A DNA stretch of 38,737 nucleotides from a virus, in IMG/VR virus record IMGVR_UViG_3300029230_000021. One strand, written 5' to 3'. Numbering within the stretch: position 1 is the stretch's first letter; each line of letters begins with the position of its first letter. The translations under genes and the position numbers were made by a program. Positions 1 through 38,737 of the stretch are shown here, one piece after another. Under the pieces are notes generated by a model. That model searched no databases. It saw nothing but the letters and a program-made list of their open reading frames with translations, and was not told where the DNA came from.

Positions 1-99
1 CCCTGAATTTCATCCGTCCAGTTCCTGACCTCCGGCCAGTTGGACGCCATCACGCAGAGCGTGGAATAAACGCCTTGCCACATCGAACGGCGGATATCT
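1..99. repeat. Terminal overlap copy 1 (identical to 38639..38737)
   Basis: Read directly: ccctgaatttcatccgtcc...cggcggatatct occurs at both ends. A 99-nt length is typical of a k-mer overlap in a circular contig. Confidence 0.95.
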
Positions 100-422
100 T
101 CTATCTCGGCCTCGGTATATATGTCCGTGGTATACGTCCGCATCCGGCGCTCTACTTCGTCGGCTATGGTCTGAATCTGCTCCTTATTAAATTCAAACTG
201 TTTCATCTTCTTTTCTTCCTCTCTGCTTGATACTCTGGCGCTCTGAGCTTTGAGCACCAGTCGGCTATATTCGCCACTGCCGACGATATGACGCCATGCG
301 ATGGCTTTAGCAGCAATCTTGTCATTGGCTTCTATCTTCTCGGTCTGGCTCCAACCCCGGAATTGCCCGGTTTCGTCGTCGCGCGCATCGAATGATGTGT
401 GCACTGTATAAAGCATTTTCAT
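1..422 (-). CDS. Hypothetical early protein that wraps the contig junction (143 aa in the circle; stop at 38632-38634)
   Basis: ATG at 422 (MKMLYTVHTSFDARDDETGQF...). There is no stop before position 1, and the frame continues into 38638..38632. It is absent from the ORF track because it runs off the edge. Confidence 0.6.
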   Translation of the reverse strand, partial: MKMLYTVHTSFDARDDETGQFRGWSQTEKIEANDKIAAKAIAWRHIVGSGEYSRLVLKAQSARVSSREEEKKMKQFEFNKEQIQTIADEVERRMRTYTTDIYTEAEIEDIRRSMWQGVYSTLCVMASNWPEVRNWTDEIQ

Positions 423-525
423 TTTCTCTTCTCCTTTTCATTTGCCCCGCTCCTGAGTTTGTTTCAAGGCCGGTTCCTGTGCGTTTCCAGCAGTTCACGG
501 GGCTTATAACCTGCCTTTCGGCTTG

Positions 526-744
526 TTACCTCTCAATTTCAAGTGCCTGTGCTATGGCGGTCGCTATCTTTTCATTCTCGCGAGCACCGCACATGAACGC
601 CCGTATGGTGTTGGTGGTATAGCCGGTCATCTTCGCTATGTCCGCGTTAGTCAAACGGCGGATTTTCTTTTGCTCGGCTATCTTGCCTCTGAACAATTCG
701 TATATATCGCTCACCCCCCCTCTGCGTTTTATCAGAGAAAACAT
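526..744 (-). CDS. Cro-like XRE-family HTH regulator (73 aa from ATG 744)
   Basis: HTH core LTNADIAKMTGYTTNTIRAFMCG. It is the first gene of the leftward early operon, opposite the plus-strand lysogeny genes. Confidence 0.75.
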   Translation of the reverse strand: MFSLIKRRGGVSDIYELFRGKIAEQKKIRRLTNADIAKMTGYTTNTIRAFMCGARENEKIATAIAQALEIER

Positions 745-772
745 TGACAATTCGCGGTAAAAGTTGTATTGT
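744..772 (+). promoter_or_regulatory. Sigma-70-like promoter, rightward (TTGACA-17-TATTGT)
   Basis: ttgaca at 744-749, a 17-nt spacer and tattgt at 767-772. It overlaps the cro-like start codon. Confidence 0.45.
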
Positions 773-878
773 GAAAGTGCCAACAGTCCAATACGTTTTT
801 ACAGCTTTTTCGGAAAAATCTTTCCGTTATGGCTTGGTTTTGTATTACCTTTTTTGTCTCTCAATGTTTACAGTTGGT

Positions 879-907
879 ATCTTACATCAAAAATTCGTGT
901 ATGTCAA
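879..907 (-). promoter_or_regulatory. Sigma-70-like promoter, leftward (TTGACA-17-TAAGAT), candidate early promoter for the cro-like operon
   Basis: The reverse complement of 879-907 reads ttgaca tacacgaatttttgatg taagat. Confidence 0.5.
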
Positions 908-942
908 TCGCATTTACACTAATTTTTGATGTTCAGCGCATT

Positions 943-977
943 AAACAAAAATACAGCTCCGCAATTAGCGGAGCTGT
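943..977 (-). terminator. Rho-independent terminator on the minus strand
   Basis: 10-bp stem acagctccgc/gcggagctgt (953-977) with loop aatta. On the minus strand it is followed by atttttgttt. Confidence 0.65.
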
Positions 978-998
978 ACAAAAAGGAGATATATAAAT

Positions 999-1307
999 AT
1001 GGAAAAAGATTTAACTAAAGAATCCCGCGAAGCCTTGAGGAAGCTTTGGGAAGCCTATTCTCAGCGCAGGAAGGACGGAATGAGCAAGCAGTTAGCCGTT
1101 CGTTTCCTTGCGAAAGACTACGCGGACTATCCCGGTTTCGAGACAATCCGCGCAGAGCTGAAGAGTGCAGGATATCTAAAGGTGTTCATTGTCGATGGCG
1201 ATTTTGACCTTACCGACAAGGCGATCATCTTTTTTGAGAACTACGATAAGGAAAACATAGAGAAATGGATTGACCGAGGAATAAGCGCGCTGTCAGGGCT
1301 TTTATAA
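999..1307 (+). CDS. Hypothetical protein, possibly winged-helix (YjcQ-like) DNA binding
   Basis: Strong RBS aaaggag 9 nt upstream of the ATG. The segment AELKSAGYLKVFIVDGDFDLTDKAIIFFENY resembles wHTH phage proteins. The call rests on weak recognition only. Confidence 0.4.
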   Translation: MEKDLTKESREALRKLWEAYSQRRKDGMSKQLAVRFLAKDYADYPGFETIRAELKSAGYLKVFIVDGDFDLTDKAIIFFENYDKENIEKWIDRGISALSGLL

Positions 1308-1550
1308 TCCGAGCTTTTTCATTCGTTCTTCCGTCATCCTTGCGTATTCCTCGATTTTGAGCCGTATTTCCTTTTCGTCTGTCGTAACAGGGAATACTCG
1401 TGTCGGTCGTATGTCCATGCACTTGATATTTACATCTCCCCCGTCCACGTCAAGTGTGAGGCGTTCAAGTCCTCCCCCGAACATTACCCCGTCGATTACG
1501 AAGAAGCTCTCTGCGCCGGTTGATACGAACATGAATTTTGGTAGTGCCAT
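1302..1550 (-). CDS. Hypothetical 82-aa protein, convergent with and overlapping the 999..1307 gene
   Basis: RBS gaaaggag before ATG 1550. The two stop codons share the hexamer ttataa at 1302-1307. No recognisable domain. Confidence 0.5.
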   Translation of the reverse strand: MALPKFMFVSTGAESFFVIDGVMFGGGLERLTLDVDGGDVNIKCMDIRPTRVFPVTTDEKEIRLKIEEYARMTEERMKKLGL

Positions 1551-1627
1551 TTTTGTTCTCCTTTCAATTTATATTCTGGTATAGCTATGTTTGCATTAAA
1601 ATTTCGCGTGTGTCAAGGAGTCTTGTC

Positions 1628-1957
1628 ATGTTTTATGAAAACCTGCTAAAGCTGTGCAGCTCGCATGGCGTAAAAGTTACGAATGTCGTTACTGAATTAG
1701 GATGCAGTCAAGGAAGTATGTCGCATTGGAAAAGAGGCGGCACGCCCAATGCGGCTACACTAAAAAAATTCGCTGATTATTTCGACGTGTCAACAGATGA
1801 CCTAATCAACGGCGTTGAAGGTGCCAACAGCACCGTTACAGCTTCGGATACGGAAATTTCAGCAGAAAAGCGGGAAATGATTAACTTGATTTTAGCGTTG
1901 CCGGATGACAAAGTAAAAGCTCTTTATCAGATAGCAGTTCAAGCGCTCGCTCTGTGA
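1628..1957 (+). CDS. XRE-family HTH repressor candidate (CI-like, 109 aa)
   Basis: RBS aaggag 8 nt before ATG 1628. HTH VVTELGCSQGSMSHWKRGGTPNAATLKKFADYFDVSTDDLI. Confidence 0.75.
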   Translation: MFYENLLKLCSSHGVKVTNVVTELGCSQGSMSHWKRGGTPNAATLKKFADYFDVSTDDLINGVEGANSTVTASDTEISAEKREMINLILALPDDKVKALYQIAVQALAL

Positions 1958-2142
1958 ACCATTTGAATTGTTCGGCATTCATCTCGCATATCATGTTTAT
2001 TAGTTCTTCTCGCTTCTTCTCCACTTTTTTCTTCTCCTTATATTATTTTCGACAAATTTCACTTGATTTTGGCAAAACAAAGTGTTAACATTTAAGCAGC
2101 GTAACAATTTATTCACATTATATAATGAAAAGGGGTAATGTC

Positions 2143-2682
2143 ATGGTAAAAAGACTGCTAACGTGTCTACTCGCATTTTCTCTTGTTCTCACGCTCTGTG
2201 CCTGTGGCGGCGTAGCCGCGTCAAGCGCGGCGGGGAGCACCAATCCCACCAACAATGCTCCGGCACCTGAACCTGAACCGTCCGCAGCTCCCGCCGCTAC
2301 GGTTTCAGATGAGTGCTCTGCTCTCGGTTACACCGTGAAAATCGTCGCCGCGCATAAAACTTACGGCTCTGACGGTGATTTGCAAGTTGCTGTCGAGGTC
2401 GAGTTTACGAACGATAACACAGACCCCATAGACTTCATGGGAGCTGCGCAGATAACCGTGTTCCAAAATGGTGTGCAGCAGGAAAAGAGCGAAATGTATT
2501 TAGGCGATGGCTACGATTGGGATTCATATTACCGTCAGATTAAAGACGGTGCTACTATTAGTGTTTTCGAAGCGTTTCCACTATCCAGTGAAACAGACCC
2601 GGTCGAGGTCAACGTTGAAATCATCGACTATAATAAATGGGAAACTGCCGCGAGCGCAACTGCCGTTATTGATTTGACTTAA
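2143..2682 (+). CDS. Prophage lipoprotein (Ig-like/DUF4352-like beta domain), superinfection-exclusion candidate
   Basis: Signal peptide plus lipobox MVKRLLTCLLAFSLVLTLCACGG, an Ala/Pro-rich linker and a beta-rich domain. The ATG at 2143 has the better RBS; the ORF track starts at 2125. Confidence 0.7.
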   Translation: MVKRLLTCLLAFSLVLTLCACGGVAASSAAGSTNPTNNAPAPEPEPSAAPAATVSDECSALGYTVKIVAAHKTYGSDGDLQVAVEVEFTNDNTDPIDFMGAAQITVFQNGVQQEKSEMYLGDGYDWDSYYRQIKDGATISVFEAFPLSSETDPVEVNVEIIDYNKWETAASATAVIDLT

Positions 2683-2853
2683 TGCAAGCGCCCCGGCATT
2701 GGCGGCAACCTCTGCCGGGGCTGTAACAGATACCTTGTAAACCGACTTATCTGCTACGCTTTTATAGTAGCAGACCCAGCGAAAAATATCTATACGGCTA
2801 AGTAGTTGAAATAGCTTTATATTTTGTGAAAAATTTTTGAGGAGATGTAAAAA

Positions 2854-3399
2854 GTGTCTGCTATTCAGGAATTGCAGCCGTATTGTGACGCTTTTCAAGG
2901 TCGAATACGTGAAGCAAAGGATAGTAAAGGTTACACACTGCAAAGGCTGATCGACGAATCCGGCGTACCGAAATCGGCGGTAAACAATATCAGCGCCGGG
3001 AAACAGGTCAATCCCTTGCTGTACAACGCCGCCGCGCTGTGCAAGGTGCTTGACCTGTCGCTGGATGATTTGTTCGGGCTTGAGAAGCCCGTTGACAGTC
3101 CGGAGGGGCAGCAACAACGCATTCATGAGCTGGAAATCGACAACACCCGGCTCACCGCCGTTGATGAGCAAAAGGATAAACGGCTCGAAACCGCCCGTAT
3201 TATTGTCGGCGTTCTCGCTGCCGTGTCCACGCTGCTGCTCTTGGCGGTCATAGGTTACATGATTATCGACGCGCACATCCTCAGCGATGGTCTTTTCCGT
3301 TCTACGGGAGTATCCGTGTTCTTCGTTTTCCTTGTGCTACTTGTTATTGCGGCGCTTGCCGCCATCGGCTACGCCCTGCGGTTTTTGTTCAGAAAATAA
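2854..3399 (+). CDS. Membrane-anchored XRE-family HTH regulator (HTH + coiled coil + 2 TM helices)
   Basis: HTH YTLQRLIDESGVPKSAVNNISAGKQVNP. C-terminal hydrophobic helices IIVGVLAAVSTLLLLAVIGYMII and VFFVFLVLLVIAALAAIGYAL. Confidence 0.7.
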   Translation: MSAIQELQPYCDAFQGRIREAKDSKGYTLQRLIDESGVPKSAVNNISAGKQVNPLLYNAAALCKVLDLSLDDLFGLEKPVDSPEGQQQRIHELEIDNTRLTAVDEQKDKRLETARIIVGVLAAVSTLLLLAVIGYMIIDAHILSDGLFRSTGVSVFFVFLVLLVIAALAAIGYALRFLFRK

Positions 3400-3447
3400 A
3401 AATAGCCCCCAGTCGTTAGACCGGGGGCGTTGTTATAGGGTGATGTT

Positions 3448-4584
3448 ATGCAATGCCGAAAATGTAGAGAAGAGATCCCCGACATAAGCAAATACTGTAT
3501 GTTTTGCGGCGCAAAGCAGCAGTCGGAGCCGCGCACGGTAAAGAGCCGGGGAAACGGTATGGGCACGGTCTACAGGCGCGGAAAGACGTGGACGGCAAAG
3601 GTGACAATAGACTACGCGGCCGGGAGTGATGGTGTGTCGCGCCCCGTCTCGCGCACTAAGGGCGGCTTTAAGACAAAGAAAGAAGCGGTGAACTATTTAC
3701 CCGTCCTGAAGCTCGCGCCGCGTGAGAAGCCCAAACAGGCGACGTTCAAGCAAATCTATGAGGCGTGGCAGCCGACGCACCGCGCCGGGAAGTCTACGAT
3801 GGATTGTTACAAGGCAGCATATAAATATTTCGCGCCGGTCTATCGGCTCTATATCTCGGATATAGACATTGACGATCTGCAAGACTGCCTCGACGAATGC
3901 AACAAAGGGCGGCGCACAAAAGAGAACATGAAAGCCCTATGCGGCTTGCTCTATAAATTTGCCATCCCCCGGCACTACGTCACACTTAACATGGGGCAGT
4001 ACCTCACCGTGAGCGGCGACAGCGGCACGAAAAACGCGCTGCCGGATGATGCTATACCAAAGCTTGAGAAGCACGTAGACGGCGTTTTTGGCGCGTCTAT
4101 CGTGCTGTGCCAATGTTACCTTGGCTTTCGTCCTGCCGAGTTTGTAGCGCTCGACGCGGCGAATTACAACAGCAAAGAGCGGGCATTTATCGGCGGCGCT
4201 AAAACGGAGGCCGGGACGGATCGCACTGTCACCGTCTCCCCGAAGATTCAGAAATACATTGACAAGGCCATGCAGGGCAAAACCAGCGGTGCGGTGTTCA
4301 CCGATGAGGACGGGAAGCCGTTCACGACCTCACGATATCGGGACCTGTTTTATTCAGTGCTTGAGAAGTGCGGCATAGATAATCCCATCGTCGAGCGCGA
4401 CGGGAAGAAATTTTACACCTATACTCCGCACAGCTGCCGTCACACATTCGCAACGCTTATGAAACGTGTCGACGGAGCGGATCGTGACAAGCTCGCCCTC
4501 ATCGGCCACACAAGTGATGAAATGCTGCGGCATTATCAGGACGTAAACTACGCGGATTTGAGGAAGATAACAGATGCACTATGA
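3448..4584 (+). CDS. int: Tyrosine recombinase/integrase with N-terminal zinc ribbon
   Basis: N-terminus CRKC...CMFCG. Catalytic-region motifs GFRPAE, HSCRHTFATLM and LIGHTSDEMLRHY. Sits adjacent to attP. Confidence 0.9.
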   Translation: MQCRKCREEIPDISKYCMFCGAKQQSEPRTVKSRGNGMGTVYRRGKTWTAKVTIDYAAGSDGVSRPVSRTKGGFKTKKEAVNYLPVLKLAPREKPKQATFKQIYEAWQPTHRAGKSTMDCYKAAYKYFAPVYRLYISDIDIDDLQDCLDECNKGRRTKENMKALCGLLYKFAIPRHYVTLNMGQYLTVSGDSGTKNALPDDAIPKLEKHVDGVFGASIVLCQCYLGFRPAEFVALDAANYNSKERAFIGGAKTEAGTDRTVTVSPKIQKYIDKAMQGKTSGAVFTDEDGKPFTTSRYRDLFYSVLEKCGIDNPIVERDGKKFYTYTPHSCRHTFATLMKRVDGADRDKLALIGHTSDEMLRHYQDVNYADLRKITDAL

Positions 4585-4585
4585 T

Positions 4586-4671
4586 GTTGATAACGGCGTT
4601 GATAGTTTTTCTTGAATAGGCTCTTGAAGAGCCATATTTTGATGCCTTTCTATTATCAACCTACTATCAAC
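4586..4671. repeat. attP left arm: GTTGATA/TATCAAC heptamer sites and the GGCTCTT-g-AAGAGCC palindrome (candidate integrase/accessory binding sites)
   Basis: gttgata at 4586 and 4598. tatcaac at 4654 and 4665. Palindrome at 4618-4632. Confidence 0.5.
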
Positions 4672-4723
4672 AAAAGCCCGCAAACCGTTGAAAATAGGTG
4701 CATTTTTCGTGAATGGCATTCAA

Positions 4724-4757
4724 GAGGTCAGCGGTTCGATCCCGCTTATCTCCACCA
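4724..4757 (+). other. attP core: copy of the variable-loop/T-arm/acceptor/CCA 3' end of a tRNA-Ala-type (G3:U70) gene
   Basis: gaggtc-agcgg-ttcgatc-ccgct-tatctcc-acca. The T-arm folds, and the acceptor 3' strand has U at position 70. No matching 5' half lies upstream. Confidence 0.7.
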
Positions 4758-4762
4758 AAAAT

Positions 4763-4806
4763 GACAGGATTTACGAAGTTTTTCGCGAATCCTGTCACTT
4801 TTTTAT
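4763..4806 (+). terminator. Rho-independent terminator that would replace the host tRNA terminator after integration
   Basis: Stem gacaggatt/aatcctgtc followed by acttttttatt. Confidence 0.7.
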
Positions 4807-4855
4807 TCCGTTCCGTTCTTATCCGTTCCGTTCTATTATCAACGTATTATTAACA
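4807..4855. repeat. attP right arm: direct repeat tccgttccgttct x2 plus a third-arm copy of tctattatcaac
   Basis: 13-mer at 4807-4819 and 4822-4834. ttctattatcaac at 4831-4843 repeats 4649-4660. Confidence 0.55.
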
Positions 4856-4867
4856 CAAATTCGGCAA

Positions 4868-4890
4868 AGGCCGGGGATTGTCCCCGGCCT
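4868..4890 (-). terminator. Hairpin terminator ending the accessory island operon
   Basis: aggccgggga-ttg-tccccggcct lies 6 nt after the stop of the 4896..5444 gene. Confidence 0.5.
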
Positions 4891-4895
4891 CCGGC

Positions 4896-5444
4896 TTAGT
4901 CTACGACGCACTCATAATATCTTATGAGCTTATCGTCTGCTGCGTCCTTGTCGCAGAGGAACGCTTCGGCAAGATCGGCGTAGAACTCTGTGTTGTTGAC
5001 GTTGAATTTCTTTGCAACCTTGAAATAGTCAGAGTATAGCATATTCATTGCAACATAGAACTCTATCGGATCGCAGTCGTATTTCTTCTGACTAAGAAGA
5101 TTTGACGTCTGATCGTAGCTCCAATGTGCGCCCCTGCTGCCGTCCTCATTTTCAAGGTCGTGCATCCATTCATCCGCCATCTCGCGGCTCATGCCGTTGT
5201 ACATACTGCCGCCGCCATAACCGCGCTCATAGTCCCCGCCATAGCTCGCCGGATCACCCATACGCGGCGCATCGTAGTCAAAGCCTATTCTGCGGCGCTC
5301 ATAATAGTCATCCCGGTAGTTGTCGCGGTATTCATTGCGCGGCGCGTAGCGGCCATTGTCGTAATGCTCGCGCCCCCGGCGGTCACGGTATTTGTCCTGC
5401 GGCTGATAGTCGCGGATTCTCATTATACGGTCGGTTCTGCTCAT
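4896..5444 (-). CDS. Orphan protein F: Arg/Asp/Tyr-rich low-complexity N-terminus plus globular C-terminal domain
   Basis: YRDRRGREHYDNGRYAPRNEYRDNYRDDYYERRR, then ADEWMHDLENEDGSRGAHWSYDQT... The ATG overlaps the stop of the upstream gene (ATGA), and a GGAGGTG RBS lies inside that gene. Confidence 0.6.
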   Translation of the reverse strand: MSRTDRIMRIRDYQPQDKYRDRRGREHYDNGRYAPRNEYRDNYRDDYYERRRIGFDYDAPRMGDPASYGGDYERGYGGGSMYNGMSREMADEWMHDLENEDGSRGAHWSYDQTSNLLSQKKYDCDPIEFYVAMNMLYSDYFKVAKKFNVNNTEFYADLAEAFLCDKDAADDKLIRYYECVVD

Positions 5445-5833
5445 GCTGTCGCACCTCCTGTTGCCGCGTTAACTGCGGTAAGATTGTTGCTCGGAGAGCA
5501 GCATGGGTTTCCGATCATGCGGAACGTCGCGCCCGTTGAGTTCGTGACAACGATGGTGCTGTACTTCGTCCGCGTCCGCACTCCGCACGCTGTCACCTGT
5601 GCGCAGCAGCGGTTTGTCAGCGGAAATTGAGTTGTCCCCGTGCCGATGGTGAACACGACCGGCGCGTTGATCGTCGCCGTCGCGGGTATGGTTTGTGCCA
5701 ACACGATACAGTATTTCCCGCCGTTGGTATAGCTGCCGTCCGGGAGGTTGACAACTACGTTGCCATCGGCAAACGTTATCGCTTGGCTGAGTATCAGCTT
5801 TGGGCAAAGCTGACATACGGGTTTACATGACAT
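5441..5833 (-). CDS. Orphan protein E: Cys-rich beta-rich 130-aa protein
   Basis: MSCKPVCQLCPK..., RCCAQVTACG, NPCCSPS: 10 Cys overall. RBS aaaggag. Confidence 0.6.
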   Translation of the reverse strand: MSCKPVCQLCPKLILSQAITFADGNVVVNLPDGSYTNGGKYCIVLAQTIPATATINAPVVFTIGTGTTQFPLTNRCCAQVTACGVRTRTKYSTIVVTNSTGATFRMIGNPCCSPSNNLTAVNAATGGATA

Positions 5834-5883
5834 AGTAATCTCCTTTCAAGGGCGGGTTATCCCCGCCCCGATATCAGTTTTGC

Positions 5884-6639
5884 TTAATAGTTGCCGCAGC
5901 CGCCGCAGCCGCCGCAACCGTTCGCGCCATACGAATAGGGGTTCTGCACCTGATACGCCGGTATGGGTGCAGGGCGCAGAGTGTTGACAAGGTAGTTATT
6001 CTGCGCCGCCTGAGACGCCGCAAGCTTCAGTGTGGAGTTCTCCGCCTCAAGATCGCGCAGTCTGCTGTTAGTCAGGAAGTCAAGGACAGCTCTGGTTCCC
6101 GCGTTCTGACTGTCTATGATGTCGCGAGCTGCTACCTGCACGGTGTTACGGGTGTCGCAAGCCTGTGTAGCCATATCGTAGCGCACCTGCGCAATAGCCG
6201 CGCGGTTCTCACAGCAACATTCCTGTGCCTGCATCTGCATCGCGTTGAGCTGCTGCATGAGTGCCGCCTGCTGGTTACACCTTGCAAGCTCCGCCGCAGA
6301 AAAGCCGCCTGTGACCGCCTGAGTGACCCCTGCAAAGCCGTTGAGCATACCGGTATTCATCGCGTAGAAGCCGTCACAGATGCCGTTGTTTACACCGTCG
6401 AGTTTGCGCTCAAGGTTCGCAAAATCCGACGTGAGAACATACCCGGCCATCGCCGCGCCTGTACCAGTCGAACCGCCGTCACCGGCTCCATTGCCAGCGC
6501 CATAGCCGCCGCGCCCCCAGCCGAAGATCAGGGCAAAGATGATGATAGCCCACCATCCGTCACCGCCGAACATTCCGCCGCGATTAGAATTACCGTCGCC
6601 CTGCCCGGCGAGGAATCCGCTTATAAAATCGTCTGCCAT
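5884..6639 (-). CDS. Orphan protein D: Gly-rich N-terminus, one TM helix, coiled-coil region with a CCC triplet, C-terminal CGGCGGCGNY
   Basis: GGDGWWAIIIFALIFGWGRGGYG (TM helix), QAQECCCENRAAIAQVRYDMA, tail ANGCGGCGGCGNY. Confidence 0.6.
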   Translation of the reverse strand: MADDFISGFLAGQGDGNSNRGGMFGGDGWWAIIIFALIFGWGRGGYGAGNGAGDGGSTGTGAAMAGYVLTSDFANLERKLDGVNNGICDGFYAMNTGMLNGFAGVTQAVTGGFSAAELARCNQQAALMQQLNAMQMQAQECCCENRAAIAQVRYDMATQACDTRNTVQVAARDIIDSQNAGTRAVLDFLTNSRLRDLEAENSTLKLAASQAAQNNYLVNTLRPAPIPAYQVQNPYSYGANGCGGCGGCGNY

Positions 6640-6647
6640 AAAAAATC

Positions 6648-6733
6648 TCCTATCAGTTTATTTACACACGGGTCGCGCGCCCCGTCTGCATTTGTCGGGG
6701 CAGTTTTTATCAAGACCTGCAAAACTGATAGGA
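6648..6733 (-). promoter_or_regulatory. Long-range RNA stem that can sequester the RBS of protein D
   Basis: tcctatcagttt (6648-6659) is the exact reverse complement of aaactgatagga (6722-6733). On the mRNA the arm transcribed from 6648-6659, the one proximal to the start codon, contains the AGGAG Shine-Dalgarno. An inner hairpin gccccg/cggggc is also present. Confidence 0.45.
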
Positions 6734-6740
6734 TTTTTAT

Positions 6741-7052
6741 TTATTTGAGGCCAAGCTCCTTGGCTAGTTCATCTACTGTAGTGCCACGCTCGGCAGCCAT
6801 GTTTTGCGCCATCTGTGCAAGGCTGTTAGCGTCCTTACCCTGCAGCATCGTCACCGCCTGTGCCATCTTCGGATTCTGTGACGCCATCTGCTGCAACGCT
6901 GGTAAGAAGTTCCCCGACTTATAGGCGCTTATCAGTGTCATTACCATTTCCGCATCTGTGGCCATCTGCCCCATCTGCTTCATGGTGCCTATTGCCTCTG
7001 TCGCCATCCCCTTTATATTTCTTGCCATTTGCGGCGGGAAAAGGTTATTCAT
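6741..7052 (-). CDS. Orphan protein C: Met/Gln/Ala-rich helical 103-aa protein
   Basis: MKQMGQMATDAEMVMTL...QQMASQNPKMAQAVTMLQGKDANSLAQMAQNMAAERG. The start overlaps the end of the upstream gene. Confidence 0.55.
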   Translation of the reverse strand: MNNLFPPQMARNIKGMATEAIGTMKQMGQMATDAEMVMTLISAYKSGNFLPALQQMASQNPKMAQAVTMLQGKDANSLAQMAQNMAAERGTTVDELAKELGLK

Positions 7053-7419
7053 CGTCGTCTGCCCTCCGTTTCTTTTTAGGTGTCAGCTCCGCCCGAAGAG
7101 CGTCAAGGTCGGCTTTTGTCGCATACTCCACCGGTGCAGACTGTTCCGGTATATACCGCTGGAACTCGAAGAAGTCAGATGATCCAGTCTGCTGGTTAAA
7201 GCGCTTGAGATAGATCATGCCGTGCCCCAAGTCTGGCATTACAACACCAAGAGAGAAGTAGTCCGTGCTCGTCGCTACGGCCTCTTCTCGGCTCGTCACG
7301 GGCTTACAGACGTATCCCGGCGCAGCTTGCTGCACCGTCTGTATAGGCCGCTGATAGCCGCCGTAGAACTGCTGCTGTGGCTGTTGCGGGGGCTGTTGGT
7401 AATACTGTGGGTAATCCAT
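7045..7419 (-). CDS. Orphan protein B: Gln/Pro/Tyr-rich N-terminus plus small globular domain
   Basis: MDYPQYYQQPPQQPQQQFYGGYQRP..., then SREEAVATSTDYFSLGVVMPDLGHGMIYLKRFNQQTG. The ATG at 7419 has the RBS agaaagga. The ATG at 7452 lies inside the terminator T-tract. Confidence 0.55.
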   Translation of the reverse strand: MDYPQYYQQPPQQPQQQFYGGYQRPIQTVQQAAPGYVCKPVTSREEAVATSTDYFSLGVVMPDLGHGMIYLKRFNQQTGSSDFFEFQRYIPEQSAPVEYATKADLDALRAELTPKKKRRADDDE

Positions 7420-7452
7420 TACGTCACGTCCTTTCTGCTGATATTCTCGCAT

Positions 7453-7485
7453 AAAAAAAGAGGGCTAACCCATCGGTTAGCCCTC
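7453..7485 (-). terminator. Strong rho-independent terminator between the regulator gene and proteins B-F
   Basis: 11-bp stem gagggctaacc/ggttagccctc, loop catc, then 7 T on the minus strand (aaaaaaa at 7453-7459 on the plus strand). Confidence 0.8.
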
Positions 7486-7498
7486 ATCAACACATTAT

Positions 7499-7774
7499 TT
7501 AGCCATCAATCGCGGCAGCTATTTTATTTTTTATGCTCCGTATACGGCGCTCGACTTTCTCAGTGCCGTATAGCTCGGTTTCCGTTTGAAGAGCAAAGGA
7601 AATTTGCAAGATGCTCATTCCCCGCGCCCTCATGCGGAATATGGTCAACTCCTCGTCGGTAAAGCCGCAGTCGCGTTCAAACTGCTCCTTTAGTGCTCTC
7701 GGAAATTGCAGCTTGTTCTTTTCCCCCGGCGTTATCAGACTGGTTCTTATTTCTGCTGTTGTCGTTAGCCTCAC
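7499..7774 (-). CDS. Small sigma-70 region-4-like / LuxR-like HTH regulator (C-terminal reading frame)
   Basis: FTDEELTIFRMRARGMSILQISFALQ...VERRIRSIKNKI resembles region-4 HTH phage regulators. The only start is a GTG at 7774 with no well-spaced RBS. Confidence 0.55.
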   Translation of the reverse strand: MRLTTTAEIRTSLITPGEKNKLQFPRALKEQFERDCGFTDEELTIFRMRARGMSILQISFALQTETELYGTEKVERRIRSIKNKIAAAIDG

Positions 7775-7868
7775 TTCCTATGTACGCATTATATAGCATG
7801 TCTACAAGGTTTGCTGATCGCTGATTCAGCCCATTCAAGCGGCAGAAATCTTTCACGGATTCTTTCAT
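7677..7868 (-). CDS. 63-aa ORF with a good start that overlaps the regulator frame by 98 nt (possible N-terminal part of the same gene)
   Basis: RBS acggagg before ATG 7868. N-terminus MKESVKDFCRLNGLNQRSANLVDMLYNAYIG. The distal third is low complexity (NDNSRNKNQSDNAGGKEQ). Confidence 0.4.
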   Translation of the reverse strand: MKESVKDFCRLNGLNQRSANLVDMLYNAYIGSEANDNSRNKNQSDNAGGKEQAAISESTKGAV

Positions 7869-7960
7869 CTGTCCTCCGTTTTTGTCGGTTTACAAGGATT
7901 TTTCTGTTTGCGCCCACGTAGGCACGCAGGCCTTTGACTGCACGCGGCGCGTGTTAATAA

Positions 7961-8227
7961 TTATTCGTTTTTGCCCAGCTGTTTAACGATCTGGTTAGCG
8001 CCGGTTGCAGCGAGGCCGGACACGATACCGACGGCGACAGCGGTTATGTAATCCGTCGCTGGGAAGTCCGGCATGATCTTCATGCCGACGACGCCCAGCG
8101 CGCCGCCGCAGATCCCGCAGATAACCGGAATCCACTTGTTGTCAAGGCCAGTAACCTTAATACCTTCGCCGATGAGATACGCTATGACGGTGATTGCCGC
8201 CACGCTCGCTATGCCTATCATTTCCAT
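7961..8227 (-). CDS. Holin (88 aa, multiple TM helices)
   Basis: IGIASVAAITVIAYLIG, WIPVICGICGGALGVVG, ITAVAVGIVSGLAATGANQIVKQLGK. Located in the lysis cassette. Confidence 0.8.
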   Translation of the reverse strand: MEMIGIASVAAITVIAYLIGEGIKVTGLDNKWIPVICGICGGALGVVGMKIMPDFPATDYITAVAVGIVSGLAATGANQIVKQLGKNE

Positions 8228-8242
8228 GTTTGTGCTCCTTTC

Positions 8243-8518
8243 TTATTTCAGAAACATGCCCAGAACATAACCTGCTACGCCTGAGATGATGAGTCCTACG
8301 ACTGTGTCCCAATACTTAGCGGGCTTGTCCGTGAGCTTTTTTACGTTGCTCTTGATCTCCCCAACGTCGGTCTTGATGTGCTCCTGCTCATTAGCCATCA
8401 CCGACATGGTAGTCGCGAGCTTGTCCAGATTGTCCTGTCGGACTTCGAGATCGTCAATGCGGTGCGTGTTGCTCTTACACCGCTGCTCAATCTCTGCGAG
8501 TTTAACTGCTTCGTCCAT
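8243..8518 (-). CDS. XhlA-like lysis-associated membrane protein (coiled coil + C-terminal TM helix)
   Basis: Coiled-coil N-terminus, C-terminal WDTVVGLIISGVAGYVLGMFLK. Lies between the endolysin and holin, as in PBSX-type cassettes. Confidence 0.7.
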   Translation of the reverse strand: MDEAVKLAEIEQRCKSNTHRIDDLEVRQDNLDKLATTMSVMANEQEHIKTDVGEIKSNVKKLTDKPAKYWDTVVGLIISGVAGYVLGMFLK

Positions 8519-8596
8519 GTGCCTTTACCTCATGCTTAAAGTTAGGGTTCTATGTGCTTATAGTTACTTTCCCTGCCGGTCATACCAGGATTTTCT

Positions 8597-9304
8597 TCAT
8601 TCCCGCTCACCTCCCACTATGCTCTTGTACGTGGCCGCGCCGCAGATGCCGTCAGCTTCAAGGCCGTGCTCCGACTGATAAGCCATGAGCATATTGCGCG
8701 TGCGCGTTCCGAACTCACCGTCGATCCATTTAGGATCATAGCCGAGATACTTCAAGGCCGCCTGAAGCATGGCAACAACCACGCCGGTTTGTCCGTCCTC
8801 CAGCATGGGCAGCTCGACAGTGACATAGCGTGTCGGCTTCTTTGTGGCCGGCACCGTGTCCGGTTCTGCCCCGGTATAGCGCAGTACGCAGTCCCACGGA
8901 TAGTTATAGTACCCGCGTGTATATATCTCGCGCCCGGTCTGGTCGCCGGTCCGGCCTCCGGTCGTAGTGCCATATTCGTTGATGCTTGCCTGCACGAGCT
9001 GTCCGCCGCCGATATACAGGGCGGTGTGGTGGACGTGGTTTAAGAGCACATCCCCACGCTCAAGCCCCGCGCCGGTCGTGAGATCGACGCTGCCCGTCAC
9101 GTCCTCAAAGCCGCAGCGCAGCATGTCCCCGCGCATGTTGCCGGTGTAAGTGCAGCTGAGGGGAACCCCTGCTTTTCTGAAAGCGGAGATCACCAGACTG
9201 CTGCAATCGTAGTCAGGCCCCCAGCGGTTGGCCTGATCGTAGCCGTGGCTGTCGTCCGCCGCTATCTCCAGCGCGCGAGTCACGGCATTGTCAATAATTC
9301 CCAT
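8597..9304 (-). CDS. Endolysin: NlpC/P60-type cysteine peptidase plus C-terminal peptidoglycan-binding domain
   Basis: GYDQANRWGPDYDCSSLV...HHTALYIGG (Cys/His peptidase motifs). C-terminus VVAMLQAALKYLGYDPKWIDGEFGTRTRNMLMAYQSEHGLEADGICG (PG_binding_1-like). Confidence 0.85.
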   Translation of the reverse strand: MGIIDNAVTRALEIAADDSHGYDQANRWGPDYDCSSLVISAFRKAGVPLSCTYTGNMRGDMLRCGFEDVTGSVDLTTGAGLERGDVLLNHVHHTALYIGGGQLVQASINEYGTTTGGRTGDQTGREIYTRGYYNYPWDCVLRYTGAEPDTVPATKKPTRYVTVELPMLEDGQTGVVVAMLQAALKYLGYDPKWIDGEFGTRTRNMLMAYQSEHGLEADGICGAATYKSIVGGERE

Positions 9305-9431
9305 GGTTCCCTCCTCATGTCACTGTCGTAAATCTTAAGAGCAGCCACCCTGTCGGGTCTACACTCTCCCGGGCATCTTCCGTCAGCAAGCCGCTGTCGG
9401 TCTTATCGTCGTCCATTACTCAGTTACCTCC

Positions 9432-9599
9432 TCACTCCGTATACTCCACGCCGTACCGGTCGAACAGAGCCTTGACCCGAGCGTCCTTGAGTATCTTCTG
9501 CTGCTGGCCGTGATTCAGCGCGTCATAAACCGTTTGCAGTGCGGTCTTGGTGTCGGCGGCTACTTCCTCCGCAGCCATCGTCCATTTGCCTTTACTCAT
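9432..9599 (-). CDS. Small hypothetical protein (55 aa)
   Basis: ATG 9599, MSKGKWTMAAEEVAADTKTALQTVYDALNHGQQQKILKDARVKALFDRYGVEYTE. Below the ORF-track size cut-off. Confidence 0.4.
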   Translation of the reverse strand: MSKGKWTMAAEEVAADTKTALQTVYDALNHGQQQKILKDARVKALFDRYGVEYTE

Positions 9600-9720
9600 T
9601 TACTGTCACCCCCAGCACGTTCAAGGCGTTTTGCATGTCCTGTTTTTCTTCGTCCGTGCCGCCCTGCTTTATCTCCGCTATGCGGTTAAGGCAGCGTTCC
9701 GCTCTTTCTTCAATGGTCAT
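9592..9720 (-). CDS. Small hypothetical protein (42 aa)
   Basis: ATG 9720 overlaps the upstream stop (ATGA). MTIEERAERCLNRIAEIKQGGTDEEKQDMQNALNVLGVTVNE. Confidence 0.35.
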   Translation of the reverse strand: MTIEERAERCLNRIAEIKQGGTDEEKQDMQNALNVLGVTVNE

Positions 9721-10016
9721 GTTGTTACCTCCAACGCGTTTTCGATGGCGGTCAATGCCGCTTCATACTGCGCATTCTGCGCAGTTACATACGCCGCCTG
9801 CGCCGCATACGCCTCGCCCAGATCCTTCCACGGTGCCATCATCTCGCCCCGGAACACCTCGCCGTCCTCGCGCGTCCATGTCCCGCCCTCGGGGACGAAG
9901 CGGTAGCTCTCTATGTAGCGGGCGCATTTTCCGTTAAATGCGTCAGTCTCTATAGCTGTTCGCCCCTCAGCCGGGGAGACATAGCATTTATAATCACCGT
10001 CTATGTAGATCGTCAT
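9717..10016 (-). CDS. Hypothetical protein downstream of the tail fibres (99 aa)
   Basis: Compact ORF with RBS gaggagg. No recognisable domain. Confidence 0.5.
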   Translation of the reverse strand: MTIYIDGDYKCYVSPAEGRTAIETDAFNGKCARYIESYRFVPEGGTWTREDGEVFRGEMMAPWKDLGEAYAAQAAYVTAQNAQYEAALTAIENALEVTT

Positions 10017-10029
10017 TTGTCATACCTCC

Positions 10030-11076
10030 TCATTCAAGCCAGACTCTTGTTATATCGCACGCCATTGATATACTGCCATCGAATGATTTTGAAACATACG
10101 CCATTACGTAACCCTTAGATATATTGCTTATAGACAATGTCAATGTTTGATTATTTTTAATTGTGGTCGTCGCGGTTTTGGCTGTAAGGGACGGGTTATC
10201 TGAATAAAAATCAGAGGGTATTTCTGTGTTTACTCCGATGCCCCATTTGTCACCACCCGACATGGTTGCAAACGTAATATGGAGCGTCGTATAATTAGCC
10301 ATATTTATGCTATTTTTTGTATAGATGAACCATGTGCGCTTTATTGTTCCTTGCGTTTGAGTGATTGCATAGTTGAAACTAATTCTATCACTGCCAACAC
10401 TGAACACTATATTTGAAGAAAAATGTCCATCAGCTTCCCAACCACCCGTTAGTGCGGTAACATCGCCGCCATTCGAGCCGTCAAACAGCACCAGTTCAAA
10501 CATCAGCGTTACGGTCTCGGCCTGTCCCTCGGCGTTGATTGATACCGTTTTGCTCGTGCTCTTGCTGCCGCTGACCGCCGTGACCGTCCACGTCCCGGCG
10601 GAGGGGATAACGAACAGCGCCTTGCCGCTCGTGTCTTTCGCCGTCAGCGTCAGTGTGCCGTTCGTGCAGGTGCAGACGCTCCCCGAGGGGTATGTCACGT
10701 CGATCACAGCATAGACGGCGGCGACGGTGACGATCCCGGTCGTGAATACACCCTCTCCGACGGCGGTCTGGGCGGATGCCGAGGGAATTACAGTCTTCGC
10801 CGCTTGAACTGGCAGCTGCTTCGTTGCGGACTTAGTCCCGGCGGCGACTACGCCCGCGGCCTGTGTGGCCGAGGCGGTGATTTTTCCGGCAGCGTCGACC
10901 GTTATCGCGGGCGTAGCCTGCGTGACGTCGGAGAGAGTGCCGGTCTTGATCTGCTTATCCCCGGCGTAGAACTTTTTTTCGCTGCGGACATCTGCGGCCT
11001 GCGCATTGGCAAGGGCAAGCTTTGAGTTGGTCAGTCCCCCACCGCCCATGACGCCATTGCCGAATATCTCGCTCAT
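10030..11076 (-). CDS. Tail fibre / receptor-binding protein with an AT-rich C-terminal jelly-roll-like domain
   Basis: Position after the other fibre genes. Ala/Thr/Gly/Val-rich shaft, then the domain ISFNYAITQTQGTIKRTWFIYTKNSINMANYTTLHITF. Confidence 0.6.
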   Translation of the reverse strand: MSEIFGNGVMGGGGLTNSKLALANAQAADVRSEKKFYAGDKQIKTGTLSDVTQATPAITVDAAGKITASATQAAGVVAAGTKSATKQLPVQAAKTVIPSASAQTAVGEGVFTTGIVTVAAVYAVIDVTYPSGSVCTCTNGTLTLTAKDTSGKALFVIPSAGTWTVTAVSGSKSTSKTVSINAEGQAETVTLMFELVLFDGSNGGDVTALTGGWEADGHFSSNIVFSVGSDRISFNYAITQTQGTIKRTWFIYTKNSINMANYTTLHITFATMSGGDKWGIGVNTEIPSDFYSDNPSLTAKTATTTIKNNQTLTLSISNISKGYVMAYVSKSFDGSISMACDITRVWLE

Positions 11077-11927
11077 GCTGTCACCTCCGTGATGCTCACC
11101 TGCACGGTGATTGCCGCAGTGGGTTTATCTCCGACTGCATAGGCGGTGATAGTTCCGGCGTTGTTGCCAAATACAAGGCCGTAGCCGCCCTCCATTGCGC
11201 CGTTCATAACGGTAGCATCCGGATTAATGTCAATGCGGCTGTTTGCTGTGGTGCCGTCGATCTCAACCGTCTGTGAGTACGGCGATGCGCTGCCCGTCCA
11301 CGATGCGACCGGCAGCGTGACTGTTGCCGTTTTTATCGCGGGAGCTGCGCCGACATCGGTAGCAGCAAGCGAAACATTGCCCGAAGCGTCAGGCAGCTTA
11401 TCATTAACAGTCGCAACAGAACCGGAGCCATTCAGACCGTTGTAAACGCTGAATGTGGTATACTGTCCGTTGTCAAAGGTTATCTTGTATACGTCGGTTG
11501 TGCCTGCTGCGTGAGTGCCGGATTGCAGAGCGATCGACGCTATGCCGTTGCCGTTCGTCACGGTAAAGGTGGAGGTCGTATTATCTGTCAGTGTGACCGT
11601 GTACGTGTCCACAAGGCCGCTTGTGCCGGTCTTGGCAATAGATTTTATGCTTGCGCCGTTCGTCACCGTGAATGTGGTACTTGTGTTATCGGAAAACTGT
11701 ATTTTATACGTGTCCACAAGGCCGCTGGTATCGGTCTTAGTCACGCTTGTAATAGCACGCCCGTCCGTGCCCTTGTCGCCTTTTGCGCCCGTTGCGCCGC
11801 GCACTGAGGTCGTTGTGACCGTGGTTTCATCGGCCATGGTAAAGGTCAGTGTGTAATCATCGTTCAGCGTGATGCTGCTTATGCCGCCGTGCCCGTCGAG
11901 CGCTGTTGCGAGGTCGCGTACAAGCAC
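11073..11927 (-). CDS. Tail fibre protein with a collagen-like triplet run and ~31-35-aa tandem domain repeats (reading frame is open up to 12035)
   Basis: GATGAKGDKGTDG. Repeats of the type TSGLVDTYKIQFSDNTSTTFTVTNG. The GTG at 11927 is the first canonical start, but protein-like sequence continues upstream. Confidence 0.7.
   Translation of the reverse strand: MLVRDLATALDGHGGISSITLNDDYTLTFTMADETTVTTTSVRGATGAKGDKGTDGRAITSVTKTDTSGLVDTYKIQFSDNTSTTFTVTNGASIKSIAKTGTSGLVDTYTVTLTDNTTSTFTVTNGNGIASIALQSGTHAAGTTDVYKITFDNGQYTTFSVYNGLNGSGSVATVNDKLPDASGNVSLAATDVGAAPAIKTATVTLPVASWTGSASPYSQTVEIDGTTANSRIDINPDATVMNGAMEGGYGLVFGNNAGTITAYAVGDKPTAAITVQVSITEVTA
11427..11885 (-). repeat. Four tandem protein-domain repeats inside the fibre gene
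   Basis: ISSITLNDDYTLTFTMADETTVT / ITSVTKTDTSGLVDTYKIQFSDNTSTTFTVTNG / IKSIAKTGTSGLVDTYTVTLTDNTTSTFTVTNG / IASIALQSGTHAAGTTDVYKITFDNGQYTTFSVYNG. Confidence 0.7.
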
Positions 11928-12038
11928 TTGCCCAGTCAGTGACTTCGCCTGTCCTGCCTGTTCCAGTACAAACAGATCTGCTGTTGTTACTGACGAAGCT
12001 CTCGGAAGCTCAGAAACAGTTTTGTCCGCGATAGGTCA

Positions 12039-12161
12039 TCACTCCTTTTCTTTCAACTGTTCGAGGAGCAGCTTGACATACACAAGCCGCTCGAAGTTCG
12101 CCATGCCGTCTATGCGCAAGCCGTCAAGCACGGCGATTATTGCATCTATCTTCTCATTCAT
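12039..12161 (-). CDS. Small hypothetical protein (40 aa)
   Basis: ATG 12161 lies in an ATGAATGA overlap with the upstream stop. MNEKIDAIIAVLDGLRIDGMANFERLVYVKLLLEQLKEKE. Confidence 0.4.
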   Translation of the reverse strand: MNEKIDAIIAVLDGLRIDGMANFERLVYVKLLLEQLKEKE

Positions 12162-12441
12162 TGGTCTGCACCTCACTTGCATACTGCTGTCTCAGCGCGC
12201 CGCGAACGCCGCCGGTCGGTTCATTGACAAGGTATTCGAACTTTGTGTAATGGTCAAACACCGTCTCTTCACCGTTTGCCGCAACGTATCGTATTTTCCC
12301 GGTTTTCTTCTCGTCGCTGAATATAACCGCGCCCTCTGCAAAGGAAATGCCCGTCAGTGTGACGAAAAGCAGCCCCACCGTGGCGAGACCGCAAAAGCCG
12401 CAGTTATATTCGCTGTTGTCCGCGAATATAATTTTATCCAT
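12154..12441 (-). CDS. Hypothetical tail-module protein (95 aa)
   Basis: ORF with RBS aaggagg, between two tail genes. No recognisable domain. Confidence 0.5.
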   Translation of the reverse strand: MDKIIFADNSEYNCGFCGLATVGLLFVTLTGISFAEGAVIFSDEKKTGKIRYVAANGEETVFDHYTKFEYLVNEPTGGVRGALRQQYASEVQTNE

Positions 12442-12450
12442 GCTTCCTCC

Positions 12451-13626
12451 TTACACGAATGTCAAAACGGGGAAAAATTCACCCGAATAGTCTTTTATGT
12501 AGCTAAGTGCGACAGTATATCCGTACAATTTAAACAACCTATTCCCCGTAATTCCGCCACTGGTTGCGGTCATTGCGCTTGCCACAGCTGCGCCGGAAAA
12601 CACATCGCCGGCATAATACCCATTTGCGACGCCACCGTTGAGATAACCGTTTGTGTTCGCGGTCGATATAGTGCCGTTGCCCACTTGCGAGCCCTCGATA
12701 TAGCCCGCGTCGCCGCCCACCTGTATTTGATTTGCGTATACGTTGCCGGTAAAAGTGCCGCTTGTGGCATACAGATTGCCGCCGCTGTCAACACGGAATT
12801 TGCCGCCGCCAAGAGCTATGCCGTCCGTGCCGATATACACGCCGTTTGTCGTACCGTACAGCGACGACAGCGCGTTATATATCGCGTTAGAGCTGATGGT
12901 GAACCCGTTTGATTTATTGCCTATAAAACCGCTTGTGGCGGTTATCTTGCCGGTGATATCAACGCCGTCTTTCGTGGCTTTGAACACCTGCTGTCCGTTG
13001 CTGGACAGTATAAAGCCGTCAGCGGTCAGTGACCAACCGAAGCTTTTATTATCGCCGCCGTTCTGCGTCACTCTCGCGGCGATCTCCGATGCGTGTAGTT
13101 GAAGCGTGGCGCGCATTTCTTTTTCGCCGTTTTCCCTCGCCAAGACCTCAGCGGCGATATTATCTGCGTTCACGCGGAGGCTCGCGCGGGTCTCAGAGAA
13201 TTGCCGCGTTACCTTTCTATCTGTCTGCGATTTATACGGGTATTCATGGTCAACGGCGTTATCCTGCGGGGCGGCTATACGCGCCGCCATGAGCGTTGAA
13301 AACGTCGTTTCTTTGGCGAAAATACCGCTGAATGCGCCGTTTATGGTCACGCCGTCACCCAGCTCCGCCGCCGGATCGAGCTTTGCCCAATCCGTATCGT
13401 ATGGCTGATAGCTGTAATCCTTGATACTTTCAAGGATATCTGCTGCCATCTGCGCCGTTGCCCATGGGCATGACAGTTCTAATACGTTGTCGCCATCTCC
13501 GGCCTCAACATAGTTGTCGTCGTCGATGTTGATAACAACCTTTGTGTATTTCGCAAGCGCAGGCGTAGTCGTATACCCTGCCGCGCTGCGTCCGATAAAA
13601 ACGGAATCAGACAAGTATTCTGTCAC
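12451..13626 (-). CDS. Baseplate/tail-tip structural protein with a fibre-like Gly-rich C-terminus
   Basis: Position after the TMP-distal genes. Central coiled coil. C-terminus GKITATSGFIGN...GGNLYATSGTFTGNVYANQIQVGGDAGYIEG. Confidence 0.6.
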   Translation of the reverse strand: MTEYLSDSVFIGRSAAGYTTTPALAKYTKVVINIDDDNYVEAGDGDNVLELSCPWATAQMAADILESIKDYSYQPYDTDWAKLDPAAELGDGVTINGAFSGIFAKETTFSTLMAARIAAPQDNAVDHEYPYKSQTDRKVTRQFSETRASLRVNADNIAAEVLARENGEKEMRATLQLHASEIAARVTQNGGDNKSFGWSLTADGFILSSNGQQVFKATKDGVDITGKITATSGFIGNKSNGFTISSNAIYNALSSLYGTTNGVYIGTDGIALGGGKFRVDSGGNLYATSGTFTGNVYANQIQVGGDAGYIEGSQVGNGTISTANTNGYLNGGVANGYYAGDVFSGAAVASAMTATSGGITGNRLFKLYGYTVALSYIKDYSGEFFPVLTFV

Positions 13627-14377
13627 CCCCGAACTTGATGGAATACCCGGCGTTATCGACGAGATAGTGTGTCTCTATGCCGATCTCGTTCAGACGGATG
13701 AGCCGAAGTTTACCCTCGTCGGTCATAACGAAATTCCCGACGTACATACCTGCGATGTATCCCAAGATTTCACGCATGGCGTATCCTCCGGGATACTGTA
13801 CCAGATAACCGCGTTGCATAATGTCCACCGTGCGGGGATCGACCTCTACGCCCATCAGCGCGGCAATAAAGCGCACAGTTTCAATGTCTGTCTTCGGCCA
13901 TGTGCCGATGTCGCCGGTCGTCTGGAAGTCCGCTTCCGCTTTCAGCATATCGTCATAGCCGTGGAACACTATCTCGTCCGTGCTCTCGCCGTCGTTTCTG
14001 GTATCGATATAGTAAACGCCCTTGGGTATCCACTCGCTATGCTTTGCGGCGTTGCAAGCGCGCACGAACGGCTTCAGAGAAGACATTTTTGCAATCGTTG
14101 CCGTCGGCTTTATCATCGTCACGTCTATCTCTGCCGACACACAGCAGCCAACAGCGGGCTTGTCGTCAGTGAACACGTGCTGAGTGGTTTTTATCTCTTT
14201 CAGCATATTAGCACTATACCCGCCGCTGTCGGAATCGTAGTAAATGCGCGTCCCGCCAAACGTGATATAGTTTTTGCTCTCGTCTATGAGGTAAAATTCG
14301 TCGCCGATTACCAGCTTGGTTTCAAACCAATGGTCACCGGCGATTATTTCTTTGTACAGTGCGCTCGTCGTCTGCAT
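13607..14377 (-). CDS. Tail tip/baseplate protein (Tal-position)
   Basis: Second gene after the tape measure. No catalytic motif recognised. Confidence 0.5.
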   Translation of the reverse strand: MQTTSALYKEIIAGDHWFETKLVIGDEFYLIDESKNYITFGGTRIYYDSDSGGYSANMLKEIKTTQHVFTDDKPAVGCCVSAEIDVTMIKPTATIAKMSSLKPFVRACNAAKHSEWIPKGVYYIDTRNDGESTDEIVFHGYDDMLKAEADFQTTGDIGTWPKTDIETVRFIAALMGVEVDPRTVDIMQRGYLVQYPGGYAMREILGYIAGMYVGNFVMTDEGKLRLIRLNEIGIETHYLVDNAGYSIKFGGDRILV

Positions 14378-14379
14378 AG

Positions 14380-14745
14380 TTATCTCTCCACAAGCGCGAG
14401 CGCTTCAATTATCCAGCGGTCTTTCCCGTCGCCGAATGAGGTGTCGACCGTCGCGCTGCCGGTGCTGTTGTACATCGTGGTTATCTGGTCGCCCTTGAGC
14501 CAAGGGTTTGTATAAGTGACCTCGACATACTCAGGCATCAGCGCGGGCAGAACAATTTCCGCGTCGGCGGTATACAGCATCTTAAAGGTCGCGTCTATGC
14601 GGAATTTTGTCGCGATCCTCGCGCGGTGCATGGTGTAATCCATCGTGCGCCCCGCATCCGGGCTGTCACCGTCCTCCCGCGTGACCTTATAGCCGCCGCC
14701 ATCGAGATAAGGGAGCATATCAACGCCGTTTACTATAAGTTTCAT
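14380..14745 (-). CDS. Distal tail protein candidate (Dit-position, 121 aa)
   Basis: Lies immediately downstream of the tape measure, with overlapping start and stop. Confidence 0.5.
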   Translation of the reverse strand: MKLIVNGVDMLPYLDGGGYKVTREDGDSPDAGRTMDYTMHRARIATKFRIDATFKMLYTADAEIVLPALMPEYVEVTYTNPWLKGDQITTMYNSTGSATVDTSFGDGKDRWIIEALALVER

Positions 14746-17003
14746 TTGCCCCGCCCCCTGTTTCTCTCTTCGGTATAGGTGTACATGATCTCACCGACTT
14801 TACGCTTATCAAGGTAAACGTCGCTCGGCTCGATCTTGCCAACATTGCCGCCACTCAGCCGGTCGAGAAGCGCGTCCAGTTTGCTTTCCAGCTCGGGGGA
14901 TATACCGCCGTAGCTGCCGGAAGAGAACGCGTTAGGCGGCGCGACAAAGCCGCCAGCAACAGCAGGCATTCGCATATTCAGCCCGGCAAACTTGTCCGTC
15001 ATGCGGTCAAACATGATGTCGGCAAGCTCATTTGCGACCATAGTCACCCACTGCGTATTACGTTCAAGCGGAACGATAGCTTCTTTGCCAGCTTCGCCCG
15101 CTCCAATGAGTGTAGCCCCATCAACAATGCCGCCTTTCGCGTACCACGAGACACTAAGATGCGGTATTTTTGTCAGCCCAAAAAACTGAGCAAGTGCGCC
15201 CGCGTCCTGCCATTGTACTTGTATATGCGGCAGTCGCAGTTGTGGTAATTGGAATTGGAAGTTGAACAGATTTTTGATCTGATCAACTATCCCGGACAGC
15301 TTCGTTTTAAGGCCTTGAAACTTATCTACAATTCCGTTTATTAAATTTGTTGCAGGCACGATCGTTAAATACTTTACTTCCTCAAGGATTTTTAAGATGC
15401 CGTCGTCCCATAGCCACTTTTTCACTTGAGGTATCCATTTCTTATCAAGATCGAGATTGTTTATAGTCATGGCGAGCAATATCCCCATTGCTGCGCCAAG
15501 AGCCGCCCCCGCTGGACCGCCGACGCTAAAGCCAATCAGCCCACCAGCTAAACCGCCCAGAACAATAGCGAACTTTTCAAGCAGTGTCGATTCCGACCAG
15601 TTAGACGTGACTTCAACACCAACATCGCGCACAGCGAGGGCAAGCCCCACACCAACCGTCGCACCGAGCGCCGCACCGGCAAAACCGCCAAGAGAAAAGC
15701 CGATCAGACCGCCCGCAACTCCCATAAGCAGCAATAGCAAGCTTTTGAATATCTCATTTGCACTTAGATTGCCGTCATGGTCAAATATAAGAGAATCGGC
15801 AACAAGGCCAATAGACAAACCGGCAAGCGTGCCAACAATAGCGCCGGGAACGCCGCCAATCATAAAGCCCATTACGCCACCGGCAAGTCCGGTAAGTCCG
15901 GCAATAATCTTTTCGGCGATTTGCTCGCCCGTAAGATCATTCCAGTCGAGAAAAACATCTTTGAACGAAAGGGCAAGTTTGCCAGTAAAAGAATCCATAT
16001 TGACGGCTTCATCCACTAAGACAAAAGCATTGCCAGCGCTGCCGCCACCTCCACCGCTGCCGGTGTTGGTATCGTTCATGATATTCAGCGTATCAATGCC
16101 CATCAGTTGCTTTTTTGCTTCTTTGGCATTGTCCGCCGCGCCTCCGAGGTTAGATGACAGCTTGCCAGTATTCGCTATGGCTTTTTTGAACGTGCCTTTA
16201 CCGCTCAGCACTGCGAAAAACTGTGCAATGGCGCTTGCTGCCTTTGCAAGCCACCCTATAAGCGTTTGCAGTACAGGAATGACCGCATTAAGGATCGGCG
16301 CAAATGCCGCTCCCCAAGAGCCTTTAAGCCCCTGCAAGGATGCTTTCAGCTCATTGATGCTCTTTTGCGTATCCGGGTCATTTTCTGCAAAAGCCTTTAC
16401 TGCTTCGACCGTATAAGTTTTCAGCTTACTGAACAGCGCATAAAGTGTACGTATGCCTATACCGTATCTGAGCAGGCTCTTTACACCGCTATTAACAGCA
16501 GCCCGCGTACCCACAAATATAGCCTTGAGATTTTTACCCTTTGTCGCGTCTGTTATCTGTTCTGTAAGCTTCCCTGCGCGTTCTTGCGCTTGCTCAAGCT
16601 CTGCCGTCTGTTGCGCGAGCACATCGAGTATCTTACTGTCTTGTGCTTCGAGCTTTTGCGCCTCTTTTTCTTTGGCCTGCATGATTTTTTCTTGCTCTGC
16701 AAGCTCGGCCTTAATTTGAGTCTGGCGTTGGATTTCAGCAATATAAGTACCGGGGTCAGCGTTACCGGTTATGCTTGTTCTTGCTTCACTCTCGGCAAGC
16801 GCCGCTTTCAGCTCTTCGACGCGGTTATATGCTTCAACAGCTGCGTCCTGCGCCTCCTTGAGCTGTTCAACTATTGGCGCTCGCGCAGATTCATTTTTTG
16901 CTATATTTTCTTTGAGCTTGTCCATCTTGTTTGCAAGCTTGTCAAGCTCTTTGGCGGCTTGGCCATCGTCAATTTCCACCGGGAATCTCAATTCAGTTGC
17001 CAT
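14742..17003 (-). CDS. Tail tape measure protein (753 aa)
   Basis: Long N-terminal coiled coil, Gly/Ala-rich hydrophobic central repeats (GGLIGFSLGGFAGAALG). Position between the chaperones and the tail tip. Confidence 0.9.
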   Translation of the reverse strand: MATELRFPVEIDDGQAAKELDKLANKMDKLKENIAKNESARAPIVEQLKEAQDAAVEAYNRVEELKAALAESEARTSITGNADPGTYIAEIQRQTQIKAELAEQEKIMQAKEKEAQKLEAQDSKILDVLAQQTAELEQAQERAGKLTEQITDATKGKNLKAIFVGTRAAVNSGVKSLLRYGIGIRTLYALFSKLKTYTVEAVKAFAENDPDTQKSINELKASLQGLKGSWGAAFAPILNAVIPVLQTLIGWLAKAASAIAQFFAVLSGKGTFKKAIANTGKLSSNLGGAADNAKEAKKQLMGIDTLNIMNDTNTGSGGGGGSAGNAFVLVDEAVNMDSFTGKLALSFKDVFLDWNDLTGEQIAEKIIAGLTGLAGGVMGFMIGGVPGAIVGTLAGLSIGLVADSLIFDHDGNLSANEIFKSLLLLLMGVAGGLIGFSLGGFAGAALGATVGVGLALAVRDVGVEVTSNWSESTLLEKFAIVLGGLAGGLIGFSVGGPAGAALGAAMGILLAMTINNLDLDKKWIPQVKKWLWDDGILKILEEVKYLTIVPATNLINGIVDKFQGLKTKLSGIVDQIKNLFNFQFQLPQLRLPHIQVQWQDAGALAQFFGLTKIPHLSVSWYAKGGIVDGATLIGAGEAGKEAIVPLERNTQWVTMVANELADIMFDRMTDKFAGLNMRMPAVAGGFVAPPNAFSSGSYGGISPELESKLDALLDRLSGGNVGKIEPSDVYLDKRKVGEIMYTYTEERNRGRGK

Positions 17004-17552
17004 TTATCCGCCTCCTGTCCATTTCTTCAACATTTCTTCATCTTCCGCCGTGTATTTTTGCGGAAGATTTACGATTTCGCGATTCTGCCTTAACCATTCG
17101 CGTTCATACTTCTCAAGTTTCTTACCCTTTGCCAACTTAGAACGGATATTGACGATTTGCGAGAATGCGCAGTCTCCGCCAATCTCCATATACGCGCCCA
17201 TGAACGTCCACCAATGGAGATATTCGACTGAGCGGCATTCGTAGCCGAGAACGCGATTTACCGGCGCGATGATGTACGGGAAATCTTTTTCCCAGTCCAC
17301 CAAACGAGCGGATTTCTTGCCGTGCGGTTGTCCGAGATCGATAAACCAGAAGCATTTTTCAAGTGCTTCCGAATAGTTCGAAAGCGTCTCCCACTCAGGA
17401 AAAATCGTCTCTATCGTTGCTTGCGCTTTGTCAGCATCGGAGAAATCCGGGTCGTTCAAAACCTCTATAAGCTCGAGGATGACCCTATAATCCGTGCGTA
17501 TGGCATGGTCAACGCCGCCCACGTTGAGCGACATAGGCAACGAATAAATCAT
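17004..17552 (-). CDS. Gp15-like tail assembly protein (A118-type)
   Basis: IRTDYRVILELIEVLNDPDFSDADK..., typical of the bacteriophage Gp15 family. Lies upstream of the TMP. Confidence 0.65.
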   Translation of the reverse strand: MIYSLPMSLNVGGVDHAIRTDYRVILELIEVLNDPDFSDADKAQATIETIFPEWETLSNYSEALEKCFWFIDLGQPHGKKSARLVDWEKDFPYIIAPVNRVLGYECRSVEYLHWWTFMGAYMEIGGDCAFSQIVNIRSKLAKGKKLEKYEREWLRQNREIVNLPQKYTAEDEEMLKKWTGGG

Positions 17553-17977
17553 TTTTTGAACTTCGCGAGGTACTTTTGCAGCTTGGGATTAGTGGCTTTC
17601 TTCTCTACCGTGAATGTATCGTTCATGTTCTCTATAAGGCAAAGCATGAGGTTACACCACACCGGCAGGCCACCCGCCATTGCGTACACGTTCATACGAC
17701 CATAAAGCGGAGTACATACGTCAAAACCAAAAAGGCCGTTTATCAGCTCGCGCATCTCAGCGTCCATAGTGCGTGCAGTTGCAAACACGGTCTTTGCGTC
17801 GGCTTCGTTTTTGAGTGCCACCTGATATTTATCCTGCTGCTTATCCATCGCATCGAACGCATCAAAAACGCGCTCCACGAAATCTATGTCGGTAAGGTTG
17901 AGCCATACCGAGACTTTATTATTAAGCGAAATTTCCTGTATGCCGTCATCCGGCGTGAAAACAAGCTTATCCGCCAT
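17549..17977 (-). CDS. Tail assembly chaperone candidate (142 aa from ATG 17977)
   Basis: RBS aaggaggg before MADKLVFTPDDG. Position between the major tail protein and the Gp15-like gene. Confidence 0.55.
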   Translation of the reverse strand: MADKLVFTPDDGIQEISLNNKVSVWLNLTDIDFVERVFDAFDAMDKQQDKYQVALKNEADAKTVFATARTMDAEMRELINGLFGFDVCTPLYGRMNVYAMAGGLPVWCNLMLCLIENMNDTFTVEKKATNPKLQKYLAKFKK

Positions 17978-18026
17978 AGTTCCCTCCTTAAAAAGCAAGG
18001 GGCGCGTATTACCGCGCCCCTGTTGA

Positions 18027-18539
18027 TTATGCTGCCGCCGGTGTAAACTCGATTGCGCCATTGCTGCCCTTGGTGGCGCTGCCGATAGTGCGTTTGCCGC
18101 CGAAAGTGACAGTTATAGGCATACCGGCACTGCCGCCGCCCTCGCCGCCGAGACCTGTTACCTCGATCATGCTGGATTCGTAGCGCTCGGCAAACCCGGC
18201 GTAACTGTGAACGATCAGCATATCCTGTGCCGCAAGCGCCATAGCGTCTTGTTTGACAACTGCGAGATTCCAGATGTGCTGCTGTGCGGCGTCGCCGCTG
18301 TCCATTTCGCACGGCTCGAAGCTCTGCGTGATAACAGGCTTTTTCATAGTGCCGTAGGTATCGCCGAGTATGTCTTTCTTGCTCTCAGTAGACCAGTCGT
18401 ATTCCTCGGAGCTGTCCTCGACGCGCTTACCGAGCGGAGACCATACCGGACTTTCATTAGTGCCGGTATTAAGGTAAGCAATGAGCAGTTCACGGGCTAC
18501 GGCCTGTCCCGCCGTGGTAGTCCATGTATATTCAGCCAT
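18027..18539 (-). CDS. Major tail protein
   Basis: 170 aa, beta-rich, in the canonical position. N-terminus AVARELLIAYLNTGTNESPVWSPLGKRVEDS is typical of phi13/TP901-type tail tube proteins. Confidence 0.75.
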   Translation of the reverse strand: MAEYTWTTTAGQAVARELLIAYLNTGTNESPVWSPLGKRVEDSSEEYDWSTESKKDILGDTYGTMKKPVITQSFEPCEMDSGDAAQQHIWNLAVVKQDAMALAAQDMLIVHSYAGFAERYESSMIEVTGLGGEGGGSAGMPITVTFGGKRTIGSATKGSNGAIEFTPAAA

Positions 18540-18541
18540 TT

Positions 18542-18994
18542 TTAAATCACCTCGTAAAGTAAAGTTAAAAGGATCTGATGATCCTCAACATCGCCCTCAT
18601 ATCGGGCGAAAAGTGCCGCCGCCGTATCGCGCTTGACCTTCTTAACGGTAATGCCGTCGGCTATGGTCAGACTGCCGCTGTTCTGCTCTGCCCATTCGCC
18701 GTATTTATCCAGCACCTCGTCAGCAGTTATGCGCTCGTCGGCGTCTGTTGCCGTCGTGCGGTAAATGATTTTGAACTGGTACTGTGCCTGATATGTGCCG
18801 TCTATAAACTGCTTGGTCTTGTACGCCGCCTGTATGGTGGATATACAAAGACCGCTGCTCTTGCCTAACCATTCAAAGTCAAGCTTGGACAGCGGTTTAT
18901 TTGGGTACGTATTCAGCCATTTCCGCACTGCGCGGCTCACATCTGCGTTTTCCGACGCAGATACTAACGTTTTCGGTTTTTCTTCTTTATTCAA
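18542..18994 (-). CDS. Neck/tail-completion protein
   Basis: Gene order head-neck-tail. Resembles A118-type minor capsid/neck proteins. Confidence 0.5.
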   Translation of the reverse strand: MNKEEKPKTLVSASENADVSRAVRKWLNTYPNKPLSKLDFEWLGKSSGLCISTIQAAYKTKQFIDGTYQAQYQFKIIYRTTATDADERITADEVLDKYGEWAEQNSGSLTIADGITVKKVKRDTAAALFARYEGDVEDHQILLTLLYEVI

Positions 18995-19415
18995 GCCACA
19001 ACTTCACCGCTCTTTCTCCGACAAGCGCCCACTTCTCAGCGTTTTCTTCATAAGACGCTTCCATCCAGTGTGCTTGTGCCTTTGAATGCATATCCGTCGT
19101 AAACACAAGGGCTTTATCAATCGCGTGGAGCTTTGCGCCCTTGCGATGTCTCCATCCCACGTCCTTGATATACACTGCGTGACGCCCCATTTCGTCTACC
19201 ATGACCTTACCGGCATATAAATACGCGGCCTGATCGCCGGTATAAACGATCTCATTACCGTCGACGCGGGCGAGATTGGAGAATGCCCCGGTAAGCGCCG
19301 GGACATAAGGCGTCGTGTCTTTGAGCGCCTGTGTAGCAACGACGGCTTCGGCAGCGGTGCAAGCTGCTTTGAACTCGCGCCCTTTGATAACCTTGATCTT
19401 GAGCGTGATTTTCAT
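18987..19415 (-). CDS. Neck protein (HK97 gp10-like / minor capsid protein 2 type)
   Basis: ALKDTTPYVPALTGAFSNL...AAYLYAGKV...HSKAQAHWMEAS pattern. Confidence 0.55.
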   Translation of the reverse strand: MKITLKIKVIKGREFKAACTAAEAVVATQALKDTTPYVPALTGAFSNLARVDGNEIVYTGDQAAYLYAGKVMVDEMGRHAVYIKDVGWRHRKGAKLHAIDKALVFTTDMHSKAQAHWMEASYEENAEKWALVGERAVKLWLE

Positions 19416-19849
19416 TTGCCACCCACCTGCCAGTGAGCCATATCCCCGCCGAAGTCCCGGATATCGACCGTGGACACATCATAGACATATTCATGCGCCT
19501 GCCGCAGCTCCTTTAGGCTCATTTGCTCTGAGATTTCGCCCTTGGCAAAATACGTCGATGTGGAGCTGCTTTCGCCGCCGCTGTCAAGCGTCCAGAACTC
19601 GCCGGGATTGTCAGCCGCATAGAACGCTTTCGGCTCCTTATAGCGCTTCACATCGCCCGTGGTGCTTTCTGCCGTGACGGTGAACGGAATATAGAGCGTC
19701 GCCGCGTCCGCGTCTGACAAGCCCGTTTTCGCGATGTTAGCGCCCTTTGAGATATCGAGCAGCACACCGCGCAGTATCGTGATGTTATAGTGCTTGTCGA
19801 GGTCGTCATCTTCCCATATGTTAAAAACAGTCACAACATGAGGGAACAC
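19412..19849 (-). CDS. Head-tail adaptor/neck protein (start uncertain; ORF track starts at 19921)
   Basis: The GTG at 19849 follows GGGGAGG. The upstream part of the ORF overlaps the previous gene by 100 nt. Confidence 0.5.
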   Translation of the reverse strand: MFPHVVTVFNIWEDDDLDKHYNITILRGVLLDISKGANIAKTGLSDADAATLYIPFTVTAESTTGDVKRYKEPKAFYAADNPGEFWTLDSGGESSSTSTYFAKGEISEQMSLKELRQAHEYVYDVSTVDIRDFGGDMAHWQVGGK

Positions 19850-20225
19850 AGCAACCACCTCCCCGGTATAAGAGTCCGGTGTGCCCGAGATACTGCATTG
19901 CGATACCGGCCAGCGTCTCACGCGCTGCCGCTGCCGTCTCCGTGCCGCTTTTATATGTCTTGCTCCAAGCGCCCACGGTCTGGCTCTGCAGCTCGCCGCC
20001 GCTCATGCTCTGCGTCTGCGCGTTCTCTATGATCTGATACTGTTCAGCAAGCGCACAGCAGCACATTTTCAGCTCGTCGCCGGTGTACGTTTTAGCCTTG
20101 CCACGCGTGTAATAATCGAGAAAGGAGCTTGCCCGCGTTGCTGCACGGGCAAACTCTTCTTCGGTTAGTGCGCTGCCGAGATAGGTGGTCGTGTAATATG
20201 TGTAATCAGCATACATCACGCTCAC
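19821..20225 (-). CDS. Head-tail connector (gp6-like)
   Basis: YADYTYYTTTYLGSALTEEEFARAATRASSFLDYYTRG is typical of gp6-like connector proteins. Confidence 0.6.
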   Translation of the reverse strand: MSVMYADYTYYTTTYLGSALTEEEFARAATRASSFLDYYTRGKAKTYTGDELKMCCCALAEQYQIIENAQTQSMSGGELQSQTVGAWSKTYKSGTETAAAARETLAGIAMQYLGHTGLLYRGGGCCVPSCCDCF

Positions 20226-20234
20226 CTCCGGTTA

Positions 20235-21446
20235 TCAAGAGACGGTAACAGCCGCTGTGCCGGTCTTAGTGCCGTCCTGCTTGGAAGTTGCGGTGACGGT
20301 CAGTGCAGTGTTGGTCTCATTGGAAGCGATAGTCAGATTGCCGTTTTCGTCAATCTTAGTGCCCGCCTTGACGGCAGAGCTGCCAGCAACGCTCCACAGA
20401 ACGCCGTTAGACACAGCGCCCTCACCTGCGACAGTCGCAGTAAACACCTTGCTTGCGCCCTTAGCGACGGAAGCCGTCGCCGGAGCGACGGTAACGGTGC
20501 TGACAGTACCGGCAGGGGCGTAAACCGCGAACGGGCAGGGATTGGCGATGTTATCGTTGTATGCACTCTTGGGATTGGGGATTTCCCAGCCAAGACGCAT
20601 GACAGCGCGCAGCGCAACCATGTCATTCTGCATGAGGTTGTACACGATGGAGTTATCAGACGGGTCTTGCACAACGCCCTGATCGAATATCTTGAAAGTG
20701 ATATCCTGACGGATGGAGTAGACAAGCTCCGTCCAGTCACCGGCAAACATAAGCGCCTTGGTGGTGTCAAATGCGCCGTTGCGGGGGAAGTACATAGGCG
20801 AGCCGTCAAGCGCATACGGGGTAGCGCCCTGCATATCGGTTTTGAAGAGCGGAACGCCGTTCAGGTCTTTCAGACCGCGCAGCTTGGCGCGCATCTGGAT
20901 TGCAGACATGATACCGTTGACGAGATAGCCGCTCTCTTCAACCTTGGCGATAACGCCGCCCTCCGCCATGATATCATCATAGATATAGGGAGTTGCCGCA
21001 ACGACGGAACCGGCTTTCTTGCAGGTCTCAAGGACGCTATCGCGCCAAGAAGTGGGCTTGTTCGTGCCGAACAGGATAGCGCTGTCAATAACCTTGCCGA
21101 ATGCCTCAACAAGGCGCGGGCGAACCTCACCCCAGATGTCGTAATCCGCATCGTCAAGGACGGCTTCGGGGATGGGCACGATAACGGCGATCTCTTCGGC
21201 ATAGATTTTCTTCTTGTCCCACTTCATTTTAGTGGTCTGCTTCATGCCGGTATCGCCGTTGACGAAATAGGCAGTAGGCAGCATATCCAGCACGTTCATG
21301 GTCTGGGTCTTGCTGGTCATGTTGGGCAGTCTGCGCCCCATTTGGAGGACGGCGCTGCCCTCGGTAACCCCTTGAATTATCTCACGGGTTACGGGTTCGG
21401 GGATCAGTCCCGAAAGGTCAGTTCTGTTGACAATGTTTGTAGCCAA
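20235..21446 (-). CDS. Major capsid protein (HK97-fold type) with a fused C-terminal Ig-like (Big_2-like) domain
   Basis: Position after the scaffold. C-terminal VTVAPATASVAKGASKVFTATVAGEGAVSNGVLWSV...LTVTATSKQDGTKTGTAAVTVS. Confidence 0.85.
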   Translation of the reverse strand: MATNIVNRTDLSGLIPEPVTREIIQGVTEGSAVLQMGRRLPNMTSKTQTMNVLDMLPTAYFVNGDTGMKQTTKMKWDKKKIYAEEIAVIVPIPEAVLDDADYDIWGEVRPRLVEAFGKVIDSAILFGTNKPTSWRDSVLETCKKAGSVVAATPYIYDDIMAEGGVIAKVEESGYLVNGIMSAIQMRAKLRGLKDLNGVPLFKTDMQGATPYALDGSPMYFPRNGAFDTTKALMFAGDWTELVYSIRQDITFKIFDQGVVQDPSDNSIVYNLMQNDMVALRAVMRLGWEIPNPKSAYNDNIANPCPFAVYAPAGTVSTVTVAPATASVAKGASKVFTATVAGEGAVSNGVLWSVAGSSAVKAGTKIDENGNLTIASNETNTALTVTATSKQDGTKTGTAAVTVS

Positions 21447-21460
21447 TGTTTATACCTCAC

Positions 21461-21961
21461 TTATCTAAATTTGCCCCTTATGAGGGCGTTCATTGCGTCG
21501 TTAGCACCATTTGTGCCCCCGGCGCTGCCTCCGACGTGTGCGGACATGTCCACGCGCACACCCGCGGGCTTTCTTTCCTTGAGGAAAGCGTCTGCCGCTT
21601 TCTCAAAGCTCACAGTATCGGTCGCTTTCTGCCCGATCTTGAAACAGTAAAATTCAAGCTCGTCAGCGCTCACGCCCTTTGATGTCAGATACTTTTCTCT
21701 CTCATACTGCGTGATTTTTGCTTCGGCGGCAAGGCGCGCCGTTTTTTCGGTGTCGCGCTCTTTCTCAATGTCCTTGAGCTTTTCCGCTTCGCTCTGCTGA
21801 TTTGCTTTCCAAGCGTTATATGCTTTCAGCTCGTCCTCGCTCGGCATTCCGCGCGTGGCTCTTGCAAGCCTCTTCGCAACAATGGTATCGACCTCCGCTT
21901 GTGTAAAGGTCTGTTCGCTCCCGGCAGCGCCGGTGTTGGTGTTGACATTCTCTTCTGCCAT
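21461..21961 (-). CDS. Scaffolding protein (GP20-like)
   Basis: MAEENVNTNT...FTQAEVDTIVAKRLARA, coiled coil. RBS acggagg. Lies upstream of the capsid gene. Confidence 0.75.
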   Translation of the reverse strand: MAEENVNTNTGAAGSEQTFTQAEVDTIVAKRLARATRGMPSEDELKAYNAWKANQQSEAEKLKDIEKERDTEKTARLAAEAKITQYEREKYLTSKGVSADELEFYCFKIGQKATDTVSFEKAADAFLKERKPAGVRVDMSAHVGGSAGGTNGANDAMNALIRGKFR

Positions 21962-22170
21962 AAATAAACCTCCGTTTACCGCCCGTCGGCGTATTCCGTT
22001 TTGTGCCCGTCGGCATATCAAAAAGTGGCTATCGCATTTCTGCAATAACCACTGAATGAACATATTAAAATAACGTTTCGCCTAAATAGAACGGTGTCCC
22101 ATCGGAAAACCATTCCGCAACGCTTGAAACGTTGGATCGTGCCTTGCTCGTCGGCGCAGCGTTTCCGTGT

Positions 22171-22244
22171 TGGCGGCGCAAGCGGGATTTGAACCCACAA
22201 CAACGGCGTCAAAGGCCGTTGTGTTACCATTACACCATTGCGCT
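22171..22244 (-). tRNA. tRNA-Gln (anticodon UUG), 74 nt with encoded CCA
   Basis: Folded by hand. Acceptor agcgcaa/ttgcgcc (A1 opposite C72), D-arm gtgt-aatggta-acac, anticodon arm acggc-cTTTGac-gccgt, T-arm gtggg-ttcaaat-cccgc, discriminator G, CCA. Confidence 0.9.
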
Positions 22245-22375
22245 ATATATTGCATGGCCGCTGTTGAGCAGTAGCGACGCGGTATTTATATCCCCCACCG
22301 CTTGGGGCATAGAAAGGAGAAGAAAGGAAAAGGAGGTGTATTCGCTCTCTGTCATGCTTTTAGATAAATGGGCAT

Positions 22376-22406
22376 AGAAAAAGCACCGTGTGTTTACACA
22401 GTGCTT
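22376..22406 (-). terminator. Rho-independent terminator after the MuF/immunity pair
   Basis: The minus strand reads aagcactgtgt-aaac-acacggtgctt followed by tttct. It lies 6 nt after the stop at 22412. Confidence 0.6.
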
Positions 22407-22411
22407 AAAAA

Positions 22412-22609
22412 CTATATTTCGGTTATTTCCGCGATGTCTGCGAGATCAACAAAAGAGCTCGTCCCTACTACGATATAGTTTATGAACTTATCGTACTCAT
22501 CGTCTAACTCACTGTAAACATGGCATACGCCTTTAACCTCTTTCCCGCTTGTCAATTTCACAGAAACTAATTTGAGGTTAAACGGTGCTATGGAGTGTAT
22601 ATCATACAT
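22412..22609 (-). CDS. Candidate immunity protein for the MuF toxin domain (65 aa, AT-rich)
   Basis: ATG 22609 overlaps the MuF stop by 8 nt (ATGTATGA). MYDIHSIAPFNLKLVSVKLTSGKEVKGVCHVYSELDDEYDKF... Local GC is visibly lower than in the flanks. Confidence 0.5.
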   Translation of the reverse strand: MYDIHSIAPFNLKLVSVKLTSGKEVKGVCHVYSELDDEYDKFINYIVVGTSSFVDLADIAEITEI

Positions 22610-24287
22610 CAGCTTTTGTCCCTTTCTCATCCGCATAAGCGGGAACAATGTGCCAGCCCTTTTTCAGACTATAATGAATCGTAAAACAGGTTGTATCAAT
22701 CCATTCCCCGGTATATAAACCTACTGTCTTACCAATAATCTTGTCGTTGGCAGTTATTAGCTCTGACTGCTTCCATATCCCGGTTTTTTTGTCTCTCAAT
22801 ATGAGCCCTGTACCCGAATACTTATTAAAAAGATCGGTTAGTTCATCCTGCGTTGCGGTAACAACACTCGGGCCGTATAAGCCTTGTCTCTGCTGCCTCT
22901 GGGCATACATATTGTACTCATTCGTGCCGACATAATGCCCGTTCTGCCGTCCGGTGTTCATCTCATGCGAATATTCGTTCTTTATCTTTTGCCGGATAGG
23001 CAGGTCACGGAGATACGCATCAACATTACCGCTTTCACTACCTGTATTATACATTCCGTTGGCTTGCTTGGCAAGCACGTTGTATTGTTTGTTGATCAAC
23101 TTCGACTCAGATACGCCGAACTCCGGGATGTTTCCCCGCTCGAGCTGTTCACGCAGCCCTGCCGCCTTGCTGAATGTGTGGTATTCGTCGTTTAGGCGCT
23201 TATAGCGTACTGCAAGGCTTGTGTATTCCTCGTCGTCGCCGCGCGCCTTGGCGGCTATCGCCTCGCGCTTGACCTTGTGCAGTGCTGTTTCAATCTGCCG
23301 CTGTTTCTGCGTCGCTTCGTACATGGTATATTTCCTGCCCTCAAACTCAAACGGCGGCGGATCGAGGTTTTCTAACTCTTCGTCGGTATATGTCCGCTCT
23401 GCTACGCCCTCAACAAAGGCATGGTACAAATGTCGGCAGTTAACGCCGCATAGGCCGTCCACTTGGTCAAGCCCGCAGACTTCGTATATCGACGGGTATT
23501 TGTCGTTGACGTGTATCGAATACACGCGGCCTTGCCATTTCTTGTGGCTGCTCCACGGATTAGGATAATCCTTATCACGTGCGCCCCTGTGTGCTGTGAC
23601 CTCTCTATAAGGCGTATTAAGCAGCTCGGCGGTCTGCTCGCTATACTGCCGTGACAGTTGCGTTACCCCTGTCATAACCGCCCGGCGCGCGGCGACGTCA
23701 ACGCGGTTATGCCATCCGGAAGCGTATTCGATGTACTGCACTCCGCTGTCTGTGAGCTGCTTTGTCGCCTCTCTGATAGCCACGTTATAGCTGATCCCGC
23801 TCTGCACTTTCATCAGCGCATCATCAAGAACCCGCTCATACATTCCATCGAGGTCGAGCATCTGAATCTGCCCGGCTACACGCACGGCAAAGCCCATTGT
23901 GCGCGTAATGTTGCGCAGCTCGCCGCTTGTCTGCGCAGCTATGGCTGCTATCGTGCTGTCGAACGCTTCACGGTTAAAGCCGGTTTGATCCGTTACGACA
24001 GCATCAAAATAACGCTGATTCTCGCCCAGCGCGGTACTCCAAGCTTTGGAGAACTCCGCGTCGGTGAGCTTCAGCGTTTTCTTGATGTACTTATTGATGT
24101 TATCGAGGTCATAGCCGTTTCTCAACAGTTGCTTTATATGCCGGATCGTCGTTGCCGTCGCCGTCTCGTTATACTTGAACCGGCTGCATATATCGGCTAT
24201 GAGGTAATCGGCAAGCCGTTCATATAGAACAACAATAGCTTCCGGGAGTTCCTGCATAAACTCCGGTGTAATTGGATACTTCGGCAT
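22602..24287 (-). CDS. MuF/SPP1 gp7-family head morphogenesis protein with a C-terminal toxin-like (Ntox50/BECR-like) domain
   Basis: MuF core HKKWQGRVYS...GLCGVNCRHLYHAF. C-terminal GTNEY...YGPS...YSGTGL...IHYSLKKGWHIVPA. Confidence 0.8.
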   Translation of the reverse strand: MPKYPITPEFMQELPEAIVVLYERLADYLIADICSRFKYNETATATTIRHIKQLLRNGYDLDNINKYIKKTLKLTDAEFSKAWSTALGENQRYFDAVVTDQTGFNREAFDSTIAAIAAQTSGELRNITRTMGFAVRVAGQIQMLDLDGMYERVLDDALMKVQSGISYNVAIREATKQLTDSGVQYIEYASGWHNRVDVAARRAVMTGVTQLSRQYSEQTAELLNTPYREVTAHRGARDKDYPNPWSSHKKWQGRVYSIHVNDKYPSIYEVCGLDQVDGLCGVNCRHLYHAFVEGVAERTYTDEELENLDPPPFEFEGRKYTMYEATQKQRQIETALHKVKREAIAAKARGDDEEYTSLAVRYKRLNDEYHTFSKAAGLREQLERGNIPEFGVSESKLINKQYNVLAKQANGMYNTGSESGNVDAYLRDLPIRQKIKNEYSHEMNTGRQNGHYVGTNEYNMYAQRQQRQGLYGPSVVTATQDELTDLFNKYSGTGLILRDKKTGIWKQSELITANDKIIGKTVGLYTGEWIDTTCFTIHYSLKKGWHIVPAYADEKGTKADV

Positions 24288-25705
24288 TACTCATTTTCAC
24301 CTGATACAAGGTCTTCCATCTTTGGCAACGCTGCCTTTGCGGTCGCTTCATCCTCGTTCATCCATTTAGCCCTAAATTCCCAATGGTTCATAATGCCCAT
24401 CTGCACCATGCGGGAATCACGGGAAAAATCTGTTTCCTTGTCCTCTATAATGCTGTCGTCGAAATCTATTGTGATTTCAACATCTTCATCAAGTCCCAAT
24501 TTCATATAGGCGTTGCCCATACGTAGAAGGATTCGGCACAGCTCGACAAGTACGTCCTCAAGAATGATCTCATGCTTCTTTATCGTGCGGAACATTTCGC
24601 TGTTTTCGCTGATGATCTGCGTTGCCGTGCTGACATTGCCATTATCATACTTGTAATGGTTTTCACCAAAGCCGCACTTGCTTGACAGCAGATTAAGCAT
24701 ATCCTGTATACCGGCGTTGTGCTCTGATGTGCGCAGGTTCATGTTTATCTCTTTGACAATATCGCCGGGTTGCCCGTCCTCCGGGAGCACATAAAAAACA
24801 ACATCGTTTGTGTCAAACAGCGGTTCGCCCGTGTGGAAATTCGTCGTAGCCTGTGGCTTGAGCATTACGCGCTTTTTGCCGAGTTGAAACTCATTTACAT
24901 AGCTGTCATAGGTAAGATCAACGCCCTTGAGCTGATCTGTGGCGTTTGCAAATACCGCTATGCCCATCGGAAGCGTCGGATCAACATTGTTTGCAATGTT
25001 CAGCCGGTCAATAACAAACGTCCGCTGTGTAAAAGGCGTATGCACAACAGGCGGGATATTCTCAAACTCCGGAACATCCGCAAGGTTAACTTCGGACAGG
25101 CTACCTTTTGTGTCTCTGTATAGCAGATTTTCAATGTCGTACGTGCCGCGTTCGCTGCGCTTATGAATACAGATATACAGATACGTGTCTTTCTTAACAG
25201 CTTTATGACTACCGAACGCACATTCTGTAACAATGCCGTTTTCCCATGTAAGCGGCAGGATCAAATCAGCCGGAACGTAATCAATACGTATCTCTCCATC
25301 TGTGCCGGTTACTGCGCCGGTCTGGCCGTCGACCTGTACATTAGAGACCGTCGGCACGTATGCCGTCGTTCCTCGCGCTGCTTTCAGCTCCTGCATTTCG
25401 TTTATTTTGACGGCGAAATTGTTTCGCTTGAAAACATCATCAATGAACGCCTGTTCTTTCTTGCCCTCAAGGGTGATTTTAACCTTTTCGTTCATCAATA
25501 GATTCGCCCAGTCCTCGCAGACTTTCTTTGCCATGCCGAGCGAGTACAGGCGACAGGGGACAGACTTCATACCGTTCCACACCTTATAACGGTGGAACGT
25601 CTTAACATAGCCGTCATACCAGCTTTTCCAATTCTCTATGTACGTATAAAAACTTTCGGGCACAGTAGTATAGCCCCGCGCCCGCAACACTTCGTATATG
25701 TTCAT
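24287..25705 (-). CDS. Portal protein (SPP1 gp6-like)
   Basis: 472 aa, between terL and MuF. The acidic C-terminus and overall pattern are typical of SPP1-type portals. Confidence 0.85.
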   Translation of the reverse strand: MNIYEVLRARGYTTVPESFYTYIENWKSWYDGYVKTFHRYKVWNGMKSVPCRLYSLGMAKKVCEDWANLLMNEKVKITLEGKKEQAFIDDVFKRNNFAVKINEMQELKAARGTTAYVPTVSNVQVDGQTGAVTGTDGEIRIDYVPADLILPLTWENGIVTECAFGSHKAVKKDTYLYICIHKRSERGTYDIENLLYRDTKGSLSEVNLADVPEFENIPPVVHTPFTQRTFVIDRLNIANNVDPTLPMGIAVFANATDQLKGVDLTYDSYVNEFQLGKKRVMLKPQATTNFHTGEPLFDTNDVVFYVLPEDGQPGDIVKEINMNLRTSEHNAGIQDMLNLLSSKCGFGENHYKYDNGNVSTATQIISENSEMFRTIKKHEIILEDVLVELCRILLRMGNAYMKLGLDEDVEITIDFDDSIIEDKETDFSRDSRMVQMGIMNHWEFRAKWMNEDEATAKAALPKMEDLVSGENE

Positions 25706-27280
25706 TTATGCTTTTACTCCGTATACTCTGAATACTTTTTCGAGGGCATATCTTGTGCTGTCGATGGTGTGGTTATCCTTATCCGGATAGCCGCTTATCA
25801 CATTCCCGTCCTTGTCGCGTTCAAACTCGTAGTTTACAAACTCCTTATAAACTGTTGGCGTTCTCTCTGGGTCAATTACCATCTTTCGTATCTGTAACCA
25901 CTTCATACCGTACTCAACGCTGCCGGGGCCTTTTATCGCCTCGAACGCATTTACGCCACTTGCTCGGAAGTCTGCAACGCTCTTCGGCTCCGCGCTGTCG
26001 CACGTTACCGGATAATCGTCATACCCTGCTTTTTTTATCCATGCCGCATTATCTGCATTGCTGGTTTTGTTATTGCAGTGCTCGTCTATAAAATAAATCG
26101 TCTCTCGCGCGACGTCGTAATGCACGCGCACGAACGCGAATATGTCCGGATAATAGCCCCAGTCCACGCCCTGATATATTCTATCAAACCGCTCTATCTC
26201 TTCGTCAGTAATGCGCCGAGCCTCGATGTTATCAAACACATTGCCGCCGTCACCGTTGGAAACGCCGAGATATTCATGCTCATAAGCTGCCGGGTTTACC
26301 TCTTTAAGGTGTTCCGCGTCGTCGAGGAACATAGTACCTAACCATTCCGGCGGCGCTTCCAAATATGACGAATGATGTACAATGCGGTTTTCGTCCGGCT
26401 CTAAGAGCTGCTGATTAACCCAGTTTGCGCGGCTCTTCGGCGGGTTATATGAGCCGAAGAAATAAGCGTCATTGCCGCCACGGAGAACAGACTGTCTCAC
26501 GCTTCGTTCTTCCGCTGCTCCCGCGAGCTGATCGCGTTCTTCTATCCAGAGAATACCGACATAGCCAAACGGTGGCTTTAATGACTTGAGCTTTACCGGA
26601 TCGTCACAGCCGCGAAAGTATATCTTCTGCCCGGTCTTGCGGTATGTTATCTCGACCGGCGAAACTTTGAAATCGAAGTCAGTAGACAGCCCCATTTCGT
26701 TGATAGCCCATTGTATTTGCGAGTAAACGCTATCTTTAAGTGTGTTCGTCTGTTTTCGGACAACGCAAGCGTGCATTGTCGGGTTGTTTATAAGCAGCTC
26801 CGGTATCTTCTCGGAGATATACGACGACTTCAAGCCGCCGCGCCCGCCCTTGAATATGTATGACTTGTTCGGCACTATCTGCCGGTTTATATCAACAAAC
26901 GCCTTGCCGATTATCTCAGCAGGTATCTTGAACGGCTTATCGTCTGCCGTGCCCTCGCTCGTCCATGTCTCCCAACGGTCAACGGCTCTATCGTCCCCGC
27001 TTACGGCTTTTCCGTACACTCCTGCAACAATAGCGGCGTTGCACGTCATGTCCTCGTCGTCTATCGCAAGCCCCACGCGCTTTATTTGCCCCTTGAGCTT
27101 ATCCGGCGCGGGCTGCTGCGCTATCGACTTTGCGAGGCTTGCAAGGCTCTTGTTAGCTCTCTTGGCCTCTCCTGAGACTATGCCGCCCTTTCGTCCATTT
27201 CTCGCCGCCATCTCGCCGCTTTTGAACTGCGTATCGCGTCCTTTTTTTAAGTTCTCGTCCTGTTTGGGATTGCGTGGCAT
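25706..27280 (-). CDS. terL: Terminase large subunit (PBSX-type) with a ~100-aa basic N-terminal extension
   Basis: Walker A-like FKGGRGGLKSS, nuclease-region motifs, 524 aa. N-terminus MPRNPKQDENLKKGRDTQFKSGEMAARNGRKGGIVSGEAKR. Confidence 0.9.
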   Translation of the reverse strand: MPRNPKQDENLKKGRDTQFKSGEMAARNGRKGGIVSGEAKRANKSLASLAKSIAQQPAPDKLKGQIKRVGLAIDDEDMTCNAAIVAGVYGKAVSGDDRAVDRWETWTSEGTADDKPFKIPAEIIGKAFVDINRQIVPNKSYIFKGGRGGLKSSYISEKIPELLINNPTMHACVVRKQTNTLKDSVYSQIQWAINEMGLSTDFDFKVSPVEITYRKTGQKIYFRGCDDPVKLKSLKPPFGYVGILWIEERDQLAGAAEERSVRQSVLRGGNDAYFFGSYNPPKSRANWVNQQLLEPDENRIVHHSSYLEAPPEWLGTMFLDDAEHLKEVNPAAYEHEYLGVSNGDGGNVFDNIEARRITDEEIERFDRIYQGVDWGYYPDIFAFVRVHYDVARETIYFIDEHCNNKTSNADNAAWIKKAGYDDYPVTCDSAEPKSVADFRASGVNAFEAIKGPGSVEYGMKWLQIRKMVIDPERTPTVYKEFVNYEFERDKDGNVISGYPDKDNHTIDSTRYALEKVFRVYGVKA

Positions 27281-27295
27281 ACCCTCCCTCCCTTG

Positions 27296-27335
27296 AAAAT
27301 AAAAAATCGCCGTTCTGAATTATCAAAACGACGAT
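27296..27335 (-). terminator. Rho-independent terminator directly upstream of the terL RBS
   Basis: The minus strand reads atcgtcgtt-ttgataattcag-aacggcgat followed by tttttatttt. Confidence 0.65.
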
Positions 27336-27352
27336 TGCTGTTAAATTAAAAA

Positions 27353-27423
27353 TGGCAAGCGAACGGAATCGAACCGTTACCTCCGCTATCACGGTATGCT
27401 CCTTTTACACCACGGGCTTGCCA
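27353..27423 (-). ncRNA. tRNA-like element (perfect acceptor-type stem and T-arm; D/anticodon region non-canonical)
   Basis: 8-bp stem tggcaagc/gcttgcca. T-arm aacgg-ttcgatt-ccgtt. A 37-nt middle part that I could not fold into a cloverleaf. No encoded CCA. A terminator follows. Confidence 0.5.
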
Positions 27424-27581
27424 CGTTTATTGTACCATGTCTGCCGTACCTTTTCAATAGGGTCATTCATCCCGTATCTGGCGATAGATTCTTTTATCTC
27501 GTCTATCTGCTCTTGTGGGTGCTCCTTCGTGTTGTTGCTGTATGGCTTGAGATCGTCAAGCCTCATTGTGATTATATCCAT
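27405..27581 (-). pseudogene. Truncated ParB-like N-terminal domain gene (about 45 aa of homology, then unrelated tail ending inside the tRNA-like element)
   Basis: MDIITMRLDDLKPYSNNTKEHPQEQIDEIKESIARYGMNDPI matches the ParB/Srx N-terminus. The expected GHGR-type segment and the rest of the domain are missing. Confidence 0.6.
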
Positions 27582-27710
27582 AGCCCCCTCCACTGCTTAT
27601 GGTGTCCCTCGCCGTAGCTGCTCCTACTCTTTGGGCGGTGTGAAAAGGAGGTAAACCCACCGCCGTGATCGTGCTCAAAACGTCGTCAAGTTCACGCTCT
27701 TGCGGTTAAG

Positions 27711-27740
27711 CAAAAGAGCGCCGGTGCTTTCCGGCGCTCT
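27711..27740 (-). terminator. Rho-independent terminator after the RinA-like gene
   Basis: Stem agagcgccgg/ccggcgctct, followed on the minus strand by tttgctt. Confidence 0.55.
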
Positions 27741-27789
27741 CTGAGCGTACACATTATACCACTTGACCTTGGCTTTTTAGGCTAAACTT

Positions 27790-28194
27790 TCACAGCAGCC
27801 CAAAATTTCTTGCCGTCTGCTCGATAAACCTGTTATGCCAATTTTTGGCCGTGCCGTAGCTGATGTTACACGCCATCGCCGCACCTTGAAGCGTGTGTGT
27901 CTTACTGAAAAACACCATATCTATCAGTCTCATGCGTTCTTCGCCGTCAGTGCACGTCCGTAACGTCGTCTGTATGGTTTTCTCGACGGCGACATATTCT
28001 TTCATCTCGATTGGCGGCAGCTCGCATAGTGCCGTGTCCTCAGACGTGCGGTGAACCTCCGAGCCGTGCCCTGCCTCGCTATACGCTGGGGTTATGCTCT
28101 GCTCTCGCAGCGCCTTGAGATCGTCGCAGTGTGCCGGGTACGCACGGATGATAGCTTTGGCAAAGCCCCACCATTTGTAACGCGGCTTACTCAT
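27790..28194 (-). CDS. RinA-like late-gene transcriptional activator
   Basis: 134 aa. C-terminal HTH THTLQGAAMACNISYGTAKNWHNRFIEQTARNFG. Lies just upstream of the packaging genes. Confidence 0.65.
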   Translation of the reverse strand: MSKPRYKWWGFAKAIIRAYPAHCDDLKALREQSITPAYSEAGHGSEVHRTSEDTALCELPPIEMKEYVAVEKTIQTTLRTCTDGEERMRLIDMVFFSKTHTLQGAAMACNISYGTAKNWHNRFIEQTARNFGLL

Positions 28195-28846
28195 GCGCCG
28201 CCTCCCATGTTATAACCAGCTTTTGCAGTTCCGCCGTCGTAAGTAGCGCATATGCCGCGTTAAATGCGTCTTGCGCTGTGGTATTGGAGAACTCCAACAC
28301 GCCGTTTATTGGTATTCCCACGCCCACGGGGCAGCTTCGGGGGCTTTCTGCCGGTTTTATGACCGGCTCTGTCGGCGTTGCAACCTCCACCACCGGTAAC
28401 GGTTCTTCACTCACGTCCTGCATAACCTCGTTCGTGCTGTTTACCCATGCCCAGAACGCATCGTTTCGCCCCGTGCGTACCTCGCTTACGTTGCTCCTAA
28501 AGGGTATGCCCAGTTCCTTAAACATAGAGCAAACTGTATTCCGGCTTACCCCGAACATCTCAGCAAGCGCTTTCTGCTGCGGATTGTACTTGCTTATGAT
28601 CGTGCTTAGATATTCACGCTTGATGTCGTCCGGCATTCGCTTGAACTGTGCCCACTTCATAGGGCTGTTGAGGTTATAGCTCTGTACTTCTCCGTTCATC
28701 TTATCACGCTCCTTTTTCGTCATATAATCAGACGGCATTTTGACTCTGCCTCCCTTTCCGGCGTGGGAGCGTTTATTGAAGCTCCCACGTGCTACGCGTT
28801 TCCGGTCTGCACATTCAGAGCGGAACACGTATTCTTCATCGGTCAT
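28187..28846 (-). CDS. Hypothetical DNA-binding protein (internal HTH)
   Basis: QQKALAEMFGVSRNTVCSMFKELGI. Basic N-terminus. No family recognised. Confidence 0.45.
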   Translation of the reverse strand: MTDEEYVFRSECADRKRVARGSFNKRSHAGKGGRVKMPSDYMTKKERDKMNGEVQSYNLNSPMKWAQFKRMPDDIKREYLSTIISKYNPQQKALAEMFGVSRNTVCSMFKELGIPFRSNVSEVRTGRNDAFWAWVNSTNEVMQDVSEEPLPVVEVATPTEPVIKPAESPRSCPVGVGIPINGVLEFSNTTAQDAFNAAYALLTTAELQKLVITWEAAHE

Positions 28847-28861
28847 TTCCCTGCGCTCCTA

Positions 28862-29287
28862 TCAGCGGCCAGACGAGCCAAAGCCGCGGTCTCCGCGCTC
28901 GGTGTTGTCAAGGTGGTCTACAATCTCAAGTTCCGGTGTGATTATCGGCATAATTACAAGCTGGCTGATCTTATCACCCTTGTTGACTTCATAAGCGTTC
29001 TGACCGTGGTTATAGAGCTTGACACATATGCTCCCTGTGTAACCGCTGTCTATAACACCCTCGCTGGTTATGTCGTGCTTGACGTTCAGCCCGGACTTGC
29101 TCTTGAGCATACCGACATAGCCCTCCGGTATCTCGATATGTACGCCGGTATCAATGACGGCGCTGCTGTACGGCGGGGCATAAGCCCTTATAGGTGAGCG
29201 CAGATCATATCCCGCGTCAAGATCGTGCGCACGTTCCGGCAGGTAGGCGCCGGGGCCGATTACAATTTTCAGCAGTCTGCAAAACAT
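28862..29287 (-). CDS. dut: dUTP diphosphatase
   Basis: AHDLDAGYDL, GVIDSGYTG, ERGDRGFGSSG motifs. Likely start at ATG 29287 (the ORF track starts at 29347). Confidence 0.9.
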   Translation of the reverse strand: MFCRLLKIVIGPGAYLPERAHDLDAGYDLRSPIRAYAPPYSSAVIDTGVHIEIPEGYVGMLKSKSGLNVKHDITSEGVIDSGYTGSICVKLYNHGQNAYEVNKGDKISQLVIMPIITPELEIVDHLDNTERGDRGFGSSGR

Positions 29288-29411
29288 CTTCGTCGTTGGC
29301 AAGCGCCGGGAAGAACCGGAGCAGACATTTTCTTGCAAGCTTCTCATTTGCTATGTACAGTTCCTCACAGCTTGTGTTGCTTGCCGTCTCTGGTGACGAT
29401 TTTGATATCAT
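29217..29411 (-). CDS. 64-aa ORF, N-terminal 47 aa resemble sigma-70 region 2; 3' part overlaps the dut start out of frame (possible gene remnant)
   Basis: EELYIANEKLARKCLLRFFPALANDEDVLQTA, then the low-quality tail ENCNRPRRLPAGTCARS. Confidence 0.3.
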   Translation of the reverse strand: MISKSSPETASNTSCEELYIANEKLARKCLLRFFPALANDEDVLQTAENCNRPRRLPAGTCARS

Positions 29412-29461
29412 ATCTTACCTCACGCGGTGCCACGAAGTTCCAGCAGTCCATATAGGTTAGC

Positions 29462-29803
29462 TCACTCATGTGCGTCCTCCTCGTCTTCAAAGCGTTTGAG
29501 GCATTCGCGCAACTCCGCGCATACCCACCCCGCAAGATAGAGAAGTGCTAACACGCCCTCCATGCTATCGGTTCCGCCATACAGCCAATCCACCATTGCA
29601 AACATAACATCCTCATCAGACATGGTTTCCGGAATCTCGTCTGGTTCCATATATCGGCATATAAGCTTTCGCATTAAATCAAGCAGGGCGATGTCTGTAC
29701 CGTTCTCTCCGTATCCGCGCACCCACGTTTTGCCGTCTTTGGCATAGAACAGATTCAGCGACTGTTCTAAATTGCCTTGTGGAGTATTTGTCGTAAGTCT
29801 CAT
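29462..29803 (-). CDS. Hypothetical protein (113 aa from ATG 29803)
   Basis: RBS aaaggaaa. No recognisable domain. Confidence 0.5.
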   Translation of the reverse strand: MRLTTNTPQGNLEQSLNLFYAKDGKTWVRGYGENGTDIALLDLMRKLICRYMEPDEIPETMSDEDVMFAMVDWLYGGTDSMEGVLALLYLAGWVCAELRECLKRFEDEEDAHE

Positions 29804-30060
29804 GTTGTTTTCCTTTCTCCGTGCGAACAAAAATCATTTGGTTCAACGTCAGCATATTGAAAATAACCATTACAAACAAACCCATGGCAACCTTCTTCGT
29901 TATAGTAGTATGCATATTTACAGTCTTTACACCTAACTACAGGGACGGCGTCAATCGTAGGCGCGGTATTAACAAGCGTTGCCGCAAGAACCTTTACGCT
30001 TCGAATTGCCGTGCTTTCTTTTACACGCTTTTTCAATGCATCAGCATCAATCGGTCGCAT
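29800..30060 (-). CDS. Small Cys-rich protein, paralogue 1 (VVRCKDC ... FCSHGE)
   Basis: RBS acggagg before ATG 30060. PVVRCKDCKYAYYYNEEGCHGFVCNG...DFCSHGERK. Confidence 0.55.
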   Translation of the reverse strand: MRPIDADALKKRVKESTAIRSVKVLAATLVNTAPTIDAVPVVRCKDCKYAYYYNEEGCHGFVCNGYFQYADVEPNDFCSHGERKTT

Positions 30061-30307
30061 AGTCACTGCCTCCGTTCTTTCCCTCACCATAAGAACAAAA
30101 ATCATCAAGCTCCATACCAAAACCAAGTCTGCAACAAATTATGTATTTGTTGTCATCTGACATAATGCCGCTCGTACAGTTCTCGCATCTCACCACCGGT
30201 GCAACGTCGGCAGCAGGAAAATTTTCAATGTCAAATTTTACGTTAAAATATCGGCTCGTTCCCTTCATGTAGTCAAGAAACGCCTCCCGCTCTATGTATT
30301 CAGCCAT
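30047..30307 (-). CDS. Small Cys-rich protein, paralogue 2 (VVRCENC ... FCSYGE)
   Basis: PVVRCENCTSGIMSDDNKYIICCRLG...DFCSYGEGK. Same architecture as the neighbouring gene. Confidence 0.55.
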   Translation of the reverse strand: MAEYIEREAFLDYMKGTSRYFNVKFDIENFPAADVAPVVRCENCTSGIMSDDNKYIICCRLGFGMELDDFCSYGEGKNGGSDYATD

Positions 30308-30563
30308 ATAGCGCTCTCCTTTGTCTTACTTTCTCTACTTCTGTGCAAAAACACTGTGCAAGCTTCGTAACACAGTCATCGCACATCCAGTATTCGTGAT
30401 ACTTCGTTGAAAGGCGCTTACCATCGTGATACCCTGTCTCCGGTACTGTTAGTTTGAAGACGAAGTCCATCTTGTGACAGCCGGAGCAAACGCAGTTGTC
30501 CGTATCGCTGATATGGCCTCGAAACTCCACATCTGGGAGATAGTTAACATTAGCTTCGTTCAT
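30300..30563 (-). CDS. Zinc-finger-like hypothetical protein (87 aa)
   Basis: CVCSGCHK ... CDDCVTKLAQCFC. Confidence 0.5.
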   Translation of the reverse strand: MNEANVNYLPDVEFRGHISDTDNCVCSGCHKMDFVFKLTVPETGYHDGKRLSTKYHEYWMCDDCVTKLAQCFCTEVEKVRQRRALYG

Positions 30564-30569
30564 AGTCTG

Positions 30570-31067
30570 TCAGTTCCTCACTATCGTAAAATCGTTCTTG
30601 AGTATTCCGTTGGATAACACAAAGCAGTTGGTGCGTGGCTTGTTGAGCTCTCCGATCTCCGGGATTATAAAGTGTATCCGCTTCCGAAAGAGTATGATCT
30701 GGTGTCCATAGTCAAGCGGTACGCCATCATTCAGAAACAGGAAAGGCAGGATCAACGCGAACGGCAAATTCAAATCCTTCAGGCGCTGGAGGATTTCTTT
30801 CTTGCGGCTGAACGGCGGGTTGCTGACAACAGCATTGCAGCCGGGCGGCGGCTCCGTTGTGAAGAAGTCGCTGCTCGTTGCCGTCACGGTGTGACCGTAC
30901 TCCCGCAGCACGTGCGGAAAGTGGCTCTTCTCTGTATCGAACGGACACCAGATATTCAGATCCGGGATGAGATTGTCTGCGATAATGCGGACGTCTTTCT
31001 CAAGCGTGAAGTATTCATCGCCGCGCACCGAGTTGATTGCCAGCACATCAGCGTTAATGTTGGTCAC
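30570..31067 (-). CDS. Putative N6-adenine DNA methyltransferase (EcoRI-methylase-like small phage type)
   Basis: DEYFT near the N-terminus, CPFD, catalytic VVSNPPFS. GTG start in a GTGA overlap with the upstream frame. Confidence 0.6.
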   Translation of the reverse strand: MTNINADVLAINSVRGDEYFTLEKDVRIIADNLIPDLNIWCPFDTEKSHFPHVLREYGHTVTATSSDFFTTEPPPGCNAVVSNPPFSRKKEILQRLKDLNLPFALILPFLFLNDGVPLDYGHQIILFRKRIHFIIPEIGELNKPRTNCFVLSNGILKNDFTIVRN

Positions 31068-31290
31068 GGTTCATCCTCCTCAATCTCTAACTGCCCCGGC
31101 AGAACGCCGTCCTCCATCCACCAGTGGAATACATCAACGCCAGTAGTACCCATACTCCATGAGCCGTCCATCTTTCCGCGGCGCTGTCCTTGCCGCCGCT
31201 GTCAGTCAGCAGCAGCGGACGGTGATACAGGCGCAGCGACATATCCGACGCCAGCCGCAGCCGCTCCATTGCAGTTTGTTCTTTGTCCAT
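31067..31290 (-). pseudogene. Remnant of a PAPS-reductase/PP-loop family gene (N-terminal 37 aa to SGGKDS, then out-of-frame)
   Basis: MDKEQTAMERLRLASDMSLRLYHRPLLLTDSGGKDSAA, then junk. A different frame (..GVDVFHWWMEDGVLPGQLEIEEDEP*) ends in the GTGA overlap with the methyltransferase start. Confidence 0.55.
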
Positions 31291-31293
31291 CCG

Positions 31294-32376
31294 TTATACG
31301 ATTTCTCCCGTCTCCGGGCCTACTGCCTTGCAGCGATTCAGACGCTTTGCAATCATCTTGCCGAGCAAGCCCGCTTCTTCAAGCGGAACCTCGCGCAGAA
31401 CCTTTGCCTTTGGCGCACGTACTTTGCCGGTTTCGTAGAGCGGTACAACAATCTCTGCCGCGTCCGCCTCAAGTTCAAGCAGTGCTATATCATCCCAACT
31501 CTGCGCATACGCGCAAGCCCAACTTGCTGTTGCCATGTGTATACCCTCTCCGCAATCTTCTTCCGGATCAGCCGTGAAGCCGTTCGCAACTGCCATTTCG
31601 CCGATTTCGTAAAAGAAGCTTTTATCCCAATCCGACACATACTCTGTGTCACGCTTATGCACTGCCTTGTACAGCATGATTTTACCGTCAATGATCGGGA
31701 TATCATTTCCTTCAGCCCAATCCGTGATGTTGCCGGTGTTGTACACGACACGAGCGTTTCCGGACACTTTAACATTGCCCCTCGCCTCGACGGAGCTGTT
31801 GTCCCTCGCCACGACGGAGCTGTTGCCCCGCGCCTCGACGGAGCTGTTGTCCCACGCCTCGACGGAGCTGTTGCCCCTCGCCACGACAAAACTGTTGCCC
31901 CTCGCCTCGACGGAGCTGTTGCCCCTCGCCACGACAAAACTGTTGCCCCTCGCCACGACAAAACTGTTGCCCCTCGCCACGACGGAGCTGTTGCCCCACG
32001 CCACGACGGAGCTGTTGCCCCACGCCTCGACGGAGCTGTTGTCCCACGCCTCGACGGAGCTGTTTTCCCTCGCCACGACGGAGCTGTTGCCCCTCGCCAC
32101 GACGGAGCTGTTGCCCCACGCCTCGACGGAGCTGTTGCCCCGCGCCTCGACGGAGCTGTTGTCCCACGCCTCGACGGAGCTGTTTTCCCTCGCCACGACG
32201 GAGCTGTTGTCCCTCGCCACGACGGAGCTGTTGCCCCTCGCCACGACGGAGTATGCATATCTCTTGTTAACGACCGCCCTGTTGTATAGCGTGCCAAACT
32301 TAATGATTATTCTGCCGTTGTAATCTACCGGTATTGCATCAAGTTCTACCTGACTGGTTACTATTTTCTCGTACAT
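31294..32376 (-). CDS. Tandem 8-residue-repeat (solenoid-like) protein 1 with a C-terminal Cys-Gly-His-motif domain (360 aa)
   Basis: RBS aaaggagaag before ATG 32376. About 20 x [SVVARGNS/SVEAWDNS]. C-terminus LYKAVHKRDTEYVSDWDKSFFYEIG...DCGEGIHMATASWA. Confidence 0.7.
   Translation of the reverse strand: MYEKIVTSQVELDAIPVDYNGRIIIKFGTLYNRAVVNKRYAYSVVARGNSSVVARDNSSVVARENSSVEAWDNSSVEARGNSSVEAWGNSSVVARGNSSVVARENSSVEAWDNSSVEAWGNSSVVAWGNSSVVARGNSFVVARGNSFVVARGNSSVEARGNSFVVARGNSSVEAWDNSSVEARGNSSVVARDNSSVEARGNVKVSGNARVVYNTGNITDWAEGNDIPIIDGKIMLYKAVHKRDTEYVSDWDKSFFYEIGEMAVANGFTADPEEDCGEGIHMATASWACAYAQSWDDIALLELEADAAEIVVPLYETGKVRAPKAKVLREVPLEEAGLLGKMIAKRLNRCKAVGPETGEIV
31777..32251 (-). repeat. 19.8 copies of a 24-nt tandem repeat (coding)
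   Basis: Plus-strand unit gcccctcgcc(a/t)cgacggagctgtt with only a few variable positions. All six frames are open across it. Confidence 0.95.
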
Positions 32377-32389
32377 TTTCTTCTCCTTT

Positions 32390-32821
32390 TCAAAGTCGCC
32401 TTTTGGCGTATTCGGCCATGAGCAGAGCCTCTGCCATGCCGTCGTTATCTTTTCTGCATCTTTCTGTCGGCAGCAGCGACACTCCGGGGAAAAGCCGCTT
32501 GCACACCATGATCGAGCTGTTTTTGTCTCCGGTAATGGAAAATTCCTTTTTCCACTTCTGAGGCTGTACGAGCTCGTAGGATATGCCCATTGCCTCAAGC
32601 ACTCCCTGTACCCACCCGAAGTTCTGACCAAAGTTAAACATACTCGTAACGCCCTGTCCGGGCATCGCGTGAACGTGCTCAAGGCAGCACACCGAATCAG
32701 GCGGGACGCGGGACAGAATTTCTATGTACCGGCTCTTCTCATAGGGGGCAACGGTTATGCCGCCGTCGCGGACCACTGCAAGCCCGCCTTTTGCACCGGG
32801 GTCTATACCTATGTATGTCAA
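32390..32821 (-). CDS. RuvC-like Holliday junction resolvase (phage type)
   Basis: TYIGIDPGAKGGLAV, CLEHVH, DNDGMAEALLMAEYA. Probable TTG start at 32821, 8 nt after AAAGGAG. Confidence 0.75.
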   Translation of the reverse strand: MTYIGIDPGAKGGLAVVRDGGITVAPYEKSRYIEILSRVPPDSVCCLEHVHAMPGQGVTSMFNFGQNFGWVQGVLEAMGISYELVQPQKWKKEFSITGDKNSSIMVCKRLFPGVSLLPTERCRKDNDGMAEALLMAEYAKRRL

Positions 32822-32825
32822 TAAG

Positions 32826-33227
32826 TCATCTCCTTTTGGCACTTAGGAAACCTATATTCATCTGCCCGCGGCTGGTATAAAGCCGAAGTACCGACGCCAC
32901 CGTTGCCGGGATAGCTGCGCTGCGTGCATATTCCAGAACTGCGTCCAGCGTGTCACCGGCCTTGTCCTGTACACAGAGCACCTCGCAGATGTTCGGGATG
33001 TTCTTCAGCGCCTCGCGGTATACATCCTCCGGGCTTTCCCGAACGGCAAGCGCAATGTCGTTGATAAGCTTCCACGCATACGCATTGGCGTTCAGACTGC
33101 GCTTTTTCTTTGCCGGGGATATCTCATACTCCCCCGGCTTAAAGCCGTACACAAAGCGTCGTGCGTCCGGTATCGAAGCGGTAAGTATGAGGTCATTGCC
33201 CATGATCCGGGCGCTCTCAATCTTCAT
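32826..33227 (-). CDS. Hypothetical protein with a weak NinB/Orf-like motif
   Basis: KKRSLNANAYAWKLINDIA resembles the RSLxQNxxxW motif of lambda Orf/NinB. Low certainty. Confidence 0.35.
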   Translation of the reverse strand: MKIESARIMGNDLILTASIPDARRFVYGFKPGEYEISPAKKKRSLNANAYAWKLINDIALAVRESPEDVYREALKNIPNICEVLCVQDKAGDTLDAVLEYARSAAIPATVASVLRLYTSRGQMNIGFLSAKRR

Positions 33228-33780
33228 TCGCACCTCCCGGCAGCGCCGCAAAGCCAAGCTTCCCGGATATTTCGGCCAGCGTGTTTTTTACTCCGGTCGG
33301 CAGCGCCATGTACTCCCGCTCTTTTTCAGCCCTCACCGTGTATGAGCGCTGGAAGTTCGACGCTATGACGCTCTGCACTGTCTCCGCGTCCATCATCGCC
33401 CATTCTTTCAGCTGGTTAGGACTGCCAACGATCCGCTGAACCACCGGCGGGAGCTTGTCAAACTCGTCTTTCGCGTGATAGATTCCGCGCTGTGTAGCTG
33501 CGTTCACAAACTGCCATGCCTCTTGCGGCGTCATGTCCGCGTTGGTCGTCATGCCAATAAGGCGCTGCTTGATAGCCCCCGGCGGCGGCATGAATCTATC
33601 TGCCGACGCGGATATGTGTGCCATCACGGCGGCTTGCACGGCGCTTGCCGGGTCGTCTTCAAAGACCTTAGCCCATATCTTGACCGTGGAGCGGAGCGCA
33701 TCAGCAGATAAGTTCTTGAAGCTGTCCGGATATACCGTCTGCATAATGCCTATGATCTGCGCCGATTCTCGCTCAGTCAT
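33217..33780 (-). CDS. G39P-like replicative helicase loader/inhibitor
   Basis: IIGIMQTVYPDSFKNLSADALRSTVKIWAKVFEDDPASAVQAAV...FMPPPGAI pattern of SPP1 G39P-type loaders. Confidence 0.6.
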   Translation of the reverse strand: MTERESAQIIGIMQTVYPDSFKNLSADALRSTVKIWAKVFEDDPASAVQAAVMAHISASADRFMPPPGAIKQRLIGMTTNADMTPQEAWQFVNAATQRGIYHAKDEFDKLPPVVQRIVGSPNQLKEWAMMDAETVQSVIASNFQRSYTVRAEKEREYMALPTGVKNTLAEISGKLGFAALPGGANED

Positions 33781-34489
33781 CGAAATCCCCCCTCCGTATC
33801 ATTTCGGCTAACCTGTCAGCCGTCGCCACCGGCGCGGGCTGCGTATACTTCCGGTTAAGTCCCCAACCGTCACGGTGGCATTTCCTAACGGTGAGGTTCC
33901 AGTCTTTCCACTTGTTTTTGTTGCCCGTGGACTGCGCCGATTCGTCTACGTAAGCGATGCAGCGGGCAAGTTCGGTTTCTCCGAGGTCTGCAAGCAAGCG
34001 TGAATATTCGTTATCCGTTAGCTTTACCCAGCCATATTGCCCGTGAGCGTGGCGCGTGGGCGCGCTCTCTTTCGGATTCGTATTCGGATTTGGATTCGTA
34101 TTCGGATTGGATTCAGGCGGTGATTCACCGCAGCTCACCGTCGGTGACGGTGGTTCACCGTGAGGCGGTGCAGGAAACCGCGATTTTTTCGTCTGGATTC
34201 TTTGATGCGACTCCCATGTTGGGAAGTATAGGTAGGGCTTTCCGTCCACTTCGTAGAGGCCAACGCAGCCTATACCCGCCAAATCTCGCAGAGCGGCATC
34301 TATATCCTTATTCGTTATCCTGTCCCGTAGGGGGAAGCAAGCGCCTTTGATTATCGCCGGTCTTGCATCCCCTCTGCCGTAGTCGTCCACATACGTAATC
34401 AACGAAATCCAAAGCCGGAATTGGAAGTCTGTCATCCTGTTTACGTCCTCCGACGTGTGGATGCTCTCTTTAATTATCCGGTTCGGCAT
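33773..34489 (-). CDS. Phage replisome organiser (DnaD-like N-terminal domain)
   Basis: FRLWISLITYVDDYGRGDARPAIIKGACFP... Low-complexity linker NPNTNPNPNTNP. Confidence 0.7.
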   Translation of the reverse strand: MPNRIIKESIHTSEDVNRMTDFQFRLWISLITYVDDYGRGDARPAIIKGACFPLRDRITNKDIDAALRDLAGIGCVGLYEVDGKPYLYFPTWESHQRIQTKKSRFPAPPHGEPPSPTVSCGESPPESNPNTNPNPNTNPKESAPTRHAHGQYGWVKLTDNEYSRLLADLGETELARCIAYVDESAQSTGNKNKWKDWNLTVRKCHRDGWGLNRKYTQPAPVATADRLAEMIRRGDFDD

Positions 34490-34701
34490 TCTCGCGCCTC
34501 CAATCTGTACCGTGAATAGCGCGTTGCCTCGCCGTATCTGTTCTTTCCGGTCTCTGTCTCGCCGACTATCGGATAGCCGAGCTTGCGCAAGTCGTTAATG
34601 CGGGAGGCAAGCCGCATTATTCCGTATTCGGTCATTGCCTCCTTGCTCGTTATGCTGCCGTAGTCGGTCAAGTGCCGGATTATTCTTTCGTTCTGTGTCA
34701 T
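34474..34701 (-). CDS. Small winged-helix/HTH protein
   Basis: IIRHLTDYGSITSKEAMTEYGIMRLASRINDLRKLGYPI. Confidence 0.6.
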   Translation of the reverse strand: MTQNERIIRHLTDYGSITSKEAMTEYGIMRLASRINDLRKLGYPIVGETETGKNRYGEATRYSRYRLEARECRTG

Positions 34702-34704
34702 AGG

Positions 34705-35097
34705 TCAAAACGGGAGAGTTTCGCCGTCCGCTTCCAGCTCTTCAAACTCTGGCGGCTCGGCGTTTGTGCCGGTGCTGCGCTTGCTCTCGCCGAAATACAC
34801 ACTGTCGGCGATCACCTCTGCGTTGCGGCGCTTGTTGCCGTTCTTGTCCTCCCAATCGCGCATCTGCAAGCGACCGGTTGCAATGGTCATGCTGCCCTTA
34901 GTGAAATACTTGCTGACAAACTCCGCTGTCTGACGCCATACTACGACGTCAATAAAATCGGTCTGCTTTTCGCTGCCGCCGCTCTGATAGTCACGGTCAA
35001 CTGCAAGGGTGAACGTCACAACCGGCGTTCCCTGCGGCGTGTGGCGCAGCTCCGGATCACGTGTCATCCTGCCCATGATGGTTATTCGGTTAAGCAT
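34705..35097 (-). CDS. ssb: Single-stranded DNA-binding protein
   Basis: MLNRITIMGRMTRDPELRHTPQGTPVVTFTLAV... and an acidic tail ending DGETLPF. Confidence 0.9.
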   Translation of the reverse strand: MLNRITIMGRMTRDPELRHTPQGTPVVTFTLAVDRDYQSGGSEKQTDFIDVVVWRQTAEFVSKYFTKGSMTIATGRLQMRDWEDKNGNKRRNAEVIADSVYFGESKRSTGTNAEPPEFEELEADGETLPF

Positions 35098-35760
35098 TTA
35101 GCCCTCCTGTTCTGCCGTCTTAACGGCTTTCTTTGCTTCATTGATCTTGGTCATACAGTCGCGGCACAAGCTGCGGCCATAGCTTTTCTGACTGTTGCGT
35201 ACCACGTCCGCCGGTGTCCAGACGCGCCCGTCCTTGAGCTTTATAGGCTCTATCTTGCTACCGCAATCGGCGCATATTAGAGCCGTCTGTGTGTATCGCT
35301 CTTCTGTGCTTGCCGTCTGATCCGGGTCATCGCCGGTGCTGATCTTATAGGCTTTCATCAGCGCGTATTTATCGGCATATGTCATTGCCTTGCCGCTTCC
35401 CTTATCCTGGCTGTCTATGCCCTCTGCAAAAGTCGTCGTTTCTATGTATTCTGCCGGATTGTCGATGTTGCAGAAGCGATAGACGGTCTTGATGCGTTCG
35501 TAGAACGTCGTTTTCTTCGTTACCTTGCCCTGATATTCGTTCTCGCTTTCGAGTATCTGAGATTCGAGAACGTGACGTTCAGCAGGATAGGAATAAACAC
35601 CGTGCTTGATTTCAAGCGGCTTAACTGCGTCGATGATATCTCGCTCGGATACGGCCTTATAGCTCTTGCCGCGCCCAGTCTCCACGCTCAGATTCTTTGC
35701 GACGGTCTGTAAGTCCGCCGTGATTGCGGCCATGCGCTGATATATGTTTTTCTCTGACAT
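35098..35760 (-). CDS. ERF-family single-strand annealing recombinase with a C-terminal zinc-ribbon-like tail
   Basis: IYQRMAAITADLQTVAKN...YKAVSERDIIDAVKPLEIKHGV...GKAMTYADKYALMKAY. CADCG...CRDC. Confidence 0.8.
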   Translation of the reverse strand: MSEKNIYQRMAAITADLQTVAKNLSVETGRGKSYKAVSERDIIDAVKPLEIKHGVYSYPAERHVLESQILESENEYQGKVTKKTTFYERIKTVYRFCNIDNPAEYIETTTFAEGIDSQDKGSGKAMTYADKYALMKAYKISTGDDPDQTASTEERYTQTALICADCGSKIEPIKLKDGRVWTPADVVRNSQKSYGRSLCRDCMTKINEAKKAVKTAEQEG

Positions 35761-35770
35761 TTCTGCCTCC

Positions 35771-36262
35771 TTATTTAATTATCAAGGATGTGTTCTCCAC
35801 CAGCTTTGCGCCGGGGATTTCTGCGCCTTGCACAAGCAGAGCTTTTATCGCGACCTTGTTAGCCGCCGGGGCGGTGAAGCGGAGCAAGGTGTTATTCCCT
35901 GTTTTTTCCGCCCAGTCTATAAAGTCATCTGCAAGCTCAACCGCCTGAGATTTGCGGAATGAAACCGCACATTTTGCCGTCTGGAATTTCTGCCCTTGCA
36001 GCGCATAATCGAGATAGTCCCTAAGGCGTTCGGCCTTTTTCTCTGCTGCCTTGCGGCGCTCGGCAAGTGCTGTCTCCTCGTCCTTGAGTGCCTTTACATC
36101 TGCTGCGAGATTCTTGACGTAGCACGCAATATTCTCGATCTTGCTCTCTCGCTCCATCATTAGAGCGTCGAGTGCGTCATTATCAACCAGCAATTCCCCG
36201 GTCTCCGGATCAACAGCATTTGCAAGCTGTTCTATGCTTTTGTCAATTTCGTAAAGTGTCAT
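35771..36262 (-). CDS. Siphovirus Gp157-like protein
   Basis: MTLYEIDKSIEQL...IENIACYVKNLAADVKALKDEE...RLRDYL pattern. Lies upstream of the ERF gene. Confidence 0.65.
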   Translation of the reverse strand: MTLYEIDKSIEQLANAVDPETGELLVDNDALDALMMERESKIENIACYVKNLAADVKALKDEETALAERRKAAEKKAERLRDYLDYALQGQKFQTAKCAVSFRKSQAVELADDFIDWAEKTGNNTLLRFTAPAANKVAIKALLVQGAEIPGAKLVENTSLIIK

Positions 36263-36497
36263 TTTCACCCTCCGTTGAAACATTTGACGGCGTCCGAAAG
36301 CCTTTTGAAATACTGGCTTTTGCCGTCTATCATTACTTCGTAATCGCCATAGCTCTTATCCGCGTAGTGCTCCATCGTTCAGAAAAGCATTTTGCCCTTG
36401 TGTCTATACATGAGGTGCTTTTCTCTCATCCCCTCAAACCGTGCGCAGCTCAAATGTTCGGGGAGCACGGCGCAGATATCCGCAAAATCGTATAGGC

Positions 36498-37325
36498 TCA
36501 TTCTTCGGGCACTTCCACGATCTCACCGTCTTTGAGCGTATACCATGTATCCGCTTTGTACGTCTCGCCGTCAATCTCGAACGACTTAACGCAAATGCAC
36601 GGACACCCCTCACCGATCCACTCGCCATACTCGGCAAGTGTGCACCAAGTACCTACGGGCGCTTTGATTCGTCCGCGCTTGCCCACACAAGCTACCACAT
36701 TATTAGCGTTTTCAACGGTGATCTGCGCGTCATCGCCGGAGCTGCCGATCTTCGCGTATCTGCCGGAGCTGCCGATCTGCGCGCCATCGCCGGAGCTGCC
36801 GATCTGCGCGCCATCGCCGGAGCTGCCGATCTGCGCGCCATTGCCGGAGCTGCCGATCTGCGCGCCATTGCCGGAGCTGCCGATCTGCGCGCCATTGCCG
36901 GAGCTGCCGATCTTCGCGTCATCGCCGGAGCTGCCGATCTGCGCGCCATCGCTAACATCAACATCTTCCGGTTTCGGCATCTCCTTTATCGTTTTTTCAT
37001 AAAGGAAATCAACGCAAGCTTGTATAAAGCCCTTAAAGCCAAGCTTGAAACCGATTTTTATAGTACTTGTCGCGAACTTTCGCCCGTCGCCCGTGACCGG
37101 CTCGTCGATTGCCTCAACCGTCGTGAACTCGCTGAACTGTCCGTCCGGCTGCACAAGCGGATAATAGTCAAGCGTGTCAAACGGGTTGACGCAGTAGTGC
37201 GTAACACCGGAGCAGCAGATACCGTGACCGTTTTTCTTATAAACGGTATCCTCTTCGTACTTATGCCCACGACATATCAAGCCGGGGTTGTATGCTTTGT
37301 AACCTCTCTCGTTCATTGTTGACAT
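36498..37325 (-). CDS. Tandem 9-residue-repeat (solenoid-like) protein 2 with an N-terminal Cys-Gly-His-motif domain
   Basis: ERGYKAYNPGLICRGHKYEEDTVYKKNGHGICCSGVTHYCVNPFDTLDYY. About 9 x [GxGAQIGSS]. Cys-rich C-terminus. The start is ATG 37331 or 37325. Confidence 0.7.
   Translation of the reverse strand: MSTMNERGYKAYNPGLICRGHKYEEDTVYKKNGHGICCSGVTHYCVNPFDTLDYYPLVQPDGQFSEFTTVEAIDEPVTGDGRKFATSTIKIGFKLGFKGFIQACVDFLYEKTIKEMPKPEDVDVSDGAQIGSSGDDAKIGSSGNGAQIGSSGNGAQIGSSGNGAQIGSSGDGAQIGSSGDGAQIGSSGRYAKIGSSGDDAQITVENANNVVACVGKRGRIKAPVGTWCTLAEYGEWIGEGCPCICVKSFEIDGETYKADTWYTLKDGEIVEVPEE
36720..36952 (-). repeat. 8.6 copies of a 27-nt tandem repeat (coding)
   Basis: Plus-strand unit gatctgcgcgccatcgccggagctgcc. 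The copies differ at 1-4 positions. Confidence 0.95.
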
Positions 37326-37402
37326 ACCCATCCTTTTCGTTTATAATCGAATTTGTTGATATACCCAGCCGCTTTCCGATCTGCTTATCGGGGGCGGCAT
37401 TT

Positions 37403-37639
37403 TCAATGCCTGTGAATCTTCGTGCCGTCCGGCATGATGAAGAAATCCGCGTCCGTAGCCGGTGTGTAACGCTTGCCGTCGAGTTTCCCGGCCTTGTCCA
37501 TGTCCGCCCAGCCGTAAGACTGCGCGATCTCGCGTATCTCATTGGCGCGCTCTGTGATGATGTCGAGGTAGACGATCACAGCAAACAGCACCAACGCGAG
37601 AGCGCCGACGATCAGGACACTTAATGTCTCTATGCTCAT
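37403..37639 (-). CDS. Small membrane protein (78 aa, N-terminal TM helix)
   Basis: MSIETLSVLIVGALALVLFAVIVYLDII. ATGA overlap with the upstream ORF. Confidence 0.5.
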   Translation of the reverse strand: MSIETLSVLIVGALALVLFAVIVYLDIITERANEIREIAQSYGWADMDKAGKLDGKRYTPATDADFFIMPDGTKIHRH

Positions 37640-37773
37640 TTCCCGGCCTCCTGCCATGCTCTTTCACTCGCCGTGCTGCGCTCCTCCAGCTCAAGCACTC
37701 CCTGACGGAAGAGCACACCGAAGAAGTAGAACACCCCGGCAGTGACCGTCAGCCAGCCTAATACACTATCCAT
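37636..37773 (-). CDS. Small membrane protein (45 aa)
   Basis: MDSVLGWLTVTAGVFYFFGVLF... Below the ORF-track cut-off. Confidence 0.35.
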   Translation of the reverse strand: MDSVLGWLTVTAGVFYFFGVLFRQGVLELEERSTASERAWQEAGK

Positions 37774-37945
37774 ATCTTTTCTTTCTCCTTTCCATTCCCG
37801 CGCGTAAGACTTCATCAGCGTCGGGATAATTGTGTTTTCTTATGTACGCTTTCTTTGCTGCGTTCTCGCGTTCCTGCGCCTTGCCAGCCTCACAGTCAGC
37901 GTGGCAGCCAACGCGGCGGAACTCACAGCCTTTGCAGGGTCTCAT
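37766..37945 (-). CDS. Small Cys-rich protein (59 aa)
   Basis: MRPCKGCEFRRVGCHADCEAGK... Translated by hand. Below the ORF-track cut-off. Confidence 0.45.
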   Translation of the reverse strand: MRPCKGCEFRRVGCHADCEAGKAQERENAAKKAYIRKHNYPDADEVLRAGMERRKKRYG

Positions 37946-38139
37946 TTGCCTGTCCTCACAAACCGTATAAACGGCTCACGGAGAACCTTGACGCGGTTGC
38001 CGCTCTGTATTGCCGGAAACTCAAGCTTGCCCTCTTTGAATTTCACGTTGATATCATAGGGCTTGCAGCCGATGACGCTTGCGGCCTCCTGCGGTGTTAA
38101 CGTGGCCTTGTCCATGGCCTCGATATCGTCAATCGTCAC
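37942..38139 (-). CDS. Excisionase-family/MerR-like HTH protein (Xis candidate)
   Basis: LTPQEAASVIGCKPYDINVKFKEGKLEFPAIQSGNRVKVLREPFIRFV. Confidence 0.6.
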   Translation of the reverse strand: MTIDDIEAMDKATLTPQEAASVIGCKPYDINVKFKEGKLEFPAIQSGNRVKVLREPFIRFVRTGK

Positions 38140-38490
38140 TCATGACCACCTCCAATAAGTTTGCGCCGCATCGTTGCGGGCATTTATCGCGTTTATCATG
38201 TTCTGGTTGATCTGCACCTGCATATTCTCCATTTGCGTCTTTAGCAGCTGCGTCCGGGCTAATGTGCCGTCGATATAACGGCCGCCCACATTCACCCAGC
38301 CCGGATACTCGCTCCGTTGGTAAACCTGCGCATACGCTGGAATCGGCTTTGAGGCATATTCTGCCTCTCGCAACACAGCGCGAACTTCTTCATGTATGTA
38401 CGGTGCTGTCTGCCATGAATACTCTTTGTCTTGCGTCAGCTTTTGCCGCAGATATGGGGCTAAGTCCTCGCACGGCGGGACGCTGTTCAC
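38140..38490 (-). CDS. Hypothetical early protein (116 aa)
   Basis: The GTG start overlaps the upstream stop. No recognisable domain. Confidence 0.5.
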   Translation of the reverse strand: MNSVPPCEDLAPYLRQKLTQDKEYSWQTAPYIHEEVRAVLREAEYASKPIPAYAQVYQRSEYPGWVNVGGRYIDGTLARTQLLKTQMENMQVQINQNMINAINARNDAAQTYWRWS

Positions 38491-38627
38491 ACCTTGCCCT
38501 CCTTTTCCTTTTTCAGTCCGTCAAGTCTGCCCTGCAAGTACCCACGGACGTAATCCGCGCCGTCGGGCGGTATCTGCTTCAGACTGTCTATGACTTCCTT
38601 TGCGGTTTTCTTTTCCTGTTCGCTCAT
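38487..38627 (-). CDS. Small hypothetical early protein (46 aa)
   Basis: RBS ggaggtg before ATG 38627. MSEQEKKTAKEVIDSLKQIPPDGADYVRGYLQGRLDGLKKEKEGKV. Confidence 0.4.
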   Translation of the reverse strand: MSEQEKKTAKEVIDSLKQIPPDGADYVRGYLQGRLDGLKKEKEGKV

Positions 38628-38638
38628 GTTTTCACCTC

Positions 38639-38737
38639 CCCTGAATTTCATCCGTCCAGTTCCTGACCTCCGGCCAGTTGGACGCCATCACGCAGAGCGT
38701 GGAATAAACGCCTTGCCACATCGAACGGCGGATATCT
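38639..38737. repeat. Terminal overlap copy 2 (identical to 1..99)
   Basis: Same 99-nt string as 1..99. Confidence 0.95.

Follow-up and report, generated by a model that had tools for sequence, protein, structure and literature searches.

Our results show that five minus-strand genes, B to F (4896–7452), in a 38,737-nt stretch of viral DNA (IMG/VR record IMGVR_UViG_3300029230_000021; hereafter the window) form one copy of an accessory cassette that is modular, moves horizontally, and is carried by tailed phages of gut anaerobes. The cassette was found in hundreds of phages, with five to eight genes in stable synteny. Every match lay on a phage-sized contig or in a prophage, and none was seen in chromosomal islands. 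These data overturn the description of the genes as orphans in an earlier note on this DNA, since relatives of protein D alone make up no fewer than 1,574 clusters when grouped at 50% identity.

Composition and distribution of the cassette

The cassette comprises, in order, a small HTH regulator, an optional papain-like Cys-His-Asp protein (without a copy in the window), B, a C-type protein, D, an E-type Cys-rich beta protein, and a last slot filled by F or by two helical proteins. B (phrog_21718) and D (phrog_16490) form the constant pair, found together in 81 of 81 loci examined. The alternative proteins of a slot are mutually unalignable; their combinations were counted over 80 species-level genome loci. 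Identical B–F blocks stand beside three holin types, two endolysin types, and differing recombinases, in agreement with the expectation that the block travels together.

The cassette usually has the lysis genes on one side and the integrase on the other: a lysis-type gene lies upstream in 64 of 80 IMG/VR loci, and in 43 of the 54 loci with enough sequence the downstream flank encodes a recombinase on the opposite strand. This confirms the slot between the lysis genes and attP/integrase that had been proposed for the window. Here, a Hol44 holin, an XhlA-like gene, and an endolysin lie upstream of the cassette, and a tRNA/tmRNA-like 3' end followed by an integrase (3448–4584, plus strand) lies downstream. 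The 3' end gave weak matches to tmRNA models (E = 0.024 and 0.19, both under the gathering score), and ARAGORN found no complete tRNA; this element, lying between cassette and integrase, is probably the attP core.

Other settings were also observed. In the L066 group, the cassette sits inside the head-gene cluster, with a minor head protein on one side and the scaffold on the other, and contains an XhlA-like gene. In the crAss-like phage cr116_1 it adjoins a scaffold-like gene near the lysis genes, in Butyrivibrio phage Ceridwen it is also near lysis genes, and in C. perfringens phage CPD1 and Bacteroides phage C3_41T2LP it is placed among early and replication genes. Three phages carry HNH homing endonucleases, whose usual targets are conserved phage genes, within the cassette or next to it.

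The hosts are mostly from spore-forming clostridial lineages, those of the window clade being monoderm Clostridia. Butyrivibrio, the host of Ceridwen, is non-spore-forming. A reduced cassette of D and DUF7841 was found in Bacteroides and crAss-like phages, where partner homology is limited to these two proteins, and D without partners was found in Methanomassiliicoccales viruses, which are predicted archaeal viruses. Ceridwen has been observed in lytic growth only (PMC7372960), and CPD1 is grouped with it as a phage seen only in lytic growth.

Operon layout and proteins

B–F are a real, translationally coupled five-gene operon, running in one direction downstream of a strong intrinsic terminator. 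The minus-strand ORF set places the genes as given in Table 1, with B as the longer ORF 7045–7452. Thousands of homologues, together with calls by independent gene callers, establish that these are real genes. The starts of C and F overlap the preceding stops (ATGAATAA and ATGA, respectively). Most of what the earlier note had read from the window was confirmed: the five minus-strand genes, both overlaps, the 11-bp-stem terminator, the compositions of B, C, and F, and, in D, the Gly-rich N terminus, the hydrophobic segment, CCC, and the CGGCGGCGNY tail. The Cys count of E was corrected from 10 to 9.

Table 1. Features of the cassette and its borders in the window
Feature	Position	Strand	Description
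Conserved non-coding motif	7879..7896	-	CTTGTAAACCGACAAAAA; ribosome-binding site of A1 lies about 12 nt downstream
A1	7677..7868	-	63-aa ORF; conserved N terminus MKESVKDFCRLNG...
A2	7499..7774	-	Small HTH protein, about 73–91 aa; overlaps A1 in the +1 frame
Intrinsic terminator	7460..7485	-	11-bp stem, 7 GC pairs, T7 run
B	7045..7419	-	124 aa; phrog_21718; alternative upstream ATG at 7452
C	6741..7052	-	103 aa, no Cys; start overlaps B stop
C–D spacer	6640..6740	-	Structured, conserved
D	5884..6639	-	251 aa; hallmark protein; phrog_16490 (2.4e-38)
D–E hairpin	5846..5871	-	GC-rich, without T-run; -18.4 kcal/mol, z = -3.2 (RNAfold)
E	5441..5833	-	130 aa, 9 Cys, beta-rich; N-terminal C-x3-C-x2-C cluster, two CC pairs
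F	4896..5444	-	182 aa; Arg/Asp/Tyr-rich head of ~75 aa plus DUF7841; start overlaps E stop
Hairpin 3' of F stop	4865..4893	-	13-bp stem; -25 kcal/mol, z = -3.9 (RNAfold)
tRNA/tmRNA-like 3' end	4715..4757	+	...GGTTCGATCCCGCTTATCTCCACCA; read from sequence

B most likely starts at ATG 7419, judging from its Shine-Dalgarno sequence, the gene calls, and homologues of 124–125 aa. Its Q/P/Y-rich head is disordered, a small alpha/beta domain follows, and a helix forms the C terminus; iterative HMM searches recovered the family in 81/81 loci and in 73/80 genome loci. Its AF2 model (pLDDT 75; >88 at residues 40–90) gave no Foldseek match in the PDB and matched only uncharacterised phage proteins in BFVD. 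C is rich in Ala (16%), Met (13%), and Gln (10%) and is a slot protein: CPD1_037 belongs to its family, and variant-2 cassettes carry a 70-aa Q-rich protein (phrog_22984) instead.

D is the only protein of the operon with a hydrophobic segment. From the N terminus, an acidic tail leads into a hydrophobic anchor flanked by Gly (WWAIIIFALIFGW) and a Gly-rich linker; a helix-rich domain with Cys residues, CCC among them, an RPxPxPAYxVxNP motif, and a Cys-rich tail follow. CCC is present in 152 of 153 unique members. The single hydrophobic core reaches a 12-residue KD of 2.4; the segment is short, with a 19-residue KD of 1.49, under the classical 1.6. The N-tail carries, on average, 0.7 K+R vs 3.0 D+E in 132 representatives of the family, a charge bias suggesting, at the level of sequence, that the large domain is cytoplasmic.

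E has homologues in 2,409 clusters, with invariant Cys at C3, C7, C10, C42, C77, and C83 and the C-x3-C-x2-C cluster in 26 of 36 unique members; CPD1_040 is homologous to it (hhalign 97.9%). E likewise occupies a slot; its place in other cassettes is taken by a 140-aa beta protein bearing a PRGCC motif (E140; phrog_20016), which has CC in 98 of 99 cases. The AF2 model of E is a beta-sandwich (pLDDT 63) with no match in the PDB. F matches Pfam PF25223 (DUF7841; 3.6e-27), and the D–DUF7841 pairing recurs in C3_41T2LP (5.3e-16). No signal peptide or lipobox was found in B, C, E, or F.

The earlier reading, in which none of B–F could be assigned to a named family, requires amendment: F is a DUF7841 protein and D a phrog_16490 member, and both are families without known function. 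The absence of characterised relatives was upheld for B–F by searches of Pfam, PHROGs, NCBIfam, PADLOC, PDB sequence profiles, and AlphaFold models with Foldseek. The best structural match was a Pa193 baseplate protein (E = 0.16, TM 0.40), obtained with a low-confidence model. No nuclease, NTPase, or other effector domain was recognised in the cassette.

Regulator region and RNA signals

A single regulator had been placed at 7499–7868. This interval of 370 nt is no multiple of 3 and holds two overlapping ORFs in different frames, A1 and A2, an arrangement also present in diverged loci. A1 is the first half of the supposed single regulator; metagenome contigs carry it as a called gene of 63 aa, and it matched no family in Pfam or PHROGs. 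The start of A2 is uncertain, with GTG 7774 as a candidate. By sequence resemblance, A2 is similar to sigma-70 region 4 and GerE-LuxR HTH proteins and, like HTH-only regulators of these kinds, has little beyond the helix-turn-helix. Unlike them, A2 of the window gave no direct Pfam match and shares its DNA with the conserved A1. Counterparts in other cassettes do exceed Pfam thresholds: a homologue in L012 meets the GerE cut-off, and positional counterparts match Sigma70_r4 in L170 (38.5 bits) and, below threshold, in L077, L066, and L062. hhalign related A2 to the variant-2 HTH protein with 90% probability. Upstream of A1, the motif CTTGTAAACCGACAAAAA occurs once within the window, and its core TTGTAAACCGACA keeps the same position in L001–L012 and L022, where A1 identity is only 37–50%. 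The motif may serve as an operator or as part of a promoter.

The terminator ahead of B folds with -22.3 kcal/mol (z = -5.95; RNAfold), and its end lies 8 nt upstream of the first ATG in B. It is kept in three distant phages: the order HTH–terminator–TTTTTTTATG is also found in L066, and Ceridwen has an annotated terminator at the equivalent position. The proposed regulator–terminator–operon arrangement thus recurs in very different phages. A search for a sigma-70-type promoter for B found none.

The C–D spacer (-33.4 kcal/mol, z = -4.97; RNAfold) is conserved in about 6 lineages, with both sides changed in 7 of 22 pairs, and had no Rfam match at E <= 1. The 3' arm of its outer stem abuts the ribosome-binding site of D; hairpin 1 has the invariant loop TCTTGAyAAAAA, and the GC-rich hairpin 2 is followed by the motif GATGTrAATAAA. 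The D–E hairpin may be an attenuator or a processing or stability element, and the transcription unit probably ends at the hairpin after F.

Proposed role and alternatives

We infer, with a probability of about 0.35, that the cassette forms a D-anchored, Cys/metal-stabilised assembly at the host membrane that serves the productive cycle. D would insert in the cytoplasmic membrane via its hydrophobic segment, leaving the K/R-poor N-tail outside and the helix-rich domain, with its CCC, and the Cys tail in the cytoplasm. There it would recruit the partners that lack signal peptides, namely E, which contributes Cys clusters, and B, C, and F, which have low-complexity regions rich in Q/P/Y, M/Q, and R/D/Y, respectively. 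The resulting membrane-tethered assembly would be held by metal binding or, once lysis has occurred, by disulfides. Expression of B–F would come from read-through of the pre-B terminator by the late/lysis transcript, with a regulated start in the C–D spacer as a possible second route and A2 as the dedicated cassette regulator. The role might be to organise assembly or egress, for example, and would not involve host conversion.

A phage rather than a host function is suggested by the strictly phage-borne distribution, the carriage by Ceridwen and CPD1, the L066 head cluster, the Bacteroides and crAss-like carriers, and the HNH insertions. The topology and assembly are proposed from the single hydrophobic core, the N-tail charge, the signal-less partners, and the conserved Cys motifs, and the regulation from the conserved terminator and structured C–D spacer. 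Weighing against the productive-cycle reading, the lysis–integrase site is the classical moron slot, and prophage expression fits equally; unrelated slot replacements are typical of arms-race functions (exclusion, defence, receptor binding); a sigma-70-type promoter for B is missing; and the hydrophobic segment is short, so D could be monotopic or N-in/C-out.

In its slot, self-containment, flanking terminators, own small regulator, and mobility between unrelated backbones, the cassette resembles morons, such as gtrABC of Salmonella and Shigella phages or the toxin genes that streptococcal prophages carry behind the lysin. It differs from them in being kept in crAss-like phages and in phages seen only in lytic growth, in lying also inside head or replication modules, and in having five to eight genes in fixed order with no recognisable enzyme or toxin. 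The moron slot, which adjoins integrase/attP in about 80% of loci, the HTH regulator with terminators, and the varied combinations of non-homologous slot proteins would suit a superinfection-exclusion or abortive-defence module. D would then sit in the membrane of the lysogen or early-infected cell, with cytoplasmic sensor or effector partners, and keep competing phages from entering or replicating, with specificity set by the interchangeable slots; a membrane anchor with cytosolic partners would also match a common design of exclusion systems such as lambda RexAB and the Sie proteins. We regard such a module as unlikely, given the lack of PADLOC matches and effector domains, the confinement to phage genomes, the carriage by crAss-like phages and phages observed lytic only, the stable synteny, and a strong terminator ahead with no visible promoter. 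Unlikely, too, are virion-associated accessory or ejection proteins, in which D, through a segment that inserts into membranes, would act in piloting or ejection, with E-type proteins as Cys-cross-linked beta-sandwich decoration or fibre subunits, and the optional peptidase as a processing enzyme. The head-cluster position in the L066 group, the scaffold-like neighbour in cr116_1, the phage-borne spread across host phyla, and the HNH insertions agree with this, as does the absence of signal peptides, which would fit cytoplasmic assembly and exit by lysis as with virions. Others have labelled D homologues 'outer capsid protein/viral fiber' or 'spike protein/glycoprotein', labels that are unverified. 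The usual site is, however, after the lysis cassette, behind a terminator and outside the structural operon; PHROGs gave no structural annotation, the models matched no capsid, tail, or fibre protein in structure, and no virion proteomics was found for any carrier phage.

The frequent position directly after holin and endolysin, the lysis genes near the Ceridwen and cr116_1 cassettes, and the XhlA-like gene in the L066 group could point to a lysis accessory, in which D would finish envelope disruption or time lysis. Rz (of Rz/Rz1) and the T4 class III holin T are N-terminal-anchor membrane proteins, and D would be comparable to such an i-spanin or holin in its anchor, its long helical Cys-bearing domain, here an ectodomain, and its Pro-rich C terminus. 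We find this improbable: D matched no holin or spanin family in Pfam or PHROGs, no lipoprotein partner was found, the hosts are mostly monoderm, and the charge bias suggests a cytoplasmic large domain. Free swapping of holin and endolysin types beside an identical cassette argues against a specific partnership, CPD1 and C3_41T2LP keep the cassette among early or replication genes, and four or more cytoplasmic partners would be left without explanation. Very unlikely, finally, is the hypothesis of the earlier note, lysogenic-conversion cargo that builds or remodels a cross-linked envelope or spore-surface structure, or a set of secreted Cys-rich effectors. It drew on the Cys/Gln/Tyr/Gly-rich compositions, and the GerE-like, HTH-only regulator and the mostly spore-forming hosts are consistent with it. 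Spore-coat proteins likewise lack signal peptides. Ena and ExsY-type proteins are cross-linked through Cys motifs, in Ena subunits of the N-terminal Cys cluster/CC kind, which the small, beta-rich E-type proteins may recall. Nonetheless, no Pfam match to DUF3992/Ena, BclA_C, CotY/ExsY, or other coat families was found, and Foldseek and PDB profile searches were negative. The phages seen only in lytic growth, non-sporulating Butyrivibrio, and Bacteroides/crAss-like and archaeal-virus carriers argue against a general spore-coat or exosporium role and against prophage-specific cargo. Without signal peptides, an exported structure or secreted effector set would require lysis for release.

For the membrane-tethered assembly of the productive cycle, p16.7 and p1 of the small phage phi29, membrane-anchored organisers of phage DNA replication, offer a possible parallel in architecture only. 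No homology of D to them was detected and no DNA-binding domain recognised, and D is Cys-rich and twice as long; it would resemble them as a bitopic protein with an N-terminal anchor and a helical, oligomerising cytoplasmic domain, and the CPD1 and C3_41T2LP cassettes share with them a site among replication genes.

Organization of the cassette genes

We located seven ORFs of the cassette on the minus strand of the window. B-F are present as the earlier note had described them within 4896-7868, together with both start-stop overlaps that it listed (ATGAATAA for B/C and ATGA for E/F), and these genes form a real operon. The 11-bp-stem terminator was likewise found, with seven GC pairs and a T7 run. 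The reported protein compositions stood for every protein except E, which carries 9 Cys and not 10. B most likely starts at ATG 7419, which would give a protein of 124 aa, because a Shine-Dalgarno sequence is present there, independent gene calls agree, and the homologues are 124-125 aa long. The single regulator claimed at 7499-7868 spans 370 nt and is therefore impossible as one ORF; it corresponds to A1 and A2. The surroundings matched their description, with a Hol44-family holin, an XhlA-like gene, and an NlpC/P60-type endolysin upstream and an integrase downstream. The latter is a zinc-ribbon tyrosine integrase on the opposite strand, which accompanies a tRNA/tmRNA-like 3' end.

Coordinates of cassette genes, cis elements, and neighboring features in the window and in other loci
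Locus	Feature	Coordinates	Strand	Remark
Window	F	4896-5444	-	ORF
Window	E	5441-5833	-	ORF
Window	D	5884-6639	-	ORF
Window	C	6741-7052	-	ORF
Window	B	7045-7452	-	ORF; likelier start ATG 7419
Window	A1	7677-7868	-	ORF, 63 aa
Window	A2	7499-7774	-	ORF, HTH part, +1 frame vs A1
Window	Pre-B terminator	7485-7460		
Window	C-D spacer	6640-6740	-	~100 nt
Window	Motif CTTGTAAACCGACAAAAA	7879-7896	-	
Window	Holin genes	7961-8518		Hol44 holin and XhlA-like gene
Window	Putative attP core	4715-4757	+	
Window	Integrase	3448-4584	+	
Window	tRNA-Gln	22171-22244	-	Anticodon TTG
L002	C-D leader	5896-6003		
L005	C-D leader	5895-6003		
L077	C-D leader	5874-5994		
L135	C-D leader	7803-7916		
L200	C-D leader	5758-5866		
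L005	A1/A2 two-frame layout	4780-5290		
L012	A1/A2 two-frame layout	880-1310		
L022	A1/A2 two-frame layout	4160-4590		
L063	P128	4678-5070		
L165 (Ceridwen)	P128	5665-6042		
L165 (Ceridwen)	HNH endonuclease	8109-8903		PHROG match
L166 (CPD1)	CPD1_038	6044-6667		207 aa, unannotated
L168 (C3_41T2LP)	Gene annotated I-HmuI	2766-3386		
L169 (Caudoviricetes sp. vir215)	Region of lone D homologue	3652-6259		
L066	Head-gene cluster with the cassette	17-12264		
L066	Terminator	5159-5185		

B-F belong to a modular cassette with a B and D core

At least 596 D loci were confirmed in IMG/VR, and 80 of these were kept for cassette analysis. Iterative HMM searches detected B and D in all 81 loci (the 80 loci plus the window). 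The window represents variant 1, in which A1/A2 and the terminator are followed by B, C, D, E, and F. Variant 2, found in 65 of the 80 loci, has the order HTH gene, 128-aa triad protein (P128), B, 70-aa Q-rich protein (C70), D, 140-aa beta protein with a PRGCC motif (E140), 129-184-aa helical protein with an RDSMGRYSR-type stretch (G129), and 115-aa protein, also helical (H115). The variant-2 families are all PHROGs of unknown function. We rejected the pairs E/E140, C/C70, and F/G129-H115 as divergent homologues, the hhalign probabilities being below 7%. Across 80 species-level genome loci the slot alternatives are mixed, giving combinations such as B-C-D-E140 and P128-B-C-D-E-F.

Whether B-F travel together had been proposed as a check, and they do: near-identical blocks recur beside three holin types, two endolysin types, and either tyrosine or serine recombinases, indicating that the block is inherited as a unit, independently of its neighbors. 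Our data thus identify B-F as a member of a widespread, modular, and mobile phage cassette with a B and D core.

The optional P128 protein (phrog_3754, 128 aa) was found in L063 and 53 other loci. All 21 sequences compared share D20-C21, H101, and D112, which are arranged as in papain-like or NlpC/P60-type enzymes; the family gave no match against Pfam and PDB sequences. A search for a P128-type papain-like gene elsewhere in the window found none.

The phages L217-L226 are nearly identical to the window and have the same E protein, yet they carry three holin modules upstream of A1, namely Hol44 with an XhlA-like gene, Phage_holin_4_1, or a 135-aa gene with Phage_holin_Dp1, and two endolysin types; the lysis genes are exchanged rapidly as modules beside an unchanged cassette. 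One relative (L222) has an additional 142-aa gene between D and E. In two others (L225 and L226), a 320-aa zinc-ribbon ORF after F is followed by host genes (TctB/TctC transporter), a stretch that is probably the prophage-host junction.

Family size and distribution

The term "orphan island" used in the earlier note does not describe these genes. D gave a full-length profile match to PHROG 16490 (phrog_16490; residues 16-249, 2.4e-38), F carries Pfam DUF7841 (PF25223; residues 79-178, 3.6e-27, 95.3 bits against a gathering cut-off of 25.2), and relatives are numerous. Both are families without known function; phrog_16490 is also the record annotation of the D homologue of a Methanomassiliicoccales virus. 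A 90%-identity collection returned at least 7,992 matches to D among 8,000 scored candidates, 2,409 to E, and 367 to B, all named "hypothetical" and mostly on contigs of ~40 kb. Searched exhaustively with HMMER, 1.84 billion representatives yielded 1,574 D clusters (50% identity) at E ≤ 0.001; all members are 160-330 aa long, and no fusion to another domain was found among these clusters.

The genome matches fall in Oscillospiraceae, Lachnospiraceae, Ruminococcaceae, Christensenellales, and Erysipelotrichaceae, with a few in bins labeled Bacteroidota, for which mis-binning is possible. Bacteroides phage C3_41T2LP and many crAss-like phages carry D homologues as well (hhalign probability 99.5%), which have in common CCC, AASQxAQ, RPxPxPAYxVxNP, a Cys tail, and a Gly/Trp-rich hydrophobic N-terminal segment. 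C3_41T2LP has a DUF7841 gene (5.3e-16) three genes after D; for the Bacteroides and crAss-like neighbors we detected no homology to B or E, and those other than DUF7841 are positional analogues only. In viruses assigned to Methanomassiliicoccales, D occurs without partner genes and with its CCC motif doubled. One such predicted archaeal virus (L169, host given as Methanomassiliicoccales) has a lone D homologue with two CCC motifs, directly after a DGR-type reverse transcriptase and before an integrase.

The carriers of D include Clostridia phages, Bacteroides phages (crAss-like ones among them), and predicted gut archaeal viruses. A common conserved unit of five to eight genes, every part of which is "hypothetical", "DUF", or "unknown PHROG", amounts to sizeable gut viral dark matter; its function, once found, would annotate thousands of genes together and might reveal a new membrane-associated phage step or a new exclusion principle. 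Experiments are feasible in three cultured carriers: Butyrivibrio phage Ceridwen, the CPD1-like Clostridium perfringens phages, and C3_41T2LP.

Genomic location of the cassette

A recognizable lysis-type gene lies in the upstream flank of 64 of the 80 IMG/VR loci, which is a lower bound, and of the 54 loci whose downstream sequence extends for 3.5 kb or more, 43 have a recombinase on the opposite strand directly after the cassette. The slot between lysis genes and attP recognized in the window therefore generalizes beyond it.

Other positions were also observed. In the L066 group, which shares an HTH-terminator-TTTTTTTATG junction with the window, the cassette separates the gene for an SPP1-gp7-like minor head protein from those for the scaffold and the major head protein. 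L066 has an unusual late-operon organization: the gene order is TerL, portal, minor head protein, cassette, scaffold, major head protein; a strong terminator precedes the scaffold and capsid genes, and the head-tail adaptor is followed by a Hol44-type holin. Ceridwen, which has no integrase, has been seen only in lytic growth and is considered virulent by its authors (PMC7372960). Its complete variant-2 cassette follows the endolysin and is split by an HNH endonuclease, which separates E140 from the 129-aa gene. In CPD1 and relatives, the cassette genes (B, C, the 207-aa CPD1_038, D, E, and one that is H115-like) lie among early/replication genes. CPD1_038, inserted between C and D, appears HNH-like as judged by sequence alone, and in C3_41T2LP the gene annotated I-HmuI lies directly upstream of D. 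Endonuclease-type genes thus split or adjoin the cassette in three unrelated phages.

Putative regulatory genes and cis elements

The +1 offset of A2 relative to A1 is kept in loci whose A1 is only 37-50% identical, and the same two-frame layout was found at L005, L012, and L022. Sequence conservation leaves the A1 frame and continues in that of A2 at ...TPGxKxKLQFP; in some diverged loci, A2 starts with an ATG of its own. The conserved offset and the separate ATG argue against a sequencing error and for a two-gene arrangement, or possibly a programmed frameshift. A1 and A2 would be either overlapping genes that are coupled in translation, or the parts of a ~120-aa fusion made by a programmed +1 frameshift.

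The window A2 had no Pfam match at E ≤ 0.1. Its homologue in L012 scored as GerE (23.8 bits; cut-off 23.5), and its positional counterpart in L170, to which BLASTP gives no alignment, as Sigma70_r4 (38.5 bits; cut-off 24.1). As relatives of A2 score as one or the other of these HTH families, A2 is plausibly a dedicated activator of the cassette.

RNAfold predicted a stable hairpin in each spacer of the window cassette: the pre-B terminator (-22.3 kcal/mol, z = -5.95), C-D (z = -4.97), D-E (z = -3.2), and after F (z = -3.9). No sigma-70-type promoter for B or D was found on the window coding strand; B-F are therefore probably expressed through read-through or an unrecognized promoter.

About six lineages share the conserved C-D spacer, and compensatory changes occur in all three of its helices. 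The 3' arm of its outer stem ends at the D ribosome-binding site (Shine-Dalgarno); hairpin 1 has a covarying 4-bp stem and an invariant TCTTGAyAAAAA loop, and the 3' part consists of a covarying GC hairpin followed by GATGTrAATAAA. Double changes were found at 7 of the 22 consensus pairs, and the leader matched no Rfam family. Variant-2 cassettes have a short palindromic hairpin and GATAAAT at the same position. The leader may be a new cis-regulatory RNA; it could also be a promoter/operator of an unusual type. A DNA motif kept in diverged loci, CTTGTAAACCGACAAAAA, lies ~12 nt upstream of the A1 ribosome-binding site and is similar to the C-D spacer loop CTTGAyAAAAA. These two motifs (TTGTAAACCGACA and TCTTGAyAAAAA) may be binding sites for one regulator.

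Features of the encoded proteins

D has a single hydrophobic core, WWAIIIFALIFGW, with Gly-rich runs on either side. The Kyte-Doolittle mean is 2.4 over 12 residues and only 1.49 over 19, indicating a short anchor. In 132 family representatives, the N-tail (~30 residues) averages 0.7 K+R against 3.0 D+E and the C-flank is approximately neutral; by the positive-inside rule, this charge bias favors an N-out, C-in topology. CCC is present in 152 of 153 unique D sequences. The remainder of D is low in Pro and Gly.

In E, residues C3, C7, and C10 (C-x3-C-x2-C) are invariant, as are C42, C77, and C83. AF2 modeled E as a beta-sandwich, with modest confidence (pLDDT 63). Its model of B (pLDDT 75) starts with a disordered head of ~30 residues, which is followed by a small alpha/beta domain predicted with confidence and by a helix at the C-terminus. 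Foldseek against the PDB returned nothing at E ≤ 0.001 for either model; against BFVD, the B model matched only uncharacterized sipho-, podo-, and myovirus proteins, apart from one weak match labeled "membrane fusogenic activity" (E = 0.005), which we discounted as a helix match. No signal peptide or lipobox was found in B, C, E, or F.

Comparison with characterized families

Searches of the window and variant-2 proteins against Pfam, PHROGs, NCBIfam, and PADLOC returned only DUF7841 and PHROGs of unknown function. Profiles of E, B, D, E140, and the papain-like protein found nothing below E = 0.2 among PDB sequences, and PADLOC-DB 2.0 gave zero families at E ≤ 1 for seven proteins. Neither the cassette nor the function of any of its members was found described in the literature, and searches on DUF7841, the PHROG ids, and the virion proteomics of carrier phages gave nothing useful; public records all read "hypothetical protein".

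DUF3992 (Ena) was absent from the Pfam matches of E and E140 at E ≤ 1, and no Ena entry appeared in the top 50 of the Foldseek search of the E model against the PDB, a weak test for the Ena jellyroll fold at a model pLDDT of 63. In Ena, conserved Cys of an N-terminal connector cross-link neighboring subunits; E has a conserved N-terminal C-x3-C-x2-C cluster, which would be a different motif from that of Ena. As for the moron type of unit, the cassette has hairpins at both ends and its position differs between backbones; no coding-strand sigma-70-type promoter was found.

These results reveal a cassette without detectable relationship to any characterized family. Because every test of membership in a characterized family failed or gave no decision, we rate the cassette as lying outside the known kinds of system; it may prove to serve in exclusion, in lysis, or as a virion accessory and to have diverged very far.

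Proposed role and alternatives

We propose that D would act as a membrane anchor with its Cys-rich helical domain on the cytoplasmic side and might recruit partners that lack signal peptides and are rich in Cys or in low-complexity sequence, forming an assembly tethered to the membrane. A role in the phage's own productive cycle rather than in host conversion is our leading, though tentative, reading (probability roughly 0.35), because the cassette is confined to phage genomes, persists in phages known only from lytic growth and in crAss-like phages, lies within head or replication modules of some phages, and attracts homing endonucleases. Equally tentatively, the cassette could be an undescribed cross-phylum phage system in which D, with its membrane anchor and CCC motif, nucleates a Cys- or metal-cross-linked structure from interchangeable subunits, a dedicated sigma-r4-like regulator and the conserved structured leader before D control the cassette, and the whole serves the phage cycle or competition between phages through a step without a model-phage counterpart.

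The moron slot, the cassette's own regulator, and the swapping of slots would suit an exclusion or defense module, yet no effector domain is present and lytic phages carry the cassette, which makes this somewhat unlikely. We consider a virion or ejection accessory unlikely. A lysis accessory is quite improbable: holins are swapped freely beside the cassette, and D, B, C, E, and F matched no holin family. D resembles a spanin component in having an anchor and a helical domain, yet the o-spanin lipoprotein partner is absent and the hosts of the window clade are monoderm (Oscillospiraceae and other Clostridia); A1 and A2 also lack a lipobox, and no spanin family matched. The spore-surface or envelope module put forward in the earlier note is very improbable. 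Spore surfaces cannot be the general function, because carriers include Butyrivibrio and Bacteroides phages and archaeal viruses and there is no coat-family signal: spore coat and exosporium families (BclA_C, CotY/ExsY, and similar) gave no Pfam or NCBIfam match. A likeness of E140 to the BclA C-terminal domain was unsupported by Pfam or PDB sequence search.

Additional features of the window

The putative attP core resembles a tRNA or tmRNA 3' end, the matches to the tmRNA model being weak, and the zinc-ribbon of the integrase is N-terminal. The tRNA-Gln gene lies within the phage structural region.

What the first reader, a model, noticed from the sequence alone, without database searches (positions are those of the whole stretch)
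31294..32376. Early protein made of ~20 near-identical 8-residue repeats encoded by a 24-nt tandem DNA array
Positions 31777-32251 are 19.8 copies of gcccctcgcc(a/t)cgacggagctgtt, with substitutions confined to a few positions. They translate (minus strand) to S-V-(V/E)-A-(R/W)-(G/D/E)-N-S. The strict 8-residue period, with alternating small and hydrophobic positions and a ladder of R/W and D/E/G residues, suggests a regular beta-solenoid displaying a periodic charged or aromatic surface. The array sits between a 45-aa N-terminus and a 150-aa C-terminal domain containing LYKAV...FFYEIG...DCGEGIH. DNA-level identity this high means the copy number can change by slippage or recombination, giving a built-in length-variable protein. 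The gene lies directly after the RuvC-like resolvase in the early operon, where anti-defence or host-takeover genes usually sit. A DNA-mimic or decoy role is conceivable, but the function is unknown.
Basis: partly seen in the sequence, partly recalled or inferred. Interest (0 to 1): 0.7.

Follow-up and report, generated by a model that had tools for sequence, protein, structure and literature searches.

The report
Length-variable solenoid protein with RIIB-like domain
A temperate phage of gut Clostridia encodes a real protein in which twenty near-identical 8-residue repeats are predicted to form a rigid beta-helix of evolvable length, attached to a domain related to the C-terminal domain of T4 RIIB, the classic anti-exclusion protein whose mechanism is still unknown; its own function is untested.

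Summary
A 24-nt unit repeated 19.9 times (31775-32251) lies in frame in a 360-aa minus-strand gene (32376-31294), 13 nt after a Holliday-junction resolvase in the replication/recombination operon of a ~38.6-kb temperate siphovirus. AlphaFold models the array confidently as a beta-solenoid, one strand per unit.

The C-terminal domain is not an orphan. It is homologous to the C-terminal ~115 residues of T4 RIIB (hhalign 95%, E 3e-8; Foldseek probability 1.0 to many RIIB models; RIIB PHROGs) and belongs with Pfam DUF7666/DUF5758.

The family is large (over 1,800 hits; gut Clostridia prophages, plus mycobacteriophages such as Che8 gp59). The amino-acid unit is conserved while codons diverge, arrays evolve in concert, and copy number ranges from 3 to 24. 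Finished mycobacteriophage genomes show about 4 to 20 units.

A second gene in the window (36498-37331) has the reverse layout, which matches Bordetella phage BPP-1 Bbp36, whose repeat region is the published "VR2".

The DNA-mimic idea is not supported: the array is nearly neutral. Best reading: an RIIB-type early effector whose two conserved ends are separated by a stalk tunable by repeat number, probably acting in phage-host or phage-prophage conflict. That function is inferred, not shown. The shorter arrays seen in this exact lineage may be assembly collapses.

The parts
31294..32376 (-). Complete gene (360 codons plus stop) for the repeat protein
   Evidence: ORF and translation. More than 1,858 homologs with conserved N- and C-terminal parts. 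The exact protein is on 7 contigs.
32383..32388 (-). Shine-Dalgarno-like AAGGAG, 6 nt before the ATG; lies in the 13-nt gap after the resolvase stop codon (32390-32392)
   Evidence: Read directly from the sequence.
32251..32376 (-). N-terminal cap, aa 1-42, with the conserved T-x-Q-x-E-L-D-x-A motif
   Evidence: Nearly invariant columns Q9, E11, L12, D13, A14, D18, G21, R22. The motif is also present in Che8 gp59, Redi gp44, ThetaBob gp59 and Squirty gp51. AF2 pLDDT 94-96.
31771..32250 (-). Array of 20 octapeptide units (24 nt each), aa 43-202; predicted beta-solenoid stalk
   Evidence: TRF. Unit table and per-column variation. AF2 places a 4-residue strand in every 8 residues, pLDDT about 81-92.
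31726..31770 (-). Degenerate last rungs and linker (aa 203-217, KVSGNARVVYNTGNI)
   Evidence: Conserved GN.K.SGNAR.VY motif. The model's only low-confidence stretch before the C-terminal tail is aa 194-197. This lineage lacks an 11-aa SQIVDAxRRGN segment found in 97 of 100 relatives.
31384..31725 (-). RIIB-C-like / DUF7666-DUF5758-type globular domain, aa 218-331 (YKAV, Y-x-IG, C-x-x-G-I-H, ILE-x-E, GKVR, REVP)
   Evidence: hhalign against T4 RIIB aa 195-308: probability 95.1%, E 3.2e-8. Foldseek BFVD: 43 hits, mostly RIIB. PHROGs 609, 2886 and 36818. DUF5758 at 27.7 bits for the domain alone, and 19 of 47 relatives hit DUF7666. AF2 pLDDT 93.1, pTM 0.86.
31297..31383 (-). C-terminal helix and tail, aa 332-360
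   Evidence: AF2 helix at aa 337-351; low confidence after aa 353.
32390..32842 (-). Context: upstream Holliday-junction resolvase gene in the same operon
   Evidence: phrog_1770, E 1.3e-32.
36498..37331 (-). Second repeat gene of the same class in reverse order: DUF7666 domain (aa 10-104), then 8.6 x 9-residue repeats (array 36720-36952), then a C-terminal tail
   Evidence: TRF. Pfam DUF7666 at 59.1 bits. Same layout as BPP-1 Bbp36 (DUF7666 at 41.7 bits plus the VR2 octapeptides).

Best explanation
The gene encodes a modular cytoplasmic protein, probably made with the replication and recombination genes during lytic growth. It has three parts: a conserved 42-residue N-terminal cap, a beta-solenoid stalk built from 20 octapeptide units (one beta-strand plus turn each), and a C-terminal globular domain homologous to the C-terminal domain of T4 RIIB (the DUF7666/DUF5758 group). 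In each unit the V, A, N and S positions are conserved and likely structural. The positions that vary (V/E, R/W, G/D/E) probably face outward. Because the units are about 90% identical in DNA, unequal recombination or slippage adds and removes whole units. Arrays are therefore homogenised within a lineage, and stalk length differs between lineages (3 to about 24 units). I propose that the RIIB-like domain is the working end: a binding module with invariant Lys, Gly, Gly and Arg and a C-x-x-G-(I/L)-H motif. The stalk would set the distance, and possibly the angle, between that domain and the N-cap. By analogy with RIIB, which overcomes RexAB exclusion and is itself recognised by host immune sensors, the protein would act in phage-host or phage-prophage conflict, with repeat number as a fast-evolving tuning knob. 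Shown here: the gene, the array, the homology, the predicted fold, concerted evolution, and copy-number variation in the family. Inferred only: the function, the spacer role, and how many units make one coil.
For: The gene and array are real. Solenoid: AF2 mean pLDDT 86.9, with one 4-residue strand per 8 residues from aa 44 to 190. The nearest PDB folds are right-handed parallel beta-helices, though not significantly. Distant relatives show 24- or 27-residue superperiods more often than 16 or 18, which fits three units per coil. RIIB link, by three independent methods: phrog_609 E 1.2e-6 to 2e-7, matching the part of the profile that T4 RIIB's C-terminus occupies; hhalign of the family profile against T4 RIIB aa 195-308, probability 95.1%, E 3.2e-8; Foldseek BFVD probability 1.00, TMq 0.55-0.62, rmsd 2-3 A to many RIIB models. 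DUF7666/DUF5758 link. Selection on the protein: the amino-acid unit is the same in 15 lineages, while their consensus codons differ mostly at third positions or by serine codon family. Units are 82-96% identical within arrays and average 68% between arrays. The same V/E and W/R dimorphism occurs in mycobacteriophage homologs. Copy number: 3-21 units in 99 relatives, always whole units. Arrays that cannot collapse at k of 55 or more still range from 3.4 to 12.2 copies. Finished genomes have about 4-5 (Redi), 10-11 (Che8), 15-16 (ThetaBob) and 19-20 (Squirty) units. Both ends are conserved across phyla. Context: the gene is always among SSB, NinB, ERF, Gam or resolvase genes, with no flanking promoter or terminator consensus. 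RIIB biology from papers: RIIB counters RexAB by an unknown mechanism (PMC11879866); it triggers CARD-gasdermin systems (PMC10312443); it binds and activates Tmn, with residue 219 decisive (PMC13001434). In my alignment register, residue 219 lies inside the shared domain. Precedent for tuning by repeat number: Tweety gp54 (PMC9262239).
Against: No experiment exists for any member of this family. RIIB's own biochemical activity is unknown, so the homology transfers a biological theme and not a mechanism. The window has no RIIA-like partner, and the protein lacks RIIB's N-terminal region. The same domain occurs in giant viruses, so it cannot be specific to Rex-type systems. Copy number shows no preference modulo 3 or modulo 2 (p 0.23 and 0.09), so nothing points to one required geometry. 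There are no hits to defence-system models. AF2 was run on a monomer, so an intertwined trimer is not excluded. Within this exact phage lineage, the shorter variants (7, 6 and 3 units) are precisely assembler shortcut paths.
Confidence: 0.55

Rival explanations
1. The solenoid itself is the working surface. The ladder of R/W and E/D/G residues binds a host or phage macromolecule, acting as a decoy, inhibitor or DNA mimic. Copy number would then set avidity or footprint rather than spacing.
For: Variation is confined to three probably outward-facing positions, with a restricted alphabet (V/E, R/W, G/D/E) that is maintained across phyla despite homogenisation. Pentapeptide-repeat solenoids are known DNA mimics (my own knowledge). 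One BFVD hit is a phage protein named 'Pentapeptide' that carries the same domain.
Against: The array is nearly neutral: 16 acidic and 14 basic residues, net charge -2.5, pI 5.2. That is unlike DNA mimics. Copy number ranges continuously from 3 to 21, and some relatives have degenerate repeats, which argues against a fixed binding footprint. Both terminal modules are more conserved than the surface positions.
Confidence: 0.15
2. The octapeptide array forms an intertwined homotrimeric beta-helix like the C-terminal needle of T4 gp5 (V-x-G-x-x-x-x-x octapeptides). This would give a long rigid rod carrying three RIIB-like heads, possibly at the membrane.
For: The period is 8 residues, with V-x-A (a small residue two positions after V) resembling V-x-G. 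There are PHROG hits to baseplate hub/gp5 families: phrog_430 E 2.1e-6, phrog_27932 E 2.9e-4. RIIB is described as membrane-associated (PMC13001434).
Against: AF2 models a confident single-chain solenoid. The gene is in the replication module and not the tail module. E-values for repeats against repeats are inflated. No tool for oligomer prediction was available, so this was not tested.
Confidence: 0.1
3. The array is mainly a DNA-level feature (replication-origin iterons or a recombination hotspot), or a neutral expansion that encodes a disordered linker.
For: It lies in the replication module, and repeats inside phage replication genes often serve as origins (my own knowledge). All six reading frames are open across the array. 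The authors of the Tweety genome paper suggested that such repeats are typical of unstructured proteins (PMC2884959).
Against: The amino-acid unit is conserved across lineages and phyla while synonymous sites and serine codon families diverge. Length changes are always whole units in frame. AF2 predicts ordered strands. The gene is not next to an initiator in many relatives.
Confidence: 0.05
4. The 20-copy array is an artefact of short-read assembly.
For: Arrays of this family break assemblies: about 10 of 32 MAG loci end at the array. Near-identical contigs carry 7, 6 or 3 units.
Against: The longest internal exact repeat (67 nt) is shorter than the inferred k of 99. The identical 20-unit protein is on 7 contigs. 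Assemblers collapse arrays rather than expand them. Arrays of 19.6 to 23.8 units occur in other lineages, and Squirty, a finished genome, has about 19-20.
Confidence: 0.03

Closest known systems
T4 RIIB (rIIB, 'protector from prophage-induced early lysis'; AAD42649.1)
   Same: The C-terminal ~115-residue domain is homologous: shared K of (Y/W)K(A/V)V, G, C-x-x-G-(I/L)-H and K-x-R. Both are non-structural genes; RIIB is reported to be expressed at the early-to-middle stage (PMC13001434).
   Different: The window protein has no HTH-like N-terminal region and no RIIA partner. It has a beta-solenoid in place of RIIB's N-terminal two-thirds. It comes from a temperate siphovirus of Gram-positive Clostridia, not a lytic phage of Proteobacteria. 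T4 RIIB does not hit Pfam DUF7666. Its function is untested.
Mycobacterium phage Che8 gp59 and relatives (ThetaBob gp59, Squirty gp51, Redi gp44, SkinnyPete gp38; Gordonia phage Spooky gp76)
   Same: Same full architecture: Q-x-ELD N-cap, G-S-A-(H/R)-V-(V/E)-A-(W/R) octapeptides, and a C-terminal DUF7666 domain (46.8 bits). Copy number ranges from about 4 to 20 in finished genomes.
   Different: Only about 30-40% identity. The hosts are Actinobacteria. All are annotated 'hypothetical protein', and I found no published study of them.
Bordetella phage BPP-1 Bbp36 with 'variable region 2' (VR2)
   Same: A DUF7666 domain (41.7 bits) plus a 24-bp (octapeptide) tandem array. PMC2884959, citing Liu et al. 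2002 and 2004, says the element is repeated 9-20 times depending on the isolate, and that the gene is non-essential and of unknown function.
   Different: The domain order is reversed (domain, then repeats, then tail), as in the window's gene 2 and unlike gene 1. The repeat sequence is unrelated (GTATAGYR).
Mycobacteriophage Tweety gp54 (equivalent to Che8 gp57), a tetrapeptide-repeat counter-defence protein
   Same: An early gene with unique ends flanking a GC-rich tandem repeat whose number varies. Escape mutants with more or fewer repeats tune it to neutralise Phrann gp29/gp30 (PMC9262239). This is the best experimental precedent for the proposed 'tunable spacer' idea.
   Different: It is not homologous: hhalign finds nothing and there is no DUF7666. 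Its repeats are A-A-x-x. In Che8 it lies two genes upstream of the true homolog, gp59.
Pfam DUF7666 (PF24703) and DUF5758 (PF19062)
   Same: The C-terminal domain scores 27.7 bits on DUF5758 when scanned alone. Of 47 relatives, 19 hit DUF7666 and 16 hit DUF5758.
   Different: The full-length protein is below both gathering cutoffs. These are domains of unknown function, and no paper in the held library mentions either.
Right-handed parallel beta-helices, and the T4 gp5 C-terminal octapeptide beta-helix
   Same: A regular strand-turn repeat. The weak best PDB matches are pectate lyases and tailspikes. There are PHROG hits to gp5-type families.
   Different: No significant structural match (best E 0.09). 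There is no catalytic or virion context. The consensus differs from V-x-G-x-x-x-x-x.

Membership tests
RIIB (T4 rIIB type) | Homology to the RIIB C-terminal domain | tested here: met
   hhalign 95.1%, E 3.2e-8, to T4 RIIB aa 195-308. Foldseek BFVD probability 1.00 to many RIIB models. phrog_609, phrog_2886 and phrog_36818.
RIIB (T4 rIIB type) | Full-length RIIB architecture, including the N-terminal (HTH-like) region | tested here: not met
   The matches cover only aa 217-331. The N-terminal 215 residues are a cap plus solenoid. T4 RIIB's N-terminus gives HTH-type hits that are absent here.
RIIB (T4 rIIB type) | Encoded in an operon with rIIA | tested here: not met
   No RIIA-like ORF was found among the large ORFs checked, which are tape measure, minor head protein, integrase and endolysin. 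The neighbours are a resolvase and a methyltransferase-like ORF. The remaining small ORFs were not all scanned.
RIIB (T4 rIIB type) | Needed to overcome RexAB-type exclusion, or gives a rapid-lysis phenotype | not testable with these tools
   Requires genetics in the unknown Clostridia host.
Pfam DUF7666 / DUF5758 | Score at or above the curated gathering cutoff | tested here: inconclusive
   Full protein: DUF5758 25.5 bits against a cutoff of 26.9; DUF7666 15.7 against 27. Domain alone: DUF5758 27.7 against 26.9. Relatives P0105, P0120 and Che8 gp59 pass DUF7666.
Variable tandem-repeat phage proteins of the DUF7666 class (BPP-1 Bbp36/VR2 type) | DUF7666-type domain joined to an in-frame tandem peptide array whose copy number differs between related phages | tested here: met
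   Gene 1 has the reversed domain order; gene 2 has the Bbp36 order.
Tweety gp54 family | Sequence homology of the flanking domains | tested here: not met
   hhalign of the family profile against Che8 gp57: no match. No shared Pfam domain.
Beta-solenoid / parallel beta-helix repeat proteins | One beta-strand per repeat, stacked into a helix | tested here: met
   Prediction only: AF2 pLDDT about 81-92 over the array, with strands every 8 residues. No significant PDB match.
Pentapeptide-repeat proteins / DNA mimics | 5-residue period with A(D/N)LXX consensus, and a strongly acidic surface | tested here: not met
   The period is 8. The array has net charge -2.5 and pI 5.2.
T4 gp5-type triple-stranded beta-helix | Intertwined homotrimer of V-x-G-x-x-x-x-x octapeptides in a baseplate protein | not testable with these tools
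   The period matches and there are weak PHROG hits. However, oligomeric state cannot be predicted here, and the genomic context is the replication module and not the tail.

The most novel reading that the evidence does not exclude
The RIIB C-terminal domain, DUF7666 and DUF5758 are one ancient viral module. In many temperate phages of Clostridia, Actinobacteria and Betaproteobacteria, this module is mounted on a beta-solenoid whose length is reset by repeat slippage. On this reading the class is a general, rapidly tunable counter-defence or immune-evasion device. It would tie together three old puzzles: what RIIB does, what BPP-1 VR2 is for, and why phage early genes carry variable repeats. 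It would also provide small RIIA-independent models for working out the RIIB domain's activity.
Probability: 0.25. Interest if true: 0.8.

Novelty: new variant of a known kind. Interest (0 to 1): 0.6.

Why it matters
rIIB is one of the most famous genes in genetics, yet the papers read here still call its mechanism unclear after about 70 years. Recent work makes RIIB both a counter-defence factor (against RexAB) and a trigger recognised by host immune systems (CARD-gasdermin, Tmn).

If its C-terminal domain is a widespread, portable module that works without RIIA, fused to a simple stalk of variable length, then the domain can be studied in much simpler proteins and in cultured mycobacteriophages such as Che8, Squirty and Redi. 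Natural copy-number series would serve as ready-made length variants.

The result also gives a family assignment to BPP-1 VR2/Bbp36, and to more than a thousand 'hypothetical proteins' of gut Clostridia prophages.

On the practical side, these arrays often break or may collapse short-read assemblies, so copy numbers taken from metagenomes should not be trusted without long reads.

Tried and rejected
1. DNA similarity to deposited phages: megablast of 30000-34500 found nothing.

2. PDB by sequence: the domain profile had 0 hits at E up to 10.

3. PDB by fold. The whole chain gave only generic beta-helices (best E 0.09). The domain alone gave nothing significant. Its top weak hits were Arr and Arr-2 rifampin ADP-ribosyltransferases (E 0.17-0.78, TM about 0.3), plus CNFy and IcmQ, which I recall contain ART-like domains. 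I considered an ADP-ribosyltransferase fold and did not adopt it. The scores are in the random range, and only K, G, G and R are invariant in the family; Cys is above 90% and His is sometimes N or Y.

4. Paralogy of gene 1 and gene 2: pairwise BLASTP and hhalign against the single gene 2 sequence found nothing. The link rests only on both families reaching Pfam DUF7666.

5. Gene 2 against Bbp36 by BLASTP: not significant. The similarity is in architecture plus the shared DUF7666 domain.

6. Tweety gp54 homology, recalled from memory: tested and rejected.

7. Defence-system models (PADLOC) and NCBIfam: no meaningful hit for gene 1.

8. Copy number modulo 3 or 2 as a signature of a required orientation: no significant bias.

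9. Conserved partner gene: gene 2 is not found near relatives of gene 1.

10. Literature: no paper mentions DUF7666 or DUF5758, and none was found on octapeptide-repeat phage proteins of this type. The Girr cytotoxicity screen does not mention the gene. Liu et al. 2004 and Dedrick et al. 2017 are not held.

11. Solenoid geometry (units per coil, handedness) could not be read, because model coordinates are not exposed.
Full report
OBSERVATION. Tandem Repeats Finder reports an array at 31775-32251 with period 24, 19.9 copies, 90% matches and no indels (score 709). On the minus strand it is in frame with a 360-codon gene that starts at ATG 32376. AAGGAG lies 6 nt upstream, in the 13-nt gap after the preceding gene's stop, and the gene ends at 31294. 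The longer ORF listed at 31294-32682 is a TTG extension that overlaps the upstream gene. The 20 units read S-V-(V/E)-A-(R/W)-(G/D/E)-N-S. Only nucleotide columns 2-3, 8, 13, 17-18 and 24 vary among the first 19 units, so variation falls on unit residues 1, 3, 5 and 6, plus two synonymous sites. The array is 67.5% G+C against 52% for the window. The window has a 99-nt terminal overlap, consistent with a circular assembly at k of about 99. The longest exact repeat inside the array is 67 nt, so the 20-unit path is unambiguous at that k. The identical protein is on record on 7 contigs, the longest 143.8 kb.

CONTEXT. A 99.9%-identical contig (L001) and PHROG scans show a temperate siphovirus. It carries an integrase, HTH repressors, a DUF7666 repeat gene, Gam-like/Gp157, ERF, SSB, a replication initiator, a helicase loader, NinB/Orf and a Holliday-junction resolvase (phrog_1770, E 1.3e-32). 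Then comes this gene, followed by a methyltransferase-like ORF, dUTPase, terminase, an SPP1-type portal, capsid, tape measure and endolysin. No promoter or terminator consensus on the coding strand flanks the gene.

FAMILY. The protein has more than 1,858 database relatives, nearly all on ~40-kb metagenomic contigs or labelled 'MAG TPA Caudoviricetes', and none carries an informative name. The N-terminal 42 residues and the C-terminal ~158 residues are conserved. The middle is N-S-S-V-x-A-x-(G/D/E) repeated a variable number of times. A genome scan places relatives in gut Clostridia MAGs (Oscillospiraceae, Lachnospiraceae, Ruminococcus, Acutalibacteraceae), always among SSB, NinB, ERF, Gam or resolvase genes. 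An exhaustive search with the C-terminal domain alone finds 342 representatives at the 50% identity level. The domain is almost always C-terminal and is preceded by 8-residue or 9-residue repeats that range from perfect to degenerate. So a repeat region followed by this domain is an old architecture.

STRUCTURE (predicted). AlphaFold2 with a 63-sequence alignment gives mean pLDDT 86.9. A 4-residue strand occurs in every 8-residue unit from residue 44 to 190, and the only dip before the C-terminal tail is at residues 194-197. Foldseek against the PDB finds nothing significant; the nearest folds are right-handed parallel beta-helices. In distant relatives the best superperiods are 24 or 27 residues more often than 16 or 18. 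That suggests three units per coil, which would make 20 units roughly 6-7 coils. An intertwined trimer like T4 gp5C remains possible (PHROG gp5 hits) and could not be tested.

THE C-TERMINAL DOMAIN IS RIIB-LIKE. Folded alone with a diverse alignment, it gives pLDDT 93.1 and pTM 0.86. It has no PDB relative by sequence or by fold. Against predicted viral structures there are 43 hits at E of 1e-3 or better. The top hits are mostly named RIIB, 'protector from prophage-induced early lysis' or rIIB-like, with probability 1.00, TMq 0.55-0.62 and rmsd 2-3 A over ~120 columns. Further down are DUF7666 proteins, including two from giant viruses, and a phage protein named 'Pentapeptide'. Independently, the protein hits RIIB PHROGs (phrog_609, E 1.2e-6 to 2e-7), in the segment of those profiles occupied by the C-terminus of T4 RIIB, which is itself the core of those families. 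The family profile aligns to T4 RIIB residues 195-308 of 312 with hhalign probability 95.1% and E 3.2e-8. The alignment conserves the K of (Y/W)K(A/V)V, a G, C-x-x-G-(I/L)-H and K-x-R. Pfam places the domain at the edge of DUF5758 and DUF7666: 27.7 bits for the domain alone, and 19 and 16 of 47 relatives hit DUF7666 and DUF5758 respectively. T4 RIIB itself hits neither model. Only K, G, G and R are invariant in the family, which suggests a binding module rather than an enzyme; this is an inference.

ARRAY DYNAMICS. Across 15 lineages, units are 82-96% identical within an array but average 68% between arrays. Consensus units differ mainly at third codon positions or by serine codon family (TCN against AGY), with each change fixed through a whole array, while the amino-acid unit and its V/E, R/W and G/D/E alternatives stay the same. 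This is concerted evolution under purifying selection on the protein. In 99 of 100 close relatives the spacing between conserved anchors differs from the window by whole units, after allowing for an 11-residue segment that this lineage lacks. Counts run continuously from 3 to 21 with a median of 12, and show no bias modulo 3 or modulo 2.

HOW FAR COPY NUMBERS CAN BE TRUSTED. About 10 of 32 MAG loci end at the array. The near-identical contigs with 7, 6 and 3 units are exactly the paths through the window array's longest exact repeats: 61 nt at a shift of 13 units, and 42 nt at shifts of 6, 8 and 17 units. Heterogeneity within this lineage is therefore unproven. Variation in the family is nevertheless real. 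Arrays whose internal repeats are 47 nt or shorter still span 3.4 to 12.2 copies. Finished genomes of cultured mycobacteriophages, with flanks 90-94% identical, carry about 4-5 (Redi gp44), 10-11 (Che8 gp59), 15-16 (ThetaBob gp59) and 19-20 (Squirty gp51) units. Soul22 has a decayed copy.

WHAT IS ALREADY KNOWN. Che8 gp59 is a full-length homolog: Q-x-ELD cap, GSAHVVAW units and DUF7666 at 46.8 bits. It is annotated hypothetical. I recalled Tweety gp54, a repeat protein whose repeat number tunes counter-defence against Phrann gp29/gp30 (PMC9262239, PMC2884959). Testing showed that it corresponds to Che8 gp57, two genes upstream, and is unrelated in sequence. It is an analogy and not a relative. 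The same 2007 paper points to VR2 of Bordetella phage BPP-1, a 24-bp element repeated 9-20 times in the non-essential gene bbp36. Bbp36 turns out to have DUF7666 (41.7 bits) at its N-terminus, then GTATAGYR octapeptides, then a tail. That is the layout of the window's second repeat gene at 36498-37331: DUF7666 at 59.1 bits, then 8.6 nine-residue units at 36720-36952. This phage therefore carries both domain orders of one protein class.

On RIIB itself, from the papers read: divergent RIIA/RIIB pairs all counter RexAB, and that paper calls the rII module poorly understood (PMC11879866). RIIB alone triggers CARD-gasdermin systems (PMC10312443). T2 RIIB binds and activates Tmn, with residue 219 decisive (PMC13001434). 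In my alignment register, residue 219 lies four residues after the invariant Lys, inside the shared domain.

INTERPRETATION. The best-supported reading is a modular early protein: a conserved N-cap, a solenoid stalk whose length is set by repeat number, and an RIIB-type domain as the working end, acting in phage-host or phage-prophage conflict. Homology, predicted fold, selection and copy-number variation are shown here. The function and the spacer role are inferred. Several points count against over-reading it: there is no RIIA partner and no RIIB N-terminal region, RIIB's own activity is unknown, the domain also occurs in giant viruses, and no preferred copy-number phase was found. The DNA-mimic proposal is not supported, because the array has net charge -2.5 and pI 5.2. 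The other rival readings (a binding surface, a gp5-like trimer, a DNA-level element, an assembly artefact) are listed with their evidence in the rivals section.

NOVELTY. Variable tandem repeats in non-structural phage genes are documented (VR2, Tweety gp54), and the domain is catalogued as a DUF. I could not find three things in the held literature: the link from DUF7666/DUF5758 to the RIIB C-terminal domain, the assignment of Bbp36 and Che8 gp59 to this class, and the solenoid-plus-RIIB-domain architecture in temperate phages of Gram-positive bacteria. I rate it a new variant of a known kind, of moderate to high interest, mainly because it offers simple, RIIA-independent handles on the RIIB domain.

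Noticed in passing
window 36498-37331 (array 36720-36952): A second tandem-repeat gene: DUF7666 domain (59.1 bits) at the N-terminus, 8.6 x 27-nt (9-residue, SSGDGAQIG) repeats, then a C-terminal tail (phrog_27197). It has the same layout as Bordetella phage BPP-1 Bbp36/VR2. The near-identical contig L001 has one unit fewer. The repeat region also gives a sub-threshold hit to E. coli YdhT (NF007410, E 6.8e-15).
   Followed up: partly
window 1-99 and 38639-38737: A 99-nt exact terminal direct overlap, so the window is probably a circular assembly of a complete ~38.6-kb phage genome made at k of about 99.
   Followed up: yes
L006, L015, L018, L019, L022, L023, L025, L026, L030, L032 (locus starts): In about 10 of 32 MAG loci the contig ends at or inside the octapeptide array. 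These arrays commonly break short-read assemblies, so metagenomic copy numbers are unreliable.
   Followed up: yes
window 31087-31290 and 30570-31067: Directly downstream, a 67-aa ORF carries an SGGKDS motif that I recognise from memory as PP-loop-like (PAPS-reductase type); this was not tested. A 165-aa ORF matches only positions 213-348 of a 458-position DNA-methyltransferase profile (phrog_799) and contains NPPF. Both may be remnants of larger genes.
   Followed up: no
window 31726-31794: This lineage lacks an 11-residue segment (SQIVDAxRRGN) that follows the array in 97 of 100 close relatives. The last unit runs straight into GNVKVSGNAR.
   Followed up: partly
window 34071-34114: A hexanucleotide (also scored as an 18-nt) repeat inside the replication-initiator gene encodes an N-P-N-T-N-P linker. 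It might alternatively mark an origin region.
   Followed up: no
window 22602-24287: The minor head protein (phrog_581) has, in the identical gene of L001, a precomputed hit to the toxin domain Ntox50 (PF15542) in addition to Phage_min_cap2.
   Followed up: no
window 29800-30563: Three consecutive small ORFs (108, 86 and 87 aa). At least two look like paralogs, sharing VVRC(K/E)(D/N)C ... DFCS(H/Y)GE cysteine motifs. No family hit was found for the two that were scanned (30047-30307 and 30300-30563).
   Followed up: no
L036 (Mycobacterium phage Che8) 1671-2534 and 2890-3696: Che8 carries two unrelated variable-repeat proteins two genes apart: gp57 (the Tweety gp54 type, SAAW/SAAG tetrapeptides) and gp59 (octapeptides plus DUF7666).
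   Followed up: partly
L040 (Mycobacterium phage Soul22) 332-811: The Soul22 homolog (gp60) is a decayed copy. Its N-terminal part is read in another frame of the array and joins the C-terminal domain directly at YKAV.
   Followed up: partly
window 31384-31725 (protein aa 218-331): The weak top PDB fold hits of the domain include Arr and Arr-2 rifampin ADP-ribosyltransferases, plus CNFy and IcmQ, which I recall contain ADP-ribosyltransferase-like domains. All have TM of about 0.3 and E of 0.17 or worse. The family also has a conserved E-x-E next to a beta-strand. The scores are not significant, so this is only a lead.
   Followed up: partly

Follow-up and report, generated by a model that had tools for sequence, protein, structure and literature searches.

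Judged from its sequence, the repeat protein encoded on the minus strand of the window (the whole 38,737-nucleotide stretch that was analyzed) is a member of a widespread, uncharacterized family that joins three modules in the same order: an N-terminal DUF7666 domain, a tandem array of nine-residue units, and a small C-terminal domain. At least 7979 homologues were found, and the architecture was observed in nearly all of ~100 diverse representatives, in gp53 of Salmonella phage ES18, and in Blautia phage Montmirail. Thousands of phage proteins from metagenomes share it, and the full protein is matched by thousands from gut metagenomes. The family spans Clostridia-type to Salmonella, Pseudomonas, and Alphaproteobacteria phages, with its early position fixed beside recombination genes, and three separate database entries, namely Pfam DUF7666, the PHROG of the C-terminal domain, and E. 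coli YdhT, are now linked here. The phage is temperate and of the siphovirus type, and the product is an accessory protein that is expressed early and located in the cytoplasm, for which we tentatively propose the role discussed in the last section.

The repeat gene and its end domains

36498..37331, minus strand: open reading frame of the repeat protein, 277 aa when counted from the first ATG, ending with the stop codon at 36498-36500 (ORF list and sequence)
36987..37304, minus strand: N-terminal globular domain, aa 10-115, comprising DUF7666 (aa 10-104) and a closing helix
36720..36952, minus strand: tandem array, 27 nt x 8.6 copies, aa 128-204 (Tandem Repeats Finder)
36501..36734, minus strand: C-terminal domain, aa 200-277, all-beta, phrog_27197
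36379..36501, minus strand: small 40-aa ORF, overlapping the repeat gene by its start codon (ATG over the stop codon, as ATGA; ORF list and sequence)
37319..37347, plus strand: predicted sigma-70-type promoter (TTGACA, 17 nt, TATAAT), 12/12 matches (promoter scan)

The 277-aa repeat protein proved to be real, with globular domains flanking the array; the translation of the minus-strand ORF agreed with the sequence quoted in the earlier note, and the N-terminal part contains YKAYNPGLICRGHKYEEDTVYKKNGHGICCSGVTHYCVNPFDTLDYY. A start codon at 37325 (MSTMNE...) or 37316 (MNE...) appeared likelier than the one at 37331. The motif AAGGA is located 5 nt upstream of the 37325 start, with which the gene caller's product (P0012) comprised 275 aa and was 100% identical to the window protein over those 275 aa, and the 37316 start is where most homologues begin. 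The sequence carries no hydrophobic leader. A 293-aa ORF on the plus strand across the gene was rejected as a by-product of the repeat, the minus strand being backed by all homologues and by the neighboring genes. Translation of the small ORF downstream could be coupled to that of the repeat gene via the ATGA overlap. The predicted promoter, a perfect match to the consensus, lies on the strand opposite the 5′ end of the repeat gene and is directed away from it; it was found too in the near-identical phage L001. Megablast of positions 30000-38737 against 50,697 phage records gave no match, indicating that no close cultured relative is known, and a genome scan with the repeat protein gave 12 loci, mostly in MAGs.

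The N-terminal module matched Pfam PF24703 (DUF7666) at 59.1 bits (E 6e-16), above the curated gathering threshold of 27 bits, with aa 10-104 aligned on model positions 3-94 of 95. The match agreed with the statement in the earlier note that such proteins are scattered in prophages and uncharacterized; full-text searches on DUF7666 and DUF5758 were empty, and literature searches that also covered Gp157 and pentapeptide repeat or DNA mimic returned nothing about the DUF7666 family and no experiment on any of its members. The PHROG profiles likewise followed the modules in order, phrog_4433 covering aa 9-193 (E 4e-22) and phrog_27197 covering aa 186-274 (E 1.9e-10); among the diverse family members, they were matched by 96/96 and 85/96, respectively. 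The DUF7666 landmark pattern K, C...Y.E...C..G..H.C.NP...YY was present, and residues G10, K12, C20, Y25, E27, C39, G42, H45, C47, and P50 were invariant or nearly so in three alignments. The conserved Cys/Cys/His/Cys set (C20, C39, H45, and C47), together with G42, may form a putative metal site. AlphaFold2 gave a pLDDT of ~90 or above over aa 10-110 when diverse relatives were added, compared to a mean pLDDT of 50 with a shallow alignment (Neff ~1.7). Foldseek analysis of this domain against BFVD returned DUF7666 proteins of phages and giant viruses; in some matches the fold was joined to a pentapeptide-repeat protein (Rheinheimera phage Barba28A) or to ankyrin-repeat proteins (other viruses). 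The domain alone gave 1130 clusters at 50% identity, and it has been swapped while the array was retained in a Komagataeibacter prophage protein (L009) and in E. coli YdhT.

The first strands of the C-terminal domain (aa 203, 212, and 221) are still nine residues apart, as in the array, and precede a small beta domain (WCTLAEY...CVKSFEIDGETYKADTWYTLKDGEIVEV). The AlphaFold2 pLDDT of this part was 76-94 in both runs. A Cys-rich tail (CPCICV) had been pointed out here, and the C-terminal part does contain GEGCPCICVKS; across the family, however, C247 alone of its cysteines was nearly invariant, and the tail was thus not conserved as a motif. In the PDB, no solved structure resembled either end domain (best E of 0.92 by sequence search and 0.36 by Foldseek).

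The closest known systems were ES18 gp53 (YP_224191.1, annotated as 'function unknown') and its equivalents in Salmonella phages SEN22, Emek, and S107 and in Montmirail. These share the three modules in the same order, with DUF7666 scores of 117-126 bits and a C-terminal domain related to that of the window protein, whereas their N-terminal domain is only ~27-32% identical to that of the window protein. The array comprises 11 x SAATNTG[NDY][WQ] in ES18 and 17 x GASSNTG[DNY]x in Montmirail; unlike the window units, these contain no Ile and are Thr/Asn-rich in place of Gly/Ser-rich. The hosts are Proteobacteria for the ES18 group and Blautia for Montmirail. Since these proteins are uncharacterized, they supply a name and not a function, and gene 53 of ES18 is a tractable model for the function of the family.

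The nine-residue array and its predicted fold

Tandem Repeats Finder located the array at 36720-36952 as before, with a period of 27, 8.6 copies, 93% matches, and a score of 394, and the consensus (GATCTGCGCGCCATCGCCGGAGCTGCC) was the same as that given in the earlier note. The encoded unit is x-x-A-(Q/K)-I-G-S-S-G. Eight perfect units were observed in the order DGAQ, DDAK, NGAQ (three times), DGAQ (twice), and RYAK, each completed by IGSSG, after which DDAQI follows. Codons 1, 2, and 4 of the unit vary within the array, and the remaining six codons are nucleotide-identical, the units being homogenized even at synonymous sites. Over 1301 units, positions 3 and 5-9 were invariant (<0.1 bit entropy), and positions 1 and 2 carried 2.3-2.4 bits; Asp occupied position 1 in 565/1301 (43%) and position 2 in 140/1301 (11%). 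Copy number was strongly polymorphic, as had been anticipated, ranging from 1 to 21 units among 120 close relatives whose end domains were 42-100% identical overall to the window protein (most >70%). A more distant relative (P0430) had zero units, such that the family overall covers 0 to 21 or more. The pattern A-x-I/L-G/A-S-S-G was retained, with different codons, in Firmicutes-type and Alphaproteobacteria-type prophages. Between units, one site differed as G/A/T and others as G/A or C/A, so the differences were not adenine-specific; a diversity-generating retroelement target was rejected, as no reverse transcriptase was present in the ten largest structural-region ORFs or the scanned early genes.

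The array had been described as a solenoid. This was not borne out by AlphaFold2, which gave a pLDDT of ~50 and no secondary structure over aa 125-200; the models were of the monomer, and an intertwined oligomer would explain such a value. Where confidence rises, strands were predicted at aa 194, 203, 212, and 221, that is, 9 residues apart. We propose that within each unit A-Q/K-I-G would form a short beta-strand and S-S-G-x-x a tight turn, and that the units would stack into a beta-helical rod, most likely oligomeric and of the T4 gp5 needle kind, with the C-terminal domain as a cap. Ala and Ile would face inward and the three variable positions outward, in a column of Asp/Asn/Tyr/Arg, Gly/Ala/Asp/Tyr/Ser, and Gln/Lys side chains. 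The number of units would set the length of the rod and thereby the spacing of the two end domains, and slippage or unequal recombination between the near-identical 27-nt units would change the copy number quickly. Because AlphaFold2 returned no regular structure for the array, we infer the rod rather than read it from a model.

The T4 gp5 C-terminal and VgrG triple-stranded beta-helix (Gp5_C, Gp5_trimer_C, and DUF2345) likewise has short-period repeats with a fixed small/hydrophobic pattern. Some relatives of the repeat protein carry 8-residue units between the DUF7666 and C-terminal domains, and these sister proteins exceeded the Pfam thresholds; P0339 matched Gp5_trimer_C at 42.5 bits (cut-off 30.9), and P0338 matched Gp5_C at 25.9 bits (cut-off 20.4). 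In contrast, the window unit has 9 residues and not 8, departs from the octapeptide VxGxxxxx, and matched no Gp5 or beta-helix model (Pfam, E up to 1), and the window protein belongs to no baseplate and lacks a lysozyme or OB-fold domain. The RTX beta-roll (GGxGxDxUx) has in common the nine-residue period, a Gly-rich turn plus a short strand, frequent Asp in the turn, and an 18-residue super-period, which was seen in many more distant relatives; among close relatives, this two-unit alternation of variable residues was absent. RTX proteins differ, however, in register and in having one hydrophobic residue where the window unit has Ala and Ile at i and i+2, and the window protein has no secretion signal. 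An RTX identity was rejected, given the unit GSSG-x-x-A-(Q/K)-I, the lack of conservation of Asp, and an RTX_toxin E of 0.73.

The array also resembled that of E. coli YdhT (b1669, NCBIfam PRK09946), which has ~12 degenerate ARIGSSG-type 9-residue units. Comparison by hhalign gave a probability of 97.5% and an E of 8e-12, over the array only. The NCBIfam YdhT model matched aa 126-222 (E 7e-15), an array-only match of 55.3 bits compared to the equivalog cut-off of 300 bits. Unlike the window array, the YdhT repeats are degenerate and not tandem in the DNA, and the N-terminal domain of YdhT is unrelated to that of the window protein, has no Pfam match, and resembles the L009 protein. The sequence after the YdhT units resembles, by eye, the C-terminal part of L009. 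By tblastn, L009 was itself matched across query residues 128-273, in the C-terminal part. The ydhT gene is chromosomal and the last of the ydhYVWXUT operon, together with putative oxidoreductase and ferredoxin-like genes; in the YdhT papers, it appears in tables only.

A different reading sees in the array a Gly/Ser-rich tether with intrinsic disorder that links the two folded domains, and whose copy number drifts neutrally by replication slippage while function lies in the end domains alone. The low pLDDT and missing secondary structure over aa 125-200 are consistent with this, as are the homogenization at synonymous sites, which is expected under slippage, and the natural variants with 0-3 units, indicating that a long array is not essential. 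However, six of the nine positions, the fixed hydrophobic residue included, are invariant over the 1301 units, and the unit pattern is kept across phyla despite different codons. The 9-residue-spaced strands where the model gains confidence and the sister arrays above the Pfam thresholds for the gp5 beta-helix also speak against a tether, and the units of YdhT are kept without tandem DNA identity, which argues for a folded repeat. We consider the tether unlikely; from the invariant positions, the cross-phylum pattern, the strand spacing, and the 18-residue super-period of many relatives, we infer that the array is structured rather than linker-like.

The 24-nt-repeat protein and the shared-domain question

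31294..32376, minus strand: 24-nt-repeat protein, 360 aa from MYEKIV (Tandem Repeats Finder, ORFs, and Pfam and PHROG scans)
31775-32251, minus strand: 24-nt array, 19.9 copies, GNSSV(E/V)A(R/W) (Tandem Repeats Finder)

The window encodes another repeat protein, and the earlier note had read the two as paralogues with a common C-x-x-G-x-H domain and a paired or redundant early function, flanking the recombination/replication module. The 24-nt-repeat protein consists of an N-terminal part, the array, and a DUF5758-like C-terminal domain, and its copy number varies among the homologues P0121-P0240. It scored 25.5 bits against DUF5758 (PF19062), just under the cut-off of 26.9, with 26.4 bits for its close relative P0121; DUF5758 was matched by 44/44 members of its family.

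Several observations were consistent with paralogy. Each protein pairs a short-period array with a small domain, an arrangement also found in Pfam DUF5758, where the small domain accompanies repeat arrays in viral proteins and bears a C-x-x-G-x-H landmark. Both arrays are gp5-type-like, the 24-nt-repeat protein matching gp5 PHROGs, and the related phage L001 carries both genes. Sub-threshold DUF7666 matches were found over the DUF5758 stretch of the 24-nt-repeat protein (E 0.012-0.022) and over the same region in 19/44 relatives (best 4.8e-4). In profile-profile comparisons, the F-x-Y..G...C-x-x-G-x-H landmarks aligned, and hhalign with an ES18-type profile aligned 81 columns, motifs in register, at an E of 0.0016. 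However, these comparisons were not significant, with probabilities of just 0.7-16% (E 0.0016-0.078). Two DUF7666 HMMs, one made from 250 domains and the other from 3, gave no signal for the other domain over 20,000 shuffles, scoring it no better than 15-17% of the shuffles. Moreover, DUF5758 found no match in the 27-nt-repeat protein or in any of 96 diverse DUF7666 proteins (0/96), the DUF5758-like side lacks two of the four conserved Cys/His positions, and the domain is at the N-terminus of the 27-nt-repeat protein but at the C-terminus of the 24-nt-repeat protein. Searching cultured phages by tblastn with the C-terminal domain of the 24-nt-repeat protein gave no match. Thus, a domain common to the two proteins may exist and is weakly supported at the sequence level, by the aligned landmarks and the sub-threshold matches.

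The paired or redundant function fared worse. DUF7666 genes occur elsewhere without a DUF5758 partner within 7 kb (L015-L018), and relatives of the 24-nt-repeat protein were found in phages without a nearby DUF7666 gene, such that either gene exists without the other. Taken as a whole, paralogy with a joint early function is doubtful.

Genome position and proposed role

The neighborhood was as previously described. Gp157 (35771-36283) and ERF (35098-35760) are located just downstream of the repeat gene in the direction of transcription, and a RuvC-type Holliday junction resolvase (32390-32842) is located just upstream of the 24-nt-repeat protein. The DUF7666 gene comes after integrase, repressor, and cro or antirepressor genes and is itself followed by Gp157-ERF-SSB, by RecT-SSB, or by other SSB genes. 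This early-operon position, with the lysogeny switch on one side and the recombination/replication genes on the other, was seen in the window, L001, L006, L015-L018, and ES18. In ES18, the gene is located in the annotated PL operon between an N-like antiterminator and cIII/kil/erf/ssb/abc2, hence upstream of erf and ssb. The structural module, located at ~5-27 kb of the window, is distant from the repeat gene. The corresponding slot in lambda and P22 holds ral and sieB-type genes.

We propose, as a real possibility though a tentative one, that the protein is a length-variable beta-helical rod serving as a host-interference scaffold. As an early-operon product, it would bind a host or rival-phage factor in host take-over or counter-defense, and would be neither an enzyme nor a part of the virion; recognition or effector activity would lie at the DUF7666 end. 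As evidence of function, the genome position is circumstantial, and the presence of YdhT in an anaerobic oxidoreductase operon indicates that such arrays are not confined to phage-host conflict. PADLOC models, whose scope is defense proteins and not counter-defense proteins, gave no match at E up to 1, and a known defense protein was rejected as an identity.

A bolder version is that the array itself would be an evolvable recognition surface and not a passive spacer, that is, a cassette-shuffled, length-tunable early binder of a fast-evolving host or rival-phage factor, for which variable repeat receptors offer a loose comparison. Concerted evolution would keep six codons alike while recombination reshuffles the number and order of units, and the three outward positions would stay polymorphic with one small alphabet (Asp/Asn/Tyr, Gly/Asp/Ala/Tyr/Ser, and Gln/Lys/Arg) across phyla; bacteria would have captured this scaffold as YdhT. 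Should the variable positions prove to form a binding surface, the family would offer a repeat scaffold of natural origin and adjustable length. However, Asp, Asn, and Gly are residues favored in tight turns, and the variable positions are rich in them, so the variability may reflect structural tolerance and not selection for binding. We regard a recognition surface in the array as rather improbable.

Another reading is a DNA mimic. Pentapeptide-repeat proteins of the Qnr/MfpA type and the DNA mimics Ocr and Gam are used by phages and bacteria to block DNA enzymes, and they too are acidic repeat or rod-like proteins. By analogy, an acidic beta-helix would block RecBCD/AddAB or a restriction enzyme, shielding the linear phage DNA used by the ERF/SSB module. 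The repeat protein is acidic (pI 4.7, net charge of about −14), and its array, with a pI of 4.05 and a net charge of about −5, is mildly acidic as claimed. In addition, distant phages have the gene immediately ahead of their recombination module, and the DUF7666 fold is attached to the pentapeptide-repeat protein of Barba28A. However, the acidity is modest and not conserved across the family; ES18 has N/D/Y and W/Q, Montmirail has D/N/Y and R/W/C, and many arrays are Tyr/Asn/Ser-rich. ES18 already carries abc2, an anti-RecBCD gene, and an array of 0-3 units, as in some variants, would not be long enough to mimic DNA. The period is 9 and not 5, and no sequence or structural match to these proteins was found. 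Taken together, a DNA mimic is decidedly improbable. As an identity for the array, the pentapeptide repeat was rejected, with a period of 27 nt or 9 residues in place of five, A(D/N)LXX, and no Pentapeptide Pfam match.

A virion component akin to tail fibers or tail needles is very improbable: the repeats are gp5-like, weak PHROG matches to tail fiber families were obtained (E 0.02-0.05), and some relatives match tail fiber or collagen-like families more strongly, but the matches are limited to the low-complexity array, the gene is in the early operon and remote from the structural module in every phage examined, and YdhT is a chromosomal, non-phage protein. A collagen or tail fiber identity was rejected on the same confinement of the matches.

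The arrays of DUF7666-type repeat genes also break metagenome assemblies and apparently give rise to frame-shifted 'proteins' in databases.

Genomic setting and family of the repeat gene

The 27-nt array reported in the earlier note was recovered by Tandem Repeats Finder at 36720-36952 with the same consensus (8.6 copies, 93% matches, score 394). It lies within the minus-strand ORF 36498..37331 (277 aa), the sole long ORF compatible with the neighboring genes. All genes from ~38.7 kb down to ~4.9 kb are on the minus strand, as listed below.

Features of the window, in order downstream from the repeat gene
36498..37331 (-), repeat gene
36379-36501 (-), 40-aa ORF directly downstream, overlapping the repeat-gene stop codon
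next (-), Siphovirus Gp157, ERF, and SSB
next (-), replication initiator and helicase-loader-like protein
next (-), NinB/Orf-like protein and RuvC-type resolvase
31294-32376 (-), 24-nt-repeat protein
further downstream (-), terminase, SPP1-type portal, minor capsid protein, and capsid protein
3448-4584 (+), integrase, at the left end

Plus-strand ORFs left of the integrase are probably lysogeny genes. On the JGI contig L001, a 97%-identical relative, the gene order is integrase, HTH genes, small early genes, DUF7666 gene, Gp157, ERF, SSB, and, further on, a DUF5758-like gene and then dUTPase and terminase. The phage is a temperate siphovirus type, and the repeat gene is part of its early lytic operon. 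The integrase/putative lysogeny block (1-4584) and the first early genes (37400-38737) stand at opposite ends of the window and adjoin in L001, so the window appears to be a roughly complete phage genome in circularly permuted form. Two further loci were observed. The minor capsid protein 2 ORF at 22602-24287 (-) (Phage_min_cap2, 248 bits) has, at its C terminus, an Ntox50 domain ("bacterial toxin 50"; aa 444-549, E 6e-17), a fusion of head protein and toxin as in MuF polymorphic toxins. The replication-initiator ORF (33773-34489, -) contains a 6-nt (TTCGGA x 7.5) and 18-nt tandem repeat at 34071-34114, which may represent origin iterons, as in the lambda origin within gene O.

The N-terminal part of the repeat protein reads ...YKAYNPGLICRGHKYEEDTVYKKNGHGICCSGVTHYCVNPFDTLDYY... 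and is followed by eight perfect units (DGAQ, DDAK, NGAQ three times, DGAQ twice, and RYAK, each plus IGSSG), a partial unit DDAQI, and a 73-residue tail. Residues 10-104 matched Pfam DUF7666 (59.1 bits; cut-off 27). Phrog_4433 and phrog_14105 span this N-domain and extend into the array; aa 186-274 are spanned by phrog_27197, and all three are annotated as of unknown function. The database contained at least 7979 relatives, and a search with the N-domain alone gave 1130 clusters at 50% identity (280 at E < 1e-10). Reading ~100 representatives of these clusters showed a recurrent architecture of N-terminal DUF7666, tandem array, and a conserved C-terminal domain (..G..SV....G.....KG..G.WI.LAEW....CVK...VDGE.IK.DTWY.L..GEFVEV.). 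Units had 9 residues or, in a minority, 8 (examples: AQIGSSGDY, SQLAASGDY, SAATNTGDW, SQQSQSGDY, ATLAGGNG). Members include gp53 of Salmonella phage ES18 (282 aa; DUF7666 117 bits; 11 x SAATNTG[NDY][WQ]) and a Blautia phage Montmirail protein (332 aa; 126 bits; 17 units); tblastn with the N-domain only also matched Salmonella phages SEN22, Emek, and S107 and phages of Pseudomonas, Ralstonia, and Acinetobacter. The target had no match in PADLOC, and a literature search found no paper mentioning the DUF7666 repeat-protein family. The family is already present in databases, uncharacterized, and the target is a further member; we regard the finding as a promising lead, with a model system at hand, and not as unexpected.

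Of interest is the link among DUF7666 phage proteins, ES18 gp53, and E. coli YdhT. The NCBIfam model "protein YdhT" matched the target array (E 7e-15, 55 bits), far under its 300-bit cut-off. Comparison by hhalign of the target with YdhT (b1669; locus L014, 6748-7560, -) gave a probability of 97.5% (E 8e-12), with the alignment confined to the array. YdhT has ~12 degenerate ARIGSSG-like units, whereas its N-domain differs from that of the target. By eye, its C-terminal part resembles that of a Komagataeibacter xylinus prophage protein (L009, 5512-6426, +), which consists of a YdhT-type N-domain, perfect ARIGSSG units, and a C-terminal part. The YdhT-type N-domain (..W.....Y/RWF...FP.GGSY..) had no Pfam match. 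As the L009 protein carries this N-domain and yet matches target residues 128-273 by tblastn, N-terminal modules can be swapped on a constant array-plus-cap unit.

Variation of the array

We compared the closest 120 of the at least 7979 relatives, whose overall identity to the window protein was 42-100% (mostly > 70%). Their N-terminal sequences were very similar, and unit number was broadly distributed from 1 to 21, an extreme and apparently ongoing length variation. In a more distant relative, P0430, the two end domains are joined with 0 units.

Residues at the positions of the unit (1301 units)
Position 1: D/Y/N/R/G/K, entropy 2.3 bits
Position 2: A/Y/G/D/S/F, entropy 2.4 bits
Position 4: Q or K, entropy 1.0 bit
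Positions 3 and 5-9: A, I, G, S, S, G, entropy <= 0.09 bit

In the window array, DNA differences between units were confined to codons 1, 2, and 4, each altering the amino acid, and the remaining six codons were identical, synonymous sites included. Arrays of the Caulobacteraceae and Komagataeibacter prophages showed the same codon pattern, though the constant part uses different codons. Identity at synonymous sites beside variable codons 1, 2, and 4 indicates that units are homogenized by recombination or slippage, with three positions kept polymorphic and drawn, across distant lineages, from a small and similar set of residues. That variation is limited to three codons while the units evolve in concert is a further point of interest. 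The polymorphic positions may reflect selection on an exposed surface; alternatively, turn positions may tolerate change, Asp, Asn, and Gly being the classic residues of tight turns. A diversity-generating retroelement is unlikely, as the scanned ORFs contained no reverse transcriptase and unit differences were not adenine-specific.

Three further observations stem from array instability. Loci L002 and L005 are both ends of the MAG contig CAKVCR010000003.1 (46,082 bp, binned as "Odoribacter"), and each stops within the array of one DUF7666 gene; the contig is a circular phage genome whose assembly was broken at the repeat. Eight family entries (P0248, P0251, P0263, P0289, P0367, P0437, P0449, and P0450) have frame shifts inside the array (e.g., ...PRSAARATTPRSAAR...); these come from faulty sequencing or assembly of the repeats or else are genuine variants. 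In a laboratory-evolved Serratia symbiotica line, a 54-bp deletion in ydhT_1 is listed in a table of mutations (PMC12505973); if ydhT_1 has the same period, this would be two 27-bp units and a direct example of array contraction.

Predicted structure and comparison with the 24-nt-repeat protein

With a shallow alignment, AlphaFold2 modeled the C-domain alone; with 66 diverse sequences, the mean pLDDT was 77. Both end domains were then predicted confidently. The N-domain (aa 10-115, pLDDT ~90 or above) was a small alpha/beta domain with strands 9-15, 18-20, 30-32, 44-47, 68-74, 85-88, and 90-96 and helices 50-55 and 98-113, and the C-domain (aa 203-277, pLDDT 76-94) was all-beta. Where confidence rises, strands occur at aa 194, 203, 212, and 221, exactly nine residues apart, such that the C-domain is predicted to carry on the repeat register at its start. 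Foldseek gave no match in the PDB (best E 0.36). In BFVD, it matched DUF7666 proteins of phages and giant viruses, a "pentapeptide" protein of Rheinheimera phage Barba28A (E 2e-6), mimivirus ankyrin-repeat proteins (E 0.004-0.07), and the "RIIB lysis inhibitor" of Salmonella phage 38 (E 0.02). These matches show the DUF7666 fold as a recurrent terminal piece on repeat scaffolds of several types.

The array itself had a pLDDT of ~50 and no assigned secondary structure, and a disordered tether is the chief rival reading of it. The sole homology-based clue to its fold came from sister proteins with 8-residue units between the same end domains, which matched Gp5_trimer_C (42.5 bits; Pfam threshold 30.9) and Gp5_C (25.9; threshold 20.4) and nearly reached DUF2345 of VgrG. 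These Pfam models stand for the triple-stranded beta-helix found in the T4 gp5 needle; the 9-residue units of the target itself matched no such gp5-type model. By analogy, a gp5-like intertwined oligomer would account for the failed monomer prediction of the array.

The earlier note had also proposed that the target shares a Cys-Gly-His-motif domain with the 24-nt-repeat protein and that the two have a paired or redundant early function, a paralogous-pair reading that rivals the role proposed below. The C-terminal domain of the latter scored 25.5 bits with DUF5758 (cut-off 26.9) and, over the same residues, 15.7 bits with DUF7666 (E 0.022). In its family, DUF5758 matched 44/44 proteins and DUF7666 19/44 (best 4.8e-4). 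Landmarks of the two domains did align (aromatic-x-Tyr..Gly, then C-x-x-G-x-H), but the profile-profile signal was weak: probability 2% (E 0.022) with a 133-sequence DUF7666 profile and 0.7% (E 0.078) with alignment A3, both built from the same closely related set of representatives, and 16% (E 0.0016) with an ES18/Montmirail/Caulobacter profile. With two self-built DUF7666 HMMs, the other domain scored no better than 15-17% of 20,000 shuffles. None of 96 DUF7666 proteins matched DUF5758 or the PHROGs of the 24-nt-repeat protein. In the latter, two of the four conserved Cys/His positions persist, the middle Cys and the His. From these comparisons, we give a remote common origin of the two domains roughly an even chance.

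The functional pairing was not borne out, since each gene occurs without the other: DUF7666 genes in four other phage contexts had no DUF5758 neighbor, and relatives of the 24-nt-repeat protein occur in phages without a DUF7666 gene, one of them with Gp157 and SSB. Common to both proteins is the kind of array, short-period, gp5-like, and variable in copy number. The 24-nt array (31775-32251; 19.9 copies of GNSSV[E/V]A[R/W]) matched T4 gp5 "baseplate hub" PHROGs (E 2e-6). Unit number is much lower in relatives of this protein (256 aa in P0121 compared with 360 aa here), indicating that this array likewise varies in copy number.

Early position and proposed role

In every context examined, the gene followed an integrase/repressor/cro or antirepressor block and preceded recombination or SSB genes, an early position fixed across phyla that is itself of interest.

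Genes after the DUF7666 gene or its relative
Window and L001: Gp157, ERF, SSB
L006, Caulobacteraceae prophage: annealing-protein-like ORF, then SSB-like ORF (by eye)
L009, Komagataeibacter prophage: 357-aa ORF, DUF1351-like (by eye)
L015, another phage context: AAA_23, RecT, SSB
L018, another phage context: small ORFs, then SSB genes

In the annotated PL operon of ES18, the gp53 gene is the first past the N-like antiterminator and is followed by a putative terminator, then cIII, kil, erf, ssb, and abc2. In lambda and P22, this type of slot holds ral, sieB, and the like, which act on host restriction or other phages. We propose that the target is an early accessory protein whose array would form a beta-helical rod, probably oligomeric, with a length set by unit number. 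The C-domain would cap the rod, and the DUF7666 domain, possibly metal-stabilized, would sit at the opposite end. In this proposed host-interference role, the protein would bind a factor of the host or of a rival phage. It lacks a hydrophobic leader and for this reason is presumably cytoplasmic. An alternative role as a DNA mimic protecting recombination substrates is weakened, because acidity is not conserved in the family and ES18 has abc2. A virion protein is contradicted by the gene position.

Translation of the target likely starts at 37325, with AAGGA 5 nt upstream and yielding the 275-aa product P0012, or at 37316, the start used by most homologues. The ATG of the 40-aa ORF overlaps the repeat-gene stop codon (ATGA), which suggests translational coupling; in the corresponding gap of L001, the gene caller instead placed a 79-aa gene in the opposite orientation. 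A perfect sigma-70-type consensus (TTGACA, 17 nt, TATAAT; 12/12) lies antisense over the repeat-gene start codons at 37319-37347 (+) and points at the upstream early genes, with a weak hairpin and T-run beyond it at 37381-37407. This promoter-like sequence could give rise to a short antisense RNA or a divergent transcript, and L001, a near-identical phage, has it too.
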